A DNA stretch of 64,000 bases from Promethearchaeota archaeon. Lineage in GTDB: Archaea; Asgardarchaeota; Lokiarchaeia; Sigyniarchaeales; SOKP01. A program made the translations under genes and the position numbers. Under the pieces are notes generated by a model that saw only the letters and a list, made by a program, of their open reading frames with translations, did not search any database and was not told the DNA's origin. The stretch is taken from assembly GCA_048937405.1 (NCBI GenBank), contig JBHLNF010000006.1, forward strand, positions 160,001 to 224,000, in the 5' to 3' direction. Below are positions 1 through 64,000 of this stretch, piece after piece; positions within the stretch are counted from its first letter, which is position 1, and each line of letters starts with the position of its first letter.

Positions 1-288
1 GAAAGATTGGGAACAAAAATGATAAGAATAAGCCCTAATAATAGTCTATTTCGTGATTCTCTTAAACCGATTGTTTCAAAAATTGAAGAAGACGCTGATT
101 CTTTAATTATTGAAGCTAATGATGTAAAGCAAGTTTGGACTACTATTGCTCAAATTTCATTAAAAAATAATGTGGTTGTTAATGAATTCCGTTTAACTGG
201 TTTAGAAATTGAAAATATTTTTATGAAAGCACTCGAAAAAGACAATAAAAATGTGGAGCTGAAAAATAATGAAAATGCAGAATTCTAG
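1..288 (+). CDS. C-terminal part of an ABC transporter ATP-binding protein (truncated by window edge)
   Basis: Ends in an 'LEIENIFMK' tail typical of ABC-2 ATPase C-termini and overlaps the start of an ABC-2 permease. Confidence 0.55.
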   Translation, partial: ERLGTKMIRISPNNSLFRDSLKPIVSKIEEDADSLIIEANDVKQVWTTIAQISLKNNVVVNEFRLTGLEIENIFMKALEKDNKNVELKNNENAEF

Positions 289-2158
289 ATTTAAAAAGTA
301 TACTATTCTAATTATTTTATTAATTGCTTCATCAATATTCTACTCAATAATTCAAAATATCTCAACATTCCAAGATCAAAAGAAATCTCATTCAAAATAT
401 TTACCAAATATGAGTTTAGTATATGATGGTAATGATGTTATACTTCTTGAAGACTCATTTATTAATGAAACCATTTTTATAATGGAAAATGCAGAAATTA
501 CCCTTATCAATACAACTGTTAAAAATAGCATTTATTTGTTCAATACGGGCATTCTAAATATTCAACAGGAATCAAGTATAACTGATAATATTGTTATTTC
601 AGATTTTTCAGCAGTAAATATTTCTAATTCAACAATCAATGGAAATATTGAATGTCGTGATTTTTCTTCTTTAAATATGGTTTCAAGTCAAACTGCCTCT
701 ACAATTATATGGAAATTTAATTCTGCAAACATCACAATTACAAGTAGTTCATTTTTTCAACTTAATGAATTTGGAATAGAAGGCCAAATTCTGATTTTAG
801 ATTCACTGATAAATAGTGTTAGTCTTAATGGATTATCTTCTTCTGAAGTATATATTAACAGTTCAAATATATTATTTCTTAATGATTTAGCAAAACCACT
901 TAATTATATTACAGGACCAACTCCAAATAGGTTTGTCTTATCAGAAGAAGGAATAATGTATCAAACAGCTATAAGAACTATAAATCTAACTTGGATAGGA
1001 TGGGATAGCCCAATAATAGATGGATATCTTAATGTTTCTTTCCAAATTTTGATAGATGGGCAATTTTATTATGAAGTGTATGGTTCAGGATTTTATAAAT
1101 ATTTCGTCGGTAGTTTACCCATTAATTTTAGTTCAACTGGAATTCACAATATTTCTCTTGTAAGTATTGATAGCTTAAGAAATAATTTTACATCCACAAT
1201 TACAATAAAAATATCTGAATACCCTTCTTTTAAATGGAATTATTTTGGATTAGGGGTTGGTATGCTTATAATTTTCATAGTTCTATTTGGTATATTATTA
1301 CGTTATCGACAAAATCGTGGATATTCTAGTTCTTTAGGAATTATTTTCAAAACTGAATTAGCTAATAGTAAGATCAAGATTATAATGTTTACGGGTATTG
1401 GAATAGTCCCTGGAATTATACTAAATTTAATATTTAGAATGATAAATCGAAGATTGGGCAGTATCAATATTGATCAGATTCGAAATATAACAAATATCTT
1501 TCTTGGTTTTTATCTTTTATATTTTGGAGTAGCATTTTCAATTGCTTTTGGTTCAAATAGTATTATAGGAGAAAAAAGTAGTGGATCATTATCTTGGTTC
1601 TTTAGTAAACCAGTAAGACGTTGGGAATTTCTGTGGGGAAAAATCTTGGCTTATATTTTGATTATTATTATAATAATGTTAGTTTCATCAATTTCATTTA
1701 CATTAAGTGGAATGTTATATGTAGATAAAATATATTATAATGATTTATTTTCTATTGGAGGATTTGTTTTTCTTATAGGTATAATTACACTAATTCCATT
1801 ACTAGCTATAGGTCTTTTATGCTCAACATTGTTCAAAAAAATAGGATTAGCTATTTTCATTCCAATGTTATTGTTTTTAATTTTTCCTTCATTCGTTAGT
1901 TTTTTACCAATCCTAGTTCGGCATGAATGGCCCCTCCTCTTAACAGATTCTTATTATTATGAAGAATTAGGACGGACTTGGATAGCTAATACAACTGGAG
2001 GATTTAGTACAATTACAGGAACTTTAAGTGAGTCACTCGGTTTCACTATTACTCCAATAAAATTAACACCAGTAAGTATTGTTTTAATATCATCATTTGT
2101 TACTTTAGCTTGTTTAGCTATATCAACCCTTTATTTTCGTAAAATAGATATTCCATAA
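269..2158 (+). CDS. ABC-2 type permease with large N-terminal extracellular beta-helix-like domain
   Basis: Signal/TM segment, Ser/Asn/Ile-rich repeats, then 'IIGEKSSGSLSWFFSKPVRRWEFLWGK' ABC-2 permease motif and several TMs. Confidence 0.75.
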   Translation: MKMQNSRFKKYTILIILLIASSIFYSIIQNISTFQDQKKSHSKYLPNMSLVYDGNDVILLEDSFINETIFIMENAEITLINTTVKNSIYLFNTGILNIQQESSITDNIVISDFSAVNISNSTINGNIECRDFSSLNMVSSQTASTIIWKFNSANITITSSSFFQLNEFGIEGQILILDSLINSVSLNGLSSSEVYINSSNILFLNDLAKPLNYITGPTPNRFVLSEEGIMYQTAIRTINLTWIGWDSPIIDGYLNVSFQILIDGQFYYEVYGSGFYKYFVGSLPINFSSTGIHNISLVSIDSLRNNFTSTITIKISEYPSFKWNYFGLGVGMLIIFIVLFGILLRYRQNRGYSSSLGIIFKTELANSKIKIIMFTGIGIVPGIILNLIFRMINRRLGSINIDQIRNITNIFLGFYLLYFGVAFSIAFGSNSIIGEKSSGSLSWFFSKPVRRWEFLWGKILAYILIIIIIMLVSSISFTLSGMLYVDKIYYNDLFSIGGFVFLIGIITLIPLLAIGLLCSTLFKKIGLAIFIPMLLFLIFPSFVSFLPILVRHEWPLLLTDSYYYEELGRTWIANTTGGFSTITGTLSESLGFTITPIKLTPVSIVLISSFVTLACLAISTLYFRKIDIP

Positions 2159-2371
2159 TTTTTATCGTAAAATTAAAAAAGTAACAATTTAGCATTTCTA
2201 TAACTCAATTAAGATATGAGTTTTATATAATTTATTAAGAACTTATAGATCAGCTTCTCTTCTCATTTTTTTCCTAATTCCCTTCTTCTTTTTAATAATA
2301 TATCACAACAGAATTTTGACTCTTTCGGACAATGAGAGTAAATCACTATCCAAAGAAATGAATTGAATTAT

Positions 2372-3646
2372 TTAATCAAAAAGAAGATTAAAATCCAAAT
2401 AAAGAGTAAATTCTTCTTTAGTACCATCAAACTTCTGTTTTGCGTTATGAATAATAAGTTCAATATTATCAGTATTTATTTTTTCAATCAGTGATTTATC
2501 AAATTTCGACCAATGAGGCATCCCTTCTAAGTATACATTCCATAGAGTTTTAGGTTTATTTTTTGATCTTAATTCAATTTCTTTAGAAAGCAAAATCCAA
2601 AAAAGAATTAATTTATATGAAATTCCAGTGTTAATTTTTAATGCCATACGTTGGAAACTGCCAAATGCTAAAATCATTAAAAATGCTAAGGAGTATCTCA
2701 ATTGGATTTTATAAGTATGGATTAAGTATTTATCTTTTAATGAATCCCAATCTAATTTGTTGAATAATTGATTACTATTCTCATTTACACTACGCCTTAG
2801 TATATCAAAATAAAATTCTTTAGTCAAATATGGCTTTGTTTCAACAAATTGGAATATTCTGAGAGCGCTAGCGAGCCGCCATTCCAACCATTCTTGTGAA
2901 TAACTTATTGCTTTATTTAATGCTACCTCCTTATTTGGCCAGAGATTTAAAATAATTTTTAATTTTGAACTTATCTCATCATAATACTTAATATAATGGT
3001 CAAAAATCTTAGTGTAGAAGTAACCAAGTATATCAATATATGTAAAAACTTCCAATACATCAATGAATTGGTTAATAGCATTTGATTTTAAGATTAGCTC
3101 AATAAATTCTGGATCATTTAATAATGAATAAATCCCATAAAATGTAGATTCTCCAGTAAATATCGTGGCAATAAGTAAATGATACTGAATCAATTTTTTG
3201 ATAAGTAATTTCTCGTTTTTTGAAAATTTAAAAGCATCAAGTAAGTTCATACCTGAAACAAGTTGATAACTATGATATGGATGTTTTTTATTATCAATAT
3301 ATCTCCCAATATCATGATACATTAAGAGGATTGGCAGGATTAATTCATTTTGGGTGTGTTGATTCAAAACTTTTTTTTTAAGTATAATTGATGATTCCTT
3401 CGAAAGGGTTTCATGATAAAATTCTCCATTTTTAATTAAAAAGAATATTTTATAGGATCTGAAGATGTGTCTAATTGTTCTTTGAAATTCATCCTTGTTT
3501 TTCGCTTTAGCATTTTGAAAAATGTCCTTTAAGTTTGGAAATATAGAAATAAGCGAAATAAATTCTTGAGTTATATCAATATTTTCTACTGAATCAACCC
3601 AAGACAATTCTATGTTTTGAAAAAGTTTTTCTAATAAATCCAGCAT
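2372..3646 (-). CDS. HD-domain-containing protein
   Basis: H...YHDIG...H..S...YH...D pattern; 424 aa ORF. Confidence 0.55.
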   Translation of the reverse strand: MLDLLEKLFQNIELSWVDSVENIDITQEFISLISIFPNLKDIFQNAKAKNKDEFQRTIRHIFRSYKIFFLIKNGEFYHETLSKESSIILKKKVLNQHTQNELILPILLMYHDIGRYIDNKKHPYHSYQLVSGMNLLDAFKFSKNEKLLIKKLIQYHLLIATIFTGESTFYGIYSLLNDPEFIELILKSNAINQFIDVLEVFTYIDILGYFYTKIFDHYIKYYDEISSKLKIILNLWPNKEVALNKAISYSQEWLEWRLASALRIFQFVETKPYLTKEFYFDILRRSVNENSNQLFNKLDWDSLKDKYLIHTYKIQLRYSLAFLMILAFGSFQRMALKINTGISYKLILFWILLSKEIELRSKNKPKTLWNVYLEGMPHWSKFDKSLIEKINTDNIELIIHNAKQKFDGTKEEFTLYLDFNLLFD

Positions 3647-3649
3647 ATC

Positions 3650-4606
3650 TCATCTAATTCTTTTTTCTAATATTTGAAAAAAAGGTTCTATATCAATATT
3701 GCCACCACTTAATATTAAACCTATTTTTTTATTTTTAACCAGTACTTTTTTTGTTAGTACTGCTGCTAATGGAACTGCTCCAGATGGTTCTACAACCATT
3801 TTCATACGATTCCATAAGAATCTCATCGCTTCAACTATTTCCATTTCAGTTACTGTTATAATTTGATCTACATACTTTCTGATGAAATTAAAAGTTCTCT
3901 CACAAATTGAAGTACGTAATCCATCAGCAATAGTATTTGGATATGTACTTTGTATAATATACCCTGCTTTAAGAGATCTTAACGCGTCATCTGCTAGAGA
4001 GGGTTCAACACCTATCACATTAACGTCTGGAAGTAATCCTTTCGAGGCTATACCTGTACCGCTCAATAAACCACCCCCACCTAAAGGAGAAATAATTATA
4101 TCTAATTTACCAATTTCTTTAATAAGTTCATAAGCTACAGTTCCTGCTCCATTAATTATATTATCATTATCATAAGGATGAATTAAAATCAAATTTTTTT
4201 CTTCTATTAATTTCTTTGTAGTTTTAACTCTGGATCCCAGATTATTTTCACAAAATACTACTTTCGCCCCATATCCTTTGGTTGCATTTATTTTATTCTT
4301 TGGAGCTCCTCTTGGCATTACTATTGTTGAGTCTATTCCTAATATTGAAGCCGCGAGTGCTAAAGCTTGAGCATGGTTACCACTTGAATGAGTTATAACT
4401 CCCTGTTGCTTCTCTTTTTTTAAAAGCAAGCTCAATGAATTGAAGGCACCCCTAAATTTAAAAGCACCTACTCTTTGAAAATTCTCACATTTAAAAAAAA
4501 TTTCTGCGTTCATGAGAGAATTCAATGTTCTTGATTTCATTACTGGTGTCCGATTAACTATATTTCTTATTCTACTATAAGCTTCCTCTATGCCTTGAAA
4601 TGACAT
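3650..4606 (-). CDS. PLP-dependent serine/threonine dehydratase / serine racemase family protein
   Basis: KCENFQRVGAFKFRGA, SSGNHAQ, GGGGL, EPSGA and SGGN motifs; no ACT domain. Confidence 0.9.
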   Translation of the reverse strand: MSFQGIEEAYSRIRNIVNRTPVMKSRTLNSLMNAEIFFKCENFQRVGAFKFRGAFNSLSLLLKKEKQQGVITHSSGNHAQALALAASILGIDSTIVMPRGAPKNKINATKGYGAKVVFCENNLGSRVKTTKKLIEEKNLILIHPYDNDNIINGAGTVAYELIKEIGKLDIIISPLGGGGLLSGTGIASKGLLPDVNVIGVEPSLADDALRSLKAGYIIQSTYPNTIADGLRTSICERTFNFIRKYVDQIITVTEMEIVEAMRFLWNRMKMVVEPSGAVPLAAVLTKKVLVKNKKIGLILSGGNIDIEPFFQILEKRIR

Positions 4607-4763
4607 CTATAAATGAAATTTTAAATGATGGTTTATATCTTTAGAAGTATTTTAGAATTAAAATGATATAGAAAATTTAAAAATATACGATAGTTTTTAT
4701 CGCTTTGATATGTTCCCACTTTTCTGGCTTATTTTCTTAAAATAGGATATTAGCTTTTTCCAA

Positions 4764-5765
4764 TTATTTTTGCTTTTTTTTTAGAACTAATTCGTAAATC
4801 GCTTGCACATTTTTTTGAAGATCAAAACTGTCAAATTCAATCCCTAATCTGTCGCTTAATAGTGTTGGGATATGTTCTGGTTTAATAAAAATGGGAATTA
4901 TCGGTTTTTGTATTGCTTCGGCAGCCATCCATTCTTTCTTAACAGGAACGGACTCTAGGGCATTAGGAGAACAAAATAAAAGCACAACATCACTTCTCCT
5001 AAGATTATCATTCATATATTCAATTATACTATCATGCATATCTTCTTGCCAATACAGTACTTCACCAATTTCCTTATATCCTTCAAGTTTTCTGGAAAAC
5101 TCAGCAATATTATATAAATCAGCGTCTCTGGTGGCATAACTAACAAAGACTAATAATCCCTCCTTTTTTTCGGGTTCTTTAATTGAAGATACTGACGTTT
5201 CATATCCCGTAGGTGAAGTTACGATTTCTACTTCTTTTTTGAGTTTAAGTATATTCCCTCTAATTTCAGCATTGAACTCTTCATTTAGTATCATATTTTC
5301 AATAATTTCAATTAGCTGAGCTCTATCTAAATTTGTTTTTGAGGCTAAATCATCAAGACTAATTTCTTTATATAATTTAGGTAATGTTTTAATATATTCT
5401 ATCGCATTAGATATTTTAACTTCTTCATATCGCTCTAATTTCTCTGATAAAACTGAGAAAAGTTTATCTCTTGATATCATATTTGTCTTACTTGATTTAG
5501 CAAACATACGAAGTCTGTAATTCATCCCATTTGAATCATATATAATAAGATAATAATTCTTTTCTCTCTCTAATCTATTAATCTCAATATAATTTAATGA
5601 AAACTTTCCTATAGTAATTTTATCATCATCTAATAGAATTTTTCCATAACCATGCGCTCTTGATCTTAATAGGTTCCATGAATAAACCTTTGGTTTAAAA
5701 TTATAGGGTAAAACATACCAATCTTTTCTTTCCCACTTTTCTAATTTTTTTTTTTCTTCTGACAT
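4764..5765 (-). CDS. Variable N-terminal domain + PCI/winged-helix + TIR domain protein (copy 1)
   Basis: VFVSYA...VVLLFCSPNALESVPVKKEW TIR motifs; 'EISLDDLASKTNLDRAQLIEIIENMILNEEFNAEI' resembles a PCI winged helix. Confidence 0.8.
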   Translation of the reverse strand: MSEEKKKLEKWERKDWYVLPYNFKPKVYSWNLLRSRAHGYGKILLDDDKITIGKFSLNYIEINRLEREKNYYLIIYDSNGMNYRLRMFAKSSKTNMISRDKLFSVLSEKLERYEEVKISNAIEYIKTLPKLYKEISLDDLASKTNLDRAQLIEIIENMILNEEFNAEIRGNILKLKKEVEIVTSPTGYETSVSSIKEPEKKEGLLVFVSYATRDADLYNIAEFSRKLEGYKEIGEVLYWQEDMHDSIIEYMNDNLRRSDVVLLFCSPNALESVPVKKEWMAAEAIQKPIIPIFIKPEHIPTLLSDRLGIEFDSFDLQKNVQAIYELVLKKKQK

Positions 5766-5783
5766 AATCTAGACCTTTTATGA

Positions 5784-6827
5784 TTAATTTTGCTTTTTTT
5801 TTAATATCAACTCATATATTTCTTGAACATTTCCTTGAAAATTAAAATTGTCAAATTCGATACCTAACCTATCACTTAAAAGGGGAGGGATATGTTCTGC
5901 CTTGAAGAAGATTGGAATTATCGGTTTATTTAAGGATTCCGCAGCCATCCATTCTTTCTTTACAGGAACAGAATCTAACGCATTGGGGGAACAAAATAAA
6001 AGCACGACATCGCTTCTCCCTAGATTATCGTTCATATATTCGATTATACTATCATGCATGTCTTCCTGCCAATATAGTACTTCACCAATTTCATTATATA
6101 CTTCAAGTTTTCTGGCAAGTTCAGCAATATTAAATAAATCAGCATCCTTGGTCGCATAACTTACAAATACCAGCATCCCTTCTTTTTTTTCAGTTTTTTG
6201 AATTACAGAAGTTTCTGAAGTATATCCTGTAGGTGAAGTTACGATTTCTGCTTCTTTTTTGAGTCTAAGCATATTACCTCTAATCTCAGCATTGAACTCT
6301 TCATTTAATATCATACTTTCAATAATTTCAATTAGCTGAGCTCTATCTAAATTTGTTTTTGAAGCTAAATCATCCAAATTTATCTCTTTATATAAATTAT
6401 GAAGAGTCTTAATATATTCTATAGTATCAGATATTCTTTTTTTTTCGTTTATTACAAATTTTTCTTTTAGAATTAAAAAGGCTTTATTTTGCGCTATATT
6501 TCTTTTATTAGGTTTTACTAACCAAGCAATATGTATATAATAACTTCTTCCTTCAATATCTTGTATAGCAACATATTCAAAATTATTTTTATCTTTCCAT
6601 ATGTTTAACTTTCCTATATTAGCATATTTTAAAGAAAAATCACCTATTGAAAATTTGTGATCCTCAATTTTCAATAAATCCTTACCTATAAATCTTTTTT
6701 CACTTAATTTAACCTTACTATGTTCAAAGGTTGGAAAATAATTGAGTTGATATATAGCCCAATCTTTTTTTTTCCACTTTTCTGGCTTTTTTTTTTCTTG
6801 CTTTATTTCTTGAGACATAACCCTCAC
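5784..6827 (-). CDS. Variable N-terminal domain + PCI/winged-helix + TIR domain protein (copy 2)
   Basis: Tandem paralogue of 4764-5765; C-terminal ~210 aa highly similar, N-terminus divergent. Confidence 0.8.
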   Translation of the reverse strand: MRVMSQEIKQEKKKPEKWKKKDWAIYQLNYFPTFEHSKVKLSEKRFIGKDLLKIEDHKFSIGDFSLKYANIGKLNIWKDKNNFEYVAIQDIEGRSYYIHIAWLVKPNKRNIAQNKAFLILKEKFVINEKKRISDTIEYIKTLHNLYKEINLDDLASKTNLDRAQLIEIIESMILNEEFNAEIRGNMLRLKKEAEIVTSPTGYTSETSVIQKTEKKEGMLVFVSYATKDADLFNIAELARKLEVYNEIGEVLYWQEDMHDSIIEYMNDNLGRSDVVLLFCSPNALDSVPVKKEWMAAESLNKPIIPIFFKAEHIPPLLSDRLGIEFDNFNFQGNVQEIYELILKKKQN

Positions 6828-6978
6828 ACTCTATAAAAATACAAAATTGTAAATATTGATATTGCATTTATCTTTATATTTTATTTAAGTCTTTTTGTTT
6901 TCTTTCTTTAAAAACAATAATTTTAGGAAGATTTCTTCAATGAAATATGATATTAATTTAAACTAATAGAGAAATTTG

Positions 6979-7004
6979 TCTTAAGAATTAGAGCATTCTT
7001 AAGA
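6979..7004. promoter_or_regulatory. Perfect 10-bp inverted repeat TCTTAAGAAT-n6-ATTCTTAAGA
   Basis: Read directly; lies between the dehydrogenase stop and the TIR gene start. Could be an operator or an RNA hairpin. Confidence 0.35.
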
Positions 7005-7095
7005 TTACAGAGTTTTAATTATATTGATTTTTTTTACAGTTAGTCTGATTGAAATCGTATTTTTTCTAATAAAAACAAAAAATAACGAAGAAAAA

Positions 7096-8076
7096 TTAAA
7101 TTTTAACTAATAATTTTACAAAATTCCTTCCAGTAGCTTTTAGAAATTTCTCGAAAACCTTTTGTAAGTCTTTTAATTGAACAACATCAGAAATAAATTC
7201 ACTTGCATCTACTTTTCCCTTTGCAAATAAATCGATCGCAGCTAGAATATCATCTCGATCGTGACCTAAACTTCCTTTCAAAGTTACCTCTTTAGAATTT
7301 AACATGAATACAGGAAATGTTATAGTTCCTTTATGTACACCCTCTAATAAAATAGTCCCTCCTTTTTTAATAAAGTATACCGCATTGGAAAGTGTTTCTT
7401 CATTTGCCACACAATCAAAAATAAATGTTGGTATACCAAGATTTTTTGTTATTTTTTTTATTTTGGCTCTGCTTGTACCAACTGCATCTGTTGCACCTAT
7501 TTCAATTGCTTTATTGCGTAGAAATTCTTGGGGCTCAACCACAATTACATAATTGGGATCTTTTTCAATTAAGACTGATTTTAAAGCTACTAATCCTACA
7601 TTTCCTCCTCCAATGATGAGAATATTTTCATTTTTTTCAATTCTCGATAATTTAAACGCTCGCATTATTAACGCAAATGTTTCAATCATTACCGCATCTT
7701 TAGTAGATACATTTTCAGGAAGAGGAAATATTGATACTTTAGGTACTTTTACATACTCAGCAAATCCTCCATCTTGAAACATTCCTAAACCATTTAAACT
7801 ACCTTGAGTAACATCAAGCGCAACATTAACGCAGAGAACTTTATCTCCTACTTTTGCTTCAGAAAAATTCTCACCAATTTCTACAATTTCTCCTGTAATT
7901 TCATGCCCTCCTATTATGGGCATTTTATATAATTTATATTTAAAATGAGTTATATCACTCCCACAGATTCCACAATAATGGACTCTAACTAGAGCTTCAT
8001 CTGGACCAGGAATTGGTTTAGGATAATCTTCCTTATATATTATTTTTTTAACATCTTCAATAACTGCTGCTTTCAT
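7096..8076 (-). CDS. Zinc-dependent alcohol dehydrogenase (MDR family)
   Basis: CGICGSD, GHE and GGGNVG motifs; lacks the structural-Zn four-Cys lobe. Confidence 0.9.
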   Translation of the reverse strand: MKAAVIEDVKKIIYKEDYPKPIPGPDEALVRVHYCGICGSDITHFKYKLYKMPIIGGHEITGEIVEIGENFSEAKVGDKVLCVNVALDVTQGSLNGLGMFQDGGFAEYVKVPKVSIFPLPENVSTKDAVMIETFALIMRAFKLSRIEKNENILIIGGGNVGLVALKSVLIEKDPNYVIVVEPQEFLRNKAIEIGATDAVGTSRAKIKKITKNLGIPTFIFDCVANEETLSNAVYFIKKGGTILLEGVHKGTITFPVFMLNSKEVTLKGSLGHDRDDILAAIDLFAKGKVDASEFISDVVQLKDLQKVFEKFLKATGRNFVKLLVKI

Positions 8077-8144
8077 AGATTTTTCACATCTTTATGTATT
8101 TTTTAATATTAATTAAAGATTACTAATTAAAATTAAAAAAAGAA

Positions 8145-8249
8145 CAAAAGGAATATTAATTCAATCTCTTTGATTAAATTAAGAGGGAGAATTAGATCAT
8201 CTTTCAATGAGGGGCGAAGTCTAATGATGATTGAATTTAGTTCCTTTTG
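8145..8249 (+). ncRNA. Candidate structured RNA (multi-stem junction with k-turn-like motif)
   Basis: Nested stems CAAAAGGAA/TTCCTTTTG, AATTCAATC/GATTGAATT, ATTAGAT/GTCTAAT and CTTTC/GAGGG; the wobble pairs read as G-U only on the + strand. Confidence 0.4.
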
Positions 8250-8356
8250 ATTTTCTTATACAATATCGTATAAATAGGTTAATGCAATTTTTGCATTTTA
8301 TTTTATATAAGTATAATATTTTAATATCTTAGGATTTATCAATGGAATAGAAGAAG

Positions 8357-9160
8357 ATGAATTTAACAGAGGATCAGATTGATAGATATTCTCGTCAAAT
8401 TGTTCTCAAGGAAATTGGGGGAATTGGACAAAAAAAATTATTGAATTCAAAAGTTTCTTTAATTGGATTGGGGGCACTTGGATCACCTGCTGCATATTAT
8501 TTAGTAGCTGCAGGAATTGGTTATTTAAAAGTGATTGATTATGATTTAGTCGAACCTTCAAATTTACATAGGCAGATTCTCCATTTCACAAAAGATATTA
8601 ATCGAAAAAAAACAGAGAGTGCCATTGAAAAACTAAATCTTTTAAATCCAGATTGTAATATTGAGGTTATTTCAGATAAGATTACCCCTCTAAATGCTAA
8701 AAAAATTATCAAAGGATCTGATTTTGTGATAGAAGGCTCTGACAACTTTCCTACCAAAGTGTTAGTTAATGATACATGTATCTCTTTACAGATCCCATTT
8801 ACTATAGCAGGTGTATTAAGATTCAATGGACAAATTATGACAACGGTTCCTGAGAAAAAAACTGCCTGTTATAGATGTATTTTTGGTGAAGTATCTAGTG
8901 CTGGTACAGGAATGTCATGTTCAGAAGCAGGAGTTATTGGATTAATTCCAGGAATCCTAGGTTGTATTGAAGCAAATGAAGCTATTAAATGTATTCTGAA
9001 TGTGGGGGATTTAATCACAAATAAGATATTGTATGTGGATCTCTTACGAAATACGTTTAATTTTATTGATATTTACAGAGATGAAAATTGTATTGCATGT
9101 GGAGAAAATGCAGTAGATTTAGTTGGTACCTATAACTATAGGATAGAAGATATATGCTAG
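8357..9160 (+). CDS. moeB: MoeB/ThiF/UbaA family E1-like adenylyltransferase
   Basis: RYSRQ, GLGALG, DxDxVExSNLHRQ, CYRC and CxxC motifs. Confidence 0.9.
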   Translation: MNLTEDQIDRYSRQIVLKEIGGIGQKKLLNSKVSLIGLGALGSPAAYYLVAAGIGYLKVIDYDLVEPSNLHRQILHFTKDINRKKTESAIEKLNLLNPDCNIEVISDKITPLNAKKIIKGSDFVIEGSDNFPTKVLVNDTCISLQIPFTIAGVLRFNGQIMTTVPEKKTACYRCIFGEVSSAGTGMSCSEAGVIGLIPGILGCIEANEAIKCILNVGDLITNKILYVDLLRNTFNFIDIYRDENCIACGENAVDLVGTYNYRIEDIC

Positions 9161-9181
9161 TAAAAAGTTCAAAAAAAAGAT

Positions 9182-9424
9182 TTGATAATTATGTTAAAAA
9201 AACTGGATATTAAAGGTAAAGTATGCCCTATGACATTTGTCTATACTAAATTAACTCTTGAAGAATTGAATCAAGGTGATATTTTAGAAGTTATTTTAGA
9301 TTTTCCTCCTGCAGCAAAAAGTATATCAAAAAATTGCATTCGTCAAAACCTCGCAGAGTTAATAGAAAAAAAAGAACTTGAACCAGAAGAAGGTATATGG
9401 CTTCTGAAACTAAAGAAGCTTTAA
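9182..9424 (+). CDS. tusA: Sulfurtransferase TusA family (start may be ATG 9191)
   Basis: LDIKGKVCPM (CPxP-like) and GDILEVILD motifs. Confidence 0.85.
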   Translation: MIIMLKKLDIKGKVCPMTFVYTKLTLEELNQGDILEVILDFPPAAKSISKNCIRQNLAELIEKKELEPEEGIWLLKLKKL

Positions 9425-9443
9425 AAATCAATATTTAATTCAA

Positions 9444-10460
9444 ATGAGATATACTAACGATATCCTCCTAGGACTTGGATTAATTTCCGGAGGATTGGAT
9501 AGTTTAATTGCTTCTTTAATACTGAAATTACAAGATATTGAAATTGTGGGACTTAATTTTAAATCACCATTTTGTAATTGTGATAAAGCCTTAAAAAATT
9601 CAGAATGTGGTCTAAATTTATATTATGAAAAATTAGGAATTACAACTTATTATCAATATAAGAAAGAAGATTATCTAGATATAATTCGCAATCCAATATA
9701 TGGTTATGGGAGAAATTTAAATCCATGTATCGATTGCAGAATATATATATTAAAAAAAGCCAATAAATTTGCAAAAAAAATTAAAGCTGATTTTATTTTT
9801 ACAGGAGAAGTTTTAAATCAAAGACCTAAATCTCAAAATAGGCGAGCTTTAAAGATCGTAGAACGTGAAGCAGGTCTAAAAGGAAAATTGCTAAGACCTT
9901 TGTCTGCTTTATTGTTGGAACCAACTATTCTTGAAAAACAAGGCTATATTGAAAGATCTAAATTATTAGGTATCAATGGACGAAGTAGAAAGATTCAACT
10001 CGAAATTGCTCAGAAATATGGATTATTAAATTCATATTATGCATGTGGTGGATGTTTATTAACTGATAAAGGATTTTCGAATCGAATGAAAGATTTTATT
10101 AAATATCATGGGAAACTTAAAATGAAGGATGTGAAAATTCTAAAATATGGACGTCATTTTAGATATAATCAATCAAAAATTATAGTAGGAAGAAATGAGT
10201 TAGAAAATAAGTTATTACTTCAATTGAAATATAATAATGATTTAATAATGCAAGCTGAAAAGGTGTCAGGTCCAATTACTATAATTCAAGGAAAAAGAGA
10301 TAATGAAGTAATGAAGTTTGCCGCGGAACTAACTTTAAGATATTCAGATAACACTGATACTAATGGAAGAATTGTTTATGGTACAAAGATACATTCCTTA
10401 AATAATTTCATCAATGTTGATAAAATTAAGAAGGAAAAAATAAAACAATATATTTTATGA
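9444..10460 (+). CDS. ThiI/MnmA-like PP-loop tRNA sulfurtransferase without THUMP domain
   Basis: SGGLDS PP-loop, NPCIDC, TGEVLNQRPKSQ, RPL and GGCLLT motifs. Confidence 0.75.
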   Translation: MRYTNDILLGLGLISGGLDSLIASLILKLQDIEIVGLNFKSPFCNCDKALKNSECGLNLYYEKLGITTYYQYKKEDYLDIIRNPIYGYGRNLNPCIDCRIYILKKANKFAKKIKADFIFTGEVLNQRPKSQNRRALKIVEREAGLKGKLLRPLSALLLEPTILEKQGYIERSKLLGINGRSRKIQLEIAQKYGLLNSYYACGGCLLTDKGFSNRMKDFIKYHGKLKMKDVKILKYGRHFRYNQSKIIVGRNELENKLLLQLKYNNDLIMQAEKVSGPITIIQGKRDNEVMKFAAELTLRYSDNTDTNGRIVYGTKIHSLNNFINVDKIKKEKIKQYIL

Positions 10461-10525
10461 AATGAGAATGGAAAATTAATTTATTATGTATTATATTTAT
10501 TTTTTAGCTTTTATTTGTGTTTTTA

Positions 10526-12163
10526 TTATTTTAATTGGTTTAATCCGTTTTCAAGGCTTTTTATAATTAAGTCAATTTTTTCTACCCCAACTGAAATTCT
10601 CATTAAATAGAAATCAAAACCCAATCGTTCTAATTCTTTTTCTGAGTCATCATAATGCGCCATCATAACATAGGGGGATAATAAGGTTTTTTCGGACCCC
10701 AAACTTGGTCCTTTTAAAATTGGAGGTAGAATGTTATCATAAAATTTCATTGCATTCTCTTCTGAAGAATCTTTTAATACAAAACTTAATAGTCCTCCAC
10801 CGGCTCTTAAATATTTTTCCTTCAGTTCACGATTCGGATTATTTCTAAGACTAGGATAATATACTTTTTCAACAGATTCGTGGTTATTTAGAAAATTAGC
10901 GATGATTTCAGCATTTCTATTTATTTTTACCATTCTTTCTTCAAAAGATTTTATATTTCGGTTAAGTGTTTTTATATCATTGATGTGCATCTTTAATTGG
11001 AGCAGATTATTTAATCTTTTAATGTTATCACCAATCCTTTCATTATTAGTTAAAACCGTACCTCCAATATGATTATTTTTTCCACTTAGAAATTTGGTCG
11101 TACTATGAACAACGACGTCCACGTCATAATCAAATGGATTAAAATTATAAGGAGTGGCAATTGTATTATCCACTAATACTTTTGATCCATGAGAGTGTGC
11201 AATACTAACTATTTTACTAATGTCTACAAGCTGAATTAAAGGATTGCTAGGAACTTCGATAATAACAGCAGTTACTTCATCATCAATATACTTTTGAAAA
11301 TTATTCTCAATATCTGTTCTTATAAATATTGGTTTTTTAAGTCCAAATTTTTTTGGCCATTTCTCTAAAATTCGTAAAGTATCAACGTATAACGAACCTA
11401 ATAAGATGAATTTTGGTCTTTCTACTGACATTAGGGAAAAAATAGACGAAAATACAGCAGCCATACCTGAAGAATACAAATAACAATGATTTGATTTCAA
11501 GTGTTCGAGTTTTGAAATGGTGGATTTAAGTTTATATTCAAGTTCCGCTTCTTTTTGCTTATTGATATAAACTTTTAAAAATTTACGAGAACTTACATTG
11601 AAACCACAATGTCTTCTCAGTGTTTTTAGTATTTTGTATCTAGAACTAAAAATTAATATAATCCCAATATCAAATGTTATTTCATTTATAATTATAATGC
11701 TGAATGTTATTGAATCTATTAGTTCAGAAAGATCTTTTTCGTTGAAGATCCCTATAACAATTTTGTTTTCAATGAAATCTTCTAAGTTACTGATAAAAAT
11801 TACCTCCGCTTCATTTGGATCAACTTCGATAATAATATCAGGAAATTTTTCTTTGAAATAAATAGAAAGAATCTTAGTTAACTTATCATCAATAAAGATT
11901 TTACAACCTTTTTGGTAGAAATAATCAAATACTAAAAATATAGCACTCTCAAAACTATGGCAACTAATCGATTCAAACGATTTGTATTTTTTTTTATATT
12001 TCAATTCAAGAATTTTTACGGTAGGATGACTAACAAAGCGGGGATAACCTTGATTAATATATATGTTTCCTTCTTCATAATCAATGACATCTTGAAGTTT
12101 AGGAAATACTGCAGAAATCCCATGAAAACCACCTATTGTTTTAAGATATTTTAATTCTGGCAA
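10526..12163 (-). CDS. Cystathionine gamma-synthase, long Str2-like type
   Basis: YEEG...GYPRF N-terminus, SSGMAA, EVPSNP, VDNT, HSTTKF (PLP Lys) and KGPSLG motifs. Confidence 0.75.
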   Translation of the reverse strand: MPELKYLKTIGGFHGISAVFPKLQDVIDYEEGNIYINQGYPRFVSHPTVKILELKYKKKYKSFESISCHSFESAIFLVFDYFYQKGCKIFIDDKLTKILSIYFKEKFPDIIIEVDPNEAEVIFISNLEDFIENKIVIGIFNEKDLSELIDSITFSIIIINEITFDIGIILIFSSRYKILKTLRRHCGFNVSSRKFLKVYINKQKEAELEYKLKSTISKLEHLKSNHCYLYSSGMAAVFSSIFSLMSVERPKFILLGSLYVDTLRILEKWPKKFGLKKPIFIRTDIENNFQKYIDDEVTAVIIEVPSNPLIQLVDISKIVSIAHSHGSKVLVDNTIATPYNFNPFDYDVDVVVHSTTKFLSGKNNHIGGTVLTNNERIGDNIKRLNNLLQLKMHINDIKTLNRNIKSFEERMVKINRNAEIIANFLNNHESVEKVYYPSLRNNPNRELKEKYLRAGGGLLSFVLKDSSEENAMKFYDNILPPILKGPSLGSEKTLLSPYVMMAHYDDSEKELERLGFDFYLMRISVGVEKIDLIIKSLENGLNQLK

Positions 12164-12176
12164 TTTTATTTTTTTT

Positions 12177-13349
12177 TTATCTTTTTTGGTTTAATTTTAG
12201 GATTGAAATTGTTTCTTCAATGTCATCTTCATTATTGTAATAGTTGAAAGCAAACCTTAGAAGAGTCTTTTTTTTTGTTTTAGGATAGTTTCTAAGTGAA
12301 AATTGGATATTTTTTGCTGAAAGGTCGGAAAATATTGACTCTGCATTTTCACTCTCAAGTGTAATTATACCTGAGCGATATTCTATATCTAAAGGAGTAA
12401 TAATTTTGAAACTTGTCTCTTTAAGTTGCTCTATGAAATTCTGTGTGAGATTAATTATTCTTTTTTGTATTTGTTTAATGCCTTCTCTAATATTACCATT
12501 TCCAATCTCCTTTATTAATAGAAGGTTAGCTTTTAAAGCAAAAATTGAAGCAAAATTTGGGGTACCTCCTAAACCGTCCATGGTTTTTGTTTGATTAATG
12601 AAATTAAGATTATCATTATCCATTGAATATGAATCTTTGACACTTAGCCAACTTAAAAAAGATAAACCTTCCCTAGGAATAAGTCTATCATTGAAATATA
12701 AAATTCCCAAACCATATCCGCTACAGGCCCATTTCAAACCAGATGCTACTAAAATATCAATCTTCTCTTGGGTTGTATCAATAGGAAAAGCGCCAAATGA
12801 TTGGGTAGCATTTATTATACTAATATATTTATTTTTTTTACAAAAATTTCCTAATACGCCTAAATTTTGTTTAAAACCAGTTAGATATTGAACATGACTA
12901 TGGATAACATATTTTGTATCTTCCTTAATATAATTAGAAATTTTATCTAAGGGATATGTATTATCAAATTCTAAAGGAAATTTATCACATCCAAACCCTA
13001 ATTTTTTAAAAATCAGTATTGATGTGGGAAATTCACCCTCAGGATATATTATTCTACCTTTTTCAAGTATATGAGCAATTACATTCATTCCAGAGGAAGT
13101 ATTTATAAGAAAAGCAACTTCATGGGGTTTACAATTAATATAATCAGCAATTAGCTGCCTTGTGAATTCAATATCATCAAGATATTGATCCCAAAATAAA
13201 TCTCCAACCATATATAATCCATTAAGATATTTTAAAGAAGCATCATATCCTGCTTTACTCATTGGAGACCCTCCAGCTGCTTTTAAATATATTGAATTTT
13301 CAAGTGCAGGAAACTGTTCCTTTCTTATTTTATTCCAATTTACATTCAT
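12177..13349 (-). CDS. Class V PLP aminotransferase (cysteine desulfurase / Sec lyase / kynureninase-like)
   Basis: NTSSG, EFPT, NATQSFG, SGLKW and GTPN motifs. Confidence 0.75.
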   Translation of the reverse strand: MNVNWNKIRKEQFPALENSIYLKAAGGSPMSKAGYDASLKYLNGLYMVGDLFWDQYLDDIEFTRQLIADYINCKPHEVAFLINTSSGMNVIAHILEKGRIIYPEGEFPTSILIFKKLGFGCDKFPLEFDNTYPLDKISNYIKEDTKYVIHSHVQYLTGFKQNLGVLGNFCKKNKYISIINATQSFGAFPIDTTQEKIDILVASGLKWACSGYGLGILYFNDRLIPREGLSFLSWLSVKDSYSMDNDNLNFINQTKTMDGLGGTPNFASIFALKANLLLIKEIGNGNIREGIKQIQKRIINLTQNFIEQLKETSFKIITPLDIEYRSGIITLESENAESIFSDLSAKNIQFSLRNYPKTKKKTLLRFAFNYYNNEDDIEETISILKLNQKR

Positions 13350-13374
13350 AATAATGATTAATTTTATCTTACTA

Positions 13375-13965
13375 TTAATTACTTTTTAAAATAAAAATTG
13401 CTGTTCTACTGAAAAGATTTGGAAAAATGTTAGTAAGATTGAATCGTCTTTTAGGAAGATATATCTTGGAGGAAATATTAAATCCTTTTTTCTTACAGAG
13501 TTCTAGGAATGATTTTACTGTTAAAAGCTGTTGCTTTTTCCCATTAATAATTGACCTCCCATTTTTAGAACTTTTTATTCTGCCTTTAAAGAGAAAAGAT
13601 ACGCGATTTCTCCAATTAGCTAAATTTTCAAAACTAATAAAAGAATGTTCACCGACTCTTAACATTTCTTTTATGAGATTATCAGGTGATGATATATATT
13701 CTAATGTTTGACTTAAGATGATGTAATCAAATGATTTATTTTGAAAATCCTTTAAACCCTCATTTAAATCTTCTTGTATCACAGAGAGTCCTTTTTCTAG
13801 GCAACTTTTAATACAATCAATAGAAATCTCAATTCCTAATCCTTTTACTTTTTTTTCTTTAACCAATTCATAAAGTAATTGACCATCTCCGCAACCTAAA
13901 TCCAATACTCTGCTTGATAGAGTAATATATTCGCATATAATTTGTAGATCTTTTCTTTTTAGCAT
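13375..13965 (-). CDS. metW: Methionine biosynthesis protein MetW
   Basis: VLDLGCGDG, FDYIILSQTL; directly downstream of metX. Confidence 0.9.
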   Translation of the reverse strand: MLKRKDLQIICEYITLSSRVLDLGCGDGQLLYELVKEKKVKGLGIEISIDCIKSCLEKGLSVIQEDLNEGLKDFQNKSFDYIILSQTLEYISSPDNLIKEMLRVGEHSFISFENLANWRNRVSFLFKGRIKSSKNGRSIINGKKQQLLTVKSFLELCKKKGFNISSKIYLPKRRFNLTNIFPNLFSRTAIFILKSN

Positions 13966-13978
13966 AATCTAAATTAAT

Positions 13979-15106
13979 TCAAATCTCAAGGTTTTTTAAA
14001 AAATTTGAAACTACTTCACGTAAATCTTTACAATCTATTAAAAACGAATCATGCCCATAATTAACATCTATCTCTACAAAACTAACATCTAATGAATTTG
14101 ATTTTAAAGCAAAAACTATTTCCTTCGATTGACTTGTGGGATATAACCAATCAGAAGAAAAGGAGATTACCAAGAATTTGTTTTTCTTTAGGTGTGAAAA
14201 TGTTGGAATTAGATTTCCATTTTGGCGAATATCGAAATAATCAATTGCTTTCGTAATATACAAATAAGAATTTGCGTCAAAACGTTTAGTGAAGGCTGTC
14301 CCCTTATATTGCAAATAACTTTCGACTTCAAATTCTTCAGTAAATTGAAAAAGTAATTTTGGATTATGTTGTAAAGATCGTCCGAATTTTTCTCTCATAA
14401 TATCCTCACTTAAATAAGTAATATGTCCAATTTCTCTTGCTAATCTTAATCCTTTATTTGGTGCATATCCTGAATAATAATTTCCATTATTCCAAAAAGG
14501 ATCTGAATAAATTGCTTGTCTTTGTACTTCATTAAATGCAATATTTAAGGTAGTCGCATGCGCTGCTGTGGCCATTGGAATTGCAGATAAGGTTATTTCT
14601 GGATAATTAATAATCCAATCCAGAACTTGCATACCACCCATGCTACTCCCTGTTACTGTCAATAATTTTTGAACACCTAAATAGTCTATTAACATTTTTA
14701 CTGCTCTTACTATATCATGGATTGTGATGATAGGAAAATCTAGACCATATCTTTTTCCATTTAATGGATTGAGGGAATTTGGTCCAGTAGAACCATAACA
14801 ACTACCTAAAATGTTCGCACAAATTATAAAATATTTGTTTGTGTCAAATGGTTTATTAGGTCCAACCATTTCATCCCACCAACCACCAATCTCGCTATTT
14901 GCTTTGAAAACATGTGAACTACCGGACAAAGCATGAAAAATTAAAATGGCGTTTGATTTAATAGTATTTAAATGTCCATAGGTTTCATAAGCTAATTGAA
15001 ATTTAGGTAATATTTTTCCCGATTCGAGATTAAAGATCTTAACATATTTAAAATACTTTAAATCAGGTATTTTATTTAAAATATCTTCAAACAGCTTATT
15101 TGTCAC
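13979..15106 (-). CDS. metX: Homoserine O-acetyltransferase
   Basis: HALSG, GWWD..VGP, GSSMGG, FDANSYL and GHDSFL motifs. Confidence 0.93.
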   Translation of the reverse strand: MTNKLFEDILNKIPDLKYFKYVKIFNLESGKILPKFQLAYETYGHLNTIKSNAILIFHALSGSSHVFKANSEIGGWWDEMVGPNKPFDTNKYFIICANILGSCYGSTGPNSLNPLNGKRYGLDFPIITIHDIVRAVKMLIDYLGVQKLLTVTGSSMGGMQVLDWIINYPEITLSAIPMATAAHATTLNIAFNEVQRQAIYSDPFWNNGNYYSGYAPNKGLRLAREIGHITYLSEDIMREKFGRSLQHNPKLLFQFTEEFEVESYLQYKGTAFTKRFDANSYLYITKAIDYFDIRQNGNLIPTFSHLKKNKFLVISFSSDWLYPTSQSKEIVFALKSNSLDVSFVEIDVNYGHDSFLIDCKDLREVVSNFLKNLEI

Positions 15107-15198
15107 CTTTTAATCTAAGATTAGGATTTAAGTATGAGTGAAATTGATATAAATTATTATAGCCTAGTGTTTTATTTAAAAAATAAAAAAACTAAGGT

Positions 15199-16128
15199 TT
15201 AAGCTTCGAATAAATTGGTTGTAAGATATCTTTCTCCTGTATCCGGTAAAATTACGACAATATTTTGCCCTTCATTAAAATCTTTTGATACTATATATAT
15301 AGTAGCCCATACTGCGGCACCAGCAGAAACTCCTGCAAATATTCCTTCCAGTTTAGCTAAGTTTCTTGATGTTTCTACTGCGTTTTCATATTCGACTTGA
15401 ATAACTTTGTCGTATATTTTAGTATTAAGCACATCTGGTACAAATCCTGCTCCAATCCCTTGGATCTTATGAGGTCCTGGAGTACCTCCAGATAATACTG
15501 GTGAATCTTTGGGTTCTACAGCATAAATTTTTACATGGTCCCCAACTTTTTGTTTTAAGACTTCTCCAACACCAGTAATTGTTCCACCAGTTCCAATCCC
15601 TGAGACAAATGCATCTATTTTACCATCAAGATCTCTAATAATTTCCTCAGCTGTTGTTTTTCGATGTATTTCAGGATTCGCTAAGTTTTTAAATTGTTGA
15701 GGTATGAAGACCTTATCATTATCTTGGGCGAGTTCCTCGGCTTTACTAATCGCACCTTTCATCCCTCCTGAGGCAGGTGTTAATACCAACTCAGCCCCAT
15801 ATGCGTTTAGAATTTTCCGTCTTTCTACAGACATGCTCTCTGGCATTGTAAGTATCAATCTATATCCTTTTACTGCACATACTAAAGCTAAACCAATACC
15901 TGTATTCCCAGATGTAGGTTCAACTATCGTTGTTTCATTATTAATTATTCCGGCTTTTTCTGCTACTTCGATCATTGCCATACAGATTCTATCTTTAACA
16001 CTAGCACCTGGATTAAATGCTTCAACCTTTGCATAAATGTTAGGTTTTATATTTTCAGTACTTCTATTCAATTTTACTAACGGAGTATTTCCAATTGTTT
16101 CAATAATATTATTATAAGTTTTTTCCAT
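15199..16128 (-). CDS. cysK: Cysteine synthase A
   Basis: IGNTPLV, SVKDR, PTSGNTG, GTGGT and HKIQGIG motifs. Confidence 0.95.
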   Translation of the reverse strand: MEKTYNNIIETIGNTPLVKLNRSTENIKPNIYAKVEAFNPGASVKDRICMAMIEVAEKAGIINNETTIVEPTSGNTGIGLALVCAVKGYRLILTMPESMSVERRKILNAYGAELVLTPASGGMKGAISKAEELAQDNDKVFIPQQFKNLANPEIHRKTTAEEIIRDLDGKIDAFVSGIGTGGTITGVGEVLKQKVGDHVKIYAVEPKDSPVLSGGTPGPHKIQGIGAGFVPDVLNTKIYDKVIQVEYENAVETSRNLAKLEGIFAGVSAGAAVWATIYIVSKDFNEGQNIVVILPDTGERYLTTNLFEA

Positions 16129-16188
16129 ATATTCATCACTTAATTTTAATAATTTTATTCAAATCTTTCAATGTCTAGTCAAGAAGAC

Positions 16189-16230
16189 AAGATTTATAAA
16201 TCTTACTTTTTTATTTTAAATCTTACTTTT
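16189..16230. promoter_or_regulatory. Divergent cysK/rrf2 promoter region: 16-bp palindrome containing a TATA-like core plus a 14-bp direct repeat
   Basis: AAGATTTATAAATCTT at 16189-16204; TAAATCTTACTTTT at 16197-16210 and 16217-16230. Confidence 0.5.
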
Positions 16231-16274
16231 ATTTATTAATCGAATCTCTAAAAAAACTAAATTCGTATTTTTCT

Positions 16275-16688
16275 ATGAAGTTATTTTCTGAAAAAATAAA
16301 ATATGGCCTTGCTGCACTATTTGAATTAGCTAAAAATTATAATAAAGGCCCAGTAAAAATTGAAGATATAGCAATATCGCAAAATATACCCCAGAATTAC
16401 CTAGAGCATTTATTAATTAAATTAAAAAATGCAGACTTGGTCGATAGTATAAGAGGTAAAAAAGGGGGTTATCAACTAAAACGTACTGCAGATTCTATAA
16501 CAGTACTCGATCTATTAATAGGTTTAGAAGGTAAAATATCAACGTTCGATCGTTTTGGGACCTCTGAAGTTTTAAGAGACTATTGGAAAGGTATTGAAGA
16601 TAAATTTAGTGAATTGTTTTATACTACTTTAGAAGATCTCATAAACGAAGAAAATAAAATTCATAATCGCTTATTTTTTCAAATTTAA
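16275..16688 (+). CDS. Rrf2 family regulator, CymR-like (no Fe-S Cys ligands)
   Basis: YGL..L..LA, YLEHLL..LK and SIRGKKGGY motifs; no Cys; ends FFQI; divergent from cysK. Confidence 0.85.
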   Translation: MKLFSEKIKYGLAALFELAKNYNKGPVKIEDIAISQNIPQNYLEHLLIKLKNADLVDSIRGKKGGYQLKRTADSITVLDLLIGLEGKISTFDRFGTSEVLRDYWKGIEDKFSELFYTTLEDLINEENKIHNRLFFQI

Positions 16689-16774
16689 AAATAGCCAATT
16701 TCAGTAATTTGTGTACAAGTATGATCTGAATTTTTCTGTAACACTGAAATTAGTTTAAATTAATTATTAAACTA

Positions 16775-17164
16775 TTATTTCTGATTTAATTTATATATCC
16801 TGATAGCTTCATGAAGTCCATCTGCTGCAAGATTTGAACAATGCATTTTTATAGGAGGTAAACCATCCAATGCATCTGCTACATCCTTTCTAGTTATATT
16901 CATTGCATCATCTAATTTTTTTCCTTTTGCTAGTTCTGTTATCATAGATGATGTTGCAATCGCAGCAGCACATCCAAATGTTTGGAAAGATATATCTTCT
17001 ATCTTATTCTTTTTTACTTTAATATATATATGCATAAGATCTCCACATACAGGATTTCCAACAATTCCTACTGCATCAGCATCCTCCATTTCACACATAT
17101 TTTTAGGGTCTTTAAAATGTTCCATTACTTTTTCAGAGTACATATTATGACCTTTCTCACTCAA
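16775..17164 (-). CDS. iscU: Fe-S scaffold IscU/NifU-N
   Basis: YSEKVMEHF, GNPVCGD, FGCAAAIATSS and KMHCS motifs. Confidence 0.95.
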   Translation of the reverse strand: MSEKGHNMYSEKVMEHFKDPKNMCEMEDADAVGIVGNPVCGDLMHIYIKVKKNKIEDISFQTFGCAAAIATSSMITELAKGKKLDDAMNITRKDVADALDGLPPIKMHCSNLAADGLHEAIRIYKLNQK

Positions 17165-17182
17165 TAAATTATTATATTTGAT

Positions 17183-18409
17183 TTAATGAAACTGAGATTC
17201 CAGTTTTTTCTTATTTAATATAGAATTTATTCCTTTTTTTAGTGGTGATATTTCCCTTAGACGAGTAATTATAGGTGGGAGTTTTTCTAATAAATATTCT
17301 ATATCATTTTGAGTTGTAAATCTTCCCATTGTAATTCGTAATGAACCGTGAGCCTCTTCAGGTTTTTGACCTATTGCTAATAAAACATGTGATGGTTCTA
17401 AAGATTTTGAAGAACATGCTGATCCTGTCGAGGTTGCGATTCCTTCTTCATTTAAACTTAAAACTATGGATTCACCTTCAATATACCTAAAACCCAAATT
17501 AACATTATTAGGGAGTCTTTGAGTTGGATGTCCGTTTAAGTAAACATCCTCAATATTTTCAGTAACTTCTTTAATAAGACGATCTCTAAATCTAATTAAT
17601 CTTTTTGTCTCTTTACCTATATTTTTTCTGCATAATTCTACAGCTTTTGAAAATCCTACTATTCCCGGGATATTTTCTGTACTTGACCTCAATCCACGTT
17701 CATGTCCTCCACCATGGATTAATGGTTCAATATTCTTTTTGCCTCCTAATTTTCCACCTTTCTCTCTTATATAAAGCAGTCCTACCCCTTTAGGTCCATA
17801 TATTTTATGAGCACTGGCAGAAAGCAAGTCAATATTCATATCTTCAATATTTATAGGAATTCTTCCAAATGCTTGAACTGCATCTGTGTGAAAAATAATA
17901 TTGTGGTTTTTAGCAATTATTCCAATTTCTTTAATAGGTTCAATTGTCCCAATTTCATTATTGGCAAACATAATTGAGATCAATATTGTATTATCTGTAA
18001 TTGCTTCTTCTAATTCATTTAAATCAACTACCCCATATTTATCTACATCTAAATAAGTTACATTAAATCCTAACTTTTCCAAATATTGGCATGGATGAAG
18101 AACAGCATGGTGTTCAATTTTTGATGTTATTATATGATTACCTGTGTTTTTATGTTTAAATCCAACTCCTTTTATTGCTAAATTATCTGATTCTGTTCCA
18201 GAAGACGTAAAATAGATTTCATTTGGTTCTGCGTTCAAAAATAAGGCAATATTATCTCTGGATTGCTCTAGAATTTGATGTGCAGCTTGTCCATAAGAAT
18301 GTAAGCTAGATGCATTTCCAAATGTACCATTTAAATGAATTGTCATCTCGTTTACTACTTCTGGATCCATTGGTGTAGAAGCTGCATAATCTAAATATAC
18401 TTTTTTAAT
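17183..18409 (-). CDS. iscS: Cysteine desulfurase IscS/NifS (start extended to a probable ATT)
   Basis: SAHKIYGPKG and GSACSS motifs; the conserved VYLDYAASTP lies in frame upstream of the ORF-track ATG at 18370. Confidence 0.9.
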   Translation of the reverse strand: MKKVYLDYAASTPMDPEVVNEMTIHLNGTFGNASSLHSYGQAAHQILEQSRDNIALFLNAEPNEIYFTSSGTESDNLAIKGVGFKHKNTGNHIITSKIEHHAVLHPCQYLEKLGFNVTYLDVDKYGVVDLNELEEAITDNTILISIMFANNEIGTIEPIKEIGIIAKNHNIIFHTDAVQAFGRIPINIEDMNIDLLSASAHKIYGPKGVGLLYIREKGGKLGGKKNIEPLIHGGGHERGLRSSTENIPGIVGFSKAVELCRKNIGKETKRLIRFRDRLIKEVTENIEDVYLNGHPTQRLPNNVNLGFRYIEGESIVLSLNEEGIATSTGSACSSKSLEPSHVLLAIGQKPEEAHGSLRITMGRFTTQNDIEYLLEKLPPIITRLREISPLKKGINSILNKKKLESQFH

Positions 18410-18486
18410 AAGAATCTCCCTCTATCAATAATATAATTATATAATCTTTTCAAAATTTTTAACCTACTTTATAGATTTTCAATTAT

Positions 18487-19362
18487 CTAGATACCCCCTC
18501 CTTCTAAACCAAAATAAATCTCATAATCGCTTTCTTTTCTTTCAAGTTCTATTTTAAACTTTTTTTCAAGGAATTCAATTCTTTGATTTATAGAAGAAAG
18601 AGTTATTGTTAATGGATCGGGTAAATCACCATGAGAGAGGTCAATTTTCTTGATTTTTTCACCGTTTCGAGAGATTATCCTTCCAGGAACACCCACTACT
18701 ACTGAATTTGGAGGAATATCCTTAACAACTACCGAGTTTGCCCCTATTTTTACATTATCTCCGATAGTTATAGGTCCTAATATTTTTGCTCCAGTTCCAA
18801 CTACGATATTGTTACCTAATGTTGGATGTCTTTTAATCGTATTCATCATTGTTCCTCCCAGAACAACTCCCTGATAAATGGTTACATTATCTCCTATTTT
18901 TGCTGTTTCTCCAATAACAACACCGCCTCCATGATCTATAAAAAAATCCTTTCCAATTTCAGCACCGGGATGAATTTCAATACCAGTTAACTCCCTAGCA
19001 ATCTCAGAGATATACCTAGGTACAAAAGGCATCATTATTTTCCAGAAAAAATGACTAATACGATGTAATAAGATAGCTTTAATTCCTGGATAACTTGTTA
19101 AAACTTCTAATAAAGACTGCGCGGCAGGATCTTTATTAAATGCAGCACTTACATCTGATACAAAGAAATTCAAAATTTTTTGCAAATTTTGATCTATCTC
19201 TTCACGATTTAACTCTTCTAATCGATAATCTAAATTTAATATGCATTCTGCACAAAAATTATAATTATTTCTCTCTTTATGCCTTAGAGTTTTACCACAA
19301 CTTAAACAATTTAAAAATTCTTCCATTTTATACTCTTTTTCAGAAATCGTATTAAATGGCAA
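18487..19362 (-). CDS. cysE: Serine O-acetyltransferase with N-terminal CxxC...CxxC extension
   Basis: DPAA, TGIEIHPGA, FIDHG, RHPT and hexapeptide repeats; ends GGGI. Confidence 0.92.
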   Translation of the reverse strand: MPFNTISEKEYKMEEFLNCLSCGKTLRHKERNNYNFCAECILNLDYRLEELNREEIDQNLQKILNFFVSDVSAAFNKDPAAQSLLEVLTSYPGIKAILLHRISHFFWKIMMPFVPRYISEIARELTGIEIHPGAEIGKDFFIDHGGGVVIGETAKIGDNVTIYQGVVLGGTMMNTIKRHPTLGNNIVVGTGAKILGPITIGDNVKIGANSVVVKDIPPNSVVVGVPGRIISRNGEKIKKIDLSHGDLPDPLTITLSSINQRIEFLEKKFKIELERKESDYEIYFGLEGGGI

Positions 19363-19425
19363 TTAATGTCTTAAAATAAAAAATTAAGTGCAATTTTTTC
19401 ATCTAATTTTAAAAAATAATTATAA

Positions 19426-19713
19426 TTATCCTCCCGCAATAGCAGGTAAAAAAGATATTTCATCACCATCTTTAATCATGGTATCCAGTTCATCTAGTTT
19501 ACGAATATCCTTTCCATTAATTCCGATAATAATATACTTATTTAGCTTACCTTTTGCATTAAATAGATTTTTTTCAAAATTTCTTCCAAGTAGTGAATTC
19601 AATCTCACTAAAATATCTCTAATTGTTAACTCGTTATTAAATGTTAAAGAAATTTCTTTTTTACCTACAATATCCTCTAATAAAGAAAAGAATGAGGTCT
19701 TTATATTTATCAT
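19426..19713 (-). CDS. MoaD/ThiS/SAMP ubiquitin-like sulfur carrier
   Basis: Beta-grasp size, DGDEISFLPAIAGG C-terminal di-Gly. Confidence 0.9.
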   Translation of the reverse strand: MINIKTSFFSLLEDIVGKKEISLTFNNELTIRDILVRLNSLLGRNFEKNLFNAKGKLNKYIIIGINGKDIRKLDELDTMIKDGDEISFLPAIAGG

Positions 19714-19849
19714 GTAATAAACCCTTTAAAATTCAATTTCAAGTTCATTAGCATATTATTATATTCTAAAAAAATATTGCATTTATCTATTTGGATTATA
19801 AAATTTAAAAAATACTGTAATTATAATGAATAATAAAATCCTTAGTTAA

Positions 19850-20791
19850 GTGATTATTATCAATAAATCAAAACTGAATATTGGACATCTTTCAACTGCT
19901 TATCATACAAATTACATATTAATGGAGTCTGAAGATTTAACAAAAGATTTAAAAATTATTGTAAATTGGATTTTGTTCGGGACAGGTCCCGCGATGGTTA
20001 AAGCATTTAGAGAAGAAAAACTTGATATTGGCTATATGGGTTTACCACCTGCGATAATAGGAATTGATCACGGTGTTACTATCAAATGTATAGCGGGTGG
20101 TCATGTTGAGGGAACGATTATGGTTGCCAAGATGGAATACAAAATACAAGAACAATTAAATAACAATTTAAAAAGAGTACTTTCCCAATTTAAAGGAAAA
20201 ACAATAGGAGTTCCAAGTAAGGGATCTATTCATGATGTTATATTAATGCATTATCTGGAAAAATTTAATTTAATAGATGATATTGAAGTTAAGAATTATG
20301 AACAAGCAGAATTTATAGCAAAAGATATGAAGGAGGGTATTTTAGAAGCAGGAGTTGGAACTCCTGCCCTAGCAGTTTTTGCATCAACAATGTTAAAATC
20401 TCATTTAATTATTAAGGCAAAAGAACTATGGTCAAATAATCCTAGCTATGGATTATTTATTCATGATAATTTTGTTAAAAAAGATCCTGAAATTTTATTG
20501 AAATTTTTGTATCATCATAAAAGTGCTTCATATTTACTTAGAAATGATCCATCAATGGCGGCTGAAAAAATAGTTAAATCCTTTAGAATTATTGATAAGA
20601 ACTATGCTGAATCCGTTTTAAGGATATCCCCTAAATACTGCATAGCTCTCTCAGAAGGTTATGTTAAATCAACAATGAGGTTTGTAAAAACGCTTTATAG
20701 CTTAGGATATATTTCACGAAAGCTTAAAGTTAGAGAGATTTTTGACTTTAGATTTGTCAATGAAGTGCATCCTGAACCTGCACACTACTAA
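19850..20791 (+). CDS. NitT/TauT/Thi5-like substrate-binding family protein without signal peptide
   Basis: FGTGPAMV, LDIGYMGLPPAI and GSIHDV motifs. Confidence 0.7.
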   Translation: MIIINKSKLNIGHLSTAYHTNYILMESEDLTKDLKIIVNWILFGTGPAMVKAFREEKLDIGYMGLPPAIIGIDHGVTIKCIAGGHVEGTIMVAKMEYKIQEQLNNNLKRVLSQFKGKTIGVPSKGSIHDVILMHYLEKFNLIDDIEVKNYEQAEFIAKDMKEGILEAGVGTPALAVFASTMLKSHLIIKAKELWSNNPSYGLFIHDNFVKKDPEILLKFLYHHKSASYLLRNDPSMAAEKIVKSFRIIDKNYAESVLRISPKYCIALSEGYVKSTMRFVKTLYSLGYISRKLKVREIFDFRFVNEVHPEPAHY

Positions 20792-20868
20792 GTTAATTAG
20801 AATTGTAATTCATTGCTTATAATTCTATAATTGTATCTTTTTATGTTAAGCATTCTTGTATTTAAATT

Positions 20869-21432
20869 ATGGTAATAGATAACATAGATAAGCAAGTTAT
20901 TAATGCTTTATATGAAAAAGGACGTGAAAGTTTAATTAATATAGGGGAAAAAGTTTTCAGATCAGATCAAGATATCATGAGTCATACCGGAGTACGAAAA
21001 AGGATTAAAAAATTAGAGGATTTAGGAATACTTAAAGTTCAAGGCAACATCAATATCAGTACCCTAAATTATAAGGTTTGTTTAATTCTTCTTGAAATGA
21101 AAAATTATGATGAAGTTAAGAAGATAATTGAATTTTACTCAAACTGTCCAAGAGTTTTCTTATTAGCTCAAATCACTGGAAGGTTTAATTTAATCATAGG
21201 AATAATAGGACAAAATACTGAGGTTTTACATAGATATATTAATTACTGTGGACCAACTAATAAAGAAGGATTATTACATTCTGAAATCCTATTTGTATCG
21301 AGTTTAAATTGTCCAGAATATCTCCCTCTAAACTTATTTAGCAGTAAAAGTCAAGAAATTAAATGTAAGAATGTGTGTAAAGATTGTGAAGCATTTTTGG
21401 ATGGTAAATGTGATGGATGCGGTAATTTCTAA
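20869..21432 (+). CDS. Lrp/AsnC family regulator with Cys-rich C-terminal tail
   Basis: IDNIDKQVI...VRKRIKKLEDLG HTH; C-terminal CxxxCxxC...CxxC. Confidence 0.8.
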   Translation: MVIDNIDKQVINALYEKGRESLINIGEKVFRSDQDIMSHTGVRKRIKKLEDLGILKVQGNINISTLNYKVCLILLEMKNYDEVKKIIEFYSNCPRVFLLAQITGRFNLIIGIIGQNTEVLHRYINYCGPTNKEGLLHSEILFVSSLNCPEYLPLNLFSSKSQEIKCKNVCKDCEAFLDGKCDGCGNF

Positions 21433-21637
21433 ATTTAATTTTATCAGAAAAGAATATAGTTTTAGATTCCAAAGAGTTAAAATTTGAAACTCAAATATTA
21501 GATTTTGTTTTAAATTGAAACTAACAATGAAATATTCGATTAAATTAATAAATCTCCAATAATCTTATATAAGAAAAGAGTTTACTATAAATTGAAGATT
21601 TAAATAAAATTTTTTTATTTTTAAAAAGCAGAAATAT

Positions 21638-21895
21638 ATGATCATTGAAGATTTTTATTCCGTTAATAATTATAAAGAGAAGATGAACCTTATCGCTCTA
21701 TCTCCTTCAAGCAAATTTGTTTTATATATATTAAAGCAGCGAGGTCCTTTAAAAGAGAAAGAAATTATTAAAAAAACTTTATTACCAAAACGAACAATTG
21801 CTTATGCTTTAAAAAAACTTCAGGAAATGAATTTTATTAGAAAATCAAAAGATATTTATGATAAACGGGTAAGTATTTTTGAAAGTTTAATATGA
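21638..21895 (+). CDS. Small MarR-like winged-helix protein
   Basis: LSPSSKFVLYIL...LPKRTIAYALKKL...DKR motif. Confidence 0.75.
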   Translation: MIIEDFYSVNNYKEKMNLIALSPSSKFVLYILKQRGPLKEKEIIKKTLLPKRTIAYALKKLQEMNFIRKSKDIYDKRVSIFESLI

Positions 21896-21917
21896 GATAA
21901 ATAACTTTCCTGATTTT

Positions 21918-22370
21918 TTAAAGATTTTTACGTTTGAATGGTCCTAATTCTTTTATTTGATTTGTAAATTCTGTAATTACATCAGCAAATTTCTTTCCTT
22001 CGGAGGCACTTACCCATTCCAATCGTACTCTTTTTGGATCTATTCCTAGTTGTTTGATTAAAATATTATGTAAACGTTCAAATCTCTCTTGAGTATATTC
22101 ATTCCCAGTAATATAATGGCAATCACCAATATGACAGCCACTTACAAGAACACCGTCACCACCATTTTTTAATGCTTTTAGGATGAAGGAGGGATCAACC
22201 CGTCCAGAGCACATTACTCGTATAATTCTTATATTTGGAGGATATTGAAATCGTGAAACCCCTGCTAAATCAGCTCCAGCATAACTACACCAATTACAGC
22301 AAAAAACTAAAATATTTGGCTCAAATCCTTCATTTTTATTTTGATTTTTAGATTTTGACATGAATATCAC
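21918..22370 (-). CDS. mvhD: Hydrogenase iron-sulfur subunit MvhD (Cys form)
   Basis: FCCNWCSYAGADLAG, CSGRVD, GCHIGDCHY and WVSASEG motifs. Confidence 0.95.
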   Translation of the reverse strand: MIFMSKSKNQNKNEGFEPNILVFCCNWCSYAGADLAGVSRFQYPPNIRIIRVMCSGRVDPSFILKALKNGGDGVLVSGCHIGDCHYITGNEYTQERFERLHNILIKQLGIDPKRVRLEWVSASEGKKFADVITEFTNQIKELGPFKRKNL

Positions 22371-25300
22371 CTATAAACCGTTTTTAATTTCCTCCTTTTC
22401 TAATAGATATGAATCAATCATTGTGGAGATTTGGTCAAAATCATAGTGTTTAACCATTATAGCTCCAACTTTACATGTTGCAGCACATGTTCCACATCCT
22501 TTACATACAGCAGCGTTGATATTAGATTTTTTAACTTTAATGGTTATATCTTCAAATTCTTTTTCAATTTCTATAAGATTTATAGCTTTATAAGGACAAA
22601 CATCCTCGCATTCTCCACATCCGATGCATTTTTCTTCTAAAACTTCTGCAATCAATCCAGATGTAGTAATTTTATCTGCACTGAGAAATCTACTAGCTCT
22701 TCCAGCAGCACCATTAGCTTGAGAAATTGTGTCTTGAATATTTTTTGGCCATTGAGCACATCCACATAAGAAAATACCATCAGTTGCAAAATCTAAAGGT
22801 CTTAATTTTACATGTGCTTCTAAAAAGAATCCATTTTTATCTAGTGGAACTTTAAGCATCATTGCTAATTCTTTTAAGTTATCTGTGGGAATCATTGGTG
22901 TAGAAAGTATTACTAGATCAGTTTCAAATTCGACATTATCTTTTAAATTAGTATCATAAACTTTTATCTGATATTGTTCAGGACTTTTTTTTTTCCTTTT
23001 TATTTCTGGTAAATTATTTAAGTCATATCTTAGAAATATAGCGTCTTTTCTACGTTCACGATAATATTCTTCAAATTCTTTTTTAGCCATTTGTAAATCT
23101 CTATAAATTACTACAATTTCTAAATCAGGCTTTAATTCTTTTAATATTCTAATGTTTTTTATTGAATTTACGCAACATATATTAGAGCAGTAAGTTATTC
23201 CCTCATTTTGTCTGGCATTAACACATAAAATTACTGTTATACGATTAATTTGGCTTAGCCATGAAGTATCCTTATTTTTTAATTTTTGCTCTAAGTCTAA
23301 TTGAGTTATTACATTCTTATTTTTTTCATTATAACCAAAAAGTCCTGTTGGTTTATATTCTTGACCTCCAGTCGCAACTATTATGGTACCAATTTTAATT
23401 TCATGAATCTTATTATCAGAATCACTGATCTCAACATCATAATTACCAACATAACCCTTAATATTCTTTATTCCACCATTTAGGAATACTTGAATATTAT
23501 TGCTTCTTTCAATTTTTTCCTTTAATTCATTTAATAACTCAAGTGCATTTTTATGAACTGGATACAAAGTATTTAGAAATCTTAGATTTCCTCCTAATTC
23601 ACTTTCTTTTTCTACAATAATAGTTTTAAATCCTTGATTGGCGGTATTTAATGCTGCCGTTATACCAGCAACACCTCCACCAATAATTAATGCTGTATGG
23701 GTAATATCTATTTTTTCTTCTTTTTGAGGTTTTAATAATTTAGATTTTGCAACATGCATTCTGATTAAATCAATAGCTTTTTCTGTTGCAGCATCTTTGT
23801 TTGTCATGTGAACCCAAGAACATTGATCTCGAATATTTACAAGTTCAAAAAGATATTTATTCAAGCCACCTTCTTGACATGTTTCTTGAAATAATGATTC
23901 GTGAGTTCTTGGAGTACAAGATGCTACTATAAAACGATTTAAATCATATTCCGCAATTAATTCCTTAATCCTTATTTGAGAATCAGAAGAACAAGAGTAC
24001 AAATTTGCTTCGCAAACCACTACATTTGGCAATTTTTTAACATAATCTACTACTCTTGGCACATCTACGTAATTTCCTATATTAATTCCACAATGACAAA
24101 CCATTACACCTATTCGAGGTTCATCTGTAATTCTGATCTCTTTTTCTGGCACATCAAATACTTTTTCTTTTATTTGCGTGTATTTTACAGAATTTAATAA
24201 ATCAGCTATTTGTGCTGCTACACCACTTGCATCAGCTACAGTCTCAGGGATGTCCATTGGACCTTGACAAAATCCGCACAAATAAACTCCATTTCTAGTT
24301 GATTTTAATTTATCAAAATATGACTTTTCTTGGAAAAAATTATATTTATCTAGCTCAATTCCTAATGAGTTTCCTAATTCTTTTACTCCTGTTGACGGAA
24401 CTAAAGGTGATGCTAGAACAACTAAATTAGCTCGAAAATCGTTAAATTCACCTGTTTTTAAATCTTCATAATGTATGATTAAGTCTTTGGTTTCTGGATC
24501 TTCTACAATGGTACTTATTTTAGATTGAAAATATTTTACACCATATTCTTCCTGAGCTCTTTGTGTGAATTCATAGAAATTTTTACCATAGGCACGAATA
24601 TCATGTCGAAATACATAACATTCTGAATTCTCCGAATGCTCTTGTGTTATTATTGCTTGTTTTGCTGTATAAGTGCAACAAACACTAGAACAAAAAGGAA
24701 CATTTTCATGAAGATCTCTAGACCCCGCACATTGTACAAATGCAATTACTTCAGGTTCCTTTTCATCACTTAATCGCATAACATGACCACCAAAAGGTCC
24801 AGATGCGCATAAAATCCTCTCATACTCAAGAGCACTTACAACATTTTCGAATCTATAACCCCATCTTGAAGTTAATTTATCAGCAGGCATCTCAAATCCA
24901 GTAGCAACCACTACTGCACCAACCTTAATCTCAAATTCTTCAGGCTTTTGTTCAAAATCTATAGCAGCAGCAGGGCATACTTTTTTACATACCTGACATA
25001 CACCCTTCTTTAAATACAAACACATCTCTGAATCAATTAAATATATAGGTGGTACTGCTTGAGGAAAAGGAATATATACAGATTTTCTTTTACCTATATT
25101 CATCTCAAAAGGATTTGGAGCTAAAATTTTAGGACATTTATTAGCACACTCACCACATCCTTTGCATTTCGTTTCATCAATATATCGAGGTTTCTTTAAA
25201 ATTTTAGCAGTAAAATCACCAGGTTCACCATCAATATGAAGAACTTCATGATAAGTCATCAATTCAACATTAGGATTCCGAAAAACTTCTACCATTTTTG

Positions 25301-25478
25301 GGGCTAATATACATAAAGAGCAATCTAATGTAGGAAAAGTTTTATCTAATTGAGCCATTCTTCCTCCAATTGAAGGCGATTTTTCTACTAAATATACTTT
25401 AAATCCTAATTCTGTAAGGTCAAGAGAAATTTGAATTCCCGCAATCCCTCCTCCAATTACTAATACAGAACCTTCCAT
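22371..25478 (-). CDS. hdrA: Large HdrA-like flavoprotein (two FAD modules; Cys form)
   Basis: GGGIAG, LDKTFPTLDCSLC, CHCG, ASCTPRTHE, NIRDQCSWVH, EAHVKLRP and ferredoxin motifs. Confidence 0.92.
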   Translation of the reverse strand: MEGSVLVIGGGIAGIQISLDLTELGFKVYLVEKSPSIGGRMAQLDKTFPTLDCSLCILAPKMVEVFRNPNVELMTYHEVLHIDGEPGDFTAKILKKPRYIDETKCKGCGECANKCPKILAPNPFEMNIGKRKSVYIPFPQAVPPIYLIDSEMCLYLKKGVCQVCKKVCPAAAIDFEQKPEEFEIKVGAVVVATGFEMPADKLTSRWGYRFENVVSALEYERILCASGPFGGHVMRLSDEKEPEVIAFVQCAGSRDLHENVPFCSSVCCTYTAKQAIITQEHSENSECYVFRHDIRAYGKNFYEFTQRAQEEYGVKYFQSKISTIVEDPETKDLIIHYEDLKTGEFNDFRANLVVLASPLVPSTGVKELGNSLGIELDKYNFFQEKSYFDKLKSTRNGVYLCGFCQGPMDIPETVADASGVAAQIADLLNSVKYTQIKEKVFDVPEKEIRITDEPRIGVMVCHCGINIGNYVDVPRVVDYVKKLPNVVVCEANLYSCSSDSQIRIKELIAEYDLNRFIVASCTPRTHESLFQETCQEGGLNKYLFELVNIRDQCSWVHMTNKDAATEKAIDLIRMHVAKSKLLKPQKEEKIDITHTALIIGGGVAGITAALNTANQGFKTIIVEKESELGGNLRFLNTLYPVHKNALELLNELKEKIERSNNIQVFLNGGIKNIKGYVGNYDVEISDSDNKIHEIKIGTIIVATGGQEYKPTGLFGYNEKNKNVITQLDLEQKLKNKDTSWLSQINRITVILCVNARQNEGITYCSNICCVNSIKNIRILKELKPDLEIVVIYRDLQMAKKEFEEYYRERRKDAIFLRYDLNNLPEIKRKKKSPEQYQIKVYDTNLKDNVEFETDLVILSTPMIPTDNLKELAMMLKVPLDKNGFFLEAHVKLRPLDFATDGIFLCGCAQWPKNIQDTISQANGAAGRASRFLSADKITTSGLIAEVLEEKCIGCGECEDVCPYKAINLIEIEKEFEDITIKVKKSNINAAVCKGCGTCAATCKVGAIMVKHYDFDQISTMIDSYLLEKEEIKNGL

Positions 25479-26758
25479 TATTTTTCTACCTCCTTTTTTT
25501 GATTGGAATCGACAATATTTATTAAATTTACTAAGAATTCTGAAAAATCAACTATTTCTATCGATGATATATCCTCATAATCTTTTTGTAAACAAGATAA
25601 ATGCATCTTACATTTGGGACATGAAGTTACCATTATCTCTCCGGCATCTTTAGCTTCTAAAAGCCTTTTATATCTTAAGGCTTTTGACCGATCATTACAA
25701 TTCATCCAAGAACTTACTCCACAACACAAAGCATCAGTTTTATTATGAGTCATTTCATTGAATTCATACCCTAATTTTTTTAGATGAGAAAAAATCTCCC
25801 TTACATTATTTATTATATTACTGTTCTTAGGTAAAAAGCGACTTAAACGACATGGATCATGATAAGTAAATGGAATTGGTTCCTCTTTTTGGGAAGGATT
25901 TTTAAAGTCAATCTTATTAGCTTTCCAATTTTCATAGATATATTCAATCAAATGCTTAACAACAAATTTTTCATTAAAATCTTCAAATAAATCTGGATAA
26001 TCTACTTTAAATGTCCTATAACATTCGGCACAAGCTGTTATAATTGTTTTAGCTCCAGTTTCTTCAATTTTTTTGATATTTCTTTTTGCTAAATTGATAA
26101 ATTCTTTAAGTTTTCCCTGACCCCAGTATAGATCATGTCCACAACAGATTTCATCTTGAAGAACTACAATTGGTTCTTTTTCAATTTGACATAATATTTT
26201 CAATGTACTTTCTGCTATAGAATTTGAATGTTCAAACTCAAAATTGAAATAAGGTAAGCACCCAACATAGTACATAGTATTTCCTTGGTTTGAAATTTGA
26301 CAGTCACCAGGAACCCATTCAAGAGATCTCTTTGGATTTATATGAGCCTCACTCATTATTTCTGATATTGTGGTATATACACCTTTATGAGCAACAAAAT
26401 CATCTGGGTTCTGATTATAAGATTCTCGCATTTTATATTTAGCCATTCTAACGATATCTGCAAAATTTATTCCCTCAGGGCAGTTTTGCAAACAGGCATT
26501 ACACGTTAAGCAATCCCACAGAATTCCACTTTTAATGATCTTATCTTCAAATCCTTCCAATATCATTTGAATTATTCTACTTGGTTCAAATGTTTGAACC
26601 TTACTAAGCTGACAAACACCACTACAACGAACACACTGATAACATCTTAATAATGATTTTCTTATATCTGGTTCATAAATTTTTTCTAATAAAGGATCGA
26701 TATTATCTGTAAGTTCTTTTGAATCATCTACTTTTGATGTTTCAGTAATATTATTCAC
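25478..26758 (-). CDS. HdrD-like Fe-S oxidoreductase (2x[4Fe-4S] + two CCG domains)
   Basis: CxxCxxCxxxC twice, CCG, TACAEC, YHDPC, CCG and SCPKC motifs; TAATG overlap with hdrA. Confidence 0.88.
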   Translation of the reverse strand: MNNITETSKVDDSKELTDNIDPLLEKIYEPDIRKSLLRCYQCVRCSGVCQLSKVQTFEPSRIIQMILEGFEDKIIKSGILWDCLTCNACLQNCPEGINFADIVRMAKYKMRESYNQNPDDFVAHKGVYTTISEIMSEAHINPKRSLEWVPGDCQISNQGNTMYYVGCLPYFNFEFEHSNSIAESTLKILCQIEKEPIVVLQDEICCGHDLYWGQGKLKEFINLAKRNIKKIEETGAKTIITACAECYRTFKVDYPDLFEDFNEKFVVKHLIEYIYENWKANKIDFKNPSQKEEPIPFTYHDPCRLSRFLPKNSNIINNVREIFSHLKKLGYEFNEMTHNKTDALCCGVSSWMNCNDRSKALRYKRLLEAKDAGEIMVTSCPKCKMHLSCLQKDYEDISSIEIVDFSEFLVNLINIVDSNQKKEVEK

Positions 26759-26909
26759 TTTTTTTGATTAATAGAACTTTTATTAATTTGAACTATTGAT
26801 GAATAGGAAAAAAAAGGAAATAATTTATTTTTTCTGATTAGATTTCATAACTCAAATGTCAAATTTGAATATAAGACAATGATCACTATTGATCATTGTT
26901 TATTCAAAA

Positions 26910-27164
26910 TTACATTACAAATGTCTTAATCATAGCATTAATTTGTTCAAAATCGTAATGTTTAATGGTGATTGCACCAACAGGACAATATACATCACAA
27001 GTTCCACATCCCTTGCATAATCCTGAATTAATTAAAGATTTTTTAATGGGTAAATTCACTTCCTCAAATTCTTTTAATACATTCAATATTTCTATTACAT
27101 TATAAGAACAAGCATCTTTACAGGTTCCACAACCGATACATATCTCTTGATCTACTTCCGCTAC
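26910..27164 (-). pseudogene. Start-less remnant of an hdrA 3' end (84 codons, 2x[4Fe-4S] domain)
   Basis: Translates VAEVDQEICIGCGTCKDAC...CKGCGTCDVYCPVGAITIKHYDFEQINAMIKTFVM*, a diverged copy of 31003-31257; in-frame TAA just upstream and no start codon. Confidence 0.85.
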
Positions 27165-27455
27165 TAAAAGTTATAAGATTTAGAGGAAATTACTCAGATA
27201 TTCATCAAAATCAAACGTATGAAATATATATAGGTGAATTTCCAAGAGATGTTAATAAGACTAAGATAATTAGATGCTTTATTGGCATTCCACTAAAATT
27301 AAGTGCTAAAATGTTTTCAATTGATATTTATAATACCTTTTCTAATTATATCTACAAGGTTTCTTGATCAAAAAAGGTCAATATGTAGAAAAATGATCAT
27401 GAAAAAAGTTTAAATATATTAAAAAGAAATAAATATTATCAAAAAATGGAAGAGA

Positions 27456-27860
27456 TTGATAATAATGAAAGAATATGTATCAGTTCCAACTGATTGGCCT
27501 GATAAGATTATAAGAAATATGATTAAAACATATTGCAATACATTCAAAAGTTCTACGAAAGGTTTTGATGGGTTTAAAGTAGAAACCCAAAATGAGAATA
27601 AACTCTCATTATCAAGTGGTTCAAAAAAATCTTTGAAATTTCTTGGAGCTATAAAAAATGAATTTAGTGCCACTATAGAATTAAATTTAGATACTTCCCA
27701 AAAACAGATTATAATTGATTTTGACGAAGGAACGATGTTGAAAGTTGGAAAGATGGGTATGAAAAAACGCCAAAACTTTTGGAAAATATTTTCTGATGGA
27801 ATAAGAGAAGCTATACAAGAAGCAATTGAAGAGATTCAAAACAAACAAAAAGACTCATAA
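27456..27860 (+). CDS. Hypothetical protein (134 aa) upstream of SIR2-TPR gene
   Basis: Clean ORF, same strand as and 44 nt from the next gene; no motif recognised. Confidence 0.6.
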   Translation: MIIMKEYVSVPTDWPDKIIRNMIKTYCNTFKSSTKGFDGFKVETQNENKLSLSSGSKKSLKFLGAIKNEFSATIELNLDTSQKQIIIDFDEGTMLKVGKMGMKKRQNFWKIFSDGIREAIQEAIEEIQNKQKDS

Positions 27861-27904
27861 ATTTTTTATTTTATTGTTTAATATTAAAAGGAGATTTATT
27901 TAAA

Positions 27905-30505
27905 ATGTCAGTTCTAGAACCCTGTGAATTTGATCTTAAAAATTTAATTATAAAAAATAATTCTTTAACCTTTTTAGCGGGGGCAGGTATTTCGATGAAT
28001 CCACCCTCATGTTTACCTTCTGCTCGTCAAATTAACGAATCATTAATAACTTTTATCACTCCTGAAGATGCTGCTAAGGACATATTAACTGGATCTCTAG
28101 TAAATTCTATGCGATTTGAATATGTAATGCAATTATTTAGAGATAACTGTGATTCGAATTTAAAGATTATGGATTATTTTGAAATACCCGATAAACCTAA
28201 TATTTTACACTTATTTTTGTACGAAATGATAAAAAGAAGAAATTATGTAATGACTACTAATTTTGATTATCTTATAGAAAGAGCATTTGATCCTGATACT
28301 AAAAATCCCCTAATAATAATTACGGAAAAAGATTTTGATCAAAATGGTGATCCTGAAAAAAACGTGAAAAATAATTATTCAGCGTTATATAAAATTCATG
28401 GTTCCTCAAAGAATTTTTTCACAGGAGAGGATACCAAAAAAACGGTTATTACAACATTGGATGCTCTTGGGAAAAAAAAAGGAGAGAAAATATTTACTGT
28501 TGAACCTTATAAACGAAAATTTTTCAGAAAAGTATGCCAAGGTCGAACATTAATAGTTATGGGTTATTCTGGAGGAGATGATTTTGATATTATGCCTATC
28601 TTATTGGAAATGGAAGAAATAGAACAGATAATCTGGCTTGCTCATGAGAATACTTCATTATCAGAGTTTCAATGGTACAAAGTCTCTTCTGACATACAGA
28701 ATAAAGATATTGCTATGGATGATCTTAATCTTCTTGATCAGATATTAATAAAGTTAAGCCGTTTTGGGAAAATACCCACCTATAAAGCTATTGGAAATAC
28801 TGGTTTAATTGTTAATGAAATTTTAAATCAGGACTACAAAATAAATTCAGACAAAACAGATATTATTAAGCTTTCTGTGTGGCTTAAGAAAAATTATGAA
28901 GAACCAATTGAGGGATTGAAAGAACATGTAGCAGGAATGATTTACTATCAAAGAAATATTTTAGACAAGGCTTACTTTCATTTTCAAAAAGCTTATGATT
29001 ACTACGAAAAATCTAAAAATGTTGAAAGTATGAGTGCAGCCTTGAATAATATAGGGCTTATATCTACAGATGAGGGAAAATTTCAAGAAGCATTAAAAAT
29101 AATGGAAAAATGTTATGAAATTTATAAGAGTATTAATGATTTTGATTCGATGGCAACAGCATTATCGAATTTAGGGATGATTTATGATAAATTAGGAGAA
29201 AGACAACAAGCTTTAGATTATTTCCAGAAAGCTTACCAGATAGACAATCAGAATTCAAGTATTAATCTATCTAGAGATTTAAATAATATAGGTATAACGC
29301 TTCAAGCTATGGGGCAATTTGAGGAAGCGCTACTTAATGTAAGAAAAGCTTATAAAATTAATGAAAATTTTGGAAATTTAAATGGAATGATAAATTGTTT
29401 GATGAATATGGGAACAATTTATATGGCTAAAAGCCAAATGGATAAAGTATTGCCGACTTATGAAAAAGCGTTAGAAATTGCTGAAAAACTAGGACAACTA
29501 GATGCAATAGGGAAAAATCTAAATAATATTGGAATTTATTATTGTAGGCAGGGAGATTTTGAAAAAGCCTCTATCTATTATAATAGAGCCAAAGAATTTG
29601 ATGAGAGGGTACAGAATTCAGATGGAATTGCAGCCACTTTACTTAATATAGGAGAACTTTACTATAAAAAGCGAGAATATGATAAGGCATTAGAATTTTA
29701 TAATAGAGCATATAAAATAGTAGATCATCTTAAAATTCTTGAGACAATGTCAGTTATACTGAATAATATAGGTTTAATATATATGGATACCCATCAATTC
29801 GATAAAGCAAAAGATTACTTCTTAAGAGCGAATAAGATGTACGAAAAGCATAGAAATATAAAGTCTAAGGCAGATTCATTAAATAATTTAGGCCTTTTAA
29901 GCTCAGAAATGGGAGATTTGGATAGTGCGTTAAAATATTTTCAAGATTCATATGAAATTAATAATAGGTTCCATATACTACCTAATTTAGCAAAAAATTT
30001 AAATAATTTAGGACTTGTTTATTTAAAAAGAGATGATTTTGAAAATACATTTAATTTTCTTACAAAAGCTAAGGAGATATTTTTAAAACTTAATAATTTA
30101 CCAGGAATTGCAGGTATATTAAGTACATTAGGGTTGACTTATATGAAGAAAGGAGATTATAGCAAAGCACTATTAGAATATGAGGAAGCGTATAAAATCC
30201 GTGAAAAACTAGAACATAAAGCTGAAATGTGTGATCTCTTAAAATGCATAGGTTTAATGTATTCAAACTTAGGGAAGACACAAAGCGCTTTAGAAAACCA
30301 ACTAAAAGCCTATGAAATAGCTAAAAACGTTGGATCAGAGAAAGATATTGCTGATATTTGCACTCAATTAGGATTAAGTTATTTTATAAGTAGTAATTTG
30401 CCAAAGGCTTTAGAATTTTGTAATATTGCGAAAAATATTTATGAAAAAGGTAATTATACAGAATCATTAGCTATTGTTATAGATTTTATCAAAAAAATAT
30501 CTTAA
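27905..30505 (+). CDS. SIR2-like domain + TPR repeat protein
   Basis: LAGAGIS, TTNFD, KIHGS and MGYSGGD SIR2-like motifs, followed by about a dozen 'LNNIG..Y...G....AL' TPRs. Confidence 0.88.
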   Translation: MSVLEPCEFDLKNLIIKNNSLTFLAGAGISMNPPSCLPSARQINESLITFITPEDAAKDILTGSLVNSMRFEYVMQLFRDNCDSNLKIMDYFEIPDKPNILHLFLYEMIKRRNYVMTTNFDYLIERAFDPDTKNPLIIITEKDFDQNGDPEKNVKNNYSALYKIHGSSKNFFTGEDTKKTVITTLDALGKKKGEKIFTVEPYKRKFFRKVCQGRTLIVMGYSGGDDFDIMPILLEMEEIEQIIWLAHENTSLSEFQWYKVSSDIQNKDIAMDDLNLLDQILIKLSRFGKIPTYKAIGNTGLIVNEILNQDYKINSDKTDIIKLSVWLKKNYEEPIEGLKEHVAGMIYYQRNILDKAYFHFQKAYDYYEKSKNVESMSAALNNIGLISTDEGKFQEALKIMEKCYEIYKSINDFDSMATALSNLGMIYDKLGERQQALDYFQKAYQIDNQNSSINLSRDLNNIGITLQAMGQFEEALLNVRKAYKINENFGNLNGMINCLMNMGTIYMAKSQMDKVLPTYEKALEIAEKLGQLDAIGKNLNNIGIYYCRQGDFEKASIYYNRAKEFDERVQNSDGIAATLLNIGELYYKKREYDKALEFYNRAYKIVDHLKILETMSVILNNIGLIYMDTHQFDKAKDYFLRANKMYEKHRNIKSKADSLNNLGLLSSEMGDLDSALKYFQDSYEINNRFHILPNLAKNLNNLGLVYLKRDDFENTFNFLTKAKEIFLKLNNLPGIAGILSTLGLTYMKKGDYSKALLEYEEAYKIREKLEHKAEMCDLLKCIGLMYSNLGKTQSALENQLKAYEIAKNVGSEKDIADICTQLGLSYFISSNLPKALEFCNIAKNIYEKGNYTESLAIVIDFIKKIS

Positions 30506-30734
30506 TCTTAAAGTAACTGAAATTTTTAATATTTCTCATTATGAGAGGTTTTCATATTTATGATATCCTTATTATTTTGGGTCTAATCGTAGATCTTCTC
30601 TAAATTTTCATCAAAATTAAACTCCTAATTTATCTTTCCAAACCAATTTCAAAGGAAATTGATACAAATTTTAAAAATTCTCGACCTTTATGACTTTATT
30701 TATGTTTTAAGAGTATATTGATATTAAAACGATT

Positions 30735-30989
30735 CTAAATAATTATTGCTCGTTTTTTCATATGTATCTTTTTGAGAACAAAATGGCCCAATAGAGAGCA
30801 AAGGATGACTGTTAAAGGAAATACGAAGGCTAATTTTATAATAGGATAAAGGCTTAAGGAGGCAAATCCAAGGGATATAACAACAAGGATGGGTGGATGT
30901 ACAAAGTATATATAATATGCGCTGTCAGATAGATTCCGTAGTATAGATCCTTGTCTGTCGAATATAAGATTATGATTACCAATGATCAC
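30735..30989 (-). pseudogene. C-terminal fragment of an acyltransferase-3 (OafA/OpgC-like) membrane protein
   Basis: LSDSAYYIYFVHPPIL motif and only two TMs; abuts the hdrA 3' flank. Confidence 0.65.
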
Positions 30990-31002
30990 TGTTTATTCAA
31001 AA

Positions 31003-34000
31003 TTACATTACTAATGTCTTAATCATAGCATTAATTTGTTCAAAATCGTAATGTTTAATGGTGATTGCACTAGCAGGACAGTTTACAGCACAAGTTCCAC
31101 ATCCCTTGCATAATCCTGAATTAATTAAAGATTTTTTAATGGGTAAACTTACTTCTTCATATTCTTTTAGGATTTCTGTGATTTCTATTGCATTATATGA
31201 ACATGCTTCTACGCATGTTCCGCATCCAATACACCTCTCTTGATCTACTTCCGCTATTAATCCAGAGGTGGTAATTTCTTCTGTACTTAAAAATCTGCAC
31301 GCTCTTCCAGCAGCACCATTTGCTTGTGATATTGAATCTTGTATATTTTTTGGCCAGTGAGCACATCCACATAGGAAAATACCATCAGTTGCAAAATCTA
31401 AAGGTCTTAATTTTACATGTGCTTCTAAGAAAAAACCATTTTTATCTAATGGAACTTTAAGCATCTTTGCCAATTCATCTAAGTTATCTGAGGGGATCAT
31501 AGGAGTTGATAATACAATTAAATCTGTTGTAAATTTGAGATTTTCTTGCAAATTGGTATCAAAAACATCAATTTCAAATTTACTTGTTCCACTATTTTTC
31601 TCTTTAATTTTTGGGGGTTTATCTAAATCATATCTTAAAAATATAGCATCTTTTCTTCGTTCACGATAATATCTTTCAAATTCTTTCTTTGCCATTTGAA
31701 GATCTCTATAGAGAACTATTAATTTAAGGTCTTGTTTTAATTCTTTGAGAAGGTTAATATTTTTTATGGCACTTTCACAACATATGTTTGAACAGTAGGT
31801 TATCCCTTTTTCTTGTCTTGCATTAACACATAACAAAGTGGTGATATGATTAAGCTTATCCAACCATGATTTATCTTCATCTTTTAATCTCTGCTCTAAT
31901 TGTAATTGAGTAATTACATTGTGATTAGAATAGGTATATTCAAAAAATTCATTAGGTTTCAATTCTTGTCCTCCAGTAGCAACAATAATAGTCCCAACTT
32001 TTAATTCATGAGTTTTATTATCTGAGTCGATAACATATATATTATAATTACCAAGATATCCAGTAATATCATCCAAATTGGAATTTAAAAAGAGTTGGAT
32101 ATTCTTATTCTTTTCAACCTTTACTATTGTCTCATTTAATAAAACTGAAGCATCCTCTTGAGTTGGATATAGCATATTTAAGAATCTTAAATTTCCACCT
32201 AAGTAATTCTCTTTTTCTATAAGATACACGGTAAAACCTTGATATGCGATATTCAAAGCAGCAGTCATCCCAGATATTCCTCCACCAATTATTAATGCAC
32301 TTTGAGTAATTTTCAATTTTTTTTCTTCTTGTGATTTTAATAATCTTGATTTAGCAATTCCCATTCTTATTAAATCAATTGCTTTTTCCGTGGCAAGTTC
32401 TTTTTCTGTCATATGTACCCATGAACATTGATCACGGATATTTACCATATCAAATAAATATTTATTTAAACCCGCTTCCTGACATGTCTCCTGAAATAAA
32501 GATTCATGTGTTCTTGGAGTACAAGAAGCAACAATAAATCTATTTAAATTATATTCGTTTATTACTTCCTTGATTCGCTCTTGGGAATCTGAACTACAAG
32601 AGTATAAGTTATCTTCACAAAAAACTACATTAGGTAATGCTTTTATGTGTCCGATAACTTGAGGAATATCAATATATTTTCCAATATTAATACCACAATG
32701 ACAAATAAGAACTCCAATTCTAGGAATATCTGTTTCTTTAACGATTTTCTCTGGTATCTCGATAATCTTTTCTTTCGTTTCAGTAAATTTATAGGAATTA
32801 AGTAAAGTTGCTACTTGTGAGGCTACCCCACTTGCATCGGCTACTGTTTCTGGTATATCCATTGGACCTTGACAAAATCCAGCTAAAAAAATACCTTCTT
32901 TAGAGGATAAAGATTTATTATAATAAGATTTCTCTTTGAAGAAATTATACTCATCCAATTCGATATCCAAAATTTTAGCTAATTCTTTTGTTCCCACTGA
33001 TGGGACTAAAGGTGTAGCTAATACTACTAAATTTGCATTAAAGTCCTTAAATTCACCCGTTTTTAGATTTTCATAATGAATTACTAAGTCATTTGTTTCA
33101 GGATCTTCTAAAATTCTGCTAATTTTAGTCTGGAAATACTTTACTCCGTATTCTTCTTGAGCTCTCTGAGTAAATTCATAAAAATTTTTACCATAAGCTC
33201 TAACATCATGTCTAAAAACGAAACACTTTGAATTTTCAGAATGTTCTTTGGTAATAATTGCCTCTTTAGCAGTATACATGCAACAAACTGAAGAACAATA
33301 TGGAATACCCTCACGTATATCTCTCGAACCAGCACATTGAATAAACGCAATTACTTTTGGTTCTTTCTCATCACTTGGACGTAAAATATGACCTCCAAAA
33401 GGTCCTGATGCAGATAACATTCGTTCATATTCTAAAGCTGTTACAACATTTTTATAATTATAACCCCATCTTGAGGTTAACTCTTCTCCTAACATGTCAT
33501 AACCAGTAGCAACAACAACGGCACCAACTTTCAATTTTATTTCGTGTGGTTCTTGATCATAATCTATTGCTTCTGCCTTACATACTTTCTCACAAACCCC
33601 ACATACTCCCTTAGTAAGTTTTAAGCATAATTCGGGATCTATTAAATAAACGGGTGGAACTGCTTGCGGAAAAGGAATATAAATAGACTTTCTTTTACCT
33701 AGATTCATATCAAAAATATTAGGAGCTTCAATTTTAGGACAGCTACTAGCACAGTCACCGCAACCTTTACATTTTGTCTCATCAATATATCTAGGTTTTT
33801 TAAGAACTGAAACTTCAAAATTTCCTGATTGACCTGAAATTTTTTGAACTTCATGATAAGTCATTAACTCAATATTAGGATTTCTAAATACTTCTACCAT
33901 TTTAGGGGCAAGAATACATAAACTACAATCATTTGTAGGAAAAGTTTTATCAAGTTGAGCCATTCTTCCTCCAATCGAAGGTGTTTTTTCTACTAAATAA

Positions 34001-34083
34001 ACTTTAAATCCTAATTCAGTTAAATCTAGTGAGCATTGTATTCCGGCTATCCCACCACCAATAACTAAGACTGATCCTTCCAT
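31003..34083 (-). CDS. hdrA: Large HdrA-like flavoprotein (Cys form), close paralogue of 22371-25478
   Basis: Same motif set; near-identical N-terminus. Confidence 0.92.
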   Translation of the reverse strand: MEGSVLVIGGGIAGIQCSLDLTELGFKVYLVEKTPSIGGRMAQLDKTFPTNDCSLCILAPKMVEVFRNPNIELMTYHEVQKISGQSGNFEVSVLKKPRYIDETKCKGCGDCASSCPKIEAPNIFDMNLGKRKSIYIPFPQAVPPVYLIDPELCLKLTKGVCGVCEKVCKAEAIDYDQEPHEIKLKVGAVVVATGYDMLGEELTSRWGYNYKNVVTALEYERMLSASGPFGGHILRPSDEKEPKVIAFIQCAGSRDIREGIPYCSSVCCMYTAKEAIITKEHSENSKCFVFRHDVRAYGKNFYEFTQRAQEEYGVKYFQTKISRILEDPETNDLVIHYENLKTGEFKDFNANLVVLATPLVPSVGTKELAKILDIELDEYNFFKEKSYYNKSLSSKEGIFLAGFCQGPMDIPETVADASGVASQVATLLNSYKFTETKEKIIEIPEKIVKETDIPRIGVLICHCGINIGKYIDIPQVIGHIKALPNVVFCEDNLYSCSSDSQERIKEVINEYNLNRFIVASCTPRTHESLFQETCQEAGLNKYLFDMVNIRDQCSWVHMTEKELATEKAIDLIRMGIAKSRLLKSQEEKKLKITQSALIIGGGISGMTAALNIAYQGFTVYLIEKENYLGGNLRFLNMLYPTQEDASVLLNETIVKVEKNKNIQLFLNSNLDDITGYLGNYNIYVIDSDNKTHELKVGTIIVATGGQELKPNEFFEYTYSNHNVITQLQLEQRLKDEDKSWLDKLNHITTLLCVNARQEKGITYCSNICCESAIKNINLLKELKQDLKLIVLYRDLQMAKKEFERYYRERRKDAIFLRYDLDKPPKIKEKNSGTSKFEIDVFDTNLQENLKFTTDLIVLSTPMIPSDNLDELAKMLKVPLDKNGFFLEAHVKLRPLDFATDGIFLCGCAHWPKNIQDSISQANGAAGRACRFLSTEEITTSGLIAEVDQERCIGCGTCVEACSYNAIEITEILKEYEEVSLPIKKSLINSGLCKGCGTCAVNCPASAITIKHYDFEQINAMIKTLVM

Positions 34084-34717
34084 TATTTAACACTATTAAA
34101 TTTTTTTGATAAAAATGAGTTTTACACTTTTTTTTTCCGTTGATTAAAAATAAAAGAAATATAATTATATAAATATATTTATGATAAATGATCAAGATCC
34201 ACCATTTTTAACTCTGGTAATGATCGTTTCTAAAAACTCTACAGATAATAGTTATCCTGATCCGTCATAATATTCTTTATTTTTTAGGCTTTATGAATGT
34301 TTTGTTCGTTTATATTAATATTCGTTTGTTTGGAGATCAAGTTCATAATTTTATTTTCTGTGAATGGCTGATTTCGGTATTTCCACTTATTTTTATAATT
34401 GAATATCTGCATTATGGCTTTTCGTGGTAATAATACAGGAATTTGTGATCAATTCCCAACAGAGATATCATTGAAAATCACTTAATTGATCAAATATTAT
34501 GTATTTTATGTAGATAATGGATAAGTAGACATTCAAGTAAATGTATTTATATGTTTAACTCTTCTTACAGAATTATTTCTTATTATCTTAAATTAAACTA
34601 AATTGATTTTCTAAATAGTTTTTGAATAATGGAGAAAGTTTAAAAAGCATGCTGTGAAATATTATTAATCAATCCATTGTGAATTATATAATAGTAATTT
34701 CAATTAGGTAAAAAACT

Positions 34718-35266
34718 ATGTTTTGTCCTGAATGTGGTGTAGAATTAATAGCACCAAATCAAAAGTTCTGTCATAATTGTGGAACTGAAATTCTAGCTAC
34801 TTCAAAAATGTCGGATTACAAAAATCAGAGAATTCAAAATGAAATAGCACCTCAAATGTATTATGTTCCTATTAAACCGAAAATTGAATTGAAAAGAGGT
34901 CCACCAGGGAAATATTCTAATATGAGCTTTTGGTTTGCTTTAGTTTCTCTTATAATAGGATTAGCAACTTTTTATGTAAGTTATATTATTAGTTCTTACT
35001 TTTTTCCTTATTATTCGATAAATTATAATATTAGATGGCATATTGGAATAATTTTTGTTGTTTTGTCATTAAGAGCGGGAGGATTAATCTTGGGAATTTT
35101 TTCTAGAATTAATAATTCAAAAGCTGTAAAACTCGAACCTTACAATGATCTTGAAAAAGCGGGAAGTATATTAGGAATCTTTGGGATTATTATAAACGCA
35201 ATAGGACTTGTTTTTTCTGCTATTGCCCCAATCTCCATACTTCGCCCAATACCAGATTATTATTAA
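34718..35266 (+). CDS. Zinc-ribbon (CPECG...FCHNCG) membrane protein
   Basis: N-terminal zinc ribbon and three hydrophobic segments. Confidence 0.75.
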   Translation: MFCPECGVELIAPNQKFCHNCGTEILATSKMSDYKNQRIQNEIAPQMYYVPIKPKIELKRGPPGKYSNMSFWFALVSLIIGLATFYVSYIISSYFFPYYSINYNIRWHIGIIFVVLSLRAGGLILGIFSRINNSKAVKLEPYNDLEKAGSILGIFGIIINAIGLVFSAIAPISILRPIPDYY

Positions 35267-35407
35267 AATATTTATTAGAAATTTCTCCTTCTTTTAATAT
35301 AAATTTTATATTAGAGATAATGTTATTTGAAGCAGTTAAAAGATTTTTAGCATTTAATGAAAGTTTTATTTAGTTAAGAATTCAATTAAAATAGAAGGTG
35401 ATTATTT

Positions 35408-36487
35408 TTGACGTTAAAAACGAATATTACTGAAATGTTTGGAATTAAGCACCCAATCGCAAATGCTGCAATGGGTCCTTACCGAACAAACGAGATGGCT
35501 ATAGCAGTCGCAGATGCGGGAGCTCTAGGGATGATCTCACACACAAACCAATCTATGGATGGTAGGGAAGAAAGTGCATTAGTTGCAATGAAGAAAAATC
35601 TTGATTATGTTGTAGAACATACAGATGGGATTTTTGGGTTCAATATAAGGACTTCGAGATTAACAACAGATTGTGACAAATTAATTTCCGAAACCGCAAA
35701 GCATATAATGGCTAATCCTAAATTGAAAGAGCAATGTCTTTACGCTCTAAGTAGTGCGGGTTCGGCAACAAGAATAGCCCAGAATCCTGAATTCAAGAAA
35801 TTAAGGGAAAACTCACAGGTTAAGCACTTCCATGTTGCCCCTGCACTCTGGTTGGCAGATAAATGTGTGAACGCGGGATGTGACGGGCTTGTGGTAACTG
35901 GGTTTGAAGGTGGTGGACATCAATCCTATGAAAAAGTAGGGGGATTAGTATTATTGCAACAGGTACAACAAAAATACCCAGATATTCCAAAAATCGCATG
36001 TGGTGGATTTGCCACTGGTGACGGTCTTGCCGCAGCCCTAGCTATTGGGGCAGGGGGTATTTCCATGGGATCGAGATTTATTGCATCGATCGAGAGTGAA
36101 TTCCATGAAAAATACAAAGGTATAGTACCCCCCGCAAAAGCTCAAGATACTGTTGTGAGAACAGGTTCTTTAGGAACCATTAGACTCTGGAAGAACAAAT
36201 TTGCGATGGCAAAAGGATTAGTAAAGACTAAAGAAGAAAAAATCGCTGAAGAAAAAGCGAAGGAGGAACATAGATCTGAAATTTCAAAAGAAGAACTTAT
36301 GGAAGAATTAAGAAAAGATACAATTGCCCAATATGCTGTTTATGAGGGTGATATGGATAATGGGTATGTATTATTAGGGCAGAGTATAGGTATTGTAAAC
36401 CAAATAGACGGTATTCCCGATATTATCGAAACTATTGTTAAAGACGCAGAAAAAGCACTAAAAAAAGCTGTAACGTATGTAGATTAA
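35408..36487 (+). CDS. Nitronate monooxygenase / FabK-like FMN oxidoreductase
   Basis: IKHPI.NAAMG, GFEGGGH, ACGGFATG and MGSRF motifs. Confidence 0.88.
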   Translation: MTLKTNITEMFGIKHPIANAAMGPYRTNEMAIAVADAGALGMISHTNQSMDGREESALVAMKKNLDYVVEHTDGIFGFNIRTSRLTTDCDKLISETAKHIMANPKLKEQCLYALSSAGSATRIAQNPEFKKLRENSQVKHFHVAPALWLADKCVNAGCDGLVVTGFEGGGHQSYEKVGGLVLLQQVQQKYPDIPKIACGGFATGDGLAAALAIGAGGISMGSRFIASIESEFHEKYKGIVPPAKAQDTVVRTGSLGTIRLWKNKFAMAKGLVKTKEEKIAEEKAKEEHRSEISKEELMEELRKDTIAQYAVYEGDMDNGYVLLGQSIGIVNQIDGIPDIIETIVKDAEKALKKAVTYVD

Positions 36488-36813
36488 GTCTGCTCTTCTT
36501 TATTAAGCAAATCACTTTTTTTTTATTCTTTTTAGAAATATAAGATCTATAATCTATGAAAATATTATAGTAAATAAAAATAAGCACAACGTCTAAACTT
36601 TTACTTAGTACAAGATATTGCTCAAAAGAGTGTGAATGTGCACACATATAACCATATTTGCATCTATAAATGTTCAAGTGAAAATTAATTATCCTAAATA
36701 AGAAAAAGAATTAATTATATACTACATAAATGAATGATTTTCTACATTCATTTTTCAATGAAATTAAAAACAAGATTAATATTTCTCAGAATATTTCTCA
36801 GAATGAGATTTAT

Positions 36814-37479
36814 TTAATAAATAAATGGAATTAATCTTTTAGTTTTTTTCTTATAATCTTCAAATTCTTTACCAAATTTCTCCAGTAAAATTTTTTCTTC
36901 TTCCAGTATACGCATTCTATATATTAAAAAAGTATATGTAAACATAATAATAAGGGTAATAATACATCTGAAAACAAAACAAAATCCAATAGTTGCAATT
37001 AAACCACCCGAATACATCGGATTTCTAATATATTTATATACTCCCTGATTAAAGAGTTTATGATCATCTAAAGTTGTTAATTCTGCTGTTCCAAATCGTC
37101 CTAATTGCACTCTTGCCACAAGAATAAGTAAGCTACCTGTAAGAAACAAAATAAATCCTATATAACTGATAAAAATTCCATCCCAGAAGGGAATAATTCT
37201 AGATATCAGCAACTTATTCTCTAGATATGCCCCTATTAAGAAAAAAGGAGACAATAATAGCATAGTTAAGATCAAAATATCAAAAATTTTTGAAGCTTGT
37301 TTTTCTTCTGGAAGAGAACGTATTATCGTATCTGTAAGAGTAAACATATATGCAATAAGTAAGTATATAACATAAATTGGAATTGAGTATATCTCTGGTA
37401 CTATAATTATGTAGAAAATGTTCTGATAGAGAAGATAAACGAAAATGAAGAGGAGAAGTTTTTTCCCAAGATCTTTCAT
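36814..37479 (-). CDS. Isoprenylcysteine carboxyl methyltransferase (ICMT/PEMT) family membrane protein
   Basis: GVYKYIRNPMY and RILEEE..L...FG..FEDY motifs. Confidence 0.85.
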   Translation of the reverse strand: MKDLGKKLLLFIFVYLLYQNIFYIIIVPEIYSIPIYVIYLLIAYMFTLTDTIIRSLPEEKQASKIFDILILTMLLLSPFFLIGAYLENKLLISRIIPFWDGIFISYIGFILFLTGSLLILVARVQLGRFGTAELTTLDDHKLFNQGVYKYIRNPMYSGGLIATIGFCFVFRCIITLIIMFTYTFLIYRMRILEEEKILLEKFGKEFEDYKKKTKRLIPFIY

Positions 37480-37529
37480 TTTTATAAAAAATTTGGTTTT
37501 TTATGATTTAAATCTATAGCACATCATGT

Positions 37530-37970
37530 TTAAATTGTTTGCAATGGCCCTAATTTCTTTATTTTATCAGTAAATTCTGTTATAACTTCAGCGAATCGTT
37601 TCCCTTCAGATGCGCTTACCCATTCAAGTCTAAATCTTTTATCAAGACTAAACATTTTCAATACGTCTTTAAAACGTTCAAATCTATCTCTTGCAAATTC
37701 ATTTCCTTTCAAATAGTGACAATCTCCGATGTGACATCCTGTTACAATGACACCATCAATACCATCTTTAAATGCTTCTAAAATGAAAGCAGGATCTACT
37801 CTCCCAGAGCACATTACCCTCACTATCCTAATAGTTGAAGGGTATTGAAATCGTGAGACCCCAGCTAAATCTGCTCCTGCATAACTACACCAATTACAAC
37901 AGAAACATAAGATATTGGGGTGAAATTCCTTTTCTATTCCTTTCTTTTTTGACTTGGACATATAATACAC
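37530..37970 (-). CDS. mvhD: MvhD (Cys form)
   Basis: FCCNWCSY, CSGRVD and GCHIGDCHY motifs. Confidence 0.95.
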   Translation of the reverse strand: MYYMSKSKKKGIEKEFHPNILCFCCNWCSYAGADLAGVSRFQYPSTIRIVRVMCSGRVDPAFILEAFKDGIDGVIVTGCHIGDCHYLKGNEFARDRFERFKDVLKMFSLDKRFRLEWVSASEGKRFAEVITEFTDKIKKLGPLQTI

Positions 37971-37978
37971 TTATTAAT

Positions 37979-40900
37979 TTAGATTTGTACTAAAAGTGCA
38001 GAAATCATAGCATGAATTTGTTCAAAACCAAAATGTTTTATTACTATTGTCGAATTAGGGCATTGAGCACCACAAGTACCACATCCTTTACAAAGTGCCG
38101 GATTAACATGAGATTTCATTATAGGCATTGTAAAATCTTCGAACGCTCTTTCTTTCTCTATTAATTCTATCGCATTAAATTGACAGACTTCGACACAACT
38201 TCCACAGCCAATACAATTTTCTTCTATTACAACAGCTACAAGTCCAGATGTTACAAGCTTTTCAGAGCTTAGAATTTTGACTGCCTGAGCAGCAGCTCCA
38301 TTGGATTGTGCGATTGATTCTCGGAGATCTTTTGGTGAATGCGCACACCCACATAAGTATATCCCATCAGTTGCAAAATCGATTGGTCTCAATTTGACAT
38401 GAGCTTCCAAAAAGAATTTGTCCTCATTAAGTGGGACTTTTAACATTTTTGCTAATTCTTCATTTTCTTTTATGGGTGCTACGAGACCTGTACTTAATAC
38501 AATTAAATCAGGATTTATTTCAATCTTTCCCAAATCTGGATTAGTTACTATAATTTTTAACTCCTTATTCTTCATTTTTAATTCTGGAGGTTTATTCTCA
38601 ACATATCTAATGAAAACAACTTTTTTATCTCGTGCTAAGTTATAGTATTTTTCTTTAAAACCATATGTTCTAATATCACGATATAAAATGACAATTTCTA
38701 TGTTAGGATTAAGTTCTTTCGCTTTTAAAGCGTTCTTTATAGCTTCTGAACAGCAGACCCGACTACAATAGGGAAAATCCTCATTTCTAGATCCAACGCA
38801 TTGAATCATAACTATCGATTTCAATGCTTTTATTTTATCTGTAGTAAAAAGTTCTTTTTCAAATTGAGTTTGGGTTATAATTCTTTGATCTTTTCCAAAA
38901 TTATATTCCTTAGGTTGATATTGTTTTGCTCCAGTTGCCACAATTATTATTCCATGTTCAAGATCGATAATTTTACCATTATTTCCATAGCTTACGTTTG
39001 TGGAAAAATTACCTATATATCCTGAAATTCCATTAATTTGAGCATTTTTAAATACATGAATAAGTTGATTACTTTCAATATTTTTAATTAGGATTTTAAG
39101 ATATTCTTGAATATCATCATTTTCAAGAGTCCGATAAATATTTTTAGCAATCCCCCCTAAAGAACCTTCCTTTTCAACTAAGAAGATTTCATAACCTTGA
39201 GAGGCGAGATTCAATGCTGCTGTCATTCCTGAAACTCCCCCTCCTATAACTAAACCTTTATCTATTACAGAGATTTCCTGTTCTTGTAATGGGATTAATT
39301 GGCTAGCCTTTGCTACTGACATGCGTAATAGATCTTTTGATTTTGCTGTTGCTTTTTCAGGTTCATGCATATGGACCCATGAACATTGATCTCGAATATT
39401 AACCATTTCAAAAAGATACTTATTTAAACCAACCTCACGGATTGTTGCTTGAAATAACGGTTCATGTGTTCTTGGAGTGCAAGATGCAACGATAACTCTA
39501 TTAAGTTTATTTTTTATAATTTTTTCTTTAATATTGGTTTGGGTATCTGCTGAACATGTATATAAATTATGTTCAGCATAGACAACATTGGGTAAGGTTT
39601 TAACATATTCAACTACATTAGGAACATCGACAACCCCACCAATATTTATGCCACAATGACATATAAATACACCTATACGAGGTGATTGATCACTTACATC
39701 TAACTCTTCTGGTAGTTCTTTCTTAGTAACTAATTTGTTTCTTGCTTCTGATAAAAGAACATTAACACAGCCAGCAGCAGCACTAGCTTCAATGACAGTT
39801 TCTGGAATATCTTTAGGTGTTGCGAAAGATCCACACACATAAATTCCCGGTCTTGAAGTTTCTACTGGGCTAAAAGTACCCGTTTTACAAAATCCATATT
39901 CATTTAACTGAATATCTAATTTTTGTGCTAATTCGTTTGCTTTCTGTTTAGGTTGCATCCCTACAGAGAGAACGACTAGATTAAAAATTTCTTCAATTAC
40001 TTTACCATTTTCTGTTTCATAATAAACCTTTAAATCTTTAGAGTCGGGAATCTCTTTAATGGAAGAAATTCTACGCCTGATATATCTTACACCATATTCA
40101 TCTTTTGCTCGTTCAATATATTTGTCAAAGTCCTTTCCGTATGCTCTGATATCCATCGTAAAAATTGTTGGTTTAATAATATTCATATGTTCTTTTGCTA
40201 TTACTGCTTCTTTGGTAGTATACATACAACACACAGAAGAACAGTAATCAATTCTATGTTTTCTATCTCTTGAACCTATACAATGTAGAAAAGCAATTTT
40301 TTTAGGGATAATTCCATCGGAAGGGCGAAGTATTAAACCTGAATGTGGACCACTAGCACTTAATATACGTTCAAACTCAATACTGGTAATCACATTTAAA
40401 TGCTTACCGTAACCTAATTCAGTCAAAGGAGTAGGATTATATTCATCAAATCCAATTGCGAGTACTACAGCTCCCACATCTAAAGTTATTAATTTATCTT
40501 GAAGTTCATATTCTATTGCTTTTGCTTTACATATACCTTTGCAAATACCACATCCTATACATTTATCTTTATTAATTGAGAACACTAGCGGAACTGCTTG
40601 AGGAAATTTTACAGAAATTGCTGCAATATTAGAAAGTTTCTCATTAAAGAAATCAATAGCTTCTATAGGACATTGTCGAGCACATAAACCGCACCCTGTA
40701 CATTTATTTTGGTCCAAACGAAGGGTTCTTTGAGTTAAATCCACTTTAAAATTACCTGGAACACCTTCGATTTTTTCGAGTGATGAATTGATTAGAATTT
40801 CGATATTTTCATGTCGACCAGTTTGTACTAATTTAGGGGCAAGAATACAAATAGCACAATCATTAGTTGGAAAAGTTTTATCTAATTGAGACATAACTCC

Positions 40901-41020
40901 CCCAATACTAGTTGTAGATTCAGCAAGGTATACTTTATAGCCAGAATCAGCCAAATCTATTGAAGCTTGAATACCAGCAATTCCACCACCAATAACAAGG
41001 ACAGCTCCCACTTTCTCCAT
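37979..41020 (-). CDS. hdrA: Large HdrA-like flavoprotein (Cys form)
   Basis: LDKTFPTNDCAICI, CHCG, LYTCS, ASCTPRTHE and NIRDQCSWVH motifs. Confidence 0.92.
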   Translation of the reverse strand: MEKVGAVLVIGGGIAGIQASIDLADSGYKVYLAESTTSIGGVMSQLDKTFPTNDCAICILAPKLVQTGRHENIEILINSSLEKIEGVPGNFKVDLTQRTLRLDQNKCTGCGLCARQCPIEAIDFFNEKLSNIAAISVKFPQAVPLVFSINKDKCIGCGICKGICKAKAIEYELQDKLITLDVGAVVLAIGFDEYNPTPLTELGYGKHLNVITSIEFERILSASGPHSGLILRPSDGIIPKKIAFLHCIGSRDRKHRIDYCSSVCCMYTTKEAVIAKEHMNIIKPTIFTMDIRAYGKDFDKYIERAKDEYGVRYIRRRISSIKEIPDSKDLKVYYETENGKVIEEIFNLVVLSVGMQPKQKANELAQKLDIQLNEYGFCKTGTFSPVETSRPGIYVCGSFATPKDIPETVIEASAAAGCVNVLLSEARNKLVTKKELPEELDVSDQSPRIGVFICHCGINIGGVVDVPNVVEYVKTLPNVVYAEHNLYTCSADTQTNIKEKIIKNKLNRVIVASCTPRTHEPLFQATIREVGLNKYLFEMVNIRDQCSWVHMHEPEKATAKSKDLLRMSVAKASQLIPLQEQEISVIDKGLVIGGGVSGMTAALNLASQGYEIFLVEKEGSLGGIAKNIYRTLENDDIQEYLKILIKNIESNQLIHVFKNAQINGISGYIGNFSTNVSYGNNGKIIDLEHGIIIVATGAKQYQPKEYNFGKDQRIITQTQFEKELFTTDKIKALKSIVMIQCVGSRNEDFPYCSRVCCSEAIKNALKAKELNPNIEIVILYRDIRTYGFKEKYYNLARDKKVVFIRYVENKPPELKMKNKELKIIVTNPDLGKIEINPDLIVLSTGLVAPIKENEELAKMLKVPLNEDKFFLEAHVKLRPIDFATDGIYLCGCAHSPKDLRESIAQSNGAAAQAVKILSSEKLVTSGLVAVVIEENCIGCGSCVEVCQFNAIELIEKERAFEDFTMPIMKSHVNPALCKGCGTCGAQCPNSTIVIKHFGFEQIHAMISALLVQI

Positions 41021-42297
41021 TATTTCTCCTCAACGATTTGATTAGGTTCTATTACCTTTATAATATCAACTAAAAACTCGGAAAAATCTAAAATATCAAT
41101 AGATGAAAAATCATCATAATCTTTTTTTAGACAAGTCAAATGCATTCGACATTTTGGACAAGATGTAATCATTTTTGTTCCAACAGCTTTAGCTTCTAAA
41201 AGGCGTTTATATCGTAAAGCTTTAGATTTTTCATTACAATTCATCCAAGAATTCACACCACAACAATAAGAATTTTCTTTATTATGCTCCATTTCTTTAA
41301 AGTTAAATCCTATTTTCTTTAAATATCTAAAAATTTCTCGGACTTTCTCAGTTATGTTATTATGTTTAGGTAAAAATCTACTTAACCTACAAGGATCATG
41401 ATAAGTAAAAGGAATGATATTATTAGATTCATTAGGATTTTCAAATTGAACTTTACCTTGTTTCCATTTATCATAGATATATTCAATAATATGACTGACT
41501 TCAAATTTCACATCAAAATCCTCAAATAATTTTGGATAATCAATTTTAAAGGTTCTATAACATTCAGCACATGCGGTAATAATTTTTGTGATCCCAGCAT
41601 TTTCAAATCGATTTACATTTTTCTTAGCTAATTCAATAAAACTTTCGAATTTTGCTTGACCCCAATATAAATCATGTCCACAACATATCTCATCTTTAAG
41701 AACTACTATAGGTTCTTTTTCCAATTTACAGATAATCTTTAGAGTGCTTTCTGCTATAGATAGTGAATCTTGAAATTCATAATTAAAAAAGGGTAAGCAT
41801 CCTACGTAATATAATACATTTCCCCTATCTGAAATATTACATCCATTTGGAATCCAATCTAGAGGTCTATTAACTGCAAAATTATCTTGACCCATCATTT
41901 CAGACATTAAAGGATAAATACCTTTATGAGCAATAGAGCGATCAGGATTTTGAATATCTTTTATTCGCATTTTATATCTTGCAATTCTGACAATATCAGC
42001 AAAATTAATGTCTTTAGGGCAGTTTTGCAGACAACTATTGCACATTAAACAATCCCATAAGACTCGGCTATTAATTATCTCATCTTCAAAGCCTTCTAAT
42101 ATCATTTGAATAATTCTACTGGGCGTAAATTTTTGCACTTTACTAACTTGGCATACTCCTGAACAACGGGCGCATTGATAACATTTTTTTAATAAATTAG
42201 TTAAGTCTGGTTCAAATATTTTTCTTAAATATAAATCAAATTCATTTTCTTTTTGTTTTATCTTTTTAGATTCTTCTATCTCTATTATAGGATTCAC
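41020..42297 (-). CDS. HdrD-like Fe-S oxidoreductase, paralogue of 25478-26758
   Basis: Same ferredoxin + CCG motifs; TAATG overlap with hdrA. Confidence 0.88.
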   Translation of the reverse strand: MNPIIEIEESKKIKQKENEFDLYLRKIFEPDLTNLLKKCYQCARCSGVCQVSKVQKFTPSRIIQMILEGFEDEIINSRVLWDCLMCNSCLQNCPKDINFADIVRIARYKMRIKDIQNPDRSIAHKGIYPLMSEMMGQDNFAVNRPLDWIPNGCNISDRGNVLYYVGCLPFFNYEFQDSLSIAESTLKIICKLEKEPIVVLKDEICCGHDLYWGQAKFESFIELAKKNVNRFENAGITKIITACAECYRTFKIDYPKLFEDFDVKFEVSHIIEYIYDKWKQGKVQFENPNESNNIIPFTYHDPCRLSRFLPKHNNITEKVREIFRYLKKIGFNFKEMEHNKENSYCCGVNSWMNCNEKSKALRYKRLLEAKAVGTKMITSCPKCRMHLTCLKKDYDDFSSIDILDFSEFLVDIIKVIEPNQIVEEK

Positions 42298-42301
42298 TTC
42301 C

Positions 42302-43414
42302 TTATCTTAGATCCTTCATAAATTCTTTTCTACGTTCTATTTTTAATTCTGAAAACTTGGAGATTAAATTTTTCATAGTTTGTTTTGTATTTTTATCAAG
42401 TTTTAAATTCATAATAATATTTTTATCTAATGCATTTTGGAATAACTCAATACCTTTTTCGGTTCGAGGAATTACAGTAGTATATTTATCTGGCGATCCA
42501 AGTCCTCCAAAGGAAATATCCGAATAAATATTAGTAAAATCAATACAAGATTTACATGCGGGACGGATATAATTAATTAATTTATTAAAAGGAATATGGA
42601 TAATATTTTCTTTTGAGTTCCTACCTTCAATCTTTAGAATTAAATCTTCTTTAATATTAATTTTTTTTATATCTTCAAATTTTATTTTAAACTCTTTTTC
42701 AAATTTCTCAATTTGAGATTTTTCAAACAAAAAATTATGATAACAGAATAAACCTAAACAAATTTCAATATGTTCTGAAGGGGTAACACCCAAATTTTCC
42801 ATACATCTAATAGTATAAATTTGGCAAGGTGTCCCCACAATTGCTAGCTTTTTAAATTTATAATGACTTAATTGAGGAATTGAACGTGTATATGTACTAA
42901 ATCTTTGTACTTCATCAACTTGTGGAGATATATTTAATATAATTCCTGATGATTTAATTAGATCTTCTTTAGTCTCAGCAAACATTGCTTTTCGTGAAAA
43001 TGGGCCCTCTGCTTTAGACACAATTGCCCCATCAATTATTCTTTTTTCTAATAAGTAATTTAAAAGGGTATTAACTACTCCTCCATCTGTCCCATACTTT
43101 AGAAACTCCTCATCTTTAGTTTGACAAGAATAGATATCTTCAGCAAATCCATATGGCATTGATGAAAAATCAGTGAAATGGTAAGTCTTATTGAGTTCAT
43201 CATCTAAAATATGTGTTTGAGGGCATAAATAATAGCATATACCACACTCGAGGCATGCATCCTTATTTATATACTCTGGAGGAGAATTAGGGTTTTTAAA
43301 ACCTATTACATTTTCAAATGCAGCTGAACAGAAAGAAGTGCATCCTCCACATTCTTGACAGATTCCTTTTTCATGAACTTCTTTAATTAAATCTTGAAAG
43401 GTTTTTATGCTCAT
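42302..43414 (-). CDS. FrhB/FdhB family F420-interacting subunit
   Basis: Two ferredoxin motifs, TDGG, VGTPCQ, LGLFC, CxxCxD and DISFG. Confidence 0.88.
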   Translation of the reverse strand: MSIKTFQDLIKEVHEKGICQECGGCTSFCSAAFENVIGFKNPNSPPEYINKDACLECGICYYLCPQTHILDDELNKTYHFTDFSSMPYGFAEDIYSCQTKDEEFLKYGTDGGVVNTLLNYLLEKRIIDGAIVSKAEGPFSRKAMFAETKEDLIKSSGIILNISPQVDEVQRFSTYTRSIPQLSHYKFKKLAIVGTPCQIYTIRCMENLGVTPSEHIEICLGLFCYHNFLFEKSQIEKFEKEFKIKFEDIKKINIKEDLILKIEGRNSKENIIHIPFNKLINYIRPACKSCIDFTNIYSDISFGGLGSPDKYTTVIPRTEKGIELFQNALDKNIIMNLKLDKNTKQTMKNLISKFSELKIERRKEFMKDLR

Positions 43415-43429
43415 ATTAATAATTTTTTA

Positions 43430-44926
43430 TTACTTCTTTTCCAATTTGATGGATTTACAATTTTTTCTCTTGATACCAGCAATCCTTTCTAATAAGGGTT
43501 GTCCTGGTTTAACATCCTTTAAACTTTTGGATTCTATTAATCCTGCTTTTATTGCTTCTTTATAGATTTTCTCACCTTTTTTATTTCTTGTAATCACTGT
43601 AGACCAGCCACTGGGGGACCCAATTGATCCTACAGAGATATCGGCATAATCAGCAGTCAAATCTTCGCAATAATGACAGTTGTGGCGTGTATAAGATTTA
43701 ACATCATTCAAGGGTACCTTTAAATCTTCACCTGAATCTAAGTAAATAATGAATTTACCACCACTTATGTCCATTTTTGTAACTTTTTTAAAATCTGTTT
43801 TAAATTGTTCGCTAATTAAGGTAAGGACACCTTCATAAGGAAAGGACTCCATACAAAAAAGCCCTATTCTATATTTTATATTTTTGAAAAAACTCTGTCC
43901 ACCTGGAAACCAAGTACCTTTTTCTAAGGCATTCATCATACATGGAACACCAACAACAGCAATATTTTCATAATTTTTTGTTTTATCTATGATTCTTAAT
44001 GTTGAGGCATTAGCATATTTAGTTCCACTTGTCTTATAGAGATCTTTAATATCATCTATAATTACTGGTTCTGGTTTCCATAAATCCTCTGAATGTTTTA
44101 CAGCTACAACCGCATCAACTAGTTTTTTTGTGAGTAGATATTCTGATAAAGAAGTTACTATCCCTCCATCTTGTCGTACACTTTTAATTTCATCTTTAGT
44201 GGTCGAAGCAGAATATGTATTGATATAACCATTTATTTTTTCTGAAAATTTTAAAGATTTATTAAGTTTATTTATAGTCTTGCCTGCTTGCTCAATTGAA
44301 AATGATCTTGGACAAACAGAATAACATAAACCGCATTTCATACAAGTTTCATCATCAATCTCTAAAATATCTGCTGTTACAGTAATTGCATTAACTGGAC
44401 AAATTGAGGAACACCAACCACATTGACAGCACACTTTAGAATCAAACACTATAGATACGGGCTCAAAAAAATGCTCAATGAAATCATTAGGTAAATCTTT
44501 AACTTGATATCTATAGAAATATTCTTTTTCCTCAACTTCTTTCTCTTCTCCCTTAACTTTTTTAATTATTGTTTTAGTTTGGATCTCAACAATTTCTTCA
44601 ATATAGCCTTGTTCTTTAAGGTAAAAAATATCGCGAATTATATTTTCAGGTGGAAAATCTTTTACTCTTTTAACAATTTCTTCTAAAAATAACGGTTCCT
44701 CACCTTTTAGTCTTTCATATAATAATTTGCGCTCTGTTTCAGCATCAATCATAGAATCTAATGTTTCATAAAATTGCTCTTCGGAATATTTTCCAGCTTT
44801 TAGAATTTCATCTTTTGCTTCAAAAAATGCTCTAATTTGAAAGTTCTCAACTGCTTTATAGGTAGCATCCATTAGATTTCTTGGTGATATTCCATTAAAA
44901 TTGTTGCTTTTTGAAATTTGAACCAT
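43430..44926 (-). CDS. FrhB/FdhB family protein with N-terminal winged-helix-like extension (start moved to ATG 44926)
   Basis: QDGG, VGVPC, IGLFCME, CHYCED and ADISVGS motifs. The TTG start at 45010 lies inside the SECIS-like hairpin, so the in-frame ATG at 44926 is preferred. Confidence 0.85.
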   Translation of the reverse strand: MVQISKSNNFNGISPRNLMDATYKAVENFQIRAFFEAKDEILKAGKYSEEQFYETLDSMIDAETERKLLYERLKGEEPLFLEEIVKRVKDFPPENIIRDIFYLKEQGYIEEIVEIQTKTIIKKVKGEEKEVEEKEYFYRYQVKDLPNDFIEHFFEPVSIVFDSKVCCQCGWCSSICPVNAITVTADILEIDDETCMKCGLCYSVCPRSFSIEQAGKTINKLNKSLKFSEKINGYINTYSASTTKDEIKSVRQDGGIVTSLSEYLLTKKLVDAVVAVKHSEDLWKPEPVIIDDIKDLYKTSGTKYANASTLRIIDKTKNYENIAVVGVPCMMNALEKGTWFPGGQSFFKNIKYRIGLFCMESFPYEGVLTLISEQFKTDFKKVTKMDISGGKFIIYLDSGEDLKVPLNDVKSYTRHNCHYCEDLTADYADISVGSIGSPSGWSTVITRNKKGEKIYKEAIKAGLIESKSLKDVKPGQPLLERIAGIKRKNCKSIKLEKK

Positions 44927-44987
44927 TTTTCTATCCTTTTGGATTAGATTTTCTAAAAATTTTACTTTTTGATTAAATACTATTTTA

Positions 44988-45058
44988 ATACCCCTTCCCT
45001 TGCAAGGCAAGTCCTCTTATAACTACAATTTTTTTATAAGAATCATTCTGCAGGGGTA
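44988..45058 (-). promoter_or_regulatory. Eukaryote-like SECIS element overlapping the mvhD stop codon
   Basis: Minus strand: UACCCCU-GCAG-AAUGAU-UCUUAUAA-AAAAAUUGUAG-UUAUAAGA-GGAC-UUGC...AGGGGUA. AUGA/GA core, 8-bp upper stem, A-rich apical loop; directly 3' of two genes with in-frame UGAs. Confidence 0.8.
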
Positions 45059-45504
45059 GTTATAACTTGTTTTGTTTCAATTTCTGGTAATTGATCCTGC
45101 AAATTAAGTAGATTTGGTCCGGCTTTTTCAACCTTCCTCAAAGCATCTTCTACACTTTTTACAAATTTCTCCGATTCTGCTGCACTTAACCAATACATAT
45201 TTATTCTTTGACTACCAAAACCTCTAGATTCTAAGATTCGGTTTGCTAAATCTACATGTTTTTGGGCTGTGAAATTTCCAATTTTGAACTGACACTCATT
45301 AGGACGTCATCCAACAACCATGACACCATCAGCTCCAGCACGAATACTATAGAGAATATGCTTAACATCGACCCTGCCAGTACATCTTACTTTAATGATT
45401 TTTACAGCTGGTGTATACTTCATTCGGGAGACGCCAGCTAAATCAGCTGCACTATAGCCTCACTTTAAACAAGCAAAAACAATTAAGTTATAATTATATA
45501 CCAT
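45043..45504 (-). CDS. mvhD: Selenocysteine-containing MvhD/VhuD (153 aa, Sec15 and Sec66); missed by ORF track
   Basis: MVYNYNLIVFACLK-U-GYSAADLAGVSRMKY...RCTGRVD...VVG-U-RPNECQF...WLSAAE. TGA at 45460-62 and 45307-09 align to Cys in the two Cys paralogues in this window. Confidence 0.92.
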
Positions 45505-45510
45505 ATTTGT

Positions 45511-47488
45511 TTAACCACCTCCTAAGATCCCATCAATTTCAGCAAATAATTGATGATCTCGATAATATCTGATATCAATAGCCTGTGTAGGACAACATGT
45601 AGCACAAATACCACATCCATCACAATTTATCTCATCAATAAAAGCACCAATATCCTTCTTGATTCTAATTGCACTTTTGGGACATTCTTTTTCACAACGT
45701 CGGCATGAAATACAAAATTCACTATCCACCTCAGCAGTAATTAGTTCCATATCAATTTTTCCTGGTACTGTTAGCTCGGCTACCTTACTCGCTGCTGCTC
45801 TGGCTTGAGAAACTGAATAAGCAATATTTTTAGGTCCTTGAGCAAAACCAGCTATAAAAATACCTTTTGATTTCGTTTCTTGGGGCATGAGTCCAAAATG
45901 TAATTCCGTAAGAAAACCATACATATTAGTATCCAGATTTAAAACGTTTACAATCTGTTGAGTACCTTTTGATGGAAGTGCCGCTGTAGATAATACGACT
46001 AAATCCGCATCAATTTTAACTATTTTATCTGTTAGAGTCGAGTATACACGAACATTCACGTTTTTTGTTTCAGGATCTTCAGAAATTTCACCTACTTTTC
46101 CCCGAATCATTCTAATACCAGCATCCTTAGCTCTTTCATAATACTCTTCAAATCCTTTCTCAGGAGTTCTTATATCAATATAGCAAATCGTAATCTTCGC
46201 GTCGGGAAATTCTTCAAGGAGTAATCGCCCATTTTTTAGTGCAAGCATACAACAAACACCACTGCAATAAGTCCGTTCTGTTTCTCGACTACCTACGCAT
46301 TGAATAAATACAATCTCTTTAGGTTTTTTATTATCAGAGATTCTGTGCACATGTCCTTCAAGTGGTCCATTTGGGGCTAATATACGTTCTAATTGGGCTT
46401 GCGTTATAACATTTTCAATTTCCCCATATCCATATTCACCAAATGGTTCATGAATATCCCACCCCGTTGCAATTATAATTGTCCCAACTTCAATCTTAAC
46501 TTCATTTGGTTCTTGGCTGAAATCAATAGCATCTAATTCACAGGCATCCACACATGAGAAACATTCTATGCAAGCATTTCTATCAATATCATACAAAAAT
46601 GGCACCGCTTGACCAAATGGTATATCAATTGCTTTTCGTGCGCCTAGATTTTCATCAAAATAATTTGTAGTATAAACAGGACATACTTCACTGCAGGCTC
46701 CACACCCATTACAATCTTCTGTTGTATAACGTGGTTTTTTCTCAACAATCACAGTATAATTACCTACGTAACCTTCAACTTTCTTTACTTCACTAAAACT
46801 TAATATTTCAATATTCTCATTGCGGTTGACTTCTAACATTTTAGGACCACAAATTCATATAGCACAATCATCTGTAGGAAATGTTCTATCCAATTGAGCC
46901 ATTCTTCCTCCAATCGTTGTTTTTTGTTCTACTAAATAAACTTTGATACCTTGATTTGCTAGATCAAGAGCTGCATTCATTCCACCAATCCCACCCCCTA
47001 CTACTAATGTCGCTTTAGTTACTGGGACAGTTTTAATAGGAACTGGTTCTAATCGTTTTGCTCTTTCAATACCACTTTTTACTAAGATTTTTGCTTTTTC
47101 TGTAGCTTCTTCTTTAGTATCCGTGCACCAATTTTGTGTCATTATGCTTTTGAGCATTAAAGACTCTACAATGTTCACGGACATTCACCATTTGAAAGTA
47201 ATAAGGATTTAAATCAGTTTTAGCAATTGTCCCTCTATAAATCACTTCATGCGTTCGTGGAGTTCAAGCTGAAGCTACAATTCTATTCAAATTCTTTTCC
47301 TTGATATCTTCGATAATTTCATTTTGAGCATTATCAGTTCAAAGAAATGAGTTTTTCTTTGATAATATAATTTCCTCTCCAAGATTCTTCACATACTCGG
47401 TTAATTCATCACAATCTACTTTTGTTCGAATATTTACACCTCATTGACAAGCATAGTATCCAATCCGATGATTTTCGTTATTACTCAT
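45511..47488 (-). CDS. hdrA: Selenocysteine-containing HdrA (647 aa after removal of 34-nt intron; Sec16, 50, 75, 200); join of 47488-47166 and 47131-45511
   Basis: ATG 47488; ACQ-U-GVNI (47441-43), SFL-U-TD (47339-41), ASA-U-TPRTHE (47264-66), NVREHC[S]W and DCAI-U-ICGPKM (46855-57). Each TGA aligns to a conserved Cys in the other HdrAs in this window. Confidence 0.9.
47132..47165 (-). other. 34-nt bulge-helix-bulge (tRNA-type) intron in hdrA
   Basis: UUGU/ACAA 4-bp helix flanked by 3-nt bulges AGA and AAU; removal gives TGT AG|T TGG (Cys-Ser-Trp) and restores the frame. Confidence 0.85.
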
Positions 47489-48012
47489 CTATTTTTACAC
47501 ATCCACCTCTAGCTTTTACATAATTGTATAATTATTAATTTCTTAGATTTTTATTGAATGATTTTTATTGTCCAATATTGATCTTATTGTAACGATCGAT
47601 ATTAAATATTTTTTTTAATAGTATTTACATTTTCAATACTTTTAATACTTACTGTTTATCGATATAAACAATTATTTGTAAAGCAATCACAACATCACAA
47701 CATTTTTGGCCAGATTGAAGATTTTTGACTAATTATTTTTGGAAACAGTCATATAAAGAGGAAATTATGATCGAAATAAATAATTTTATTATATAAATCT
47801 TTATATTGATAAAAAATTAGAAAAAAAGTATATCTCATCATAAAATATTTTTCAGTAATCTATCATAATCGGCTATTCTTATTAGTTTAATTAGGTTACT
47901 TCTAGCATTATGTTTAATTTGGGAAATGTTTTTATAATTAGTGATCTATTTTGATAATTAATCATATTTTTTAATAACTTTTTAAATAAAACCTAATTCA
48001 AAGACACAGTAA

Positions 48013-49608
48013 ATGTTGAAGACGAAGATTCATCCTCGTGAAATTTACAAGAAAAGTAAGGAATTTGGAATTGAAAACTCAGCGAAGATGCTAACTGAGA
48101 TAATAGACGAAGAGAAAGATAACACAAAGAGGAAAGATGCAATTAAATATTTGGGGTTGATAACAATTAATTCAGAGATATTAAAAGATGAATGCTTTGA
48201 AATATTTGAAAATTTGATAATTTCTGATGATACCATTGAAATTAAATGTGAAGCTGCTAAAGCTTTAGGTAGAATAAAGCATCAGAGAGCATTAAAACCC
48301 TTAAAATGGATATTAGAGAAAGAATCTGTAAATTACAAAGTGAAATTATCTGCTTTAAAGGCGATAAGAAAGACGAATTTCAATGATCCAGAAATAAAGT
48401 TATTTATTGATGAATTAGATAGTAAATATAATTCCATTAAAGAATATGTTTCTATTGAATTATTAAGTTTAGAACCTAAAAAGCTAATAAGTCTTTTATT
48501 AGAAGCGTTAAAAGAAAAAAGATACTCAAAGTCTCATAAAGCGGAATTAATAAGACTTATTGGATATGAACTCTCAAGGCTCATTGTTTCTTTTGAAAAC
48601 ATTAATTCTATTAAATCAAAATATTCAGAAATTTTATCTAATTTAATTTATAATAAGAATGAGTTATTAAATACCGCAGCACATATATTGAAAGAGGAAG
48701 ATTCAGCCTTAATGGATGCTATTATCACTATTTTTACTATATTAAAAAGTGAGACTGAAAATGACATTATAAAGCTATTATTAATTGATGATTTTATTGT
48801 TAGAAAAAATGCAAGTGTGTTATGCGGGAAATTAAAACTTAAAAATGCTGTAGATTTACTGATTTCTAATTTAGACAATATTTACAATGAGGTAAGTATA
48901 GCAGCCATTGAAGCTTTAGCGGAGATTGGAGACCTATCTGCTGTTCCTGAACTTTTAGACATTTTAGACATTGAGGATGTGAGTTTTGAATACACAGATT
49001 TAGACATGAAATTATATATTGTAGATGCTATAAAAAGAATTTATCAGTATAATCCTAATGTTTCTTATGATTTTTTAAATAATTCTTTAGAGAGAGATAA
49101 TAATGAAATTAAAGAAAGTGTAGCATTTATATTAGGCGAATTGGGTAAAGATGAGTTTGTAAAACCTTTAAGTAATTTACTCGATTTAAGAAATTTGGAA
49201 GTGAGAAAGAGTGCAATTATTGCTTTGGGAAAAATTGGCAGTATTGAACCATTAGAAGATTTAATAAGGATCCTAAAGGATAGCACTACTTATTGGCTTA
49301 TTAAGAAAGTCACGAGTGATGCAATCTATAATATATTTCAAAATAATTGGTATAGAGTTAAAGATACCAAACAAGATATATCAAGAATATTAAATAAAAA
49401 CCTGACAATTCTAGCGGATTATTTAAAAAGTCAAGAATCTGAGAATTATAAGATAAAACTTAGTTTAATCAAATTATTAGAAAATTTCGGAGGACAAAAC
49501 GTGCTAAATGCATTAATAAAAAGAGTAAATGATTTTCACAGAGTTGTGCGAATCTATGCTTCAAACGCCATTAAAAAAATTGAGGAAAGGCTAGAATTAG
49601 AAAATTAA
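48013..49608 (+). CDS. HEAT/PBS-lyase repeat protein
   Basis: Repeated 'V...AA.ALG.IG...A...L' units. Confidence 0.85.
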   Translation: MLKTKIHPREIYKKSKEFGIENSAKMLTEIIDEEKDNTKRKDAIKYLGLITINSEILKDECFEIFENLIISDDTIEIKCEAAKALGRIKHQRALKPLKWILEKESVNYKVKLSALKAIRKTNFNDPEIKLFIDELDSKYNSIKEYVSIELLSLEPKKLISLLLEALKEKRYSKSHKAELIRLIGYELSRLIVSFENINSIKSKYSEILSNLIYNKNELLNTAAHILKEEDSALMDAIITIFTILKSETENDIIKLLLIDDFIVRKNASVLCGKLKLKNAVDLLISNLDNIYNEVSIAAIEALAEIGDLSAVPELLDILDIEDVSFEYTDLDMKLYIVDAIKRIYQYNPNVSYDFLNNSLERDNNEIKESVAFILGELGKDEFVKPLSNLLDLRNLEVRKSAIIALGKIGSIEPLEDLIRILKDSTTYWLIKKVTSDAIYNIFQNNWYRVKDTKQDISRILNKNLTILADYLKSQESENYKIKLSLIKLLENFGGQNVLNALIKRVNDFHRVVRIYASNAIKKIEERLELEN

Positions 49609-49824
49609 AACCATTTTTAAAGCCTTTTCTCCCTTTTTTTTACTTAAATTTCAAAAGGAGTTTGATTTTATTCTTCATTAATTAATCCTCTAAATAAATA
49701 TAAAATTTCAGTATTTCATAAATATAAAACGTTTAAATAGAATTATTGATAAATTAACTTAATTTATCAAAAAGGTATAAAAGAAAGTTAAATATTTAAA
49801 AAATAATCCTAAGGTGATTAAACT

Positions 49825-50466
49825 ATAACAAAATTTAGTAAAAAAATATCTATTTTTTCTATAATTTTGATTTGCATAGTTTTATTTATTTATTTTTATC
49901 CATTAAATGCAGCAGGTGATTATCTAGTGCAGGTTGGAGATGAATGGACGTATGGGATAAAAAGAAGTGGTATTTATAAAGGCTCTGAAGGAATAAACAT
50001 AACTTCCATTTCCGATCCTTCAGATTACCCCCGTGGAACTTTCTATGAAAACGGTACAGCAGTATCTTTCAATCAAATAATAGATGAAGAGTATCTTTTA
50101 AATAAGACACTCTTAGAAGGGTTGGAAACAAATTTTACTACTAAAATGCGTAGTTATGCTGGTGTATCCTGCGAATGTATTTATATTCCCATAGAAGGAA
50201 TAGGATATATGTATGTAGATACTGCAACAGGTATAGTAGTGGAAACTTATGGTGTTTATCAACTTTTTTTCATTGAGGGAGAAATTAGAGTACATACTTG
50301 GGTTATCTCTTGGTCAGTTTCACAAATTCCAGAAAATCCTGAAGAACCTTCTACAGGTGGTGGTGGTAATGATATTCCCGGATATGATATTATACTCATT
50401 ATCGGAATAATAACTTTTATTTCAACTATATCGGTATTAGGATTTAAAAAAAGGATAAAAATTTAA
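49825..50466 (+). CDS. Secreted/surface protein with IPGY-TM-basic C-terminal sorting tail (probable ATA start at 49825)
   Basis: AAGGTGA SD-like at 49811-17; the frame from ATA gives a basic n-region plus hydrophobic signal; C-terminus IPGYDIILIIG...FKKRIKI. Confidence 0.7.
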   Translation: MTKFSKKISIFSIILICIVLFIYFYPLNAAGDYLVQVGDEWTYGIKRSGIYKGSEGINITSISDPSDYPRGTFYENGTAVSFNQIIDEEYLLNKTLLEGLETNFTTKMRSYAGVSCECIYIPIEGIGYMYVDTATGIVVETYGVYQLFFIEGEIRVHTWVISWSVSQIPENPEEPSTGGGGNDIPGYDIILIIGIITFISTISVLGFKKRIKI

Positions 50467-50638
50467 AAAAATAATAACGTTCTAACAGTTCAAAATTAAA
50501 TTAGAATTATTGGGAAATTTTTTACTCCCTCCTTTCTTTTTGACTAAAAGTTCAAAAAAAATATAGAAATCACTAATTATAATAATGAAGATCCGTGATA
50601 TATTCATTCCAACTATATTTAATAACAAAAGCTTAATT

Positions 50639-50719
50639 AATTCTCATAGGATTATGCGAATATATGCCTCAAATGCTATTAAAAAAATTGAGGAGAGGCT
50701 TGAAACAGAAAAATATTAG
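50639..50719 (+). pseudogene. Remnant duplicate of the HEAT gene 3' end
   Basis: NSHRIMRIYASNAIKKIEERLETEKY* versus DFHRVVRIYASNAIKKIEERLELEN* at 49531-49608. Confidence 0.8.
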
Positions 50720-50772
50720 AGTTTTTTCATTTATGAAAAATTTAAAATATTAGAATATCATTACGTTCTAAT

Positions 50773-51414
50773 ATGGAAAATTTATCAGATATTGAATTAA
50801 GAGCCCATGAAAATTCAATTATAGGGAAGAAAGAAATATCATTTGCGAATGAATTAAAAAAAATTGCTAAAGAAGAATTGAAGAAAGCAGAAAATAGAGA
50901 AGCCTTAATGCAAAGTCAATTAATAATTGCTAAACTCAGAGAAGACTTAGCTGAGGAGAATAAAGAGTTAATTGACCATAAAGTAAAATCAAAACATCTA
51001 ATAAAAGCATCAGAAATAGTTTTAAAGCATGACCAAGAATTTACACATTTCCATCAAAAAAAAGCAAAAGTTCAGAAAGAAATCGCAACAATTCATAAAG
51101 AGATCGCTCAATTAGAAAGAAAAATAGCTGAAAGACGGATAGAATTAGCAAAAGAGAAAATAGATATGGGAAAAAAAAGAATTCATCTTTCCAAAAAGCA
51201 ATTGACGTTTGTTAAAGCTGTTAAAGCAGGAAAAGAAGAAGAGAAATTTAGTACCATCCAATATCAATATAAAACTGAGCAAAAAGAATTAAATGCAGCT
51301 CGAGATGATATTCTAAATATTGAAAAAGAGATCAGGAATAATGAAAATAAAATAGCAGGTTTAAAAGGAAAATTAGCACTTAAACTTGCTGAGACTGAAA
51401 AAATACTTTATTAA
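50773..51414 (+). CDS. Coiled-coil protein
   Basis: E/K-rich heptad pattern throughout. Confidence 0.65.
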   Translation: MENLSDIELRAHENSIIGKKEISFANELKKIAKEELKKAENREALMQSQLIIAKLREDLAEENKELIDHKVKSKHLIKASEIVLKHDQEFTHFHQKKAKVQKEIATIHKEIAQLERKIAERRIELAKEKIDMGKKRIHLSKKQLTFVKAVKAGKEEEKFSTIQYQYKTEQKELNAARDDILNIEKEIRNNENKIAGLKGKLALKLAETEKILY

Positions 51415-51639
51415 TCAAAGTTTTTACATAAATTTTGTTTCCTTATTTGATCATAATTTCATCAAAAATTCGAAAATAAATTACTTTAAGTGAAAAGCAT
51501 CGCTTTTTTTTTTCTTTTTTTTTCCAAAAATTGTCATTTTTTGTCTTAAAAATTTAATAATATTTTTTTTACAATACCTATTTTATTAAATTGAAGTATC
51601 AAATATTTAATAATCAATTTAGAATTTGAAAATATAATT

Positions 51640-53130
51640 ATGACTGAAGATAAAACTGAACAAACTGAAACTCCTTATGAATATTCTTTTGAATATATTC
51701 AAAAGAAATTAGAGGGGAAGAAAGACAGTTTTGGGATGTTGATGAAAGAAATCGTACGAACTGGTATATGTACTCAGTGTGGTACATGCGCTGCAGTATG
51801 TCCAGTGCTAGAATGGGATGATCTGGCTGGACAACCAAAATTAATTGGTAAATGTACTGGATGTGGAATCTGTTACAACCAGTGCCCACGAACAATCACT
51901 GATCCATACCAATTAATGGGCGATTTTAAAACAGGGTATGTTGCGAATACAAATATACCTGAGGTTATAGGAGGCCAAGATGGTGGAACAGTAACAAGTA
52001 TCTTATGCTATTTATTCGATGAACATTTAATCGATGCTGCTGTCGTTACAATGAAAGATCCTAAAAAACCATGGTATCCAGTGGCCCAAATCATTACAAG
52101 CAAAGATGATGCCATTAAGTCTTCAGGATCTATTTATAGTCACTCTCAGACTGTTGAGGCTCTCATGGATGCTGTTAGACAAGATTTTAGATCCATTGCA
52201 TTTGTAGGTACGCCATGTAATATAGATGCCGTTGCCAAGATGTTCGACAGTCCAACAGGTATGTTGAAGTATTTTATGCGATGTCATGTACTTAAAATTG
52301 GCTTATTCTGTATGGATTCATTTGCTCCTGAAGCAATTTATCCATTTTTTGAAAAAGAAGGAATAAACTTATCAAAAGTTCAAAAAATGGATATAAATAA
52401 GGGAAAGTTCCACTTATATTATGATCCACAAGGAGAACCGATAAAATCATACACTATTAGACAATTAGATAAATTTAAGTCCTCAAGCTGTAATTTTTGT
52501 ACGGATCTTACTGCTGAACATGCCGATATTTCAGTAGGCAGTGTAGGTTCTGGAACGAATAAAAATACCGTATTTGCTAGAACCGGAATAGGTACTGAAA
52601 TAATAGAAGATGCTGCTGAAAAAGGTTATCTAAAAATTGAGCCTTTCAATGCTATTAACTTGAATGCTGTTCTTTTTTTAGCAAAACTGAAAAAAGTTTC
52701 TCAATACACGGTTCAAAAGAGGAAAGTGTTTATAGTTAGAGATTCTGAGGAAATTGAAGAACCTAGAATTGAAACCAAACCAGAAACAGAACAAGCAATC
52801 ATTACTCCAACTCTAGGAGCAAGAAAATTCCTAAGTGTTACGAAAGATTTAAACGAAGATGCTAAAATAGTAAATATTTCATTAACAAATACTATTGGAT
52901 ATGTTTTAGAAGATATGAAAATCAGAATCGTAACAGTTGAAGAACTTTTTGAAAAAAGTCCATGGATTACAACAATAAGAGAACTATTTCCATTTGAAAC
53001 AATTGAAATTGGATATCCATTGGATATACCGGATGGAGAACCCGTAAAAGCTAATATTTTGATCGAAGCTTCAACTGAAGCATTTGGAAAAATCTTTTCT
53101 AGAACACTCAAAATAGCTCCAAAAGAATAA
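51640..53130 (+). CDS. FrhB/FdhB family protein with C-terminal beta-rich extension
   Basis: Ferredoxin motifs, QDGG, VGTPC, IGLFCM and CNFCTD; extra ~130 aa C-terminal domain. Confidence 0.85.
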   Translation: MTEDKTEQTETPYEYSFEYIQKKLEGKKDSFGMLMKEIVRTGICTQCGTCAAVCPVLEWDDLAGQPKLIGKCTGCGICYNQCPRTITDPYQLMGDFKTGYVANTNIPEVIGGQDGGTVTSILCYLFDEHLIDAAVVTMKDPKKPWYPVAQIITSKDDAIKSSGSIYSHSQTVEALMDAVRQDFRSIAFVGTPCNIDAVAKMFDSPTGMLKYFMRCHVLKIGLFCMDSFAPEAIYPFFEKEGINLSKVQKMDINKGKFHLYYDPQGEPIKSYTIRQLDKFKSSSCNFCTDLTAEHADISVGSVGSGTNKNTVFARTGIGTEIIEDAAEKGYLKIEPFNAINLNAVLFLAKLKKVSQYTVQKRKVFIVRDSEEIEEPRIETKPETEQAIITPTLGARKFLSVTKDLNEDAKIVNISLTNTIGYVLEDMKIRIVTVEELFEKSPWITTIRELFPFETIEIGYPLDIPDGEPVKANILIEASTEAFGKIFSRTLKIAPKE

Positions 53131-53208
53131 AAATCTAACTCAAATTTTATTAGAAAAGTTAAATGAATTAAATTATTATAAAAAGCATTAAAAAAAGGAA
53201 AATCAAAA

Positions 53209-54117
53209 ATGAAAATTAGTTTAGTTGGTCTAAGTGGATGTGGTAAAACAAGCGTATATTCTGTTGCTTTTGCTGCGAAACGACCCGAAGATACGAAAGG
53301 TTTAGCACCAACAATCCTTTATGAAACACGGAGACACCCTTTCTTGGGTTTACAGGTAGGTATCTTTGATTTCGGTGGCCAAGAAGAATTCAGGAAGGAA
53401 TATATGGATAAACCTGAAGTTTTTCGAGGAACAGATATTCTTATTCCAATAGTTTCTCTACATGAACCTAATAATTTTGATGATGCGAAAGAATATTTTA
53501 TAAATCTATTAGATCTATATAGAAAAAACAATGAGAAACCGAAAATCTTCTTGTTCCTTCATAAGTATGATACAGAGGATTACCAGAAAGAATTATTAGA
53601 CACAAACGTAAAAAAAGCAAAAGAAATCTTTTTGGATTTATTTAAGGACTATGATTTCGATTATATGCTTACCAGTATTTATGAGGAAGACAAATTAGCA
53701 AAAGTTTTCAGAGATGTGTTGATCTCAGATTATGCTGAATTAAAAACACATGTAGAAAAAGCAGAAAAACAACTTGATGAAATTAAGGCAAAAGTAATTA
53801 TCGCGGATATATCAGGTAATGTTATAGTACATAATGTTCAAGGAGTTAGTAGTGGTTTAACATTACGTGGCGACTTACGAGATTTTATTAATGCGTGTAA
53901 TACTGTAAGAGAAAACATTTTTATGGCTGATTCAGCACGATTTTCAGGACGAGATGAAGATGGTAAGGAAATTGAATTACATATCTTTAAGTACATAATA
54001 TCTGTACTCATAATGAAGCAAACTGAATTAAGCAGAGAATCTCAAGATAAATTGAACATGCTCCTTAATGATATGAAACTATTTGCTGATCTAATTATTT
54101 CAGCTCATACAGATTAA
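53209..54117 (+). CDS. Rag/Gtr1-like small GTPase with C-terminal roadblock/longin-like domain
   Basis: GLSGCGKTS, PT, DFGGQ, HKYD and TSIY; HKxD and TSI are Rag-family-type G4/G5 motifs. Confidence 0.8.
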   Translation: MKISLVGLSGCGKTSVYSVAFAAKRPEDTKGLAPTILYETRRHPFLGLQVGIFDFGGQEEFRKEYMDKPEVFRGTDILIPIVSLHEPNNFDDAKEYFINLLDLYRKNNEKPKIFLFLHKYDTEDYQKELLDTNVKKAKEIFLDLFKDYDFDYMLTSIYEEDKLAKVFRDVLISDYAELKTHVEKAEKQLDEIKAKVIIADISGNVIVHNVQGVSSGLTLRGDLRDFINACNTVRENIFMADSARFSGRDEDGKEIELHIFKYIISVLIMKQTELSRESQDKLNMLLNDMKLFADLIISAHTD

Positions 54118-54340
54118 AACATTAATTAATACTTTTTTTACTCTTTCTATTTATTTCAATGAAAATATCTCTCCATTCCCATTTTCATTTAGTATCCAGT
54201 GAAAGAATGAAGAATTCAATAGAAATCTTATATTCCAAGCAGTAGTTTTAATTTTTTACAAAATTTTTATTAACTTTTGTTAATTTGGAAATTCATTAAA
54301 GTCTCAATTAAAAAAAAGAGAATAATCTGAGGTAAAAAAT

Positions 54341-55228
54341 ATGCCTAAGGCAAAAGTAAATAATATCGAACTTGAATACGATACTTTTGGAGATCCCTCA
54401 TCAAGACCATTATTATTAATTATGGGATTAGGAGCGCAAATGATAGGATGGGATGAGGAATTCTGTAAAAAACTATTAGAACAAGATTTTTTTGTAATCC
54501 GATTTGATAATCGAGATGTTGGATTATCCACTAAATTTGAAGAAGCAGGGGTACCTAATCTACAAAAACTTATCGTGCAAAGAGAAAAAGGAGAATCAAT
54601 ATCAGTACCATATAAAATAGAAGATATGGCTGATGATGCTGTTGGGCTTTTAACAGCACTTAATATTGATAAAGCACATATATGTGGAGCATCTATGGGA
54701 GGAATGATTGCTCAAGTTATTGCATATAAACACCCTTCTCGAGTTTTATCTCTTACTTCTATTATGAGTAGTACAGGTAATCCTGATTTACCCCCTCCAA
54801 AACCAGAGGCAATGCAAGTATTATTAACCCCTCCACCCCAAGGTCGTGAAGCAATTATTGAAGCAACGGTGAAAAATCGACGAATTATTCACGGCTCAGG
54901 ACTACCTTTTGACGAAGAAAGGGCACGGAAATTAGCTATTGCTGCATATGATCGTTCATACTATCGAGAAGGATTTTCACGTCAACTAGCGGCTATATGG
55001 GGTAGTGGAAATCGAAAAGAAGCTTTGAAAACAATTTCATCCCCTACTCTTGTAATTCATGGAGATATTGATCCTTTAGTACCTGTAGAGGGGGGAAAAG
55101 ATACAGCAGAAGCTATACCAGAAGCAGAATTATTTCTTATTGAAGGAATGGGTCATAGTTTGCCTGTGCAAGTATGGCCAATGGTTATAAATGCAATTAC
55201 GGAAAATGCCGTAAAAGCATACAAATAA
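54341..55228 (+). CDS. Alpha/beta hydrolase
   Basis: FDNRDVG, GASMGG, HGDIDPLV and GMGH motifs. Confidence 0.9.
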   Translation: MPKAKVNNIELEYDTFGDPSSRPLLLIMGLGAQMIGWDEEFCKKLLEQDFFVIRFDNRDVGLSTKFEEAGVPNLQKLIVQREKGESISVPYKIEDMADDAVGLLTALNIDKAHICGASMGGMIAQVIAYKHPSRVLSLTSIMSSTGNPDLPPPKPEAMQVLLTPPPQGREAIIEATVKNRRIIHGSGLPFDEERARKLAIAAYDRSYYREGFSRQLAAIWGSGNRKEALKTISSPTLVIHGDIDPLVPVEGGKDTAEAIPEAELFLIEGMGHSLPVQVWPMVINAITENAVKAYK

Positions 55229-55242
55229 ATTTTTTTTTTTTT
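55229..55242 (+). terminator. Oligo-T tract after hydrolase stop (archaeal-type terminator)
   Basis: Long T run directly after TAA. Confidence 0.45.
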
Positions 55243-55308
55243 AATTTTAAATTCATTATATAGAATTATTCAGATTTCTAAATAAAAAAGATTTTACATT
55301 AAAGAAAC

Positions 55309-55893
55309 ATGGTTAGAACTGTAAAAAGGTGTGTATGGGCGAATCATGATCCACAGATGAGAGAATATCATGATAAAGAATGGGGTAATCCGATTCATGA
55401 TGAGCAACTTCTTTTTGAGTTTTTAATTTTAGAAGGTACCCAAGCAGGTTTGAGTTGGAGTACAATTCTACAAAAACGAGAGAACTTCAGAAATGCTCTT
55501 GATAATTTTGATTATGATAAAATTGCACAATATTCTGAAGGGAAAATTGAAAATTTAATGGATAACAAAGGAATAATAAGAAATCGACTGAAAATCGAAG
55601 CTATAATTGCCAATGCGAAGGCATTCCTAAGAGTTCAAAAAGAGTTTGGATCTTTTAATAAATATATCTGGAAATTTGTCAAATATAAACCAATAGATCA
55701 CAAATTTAAAGAGCTCTCAGAGTTACCTTCTAAAACTGAAATCTCTGAAAAAATGAGTAAGGATTTGAAAAGAAGGGGATTTAAATTTGTAGGTCCCACA
55801 ATCTGTTATGCTTTTATGCAAGCTGTTGGAATGGTCAATGATCATATAATTGAGTGCTTTAGATATGCTGAGATAAGTAAGAGGAAAGATTGA
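55309..55893 (+). CDS. tag: DNA-3-methyladenine glycosylase I
   Basis: RCVW, YHDKEWG, QAGLSW, IIRNRLKI, FVGPT and NDHxxxC motifs. Confidence 0.95.
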   Translation: MVRTVKRCVWANHDPQMREYHDKEWGNPIHDEQLLFEFLILEGTQAGLSWSTILQKRENFRNALDNFDYDKIAQYSEGKIENLMDNKGIIRNRLKIEAIIANAKAFLRVQKEFGSFNKYIWKFVKYKPIDHKFKELSELPSKTEISEKMSKDLKRRGFKFVGPTICYAFMQAVGMVNDHIIECFRYAEISKRKD

Positions 55894-55989
55894 TTAAAAA
55901 TTAAGCGTTTTAGCAGGAATCTTTACTCCATTGAATTAGAAAAAGAGAATGGAGTTCTTCCTTAGCATTTTTTCAAATATGACTCAATC

Positions 55990-56364
55990 TTAATGACTAA
56001 TTATTAATGCATTTTCAATTATTTTAACCAATTTATTAAATTTGATTGGTTTTTCTAAAAAATCAATTGCTCCAATTTCTAGAGCTTTATTTCTAACACT
56101 ATAATCAGCACTTATAAAAATTATTTTACAATGCGGATTTATAGCTAAAATCTCTTTTGTTGTTTCTAGTCCATTTTTCATGGGCATTCTATGATCCATT
56201 AGAATTATGTCTGGAGGATTCTGAAAGCTATTATAAAGTTCTAATGCTTGTTCACCATTGTAAGCCTTTCCAATTATTTCATGCCCTTCCATTTTTAAGA
56301 AACTTACAAAAAGATTAACAATATCTTTATCGTCCTCAACAATTAGGATCTTGGCGAAACTTAT
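55990..56364 (-). CDS. Stand-alone response regulator receiver (start upstream of ORF-track ATG, exact codon uncertain)
   Basis: KILIVEDD is in frame upstream of ATG 56292; MDHRMP..NG, ISA and KP motifs. Confidence 0.8.
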   Translation of the reverse strand: MSFAKILIVEDDKDIVNLFVSFLKMEGHEIIGKAYNGEQALELYNSFQNPPDIILMDHRMPMKNGLETTKEILAINPHCKIIFISADYSVRNKALEIGAIDFLEKPIKFNKLVKIIENALIISH

Positions 56365-56393
56365 CCCTCAGTTCTGTAATTCTCGTTCAATTT

Positions 56394-57209
56394 TTAGAGA
56401 TTTCTTATTTCATTAATTAATTTAGAAGCTTCTTTACATTTTCTTTCTATTAAATTCAAATTATCTTTATCAATATTCTCTTCCTTGATAATCCTTTTAA
56501 AAAGATCTGCGGAGCTGTAAATTACTTGCATAATATTTCCCAAGTTGTGAGAATATTTATCTTTCAATTGATTCTGTTGACTATTAGATATAGTATATTC
56601 TAAATGAATAAGAAGAACGATTATAAGAAATTGATTAACAATAGCAATAATATAATTTAAAATAATAACCAAAATATCATTTGTATAATAAAGTCCATAA
56701 GCATAGCCTTGATTTGCTATATAGATTGAAATTGGTAAAAAACCAAAAAGGATCACAAAACCAACAAAGTACCATCTAATACTACTCCTCATAATTTCCC
56801 TAACTATATTTAGTTTAAAGAGAGGAATTATAAAAAAAATTATAATTACTGAATTCAATACTATGACTGAAAATGATATTGAAATATTATAATCAAGAAA
56901 AATAAATAATAACATAACAGTAAATATTATAGCTATACAACTTAAAATGATATATAAAGATTTTATTTCAAGGAAGTAGGAAAATATACCAATCATTATT
57001 AAGATACCGCATAGTGAGACTAAAAGAGCGTTCAATACTAAAATAAGTTCCAGAAGAAAGGTATTTGACATAAAGTCTAATATTAGAGGTAAGACATTTC
57101 CACTAATTGCAAGCATCCATCCAACTATTAAATATAAATATCTTTTTTTCCTTAAATCATAATAAAAATTAAGAGAGGTTCCCAATCCAATTGAACGTAG
57201 GAAGAGCAT
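56394..57209 (-). CDS. Multi-TM protein with C-terminal HisKA-like helix pair (no HATPase)
   Basis: About 7 TMs, then DKYSHNLGNIMQVI H-box-like segment; upstream of the receiver gene. Confidence 0.6.
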   Translation of the reverse strand: MLFLRSIGLGTSLNFYYDLRKKRYLYLIVGWMLAISGNVLPLILDFMSNTFLLELILVLNALLVSLCGILIMIGIFSYFLEIKSLYIILSCIAIIFTVMLLFIFLDYNISISFSVIVLNSVIIIFFIIPLFKLNIVREIMRSSIRWYFVGFVILFGFLPISIYIANQGYAYGLYYTNDILVIILNYIIAIVNQFLIIVLLIHLEYTISNSQQNQLKDKYSHNLGNIMQVIYSSADLFKRIIKEENIDKDNLNLIERKCKEASKLINEIRNL

Positions 57210-57617
57210 AATTATTAGACTAAAATAAACAACAGGATTCGCTCAAAATCACCCTAAAAAGTTACTATCTGTAATAAAAAATTATACTTACAAAAATGTT
57301 ATTTTCTATGATAAAAATTAAAAAGATTTTATATTTAATCTTAATTTTTATAAAAAAAATATCTAAAGTAGAATTATGGACACTAATCTATTGTAAGTTT
57401 AATCCCAAGTTTATTTATTTCTTTTTTGATATCGTGTAATGTATATATGATAAGATATGAAAAATATCTTCGTTATTTTCTTCTTATGAAAAATAAATAT
57501 TTTTATTATATGGAAATATTTTGACAAGAGGTTATTAAAAATATTTGCTCCATAGTTACATCGTATATTATGAGTAAACTTACCTGTACATTGAATAAGG
57601 AGAATAATAAAAAAAAA

Positions 57618-58334
57618 TTACACTATAGATTTTAATTCATATAATGAGCCTTTATAGGTAGGTTCTGGTATTTCAGGACTTAATTCTTTATTTCTCTCAT
57701 TTATTAGAAATGTTTGTAATCCTAACCTTTTTGCAATCATGTCTTTATCATCATCTCCTACCATCAAGCATGCCTCCGCAGGGTATCCAATCTTGTCTAT
57801 AATCTGCTCATAATAAAGCAAATGAGTCAGAGATTTTGTAGCATGACTATTTTCAGTTGTCGTTATTAAACGATAAGGAAAATCGGCAATCCCTGCCCAT
57901 TCTAGACGTTGATCAATAGCAGTCGCTGGGAGTAAAGGTGTTGTTGCAATTACTACATCATACCCTCTATCGAAAACTGTTTGAACTATATCTCTAGCTT
58001 CTGGTTTTCTTTCTGTATATTCTCGTAGTTTTGAAAAGTCTTTTTCATAAAATTTATCAAGAAAGGGTTGAATTTCTTTTCGTGAATAACCGTCTAAAGG
58101 AAAACAAATTTTTGTATAAATATCATCATTAATATATTTACCATTATTTTCTTCAATAGCTTTTGACGCCATAAGTGTTTTGGAGATAAATTTCTCAGGT
58201 GGAATAATATGTGCTACACTTTGAGCTAATAACCTTAAATATTGTGAAGTAAATTTATCAAAATCAATATCTAATAATGTTCCATCGAGATCAAATAATA
58301 TAGCCTTGATTTTACCGTTAAGTTTATCTTTCAT
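57618..58334 (-). CDS. HAD superfamily hydrolase
   Basis: FDLDGTL, ATT, K and MVGDD motifs. Confidence 0.9.
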   Translation of the reverse strand: MKDKLNGKIKAILFDLDGTLLDIDFDKFTSQYLRLLAQSVAHIIPPEKFISKTLMASKAIEENNGKYINDDIYTKICFPLDGYSRKEIQPFLDKFYEKDFSKLREYTERKPEARDIVQTVFDRGYDVVIATTPLLPATAIDQRLEWAGIADFPYRLITTTENSHATKSLTHLLYYEQIIDKIGYPAEACLMVGDDDKDMIAKRLGLQTFLINERNKELSPEIPEPTYKGSLYELKSIV

Positions 58335-58556
58335 TGCTTAAGTTTATATTCGATTTGATCTTAAATGGGGATAATTAAAAGTGATTCAAATTATTTACTA
58401 TTTAGATTTTTACTATTGATAAAAATATTGACATTCTTGAACAAATAATATTCTAATAATAGGGAAAATAGTAATTTCCATACTTCTTATTTAATAATAA
58501 AAAGTTTTTATAAAATTCAATCTTTTTATAAAATTAATAGAATAAAAACATGATAT

Positions 58557-59777
58557 TTGTTTGGATTGGTAAAGTTAGAATTAACAGCCTTAAATAAAGG
58601 AAGTGTCTATCTAGGGGATAAACTTAATGTAAAGGTCAATTTTAACTTTGAAGAAAAAACAGATATTCTCTGGAGTGGGATTAGATTAATTACTAATCCA
58701 CCTTGTGCCAAAGAACTTCAGGTTTCTAAAGAGGAGATCTTTAGTAAAGGAACTTTTGAACCTGGAGAATATATACGTGAAAAATCGATTTTAATAAAAA
58801 ATAATATTGTCCCTACTATAGAAAATAGAAATCTCAAATACTTTTTAAAATTAATTTTAAGACAACCAAATCCAATCAATCCAGAAGAAGATTTGATTAT
58901 TAACAAGTCCCATGATGTTGAGATAAAAGCCAGAAATTCTGGACTTCAAGTTAAAACACCAAAACCAATTTCATTTTCAATATCAGGACTTAATATACTT
59001 CTTACTAAAGATATTTATAAACCTGGAGAGACTATAAAAGTTGGTTATACTTCAGAAGAACTTAAACAAATCGAAATCAGATTACTCCAAAATTCAAACT
59101 TGGTTTGTTTTTGTGAAGCCTATGGTGATAATTGCAGTAAGGTTGAGGAACTTCCACCTGCAATTGCGGGAGATGCTAAAACACAGAATTTTGACAAAGA
59201 TTTTTTACTTTTAAAGGTTCCTGAAGTAGCCGAACCAAGTCATAATTATTTATGGTCACCATCTGAAAAAGAGCAATTTGGTTTTAGATTTGGTGCTTAT
59301 ACAAAATGGAGTTTACTGGTAATCGGAAAGAAAAAACCAGAGTATGGTCTAGAACCTATCAGGCTCGAAGTTCCTATTACTATCTCTTCTGGTCCGATAT
59401 CAACAGAAAAAACAGGCATCGATTTATTCTCAGAAGGAACCGCTGGTGCTTCATCCTTGTTTGACGGTATTTCAAAATTCCAAAAAACCTACAAGATAAT
59501 GTCAATTGATTCTGATATTGATAAATATATCTTAAAGATAAAAAATATCTCAAAGGAAGATTTAAAAGGAGTTACAATTGTGGTTTCAGGACTTCAAGAG
59601 GGTTTGTTTGAAACCGCTCCTAATTTGACAGGTTTTAATATATGGAGAAGCGGAGAAGAAAAAGAAATTTTATATGAAACAAAACAAAATATTACCGCGC
59701 TTATTTCAATTTTTGAAGATAATAGTCAACAACGTATTAGAATCCAATCTCCAGTAACGGTGATAAACTTTTTTTAA
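58557..59777 (+). CDS. Beta-sandwich protein, possibly arrestin/Vps26-like
   Basis: Two 'VYLGDKLNVKV' / 'IYKPGETIKVG' Ig-like module starts; the fold assignment is tentative. Confidence 0.45.
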   Translation: MFGLVKLELTALNKGSVYLGDKLNVKVNFNFEEKTDILWSGIRLITNPPCAKELQVSKEEIFSKGTFEPGEYIREKSILIKNNIVPTIENRNLKYFLKLILRQPNPINPEEDLIINKSHDVEIKARNSGLQVKTPKPISFSISGLNILLTKDIYKPGETIKVGYTSEELKQIEIRLLQNSNLVCFCEAYGDNCSKVEELPPAIAGDAKTQNFDKDFLLLKVPEVAEPSHNYLWSPSEKEQFGFRFGAYTKWSLLVIGKKKPEYGLEPIRLEVPITISSGPISTEKTGIDLFSEGTAGASSLFDGISKFQKTYKIMSIDSDIDKYILKIKNISKEDLKGVTIVVSGLQEGLFETAPNLTGFNIWRSGEEKEILYETKQNITALISIFEDNSQQRIRIQSPVTVINFF

Positions 59778-59779
59778 CT

Positions 59780-60373
59780 TCAATTTACAGTTGTAGCTAA
59801 TTTATTTTCGTAGTATTTATTTAATATTTGCACCAAAATATCTTCAAAGCTCTCTAATATTCCTTCTCCCTTTAAGGCACTTGTATATCTTGTATCAATA
59901 TTTTTATATTTCTGGTATCTTATTTCTTTTAGGAAATCTACAGAATTGAACTTATATTCTAAATCTTGTTTATTAAATGCAATAATAATTGGAAGACTGT
60001 TAATTGATTCCTTGAAATATGAAATTAATTCATTCCAAGAAATTAGATTTCTGTCATATACTTCCTCATCAGAATCTATTACAAATATTACCCCGTCTAC
60101 AGCCCTTAAAGTAATAGCCCGTGTTACAAAATAGAAGTCTTGTCCAGTAGTAGTATATATATGAATTTTTAGATTCCATTCTTGATTTTGAAAGGTAATC
60201 GTGCCATAATCAAAAAATAAGGTCCTTTCAACAGTGCTTTCAATGCTACATAGTGCATCTTCTTTTCCAAATTGCGAAAATAAAGATTTTATTGAGGTGG
60301 TTTTTCCTGACATTGCAGGTCCAAAATAGACAATTTTAATACTTATAGTTTTTGCCAAATAATCTATTATCAA
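59780..60373 (-). CDS. MglA/Arf-like small GTPase
   Basis: KIVYFGPAMSGKTT, RTLFFD, TTTGQ, DGVIFVIDS, NKQD and TSA motifs. Confidence 0.88.
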   Translation of the reverse strand: MIIDYLAKTISIKIVYFGPAMSGKTTSIKSLFSQFGKEDALCSIESTVERTLFFDYGTITFQNQEWNLKIHIYTTTGQDFYFVTRAITLRAVDGVIFVIDSDEEVYDRNLISWNELISYFKESINSLPIIIAFNKQDLEYKFNSVDFLKEIRYQKYKNIDTRYTSALKGEGILESFEDILVQILNKYYENKLATTVN

Positions 60374-60496
60374 TCTAATCTCGATACGCTTTTAATTGTT
60401 AATTTTAATATAGCTTTAAAAAAACCATGTTTTTCTATTATCATTTATAAAAATGAAATATAAGGATGGGAAAGGAAATTTCTTCTTTAGGATAGT

Positions 60497-60874
60497 TTAA
60501 AAAATGAGTCTATCTCCATCAATTTTATATGGGATAAGATCTCTTAATATTAATATCTCAACTTCTCTTTTTAAAATATCAGTACTCAGATTAATTTCAG
60601 TTTCTTTTTGAAGAATTTTACTTAGTTTTTGGAAACTTATTGAATTATGATTAGTCGATAGTCCAGCAATAACTTTTAGTATATTTTGTTGGTTATATAG
60701 CGAGTGAATATTAGAATCTAACTGGTATAATCTATGAGTGAGATTATAATTAAAATTACTCTCTTTCTCTATGACTTTCAATTTTTCAATTTGAGAGAGA
60801 GCTTCTCGATACTTTTCGTTCTGCATTAATTTTTGAATCTGGTTTAGATGGTCTATGAAATCCTGAGTATTCAT
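60497..60874 (-). CDS. Small helical + winged-helix (PCI-like) protein
   Basis: SISFQKLSKIL...LKREVEILILRDLIPYKIDGD resembles a PCI WH C-terminus. Confidence 0.5.
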   Translation of the reverse strand: MNTQDFIDHLNQIQKLMQNEKYREALSQIEKLKVIEKESNFNYNLTHRLYQLDSNIHSLYNQQNILKVIAGLSTNHNSISFQKLSKILQKETEINLSTDILKREVEILILRDLIPYKIDGDRLIF

Positions 60875-61128
60875 ATAGAATCAACTTTAAATATATGCTA
60901 TCTTAAATGATGTTTTAAAAAAATACTTAATCTAATAATATTTTTTCTATTATTATTTCTGCCTTAACTCCTATTTAAGTCCAATATCTTAGCAAGAGTA
61001 CTTTTGAATGAATTAATCATAAAGAATTTAACTATTAAATTTAATAAAATAGCAGAGATTTTTCATAAGTAATTTATACATATATCTTTAATTAAATTGA
61101 GAACTTATAAGAAAAAAAAAAATATAAA

Positions 61129-63009
61129 CTAATTTTGGAGTTTTTTAAATTGCTTGTTTTTTTTCGAAAGTATCAATATAATTCCAAAAGAACTTAATAA
61201 TAGAATGATAAGACTATATCCAGGAATTCCCCTTTCAGGTTCCAAGATTTGGACAATCACTGTATCGGAGATTCCAAAATTATATTGATCATCATAAAAT
61301 TCAATAGTGTAATTGAAATATCCAGGGTTTGTTCTGTTAATTGGTATATTCAAAGCTGTATTATTTGACCATGAACTCCAATCAACCCATGTATAATAAT
61401 CCCCATTTGTATCATTCGCTAGAACTCGATAATTTCCGCTTCCAAAATCATCAATCAGAGTCCAATTAATCGTTTCAGAACCCCCCATAGAAGTTATAAT
61501 TTCTAACGGATGATTTGAGGTTGGAGGGGGATTTTCTATTTTTTGGGCATAAATATCTTCATCTCCATTTCTATAATCTTCCCATACTATAATAACTGTT
61601 CCAGCACCGTCAGTGATAATTTGAGGAGAATATTTGGTCTCATCTGCTACACATATAGGTAACCCATTAACCACCCATTTAAAGTCGCCATTTAAATCAA
61701 CACGTTGGGCATATATATCGTTCTTACTTCCAGATCGATAATCTTGCCATGTAATAATAGCTCCATCTGCTCCATCACTACAAATTTGAGGATTACCCTG
61801 ACCATAATCTGCTGTACATATTGCTTTTCCATCATGCACCCATGTAATTGTTCCATTTAAATTAATATGTTGAGCATAAATATCATTATTACTTCCAGTT
61901 CTAGAGTCTGTCCATACTATAATCGCCCCATCCGTTCCAACACTATAAATTTGTGGTGCACCCTGATTTTCAATCGCAGTGCATATAGCTGTCCCATTAA
62001 CATCCCAGCTTGTTGTTCCACCTGAATCAATGCGTTGAGCATAAATATCCCTATTAGTGGAGCCTTCTCTTTCATCTTCCCACGCAATAATAGCCCCTCC
62101 TGCCCCATCATTACAGAGTTCAATATAATGCTGATAGCGATTCTCTTTACAAACTGCGATTCCGTTACCCTCCCATTGCACTGCTCCATCTGAATCAATA
62201 CACTGAACATAAATTCCTTCATCCCCATTTCTATCATCTTCCCATGCAATAATAGCACCTTCAGCTCCATCTTTATAAATTTGAGGGAAATTTTGATTAT
62301 GGTTTTCTGTACAAATCGCTGTACCGTTTAAAGTCCATAAGCTTGTTCCGCTTGCATCAATACGTTGAGCATAAATATCAGTATTAGTTCCATGTCTATT
62401 ATCTTCCCATGTTATAATAGCTCCTCCTGCTCCATCACTGCAAATTTGAGGATTGTTTTGATTATCAATCTTATTACAAATAACTGTACCGTTAGCGTTC
62501 CATTGTACTGATCCATTTGAATCTATTCGTTGGGCATAAATATCATAAGTTGCTCCATTCCTTTCATCTTGCCATGTAATAATAGCCCCACCTGCTCCAT
62601 CATTGCAGATTTGAGGATTCCACTGGCCATAATTTGCTGTACATATACCTGTACCGTTGACTTCCCAACGTAAGATCCCATTTGAATCAATGTGCTGTAC
62701 GTAGATATCCTCACCTGTTGTTAAATAATTAATATTATCTTGCCATGTGATAATAACTCCACCTGCTCCATCACTGCATATTTGATGGTTCTCTTGATCT
62801 AACGGTTTTACACAAACCTGACTGCCATTTTCATTCCATGCAATCTTTTGCGACATAAATGGTAATTCTCTAAAATTTTTATCCGAAGTTTTATAAATAT
62901 CCGTGACTGTTGAGCTACTAAATGAAGTAAAAGTGAAGATGGTTGTAATTCCAAGTAAAGTTATAGAAAACAATATAATATATAATTTATTCTTATAATT
63001 CTTTTTCAT
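61129..63009 (-). CDS. Secreted repeat (beta-propeller-like) surface protein with IPGY-TM-basic tail
   Basis: About 8 repeats of ~55 aa (PQIC.DGAGGAIITW.D.R....DIYAQRID..G...W..NG..IC), N-terminal signal, C-terminal IPGYSLII...KK. Confidence 0.85.
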   Translation of the reverse strand: MKKNYKNKLYIILFSITLLGITTIFTFTSFSSSTVTDIYKTSDKNFRELPFMSQKIAWNENGSQVCVKPLDQENHQICSDGAGGVIITWQDNINYLTTGEDIYVQHIDSNGILRWEVNGTGICTANYGQWNPQICNDGAGGAIITWQDERNGATYDIYAQRIDSNGSVQWNANGTVICNKIDNQNNPQICSDGAGGAIITWEDNRHGTNTDIYAQRIDASGTSLWTLNGTAICTENHNQNFPQIYKDGAEGAIIAWEDDRNGDEGIYVQCIDSDGAVQWEGNGIAVCKENRYQHYIELCNDGAGGAIIAWEDEREGSTNRDIYAQRIDSGGTTSWDVNGTAICTAIENQGAPQIYSVGTDGAIIVWTDSRTGSNNDIYAQHINLNGTITWVHDGKAICTADYGQGNPQICSDGADGAIITWQDYRSGSKNDIYAQRVDLNGDFKWVVNGLPICVADETKYSPQIITDGAGTVIIVWEDYRNGDEDIYAQKIENPPPTSNHPLEIITSMGGSETINWTLIDDFGSGNYRVLANDTNGDYYTWVDWSSWSNNTALNIPINRTNPGYFNYTIEFYDDQYNFGISDTVIVQILEPERGIPGYSLIILLLSSFGIILILSKKNKQFKKLQN

Positions 63010-63432
63010 ATCTCACACTTCTGTATAAGATTTCTTATGTATAAAGTGATTTAAGCATAAATGTATTTTTTTAATATTTATACCTTTTTGTTAGATAATT
63101 CCATGTAATACCATATCTCAAAATTATTTAATAATATAGTCAGAAAATCAATAGAAGAAAAGAGGAAACTTGGTCTTCATCCAAAAAAACACCTTTAATT
63201 TTTTAAAGAATAATGTTTTAGAGAGTGCAAATTTCAAAAAGGTTATGTAAAAATTCAAGTCTAAACTTGTTATTAGAAAAGAATGATATTGATATATTTT
63301 TTATCATTAGTTTTTAGTGGAAACTCCTTGTCAGAATTAACTGCAATTCGCAAAAATTAATAAAATATAAAAAGAATCCTTTAAAAGGTTATTTACCTTT
63401 TTTGTATTAAAGAATATAATATTCAGAATTAA

Positions 63433-63669
63433 GTGAAAGTTATGGACGAAGATAAGATAAAACAAGTTATTGATAAAATTAGGCCTCAATTACAGATGGA
63501 TGGCGGGGATATCGAACTAATCAGTGTAGAAGATGATGGAATCGTAAAAGTAAAATTATTAGGTCATTGTGCTGGTTGTATGCATGCTCAACAAACTTTA
63601 ACTTACGGTGTAGAGAGGGCTATAAAACAATTTGTTCCAGAAGTAAAACAAGTTGTAAACGTTGCCTAA
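63433..63669 (+). CDS. NifU-C/Nfu family Fe-S carrier
   Basis: IRPQLQMDGGDIEL...LGHCAGC motif. Confidence 0.9.
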   Translation: MKVMDEDKIKQVIDKIRPQLQMDGGDIELISVEDDGIVKVKLLGHCAGCMHAQQTLTYGVERAIKQFVPEVKQVVNVA

Positions 63670-63879
63670 AACTATACTTTTTCTTTTTAATTTATTTTTT
63701 ACTGTAAAGGATTCAGAAAAACAGACAATTTGATAAGTAAATATATTATTTTATGCTTTCTATTATTTTCAGTTTATATTTTTTGAGATTATTTTTGATA
63801 CTAAGCATTATTACAAAAGTTAATTATCTATCAATAATTTCTTAGTTTATAATTTAAAACAAATATTTTTGTATAAATT

Positions 63880-64000
63880 ATGAATGACATTGAAAATAAT
63901 AAAATAAAAAAATCTGAGATTACGGAAAATCAAGAAGAGGAAAAGAAAAAATCAAAGAAAGAAGTGAGAAAAACCCAAGGTCAAATAATTCAAGAAGCAC
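63880..64000 (+). CDS. N-terminus of a gene running off the window
   Basis: ATG 63880 is open to the window end (MNDIENNKIKKSEITENQEEEKKK...). Confidence 0.5.
   Translation, partial: MNDIENNKIKKSEITENQEEEKKKSKKEVRKTQGQIIQEA

Follow-up and report, generated by a model that had tools for sequence, protein, structure and literature searches.

Six UGA codons in a Lokiarchaeial hdrA-vhuD operon are probably read as selenocysteine through a single downstream SECIS element

A Lokiarchaeial hdrA-vhuD operon was found in which six UGA codons are very probably read as selenocysteine (Sec) through a single SECIS element located downstream on the common mRNA. The operon lies in the window, by which we mean the whole 64,000-nucleotide stretch of a Promethearchaeota archaeon genome that was analyzed. 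The features of the locus are listed in Table 1. Under translation table 11, the hdrA-vhuD locus appeared as fragments. The TAA of hdrA and the ATG of vhuD were separated by 6 nt, and each gene had its own GAGGTGG ribosome-binding motif. The first predicted exon of hdrA carried UGA16, UGA50, and UGA75 and was aligned with residues 2-103 of 5ODC_A. The second predicted exon contained the thioredoxin-reductase/FAD domain and the inserted and C-terminal ferredoxin domains (Pfam), and it matched 9SFI_A with 568 bits. The assignment of vhuD was supported by Pfam FlpD (143 bits), by NCBIfam VhuD, and by alignments with 9SFI_K and 5ODC_D. A gene on the plus strand of the same interval was rejected, as no gene appeared when that strand was read. 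Three further minus-strand genes downstream may belong to the same transcript as hdrA-vhuD. A FrhB-like gene was located 3' of the SECIS in 51 related loci.

Table 1. Features of the hdrA-vhuD locus in window coordinates.
Feature	Position	Strand	Description
hdrA	47488..45511	minus	TGA at codons 16, 50, 75, 200; stop TAA 45513-45511
hdrA exon 1 (predicted)	47166..47488	minus	codons 1-107 and two bases of codon 108; N-terminal cluster-binding domain
Low-synonymous-variation block, hdrA codons ~5-17	47438..47475	minus	ends just past UGA16
hdrA UGA16	47441..47443	minus	C-x-U motif; aligned to Cys13 of 5ODC_A; TGA in all orthologues examined
hdrA UGA50	47339..47341	minus	aligned to Cys46 of 5ODC_A; TGA in most orthologues
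hdrA UGA75	47264..47266	minus	aligned to Cys71 of 5ODC_A; TGA in all orthologues examined
34-nt bulge-helix-bulge (tRNA-intron-type) insertion	47132..47165	minus	splits Ser codon 108 (AG|T), shifts frame
hdrA exon 2 (predicted)	45511..47131	minus	last base of codon 108 to TAA
hdrA UGA200	46855..46857	minus	DDCAIU; canonical Sec position; TGA in all orthologues examined
vhuD/mvhD	45043..45504	minus	153 codons and terminal TGA 45045-45043; ATG 45504; GGAGGTGG upstream
vhuD UGA15	45460..45462	minus	X in 9SFI_K, Cys of CNWC in 5ODC_D; TGA in all orthologues examined
vhuD UGA66	45307..45309	minus	X in 9SFI_K, Cys of GCH in 5ODC_D; TGA in all orthologues examined
lokiSECIS	44990..45057	minus	behind vhuD; helix I ACCCC 45057-45053 with GGGGU 44994-44990
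FrhB-like with ferredoxin domain	44926..43433	minus	Pfam; downstream of SECIS
Second FrhB-like	43414..42305	minus	Pfam; downstream
CCG/ferredoxin HdrD-like	42297..41023	minus	Pfam; downstream

A first-pass annotation of this DNA had placed TGA at codons 16, 50, 75, and 200 of HdrA and at codons 15 and 66 of MvhD, and all six were confirmed in the sequence on the minus strand. Its hdrA positions were right, but it omitted a 34-nt insertion that has to be removed for this numbering. It had also claimed that the six codons align to Cys in paralogues of the window, that the gene spacer is 6 nt, and that one SECIS lies up to ~2.4 kb from the first UGA. These claims held. All six TGA codons fell on Cys columns of the paralogues (CHC, LYxCS, ASCTP, DCxxC, CNWC, and GCH) and of solved structures, and three of them were known Sec positions of Methanococcus HdrA and VhuD. 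In 9SFI_A (M. maripaludis HdrA), U200 was aligned to X (Sec197), and in 8RVU it was aligned to Cys. The features of a Lokiarchaeial Sec pair were found together here, namely Sec at ~200, two Sec in VhuD ~50 codons apart, and extra Sec in HdrA only at family-wide Cys.

Conservation of the TGA codons was monitored in 16 same-genus orthologues and ~46 further complete loci (about 50-60 in total). TGA was invariant at hdrA codons 16, 75, and 200 and at vhuD codons 15 and 66. A swap between TGA and TGT/TGC occurred at hdrA codon 50 alone, with TGT/TGC in ~13 orthologues. In sequence terms, this alternation is the signature of a Sec/Cys exchange. The Cys codons neighboring the six columns were never TGA in the 16 and ~46 loci. 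The hdrA stop was TAA or TAG in 17 of 17 sequences and never TGA in relatives. One orthologue (L021) had all five HdrA Sec positions together, which gave seven UGA in the hdrA-vhuD pair.

The SECIS element showed the traits given for lokiSECIS by Mariotti et al. 2016, with an AUGA/GA core flanking the stem, a 9-bp stem with an 11-nt A-run loop, and placement only after VhuD. The core AUGA (45046-45043) contained the vhuD stop, and the GA was at 45013-45012. Helix II had 9 bp in the minimum-free-energy fold (45042-45034 with 45022-45014). The apical loop of 11 nt (45033-45023) started with AAAAA and had the letters AAAAAUUGUAG. The core AUGA was invariant in a 17-sequence alignment. Compensatory changes were observed in 13 of 14 pairs overall and in 8 of 9 stem pairs across 51 loci, and both helices covaried. 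A covariance model run on the 64-kb window with filters off gave a single SECIS match of 100 bits, and the next match had 15 bits. Each orthologous locus also gave one match (n=51). The same model found no second SECIS in 45063-47700, and scans of the CDS and 5' UTR found no extra element. In the window, Rfam reported neither a SECIS nor a tRNA at gathering and permissive thresholds, and lokiSECIS was not recognized. The distance from the first UGA to the core AUGA was 2,397 nt in the genome and 2,363 nt after splicing in silico. Local SECIS hairpins of the bacterial style after each UGA were rejected because synonymous variation did not drop after any UGA and was normal there.

The machinery for Sec was present in the genome. 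ARAGORN and RF01852 run on the genome gave no tRNA-Sec, and the unspliced, twice-interrupted gene fails the Rfam cut-off. The gene was located at C7:230424-230576 by homology to the tRNA-Sec of a relative (63-bit RF01852 match), and ARAGORN reported SeC(tca) after in-silico removal of insertions of 34 and 30 nt. The gene adjoins that of SepSecS (377 bits). SelD gave 185 bits and had an in-frame TGA, and would itself be a Sec-containing protein. PSTK was the best family for its gene with 154 bits, just under the curated NCBIfam cut-off and well ahead of other families. For the EFsec-like gene, selB was the best family with 232 bits, a score just under the curated NCBIfam cut-off, well ahead of other families, and covering only the N-terminal part (positions 1-274 of 581).

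The genomic frame of hdrA was broken after codon 107/108, and the 16/50/75/200 numbering and a 647-aa product were obtained only with the 34-nt insertion removed. The insertion was missing in the 16 same-genus orthologues, and its excision gave back REHC-S-WCTD. The exact borders set independently by the alignment of these 16 orthologues coincided with a strict hBHBh' motif (null rate 3e-4). This bulge-helix-bulge (BHB) had a 4-bp central helix UUGU/ACAA, 3-nt bulges AG|A and AA|U, an h' of 3 bp on the intron side, and an h of 2 or more bp on the exon side. A 35-nt counterpart was located at the same site in another locus (L065), where the 4-bp central helix had a compensatory pair, UUGC/GCAA. 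Genes for EndA (two copies) and RtcB were found in the genome. No other copy of the insertion was found in the genome, which meant that it was not a repeat family by sequence.

Based on these results, hdrA and vhuD would be co-transcribed as one mRNA, for which the 6-nt spacer is the one basis. Splicing endonuclease would remove the BHB insertion and RtcB would join the exons before full-length HdrA is possible. Sec-tRNA(Sec) would be produced via PSTK, SepSecS, and SelD and brought by an EFsec of archaeal/eukaryal type. The single eukaryote-like SECIS, with a kink-turn AUGA...GA core, would direct decoding in cis at the six UGA codons. Since it starts at the vhuD stop, its range would be 0.26 to 2.4 kb and would span the cistron boundary. 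The terminal UGA of vhuD, inside the SECIS core, would terminate translation because it is too close to the SECIS for recoding. Decoding of UGA16 would need a SECIS located 2.4 kb further 3', and the BHB would have to be spliced first; both suggested that the mRNA is finished and processed before translation. If true, this would be a eukaryote-like separation of mRNA processing and translation. With coupled transcription, a ribosome would arrive at UGA16 well ahead of the synthesis of the SECIS by RNA polymerase, and ribosomes that terminate would have to open helix I and the AUGA core, so the kinetics of this model are unexplained.

Other explanations of the six UGA codons were considered. 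A decaying pseudogene with six nonsense codons and a frameshifting insertion would agree with the fragments seen under table 11 and with the lack of the insertion in 16 of the closest orthologues. However, ~60 genomes with 75-92% protein identity kept the same TGA columns and had frames that were otherwise full-length, the stops were confined to Cys columns, and the SECIS was conserved with covariation. The insertion is in addition an exact BHB; when it is removed, the conserved Ser codon is restored, and it was seen again in L065 with a compensatory change. Decay is very unlikely. The first-pass annotation had also considered it unlikely, and it had proposed to look for Sec machinery, conserved TGA/Cys columns, and further SECIS in the CDS and 5' UTR. 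The genome had tRNA-Sec, PSTK, SepSecS, EFsec, and SelD, the columns were conserved in orthologues, and no second SECIS appeared. The UGA codons could instead be read as something other than Sec, such as Cys or Trp by a near-cognate tRNA, or because the code has changed across the genome. This is very improbable. Cys was tolerated at all positions in paralogues, as such a reading would allow. However, TGA terminated 14.6% of open frames of at least 300 codons genome-wide, about equal to TAG, and the genome had a complete Sec pathway with a dedicated UCA-anticodon tRNA. All Sec-hdrA loci in the genome had a SECIS along with the in-frame TGA.

A separate recoding signal might serve the early UGA codons of hdrA, especially codon 16, and leave the SECIS only for vhuD or the distal UGA codons. 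The timing problem of a SECIS 2.4 kb downstream favors a local signal. In addition, hdrA codons ~5-17 were nearly without synonymous change, with an entropy of 0.29-0.7 compared to the gene mean of 1.15 in 50 orthologues. The block includes a rare CGG codon, and UGA16 is in the context AAUGAGG. These conserved nucleotides could be a second, unrecognized signal. However, neither a consensus nor a covarying structure was obtained for the block (alifold -0.36), and the covariance model and pattern scans gave no SECIS-like element in it. The nucleotide block was not shared by Sec-hdrA paralogues that have this UGA, and synonymous sites after UGA50, UGA75, and UGA200 evolved normally. A separate signal was thus considered unlikely. 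A 12-bp long-range pairing of hdrA codons 9-13 with a segment immediately 3' of the SECIS was also unsupported; its 3' arm was present in the closest relatives only and its 5' arm everywhere, no covariation was observed, and chance matches are expected.

Decoding of the six codons through the single SECIS was the preferred reading. In HdrA, the ligands of the N-terminal [4Fe-4S] cluster are Cys residues from the N-terminal domain together with Cys197 from the partner protomer (PMC9012536). In the literature searched, the individual N-terminal Cys that ligate the cluster were not named. In the N-terminal domain of 16 paralogues in the genome, Cys/Sec was invariant at positions 14, 16, 50, and 75 only. 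Taking these ligands and the four invariant positions together, at least three of four ligands of the N-terminal [4Fe-4S] would be selenolates, with two or three of U16/U50/U75 and U200', which is our own unpublished inference. The VhuD [2Fe-2S] site neighboring the HdrA cluster had two more Sec. Tentatively, and with slightly less than even confidence, the four Sec of HdrA might together ligate a single iron-sulfur cluster rather than being scattered "catalytic" residues. Selenolate ligands would contradict a pre-structure statement in PMC4989117 that the Sec residues of Lokiarchaeota HdrA are not cluster ligands.

The Sec-rich HdrA and long-range polycistronic recoding proposed by the first-pass annotation were supported, but its comparison was made with methanococci only. 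The arrangement of six UGA and one SECIS is not new; it was already published for Lokiarchaeota in 2016 (Mariotti et al. 2016, PMC4989117). There, HdrA has up to four Sec at five possible positions, and the pair has as many as six UGA within ~2 kb with one lokiSECIS after VhuD. The model was extended to 227 Asgard genomes, with hdrA-frhD and eSECIS-like type I elements (PMC11227280). The pairs described in PMC4989117 show no essential difference from the present copy, which is at the published maximum of 4+2. Their genes lie in tandem on one strand, separated by a very short distance, and their hdrA never ends in UGA. They share Sec at ~200, extra Sec at conserved N-terminal Cys, and two Sec in VhuD. 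Their one SECIS (AUGA, 9 bp, 11-nt AAAAA loop, GA) overlaps the end of the VhuD CDS. The present vhuD terminates at the UGA within the SECIS core, as the same source has for VhuU.1. The present hdrA mRNA additionally has the BHB insertion, of which no mention was found in the searched passages of both papers. The insertion resembles the BHB intron of crenarchaeal cbf5 pre-mRNA (PMC2738675), which is also short, lies within coding sequence, and restores a conserved frame on excision. However, it is in another gene and phylum, and it sits in a selenoprotein mRNA between Sec75 and Sec200. The lokiSECIS operon is part of the argument for an Asgard origin of the eukaryotic SECIS, a point that has been published before. 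The present locus strengthens the comparative case through ~60 loci, covarying pairs in the two SECIS helices, and a count of exactly one SECIS for each operon. Further additions are a putative selenolate-ligated [4Fe-4S] cluster, an mRNA that would need tRNA-type splicing, and an ultra-conserved block at the first UGA.

The HdrA and VhuD of Methanococcales (M. maripaludis, PDB 9SFI) are orthologous, with matching Sec197 in HdrA, two matching Sec in VhuD, and the same order hdrA-vhuD. Unlike the present locus, their HdrA has a single Sec. In the literature, the methanococcal SECIS is described as archaeal-type and not as kink-turn or eukaryote-like. Eukaryotic SelenoP and its SECIS are similar to the present locus in the distant 3' SECIS, the AUGA...GA core, the A-rich loop, the order of helix I, internal loop, and helix II, and several UGA-Sec per mRNA. 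SBP2 was undetected in the Loki genome according to PMC4989117. SelenoP differs in being monocistronic with two SECIS and SBP2, whereas here one SECIS would serve two cistrons. To our knowledge, six UGA codons served by one SECIS at distances of up to 2.4 kb, with a cistron boundary in between, would be the most extreme known long-range Sec recoding.

The hdrA and vhuD/mvhD genes were located on the minus strand, and no coding content was found on the plus strand of the interval. A GAGGTGG ribosome-binding motif preceded the ATG of both genes. The first-pass annotation had read six in-frame TGA codons as Sec (hdrA 16, 50, 75 and 200; vhuD 15 and 66) and a spacer of 6 nt, and all of these were found again on this strand. 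Its hdrA numbering was correct for a spliced frame but not for the genomic one, in which the first 107 codons and the rest of the gene were in separate frames. The 647-aa HdrA with Sec at 16, 50, 75 and 200 was obtained only when 34 nt were taken out.

This insertion was absent from 16 of the 16 closest orthologues. Its excision restored the conserved REHC-S-WCTD, with the serine codon split as AG|T. The borders formed a canonical bulge-helix-bulge (4-bp helix UUGU/ACAA, 3-nt bulges AG|A and AA|U, flanking helices), a test that 3e-4 of random positions pass. The orthologous locus L065 (Loki_b32) carried a 35-nt insertion at the same site (~1255-1290) with a different loop, and a compensatory UUGC/GCAA change retained the bulge-helix-bulge. 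The first tRNA-Sec intron also passed the test, and two EndA genes and RtcB were present in the genome. The insertion bears on the selenoprotein reading, since the frame that holds Sec200 is joined to the start of hdrA only by splicing.

Features of the hdrA-vhuD pair (window positions) and lokiSECIS matches on other contigs of the genome
Feature	Position	Strand	Basis
hdrA	start 47488, stop TAA 45513-45511	-	FAD/pyridine-nucleotide-disulphide and ferredoxin domains (Pfam, NCBIfam)
vhuD/mvhD	start 45504, stop TGA 45045-45043	-	FlpD/VhuD match (Pfam, NCBIfam)
hdrA codon 16 TGA	47443-47441	-	
hdrA codon 50 TGA	47341-47339	-	
hdrA codon 75 TGA	47266-47264	-	
hdrA codon 200 TGA	46857-46855	-	
vhuD codon 15 TGA	45462-45460	-	
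vhuD codon 66 TGA	45309-45307	-	
34-nt insertion splitting hdrA codon 108	47132-47165	-	frame break and orthologue comparison
lokiSECIS not adjoining hdrA/vhuD	C19:95097-95176	+	
lokiSECIS not adjoining hdrA/vhuD	C16:26609-26689	-	
lokiSECIS not adjoining hdrA/vhuD	C16:26146-26229	-	

By alignment, U16, U50 and U75 of HdrA corresponded to Cys13, Cys46 and Cys71 in the solved M. thermolithotrophicus HdrA. At the U200 column, M. maripaludis HdrA has selenocysteine (X) and other structures have Cys. VhuD U15 and U66 corresponded to both X residues of M. maripaludis VhuD and to CNWC and GCH in MvhD. The Cys motifs quoted earlier for paralogues in the window were present. Conservation was followed in 16 same-genus orthologues and ~46 further complete loci labelled Promethearchaeota or Promethearchaeia (Asgard, Loki-type). 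The TGA/Cys columns expected from the annotation were conserved: TGA was kept at hdrA codons 16, 75 and 200 and vhuD codons 15 and 66 in all sequences, and codon 50 varied between TGA and TGT/TGC. None of the neighbouring conserved Cys codons was TGA, and hdrA ended with TAA or TAG in all orthologues. Elsewhere in the genome TGA was a normal stop, terminating 14.6% of long open frames. Four other hdrA genes of this genome had two or three Sec, and the copy paired with vhuD here had the most. A fifth hdrA TGA, at codon 614, was found in one orthologue, L021 (G011:C38), in which every known HdrA Sec position (16, 50, 75, 200, 614) is a TGA.

The SECIS begins at the vhuD stop with AUGA, followed by a 9-bp stem, an 11-nt loop starting AAAAA, the return strand and GA, which is the lokiSECIS geometry described in PMC4989117. 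An outer helix, ACCCC/GGGGU, surrounds this core and overlaps the final vhuD codons. A covariance model made from 17 SECIS elements of orthologous loci gave, when filters were switched off, a single match in the 64-kb window (100 bits; next 15 bits). Its genome-wide search gave seven matches. In 51 orthologous loci it gave exactly one SECIS each, always between vhuD and the following gene, and a pattern scan was consistent with this result. The earlier reading of a single SECIS for both cistrons was supported. Compensatory changes occurred in 13 of the 14 pairs of both helices across the 51 loci, with 95% of cells paired and ~50-57% in register-shifted controls, figures that call for caution because the alignment was fitted to the covariance model. 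Synonymous variation in 50 orthologues was normal over 20 codons past each of the six UGAs, which argues against local hairpin signals, and was reduced where helix I overlaps the vhuD end. A small extra hairpin was also observed between the GA core and the helix I 3' strand in four paralogous hdrA-linked SECIS of the genome (window 44990-45012, minus strand; C28:548876; C19:133211; C13:236030). Its stem has 2-4 bp, and its loop, 5-7 nt long, is centred on GC (UUGCAA, AUUGCAA, CUCGCAU, AUGCA).

The Sec machinery was found in the genome. SepSecS was present, SelD contained an in-frame TGA, and the PSTK-family and EFsec/SelB-like GTPase genes each had their own family as clear best match. The tRNA-Sec gene lies outside the window (C7:230424-230576), ~230 nt upstream of SepSecS. 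Rfam and ARAGORN did not detect the unspliced gene because it is interrupted by two insertions, a 34-nt one in the D-arm region and a 30-nt one in the T-loop. ARAGORN reported tRNA-SeC(UCA) once both were removed in silico, and the tRNA-Sec of a same-genus relative was uninterrupted at 89 nt. Three more strong lokiSECIS matches (53-64 bits) were observed away from hdrA/vhuD. TGA occurs in the frames upstream, one of which is a small membrane-like ORF with GGUGC, and the matches may mark other selenoprotein genes.

The published mechanism is the best reading of the locus. One polycistronic mRNA would be translated from the two ribosome-binding motifs. All six UGAs would be recoded by EFsec and Sec-tRNA(Sec), directed by the single 3'-proximal kink-turn SECIS and presumably a kink-turn-binding factor. 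The terminal vhuD UGA, within the SECIS core, would terminate translation, and UGA is avoided as the hdrA stop. The sequence data support the two-cistron decoding proposed by the first-pass annotation. Two kinetic puzzles accompany it: a ribosome has only 45 nt to translate before UGA16, and a coupled polymerase would complete the SECIS much later; and every terminating ribosome must open helix I and the AUGA core. Past the SECIS, two FrhB/FdhB-like genes and a CCG-domain HdrD-like gene were observed (41023-44926, minus strand; gaps 4-15 nt), and an FrhB-like gene came next in 51 related loci. If these genes are co-transcribed, the SECIS would be intercistronic and not in a 3' UTR.

The extra HdrA Sec were not regarded as cluster ligands in PMC4989117, which preceded the structure. 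In the structure-based account of PMC9012536, the N-terminal [4Fe-4S] cluster is held by Cys of the N-terminal domain and Cys197 of the partner protomer. In 16 paralogues, positions 14, 16, 50 and 75 alone were invariant in this domain, and Cys107 was not. Because of this invariance and the Cys197 of the partner, it is quite possible, if somewhat short of probable, that Sec would supply at least three of the four cluster ligands in this six-Sec pair's HdrA. A selenenylsulfide role was proposed for Sec197 in a 2026 cryo-EM paper. In 50 orthologues, hdrA codons ~5-17 (47438-47475, minus strand), ending just after UGA16, showed almost no synonymous change and included an invariant rare CGG codon. 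No consensus structure was found in this block, and its nucleotides were not common to paralogous Sec-hdrA genes. A 12-bp complementarity between the block and sequence past the SECIS was considered, and comparative data gave it no support.

According to PMC4989117, Lokiarchaeota HdrA has up to four Sec in five possible positions and VhuD has two, the spacers are always short, UGA is shunned as hdrA stop, and one lokiSECIS past VhuD serves up to six UGA across ~2 kb. The 2024 ISME J survey (PMC11227280) described hdrA-frhD pairs with one common SECIS across Asgard archaea. Given these accounts, the finding in the window is a correct rediscovery; its central claim is already known and nothing in it is new. 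The modest interest of the locus comes from the side observations. A two-Sec hdrA paralogue (C19:135296-133211, minus strand) has its own lokiSECIS ~100 nt past the stop, and no vhuD ORF was seen in a scan of the sequence immediately after it. This locus would then depart from the rule that HdrA and VhuD always stand in tandem. Several Cys-type hdrA paralogues (window ~21800-41100, minus strand) have a rearranged or fused layout of core segment, N-terminal-domain segment and further core segment, with an mvhD paralogue after each, and resemble the forms of fused double HdrA that PMC9012536 discusses for ANME. The L021 pair has seven UGA-Sec codons, in contrast to the 'up to six' of the published Lokiarchaeota pairs.

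What the first reader, a model, noticed from the sequence alone, without database searches (positions are those of the whole stretch)
47132..47165. Bulge-helix-bulge (tRNA-type) intron interrupting a selenoprotein mRNA in an Asgard-like archaeon
Seen (minus strand): ...CCGUG AACA-UUGU-AG^A-GUC UUUA AUGCU CAAA AGCAU AAU GAC-ACAA-AA^U-UG GUG CACGG... This is a 4-bp helix (UUGU/ACAA) between two 3-nt bulges (AGA, AAU), closed by stems on both sides. Established: the archaeal splicing endonuclease cuts BHB motifs after the 2nd nt of each bulge and RtcB ligates the exons; the precedent I know for protein-coding genes is mainly crenarchaeal cbf5. Applying that rule removes exactly 34 nt and gives CAU UGU AG|U UGG = H-C-S-W. 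This matches the QCSW motif of the three paralogues and joins the 3-Sec N-terminus in frame to the rest, giving 647 aa. Unspliced mRNA stops at UAA 47114-16 (124 aa). Inference: making this HdrA needs both endonuclease-mediated mRNA splicing and Sec recoding. It may be a regulated frame-restoring switch, conceptually like non-spliceosomal HAC1/XBP1 splicing. I am not aware of this being described for hdrA.
Basis: partly seen in the sequence, partly recalled or inferred. Interest (0 to 1): 0.96.

Follow-up and report, generated by a model that had tools for sequence, protein, structure and literature searches.

The report
tRNA-type intron splits Asgard selenoprotein hdrA
A 34-base insert that breaks a selenium-containing energy-metabolism gene (hdrA) of a probable Asgard archaeon has the RNA shape that the tRNA-splicing enzymes cut. 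Comparison with relatives shows that the shape has been kept by selection, so the messenger RNA is very probably spliced, which papers report for only one other archaeal protein gene (cbf5).

Summary
Minus-strand hdrA (ATG 47488, stop 45511-13, four in-frame TGA) is interrupted by 34 nt at 47132-47165. The insert is real DNA: contigs from two separate studies bridge it without a difference.

The insert folds as a bulge-helix-bulge (BHB). Cutting after the second nucleotide of each bulge gives ...TGTAG|TTGG... (HCSW), the sequence of intron-less orthologues, and a 647-aa HdrA.

Comparative evidence is strong:
- A related intron sits at the same site in one other genus member and in two metagenome contigs. 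It shows compensatory changes in two helices, and a complete exon-exon outer helix is found only in carriers.
- Carriers differ by dS about 1 with dN/dS about 0.05, the same as intron-less genes.
- The same gene has two further BHB intron sites in other species.
- A BHB-blind comparison with a complete relative found only BHB-bounded inserts, in a ferredoxin-domain gene, elp3 and uL11.
- The genome encodes alpha- and beta-type EndA and RtcB.

Spliced RNA was not observed, because no RNA run was listed. The idea of a regulated switch has no support. This scan has noted similar mRNA introns before, in this genome and in others. In the papers I could search, only cbf5 is documented.

The parts
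47166..47488 (-). hdrA exon 1: 107 codons plus AG of the Ser-108 codon. Sec (TGA) codons lie at 47443-47441, 47341-47339 and 47266-47264.
   Evidence: It matches HdrA profile NF041778 positions 3-103.
47132..47165 (-). 34-nt BHB intron. It comprises the last nt of the 5' bulge, inner helix GUC/GAC, hairpin AUGCU-CAAA-AGCAU, the 3' strand of the central helix (ACAA) and the first two nt of the 3' bulge.
   Evidence: It is single copy in the genome.
45511..47131 (-). hdrA exon 2: third base of Ser-108 through the stop at 45513-45511. The fourth Sec codon is at 46857-46855.
   Evidence: It matches the HdrA profile from position 105 on. Orthologues are 82-93% identical.
47168..47171 (-). 5' strand of the central 4-bp helix (UUGU, exon). 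It pairs with 47134-47137 (ACAA, intron).
   Evidence: The fourth pair is U-A here and C-G in three other carriers.
47176..47180 (-). Exon-1 strand of the outer helix (CCGUG). It pairs with CACGG at 47121-47125 in exon 2.
   Evidence: The helix is complete in 4/4 intron carriers and 0/19 intron-less orthologues.
47121..47130 (-). Exon-2 strand of the outer helices: UG (47130-47129) pairs with CA (47173-47172), then a 3-nt loop, then CACGG.
45043..45504 (-). Downstream vhuD/mvhD-type gene with two in-frame TGA, 6 nt after hdrA.
   Evidence: The tandem arrangement is described for Lokiarchaeota in PMC4989117.
45012..45046 (-). SECIS-like hairpin just after vhuD: AUGA, a stem of about 10 bp, an 11-nt A-rich loop, then GA.
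   Evidence: Fold. The shape fits the lokiSECIS description in PMC4989117. It was not modelled further.

Best explanation
The 34 nt are an archaeal bulge-helix-bulge intron inside the hdrA-vhuD selenoprotein messenger.

Proposed mechanism:
- In the primary transcript, exon and intron bases form the 4-bp helix flanked by two 3-nt bulges.
- The heteromeric (alpha-beta)2 splicing endonuclease cuts after the second bulge nucleotide on each strand.
- RtcB joins the exons, creating the Ser codon AG|U, and probably circularises the intron.
- Only the spliced RNA encodes the 647-aa, four-Sec HdrA.

What is shown: the structure, the exact restoration of the orthologous junction, selection on the structure and on the interrupted gene, and the presence of the enzymes.

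What is inferred: the cutting and joining in the cell, and that removal is constitutive.

The intron is old. It is shared by non-sister lineages at dS about 1 and has been lost, or never acquired, in most relatives. It belongs to a population of roughly 28-39-nt mRNA mini-introns in this genus.
For: (1) Boundaries. 18 same-genus orthologues read ...CATTG(T/C)(TC/AG)|(T/A/G)TGGTG... without an insert. Rule-based excision reproduces L020 letter for letter. The spliced gene is 647 aa with TGA at codons 16, 50, 75 and 200, as in 15 of the 18 orthologues; the other three keep TGA at the matching positions apart from one missing or one extra TGA. The exons abut on the HdrA profile at positions 103 and 105.

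(2) Real DNA. Contigs from two studies span the insert with no difference.

(3) Same-site introns. G041 (35 nt) and metagenome contigs L216 (34 nt) and L285 (35 nt) carry one. On alignment A1, 95.6% of cells pair, against 22-46% when the partners are slid. Both-side changes occur in central-helix pair 4 (U-A versus C-G; the exon side is a synonymous Cys change) and in inner-helix pair 3.

(4) Outer helix. The 5-bp exon-exon helix is complete in 4/4 carriers and 0/19 non-carriers (Fisher 1.1e-4, not corrected for phylogeny).

(5) Selection on the gene. dS among carriers is 1.0-1.2 with dN/dS 0.047-0.057, equal to intron-less pairs (median 0.047).

(6) Other intron sites in hdrA. A 39-nt intron with an in-frame stop sits 19 nt upstream in G020 and G067. 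It has 8 differences: 7 in the 14-nt loop, 1 in a bulge and 0 in the helices (binomial 5e-5 or less). For that pair dS is 0.66 and dN/dS 0.05. A 30-nt BHB intron sits at the first Sec codon in G041.

(7) BHB-blind comparison. Split-HSP comparison with 2.8 Mb of complete relative G006 gave four clean short frame-breaking inserts: this one, a ferredoxin-domain gene, elp3, and uL11 of G006. All have the 4-bp helix and 3-nt bulges, and the rule gives exact restoration. pfk shows the same.

(8) Enzymes. A catalytic-type and a structural-type EndA subunit and RtcB are encoded. The (alpha-beta)2 type with broad specificity is reported for Asgard archaea (PMC5829648).
Against: - No spliced RNA, circular intron or junction peptide has been seen.
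- The helix next to the 3' bulge on the exon side is only 2 bp before an internal loop, so the motif is slightly relaxed.
- The genome has many HdrA paralogues, so this copy is not demonstrably essential.
- The carriers are not a clade in the gene tree, so the history (repeated precise loss or lateral spread) is unresolved.
- The covariation rests on four sequences, and in 31 of 500 shuffles the score reached the observed value.
Confidence: 0.85

Rival explanations
1. The insert is a recent inactivating insertion: this hdrA copy is a young pseudogene and the BHB-like fold is a coincidence.
For: The genome holds many HdrA paralogues that could cover a loss. No RNA evidence for splicing exists.
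Against: - The strict motif occurs at about 2.8e-4 per position and length, yet it coincides exactly with the boundaries defined by homology.
- Three other lineages carry a related intron at the same site, with compensatory changes and intact 4-Sec frames.
- dN/dS is about 0.05 over dS about 1, and there is no second lesion in 1941 nt.
Confidence: 0.05
2. The insert is handled by the ribosome rather than by splicing. Either the ribosome bypasses it (a gene-60-like hop), or a +1 frameshift inside the insert gives HdrA with 11 extra residues.
For: The 34 nt contain no stop in the incoming frame, so a single +1 shift inside them would restore the frame. The insert contains a hairpin.
Against: - There are no matched take-off and landing codons. 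The conserved Ser-108 codon exists only as AG|U across the splice.
- Length varies (34 or 35 nt), so a single frameshift rule does not fit all carriers.
- What is conserved is helices, including an exon-intron helix, and fixed 3-nt bulges, with free loops. This is the pattern expected of an endonuclease substrate.
- The sister 39-nt intron carries in-frame stops.
- Eleven extra residues would fall inside the conserved CSW motif.
Confidence: 0.03
3. The intron is spliced, but conditionally. It acts as a frame-restoring switch that gates Sec-HdrA synthesis, as HAC1/XBP1 splicing gates a transcription factor.
For: Unspliced RNA would give only a 124-aa fragment. Three intron sites cluster in the first 108 codons of this one gene.
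Against: - Most orthologues do without any intron: 37 of about 41 in the surveyed 300 nt.
- Similar introns sit in housekeeping genes with no shared regulation.
- No sensor-linked endonuclease is evident. This was not searched for specifically.
Confidence: 0.07
4. The insert is an assembly or binning artefact.
For: The genome is a 29-contig assembly with 5.7% estimated contamination.
Against: Independent contigs from two studies reproduce the insert and its flanks with 0 differences. Intron-less forms in the same samples belong to diverged relatives. The contig is 263,818 nt long.
Confidence: 0.01

Closest known systems
BHB intron of the cbf5 (pseudouridine synthase) pre-mRNA in Crenarchaeota (Watanabe 2002; Yoshinari 2006; Yokobori 2009, PMC2738675)
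   Same: - A short tRNA-type intron inside a protein-coding sequence.
- Predicted cutting by a hetero-oligomeric EndA and rejoining of the exons.
- Patchy presence among relatives, with gain and loss.
   Different: - The host lineage is a probable Lokiarchaeia-type Asgard archaeon.
- The host gene is a four-Sec hdrA in an operon with a distal shared SECIS.
- One gene has three separate intron sites.
- The intron belongs to a set of mini-introns in several genes of the genome.
- Splicing here has not been shown experimentally, whereas cbf5 splicing was.
Archaeal pre-tRNA and pre-rRNA BHB introns, including the heavily interrupted tRNA genes of Asgard archaea (bioRxiv 10.64898/2026.10.13.758758)
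   Same: The motif geometry, cut positions and size range are the same. ARAGORN calls introns in 15 of the 21 tRNA genes it can find in this genome.
   Different: The exon half of the motif is made of codons rather than a tRNA stem. Synonymous sites therefore carry the structural constraint.
Multi-Sec HdrA-VhuD pairs with one shared lokiSECIS in Lokiarchaeota (Mariotti 2016, PMC4989117)
   Same: - Four Sec at conserved Cys positions.
- vhuD with two Sec lies 6 nt downstream.
- A single SECIS-like hairpin follows vhuD.
   Different: That paper reports an intron only in tRNA-Sec, and the 2024 Asgard selenoproteome survey (PMC11227280) does not use the word intron at all. Neither reports one in hdrA.
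HAC1/XBP1 unconventional mRNA splicing (Ire1 plus tRNA ligase or RtcB)
   Same: Non-spliceosomal, endonuclease-plus-ligase removal of a short intron that changes the reading frame.
   Different: A different endonuclease and a different recognition motif are involved, and that splicing is stress-regulated by design. Nothing here indicates regulation.

Membership tests
Archaeal BHB (tRNA-type) intron | [quoted passage not shown] | tested here: met
   UUGU/ACAA with bulges AGA and AAU. The same geometry is seen in three other carriers.
Archaeal BHB (tRNA-type) intron | Flanking helices: h (exon-exon) and h' (intron). | tested here: met
   h' is GUC/GAC plus a 5-bp hairpin. h is CA/UG, then a 2x3 loop, then 5-8 bp. 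This is slightly relaxed next to the 3' bulge.
Archaeal BHB (tRNA-type) intron | Cuts after the second bulge nucleotide give a functional mature RNA. | tested here: met
   The junction is identical to intron-less orthologue L020. The product is 647 aa, and the exons abut on the HdrA profile at positions 103 and 105.
Archaeal BHB (tRNA-type) intron | The structure is kept by selection among related copies. | tested here: met
   Two compensatory pairs and 95.6% of cells paired. The outer helix is complete only in carriers. In the sister 39-nt intron, changes are confined to the loop.
Archaeal BHB (tRNA-type) intron | The host encodes the splicing endonuclease and the RtcB ligase. | tested here: met
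   Two EndA genes score above the TIGR00324 cut-off. One aligns to the catalytic half and one to the structural half of fused EndA. RtcB is found at 565 bits.
Archaeal BHB (tRNA-type) intron | The intron is absent from the mature RNA (spliced junction or circular intron observed). | not testable with these tools
   No RNA run holding this stretch was listed.
Lokiarchaeal multi-Sec HdrA | HdrA profile match, Sec at conserved Cys positions, vhuD downstream, one SECIS after vhuD. | tested here: met
   The whole-protein scores of the separate exons are below the equivalog cut-offs because the gene was scored in two pieces.
Programmed translational bypass (T4 gene 60 type) | Matched take-off and landing codons flank the gap, with a stop right after take-off. 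| tested here: not met
   Reading the sequence shows no matching codon pair and no stop at the 5' edge.
HAC1/XBP1-type regulated splicing | A sensor-coupled endonuclease and condition-dependent splicing. | not tested
   No expression data are available. Similar introns in housekeeping genes argue against a dedicated switch.

The most novel reading that the evidence does not exclude
This Asgard genus may carry a turning-over population of tRNA-type mini-introns in messenger RNAs, concentrated near the 5' ends of genes. On this reading, hdrA is a hot spot (three sites in its first 108 codons) because Sec decoding through a SECIS about 2.4 kb downstream already forces translation to wait for the finished transcript, which gives the splicing enzymes time to act. 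That would be a prokaryotic case in which uncoupling translation from transcription makes interrupted protein genes tolerable.
Probability: 0.2. Interest if true: 0.92.

Novelty: new member of a known kind. Interest (0 to 1): 0.8.

Why it matters
Protein-gene introns removed by the tRNA-splicing enzymes are documented in papers for a single archaeal coding gene, cbf5. Here the same mechanism is strongly indicated in the closest prokaryotic relatives of eukaryotes, in a gene that also needs four stop-codon recodings.

There is evidence of long persistence, compensatory evolution, several intron sites in one gene, and companion introns in elp3, pfk, a ferredoxin-domain gene and uL11.

Practical consequence: gene callers miss or truncate such genes, so Asgard metabolic and selenoproteome inventories are biased.

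Conceptual consequences:
- How ribosomes are kept off unspliced messengers in a cell without a nucleus becomes a testable question.
- How such introns arise complete with a strand complementary to their host exon also becomes open to test.

Tried and rejected
- RNA evidence: no RNA holder was listed for window 44000-50000, so expression and splicing could not be examined.
- Rfam at gathering threshold gave no family in the window. ARAGORN found no tRNA in the window.
- Genome-wide strict BHB scan plus 'excision restores a long open frame' was not discriminating. The true geometry gave as many hits as cut sites shifted by one base (3881 against 3668-3982), because operon gene junctions mimic the signal. 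I therefore switched to a BHB-blind comparison with relative G006.
Introns shared by both genomes, or with exons under about 25 aa, are invisible to that comparison, so counts are lower bounds.
- Other split-HSP candidates (G000 C17, C19 near 124.7 kb, C7 near 679.5 kb; G006 near 1.82 and 2.63 Mb) were low-scoring or gene-boundary differences. They were not pursued.
118 of its 120 loci were unrelated.
- The minimum-free-energy fold draws the outer and inner helices but not the 4-bp central helix. That bears on the energy model, not on the motif.
- The four G000 introns share no sequence and are single copy, so a repeated mobile element is rejected.
- The carriers do not form a clade, so 'one recent gain' is rejected.

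Full report
**What is there**

On the minus strand an hdrA gene starts at ATG 47488 and ends at the stop 45513-45511. It contains in-frame TGA at codons 16, 50, 75 and 200. Between 47165 and 47132 lie 34 nt that shift the frame, and unspliced the frame ends at TAA 47116-47114 after 124 aa.

The RNA around the insert reads as follows:
- outer stem CCGUG, then AA;
- CA, then UUGU;
- bulge AG|A;
- GUC, an internal loop, and a 5-bp hairpin with loop CAAA;
- GAC, then ACAA;
- bulge AA|U;
- UG, GUG, then CACGG.

This is the archaeal bulge-helix-bulge topology: on each strand the 4-bp helix is followed 3' by a 3-nt bulge. The 75-nt region folds more stably than shuffles (z -3.25).

**Is it real DNA?**

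Assembled contigs of two public sediment or metagenome runs from different studies span the insert and its flanks without a single difference. They are run X1 (379 nt) and run X4 (275 nt). The same samples also hold diverged relatives without the insert; these appear as a joint 47131->47168 with two other letters between.

**Does excision restore the gene?**

A search of 40 relatives found 18 same-genus orthologues (82-93% identical over exon 2). All 18 lack the 34-nt insert at this place. They read ...CATTG(T/C)(TC/AG)|(T/A/G)TGGTG..., and L020 is identical to the predicted spliced junction.

The spliced gene is 647 aa with TGA at codons 16, 50, 75 and 200, as in 15 of the 18 orthologues. The other three keep TGA at the matching positions, except for one missing TGA (L019, L020) or one extra (L015). 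On NCBIfam HdrA profiles exon 1 ends at position 103 and exon 2 starts at 105. The missing position is the Ser codon made by the splice. Three paralogues in the window carry RDQCSWVH.

**More than chance?**

The strict motif occurs at about 2.8e-4 per position and length in this 29% G+C genome. Here it falls exactly on boundaries fixed independently by homology.

A genome-wide 'BHB plus restored frame' scan was not informative, because shifted decoys scored the same. I therefore used homology instead.

**Related introns at the same site**

A genus-wide DNA search covered 54 genomes, about 41 of them with a near-full-length match. Only four matches are longer than the 300-nt query: G000 (+34), G041 (+35), G020 (+39) and G067 (+39).

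G041 carries a 35-nt intron at exactly the HCS|W site. A metagenome pattern scan added two more carriers, L216 (34 nt) and L285 (35 nt). The four introns share their ends and differ inside.

On alignment A1, 95.6% of cells pair, against 22-46% when the partners are slid. Two pairs change on both sides:
- The fourth pair of the central helix is U-A in G000 and C-G in the three others. The exon side of that change is a synonymous Cys codon change.
- The third pair of the inner helix is C-G in G000 and U-A in the others.

The 5-bp exon-exon outer helix is complete in all four carriers and in none of 19 genes without an intron at this site (Fisher 1.1e-4; relatedness not corrected). In carriers, then, synonymous sites of the exons serve the RNA structure.

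**Selection on the interrupted gene**

Pairwise dS among the four carriers is 1.0-1.2 with dN/dS 0.047-0.057. Intron-less pairs give the same value (median 0.047). The introns are about as diverged as neutral sites, so they are old, and the genes that carry them stayed under strong constraint throughout. A gene broken by a frameshifting insert could not behave like this unless the insert is removed.

The carriers are not a clade. L216 is sister to intron-less L003 with bootstrap 100. Either the intron was lost precisely many times, or it spread by recombination. I cannot tell which.

**Two further intron sites in the same gene**

- G020 and G067 carry a 39-nt insert 19 nt upstream, at MVN|V, with in-frame stops. 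It has central helix UGGU/GCCA, 3-nt bulges and a 9-bp inner helix. Their 8 differences fall 7 in the 14-nt loop, 1 in a bulge and 0 in the helices (binomial 5e-5 or less). For this pair dS is 0.66 and dN/dS 0.05.
- G041 also has a 30-nt BHB intron directly before the first Sec codon, with helix UGCC/GGCA and a 7-bp inner helix. Its excision restores ...CQ|U G....

**A wider phenomenon**

I compared G000 in both directions with 2.8 Mb of the complete same-genus genome G006 by split tblastn hits, without using any structure criterion. The clean short frame-breaking inserts were:
- this hdrA intron;
- 29 nt in a 4Fe-4S dicluster-domain gene (G000 C7:426890-426918);
- 31 nt in elp3 (C25:116201-116231);
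- 28 nt in uL11 of G006.

Each has a 4-bp helix with 3-nt bulges, and the rule gives exact restoration. pfk (C25:149016-149046, 31 nt, inside GGG|DCPGLN) shows the same core. The introns share no sequence and are single copy.

ARAGORN finds only 21 tRNA genes in the genome and calls introns in 15 of them. This fits the heavily interrupted Asgard tRNA genes described in a 2026 preprint.

**Machinery**

Two EndA genes and one RtcB gene are present. One EndA (197 aa) aligns to the catalytic half of fused EndA and keeps Tyr, His and Lys. The other (200 aa) aligns to the structural half and lacks the His. That is the (alpha-beta)2 architecture reported for Asgard archaea and linked to broad substrate range (PMC5829648). 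It is the same enzyme type that was connected to cbf5 mRNA splicing.

**Context**

vhuD with two Sec follows after 6 nt, and a SECIS-like hairpin follows it. Lokiarchaeota were described with this arrangement (PMC4989117). That the organism is a Lokiarchaeia-type Asgard archaeon is an inference from these features; I ran no taxonomy test.

**Rivals**

- A young pseudogene is contradicted by the four-lineage persistence and by the dN/dS values.
- Ribosomal bypass or frameshift is contradicted on four counts: there are no matched take-off and landing codons; the intron length varies; conservation falls on helices rather than on sequence; and the conserved Ser codon exists only across the splice.
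- An artefact is excluded.
- A regulated switch cannot be excluded but has nothing in its favour.

**Literature and earlier notes**

In the searchable library, pre-mRNA BHB splicing is cited only for cbf5, plus a Haloferax 5' UTR case in PMC7714728, which I did not read. The 2016 Lokiarchaeota paper reports an intron only in tRNA-Sec, and the 2024 Asgard selenoproteome survey does not contain the word intron; neither reports one in hdrA.

This scan has already noted BHB mRNA introns in this genome and in others, including a 39-nt hdrA intron elsewhere. I re-derived the elp3, pfk and ferredoxin-domain cases and the 39-nt case from sequence.

**Verdict**

This is a genuine BHB intron in a selenoprotein messenger. 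Structure, homology and evolution support it strongly. RNA evidence is lacking.

Noticed in passing
L176 (G041:C36), about 1960-1989 on the minus strand: The hdrA of another species has a second, 30-nt BHB intron placed immediately before the first Sec (UGA) codon. It is in frame and has no stop, so gene callers would read it as a 10-residue insertion.
   Followed up: partly
L007:967-1005 (G020) and L175 (G067:C4): A 39-nt BHB intron with in-frame stops sits 19 nt upstream of the site studied here. It is shared by two species whose closest gene-tree neighbours lack it. All but one of the differences between the two copies lie in the loop.
   Followed up: yes
G000 C7:426890-426918 (-), C25:116201-116231 (+), C25:149016-149046 (+); G006 near 1129381-1129408 (L091): There are further 28-31-nt BHB-bounded inserts in a 4Fe-4S dicluster-domain gene, elp3, pfk and (in the relative) ribosomal protein uL11. 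The elp3 intron has no outer helix and the pfk intron has only a 2-bp inner helix, so relaxed motifs appear to be tolerated.
   Followed up: partly
hdrA codons 16, 102 and 108 of 647; pfk codon 13; uL11 codon 36 of 166; ferredoxin-domain gene codon 39 of 267; elp3 codon 217 of 605: The mRNA introns seen here lie mostly near the 5' ends of their genes. All three hdrA sites fall in the first sixth of the gene. This is a post-hoc observation on few cases and was not tested.
   Followed up: no
every intron examined, e.g. window 47134-47137 with 47168-47171: Each intron carries a 4-nt strand complementary to the exon bases just upstream of its own insertion point. How an inserted sequence arrives already matched to its host exon is unexplained. 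The possibilities are selection among many insertions, local inverted duplication, or later co-adaptation such as the synonymous exon changes seen here.
   Followed up: no
window 45012-45046 (-): A SECIS-like hairpin (AUGA, a stem of about 10 bp, an 11-nt A-rich loop, then GA) overlaps the vhuD stop codon. It would have to serve six UGA codons up to about 2.4 kb upstream, as described for Lokiarchaeota.
   Followed up: partly
whole genome G000: ARAGORN recovers only 21 tRNA genes in a 4.47-Mb genome rated 100% complete, and 15 of them are called with introns. Most tRNA genes are probably too interrupted for standard finders.
   Followed up: no
L177 (G067:C251): The same genome bin holds a second, more diverged, intron-less copy of this hdrA type. 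In it the CSW Cys is replaced (…EHISW…). It could be a paralogue or contamination.
   Followed up: no
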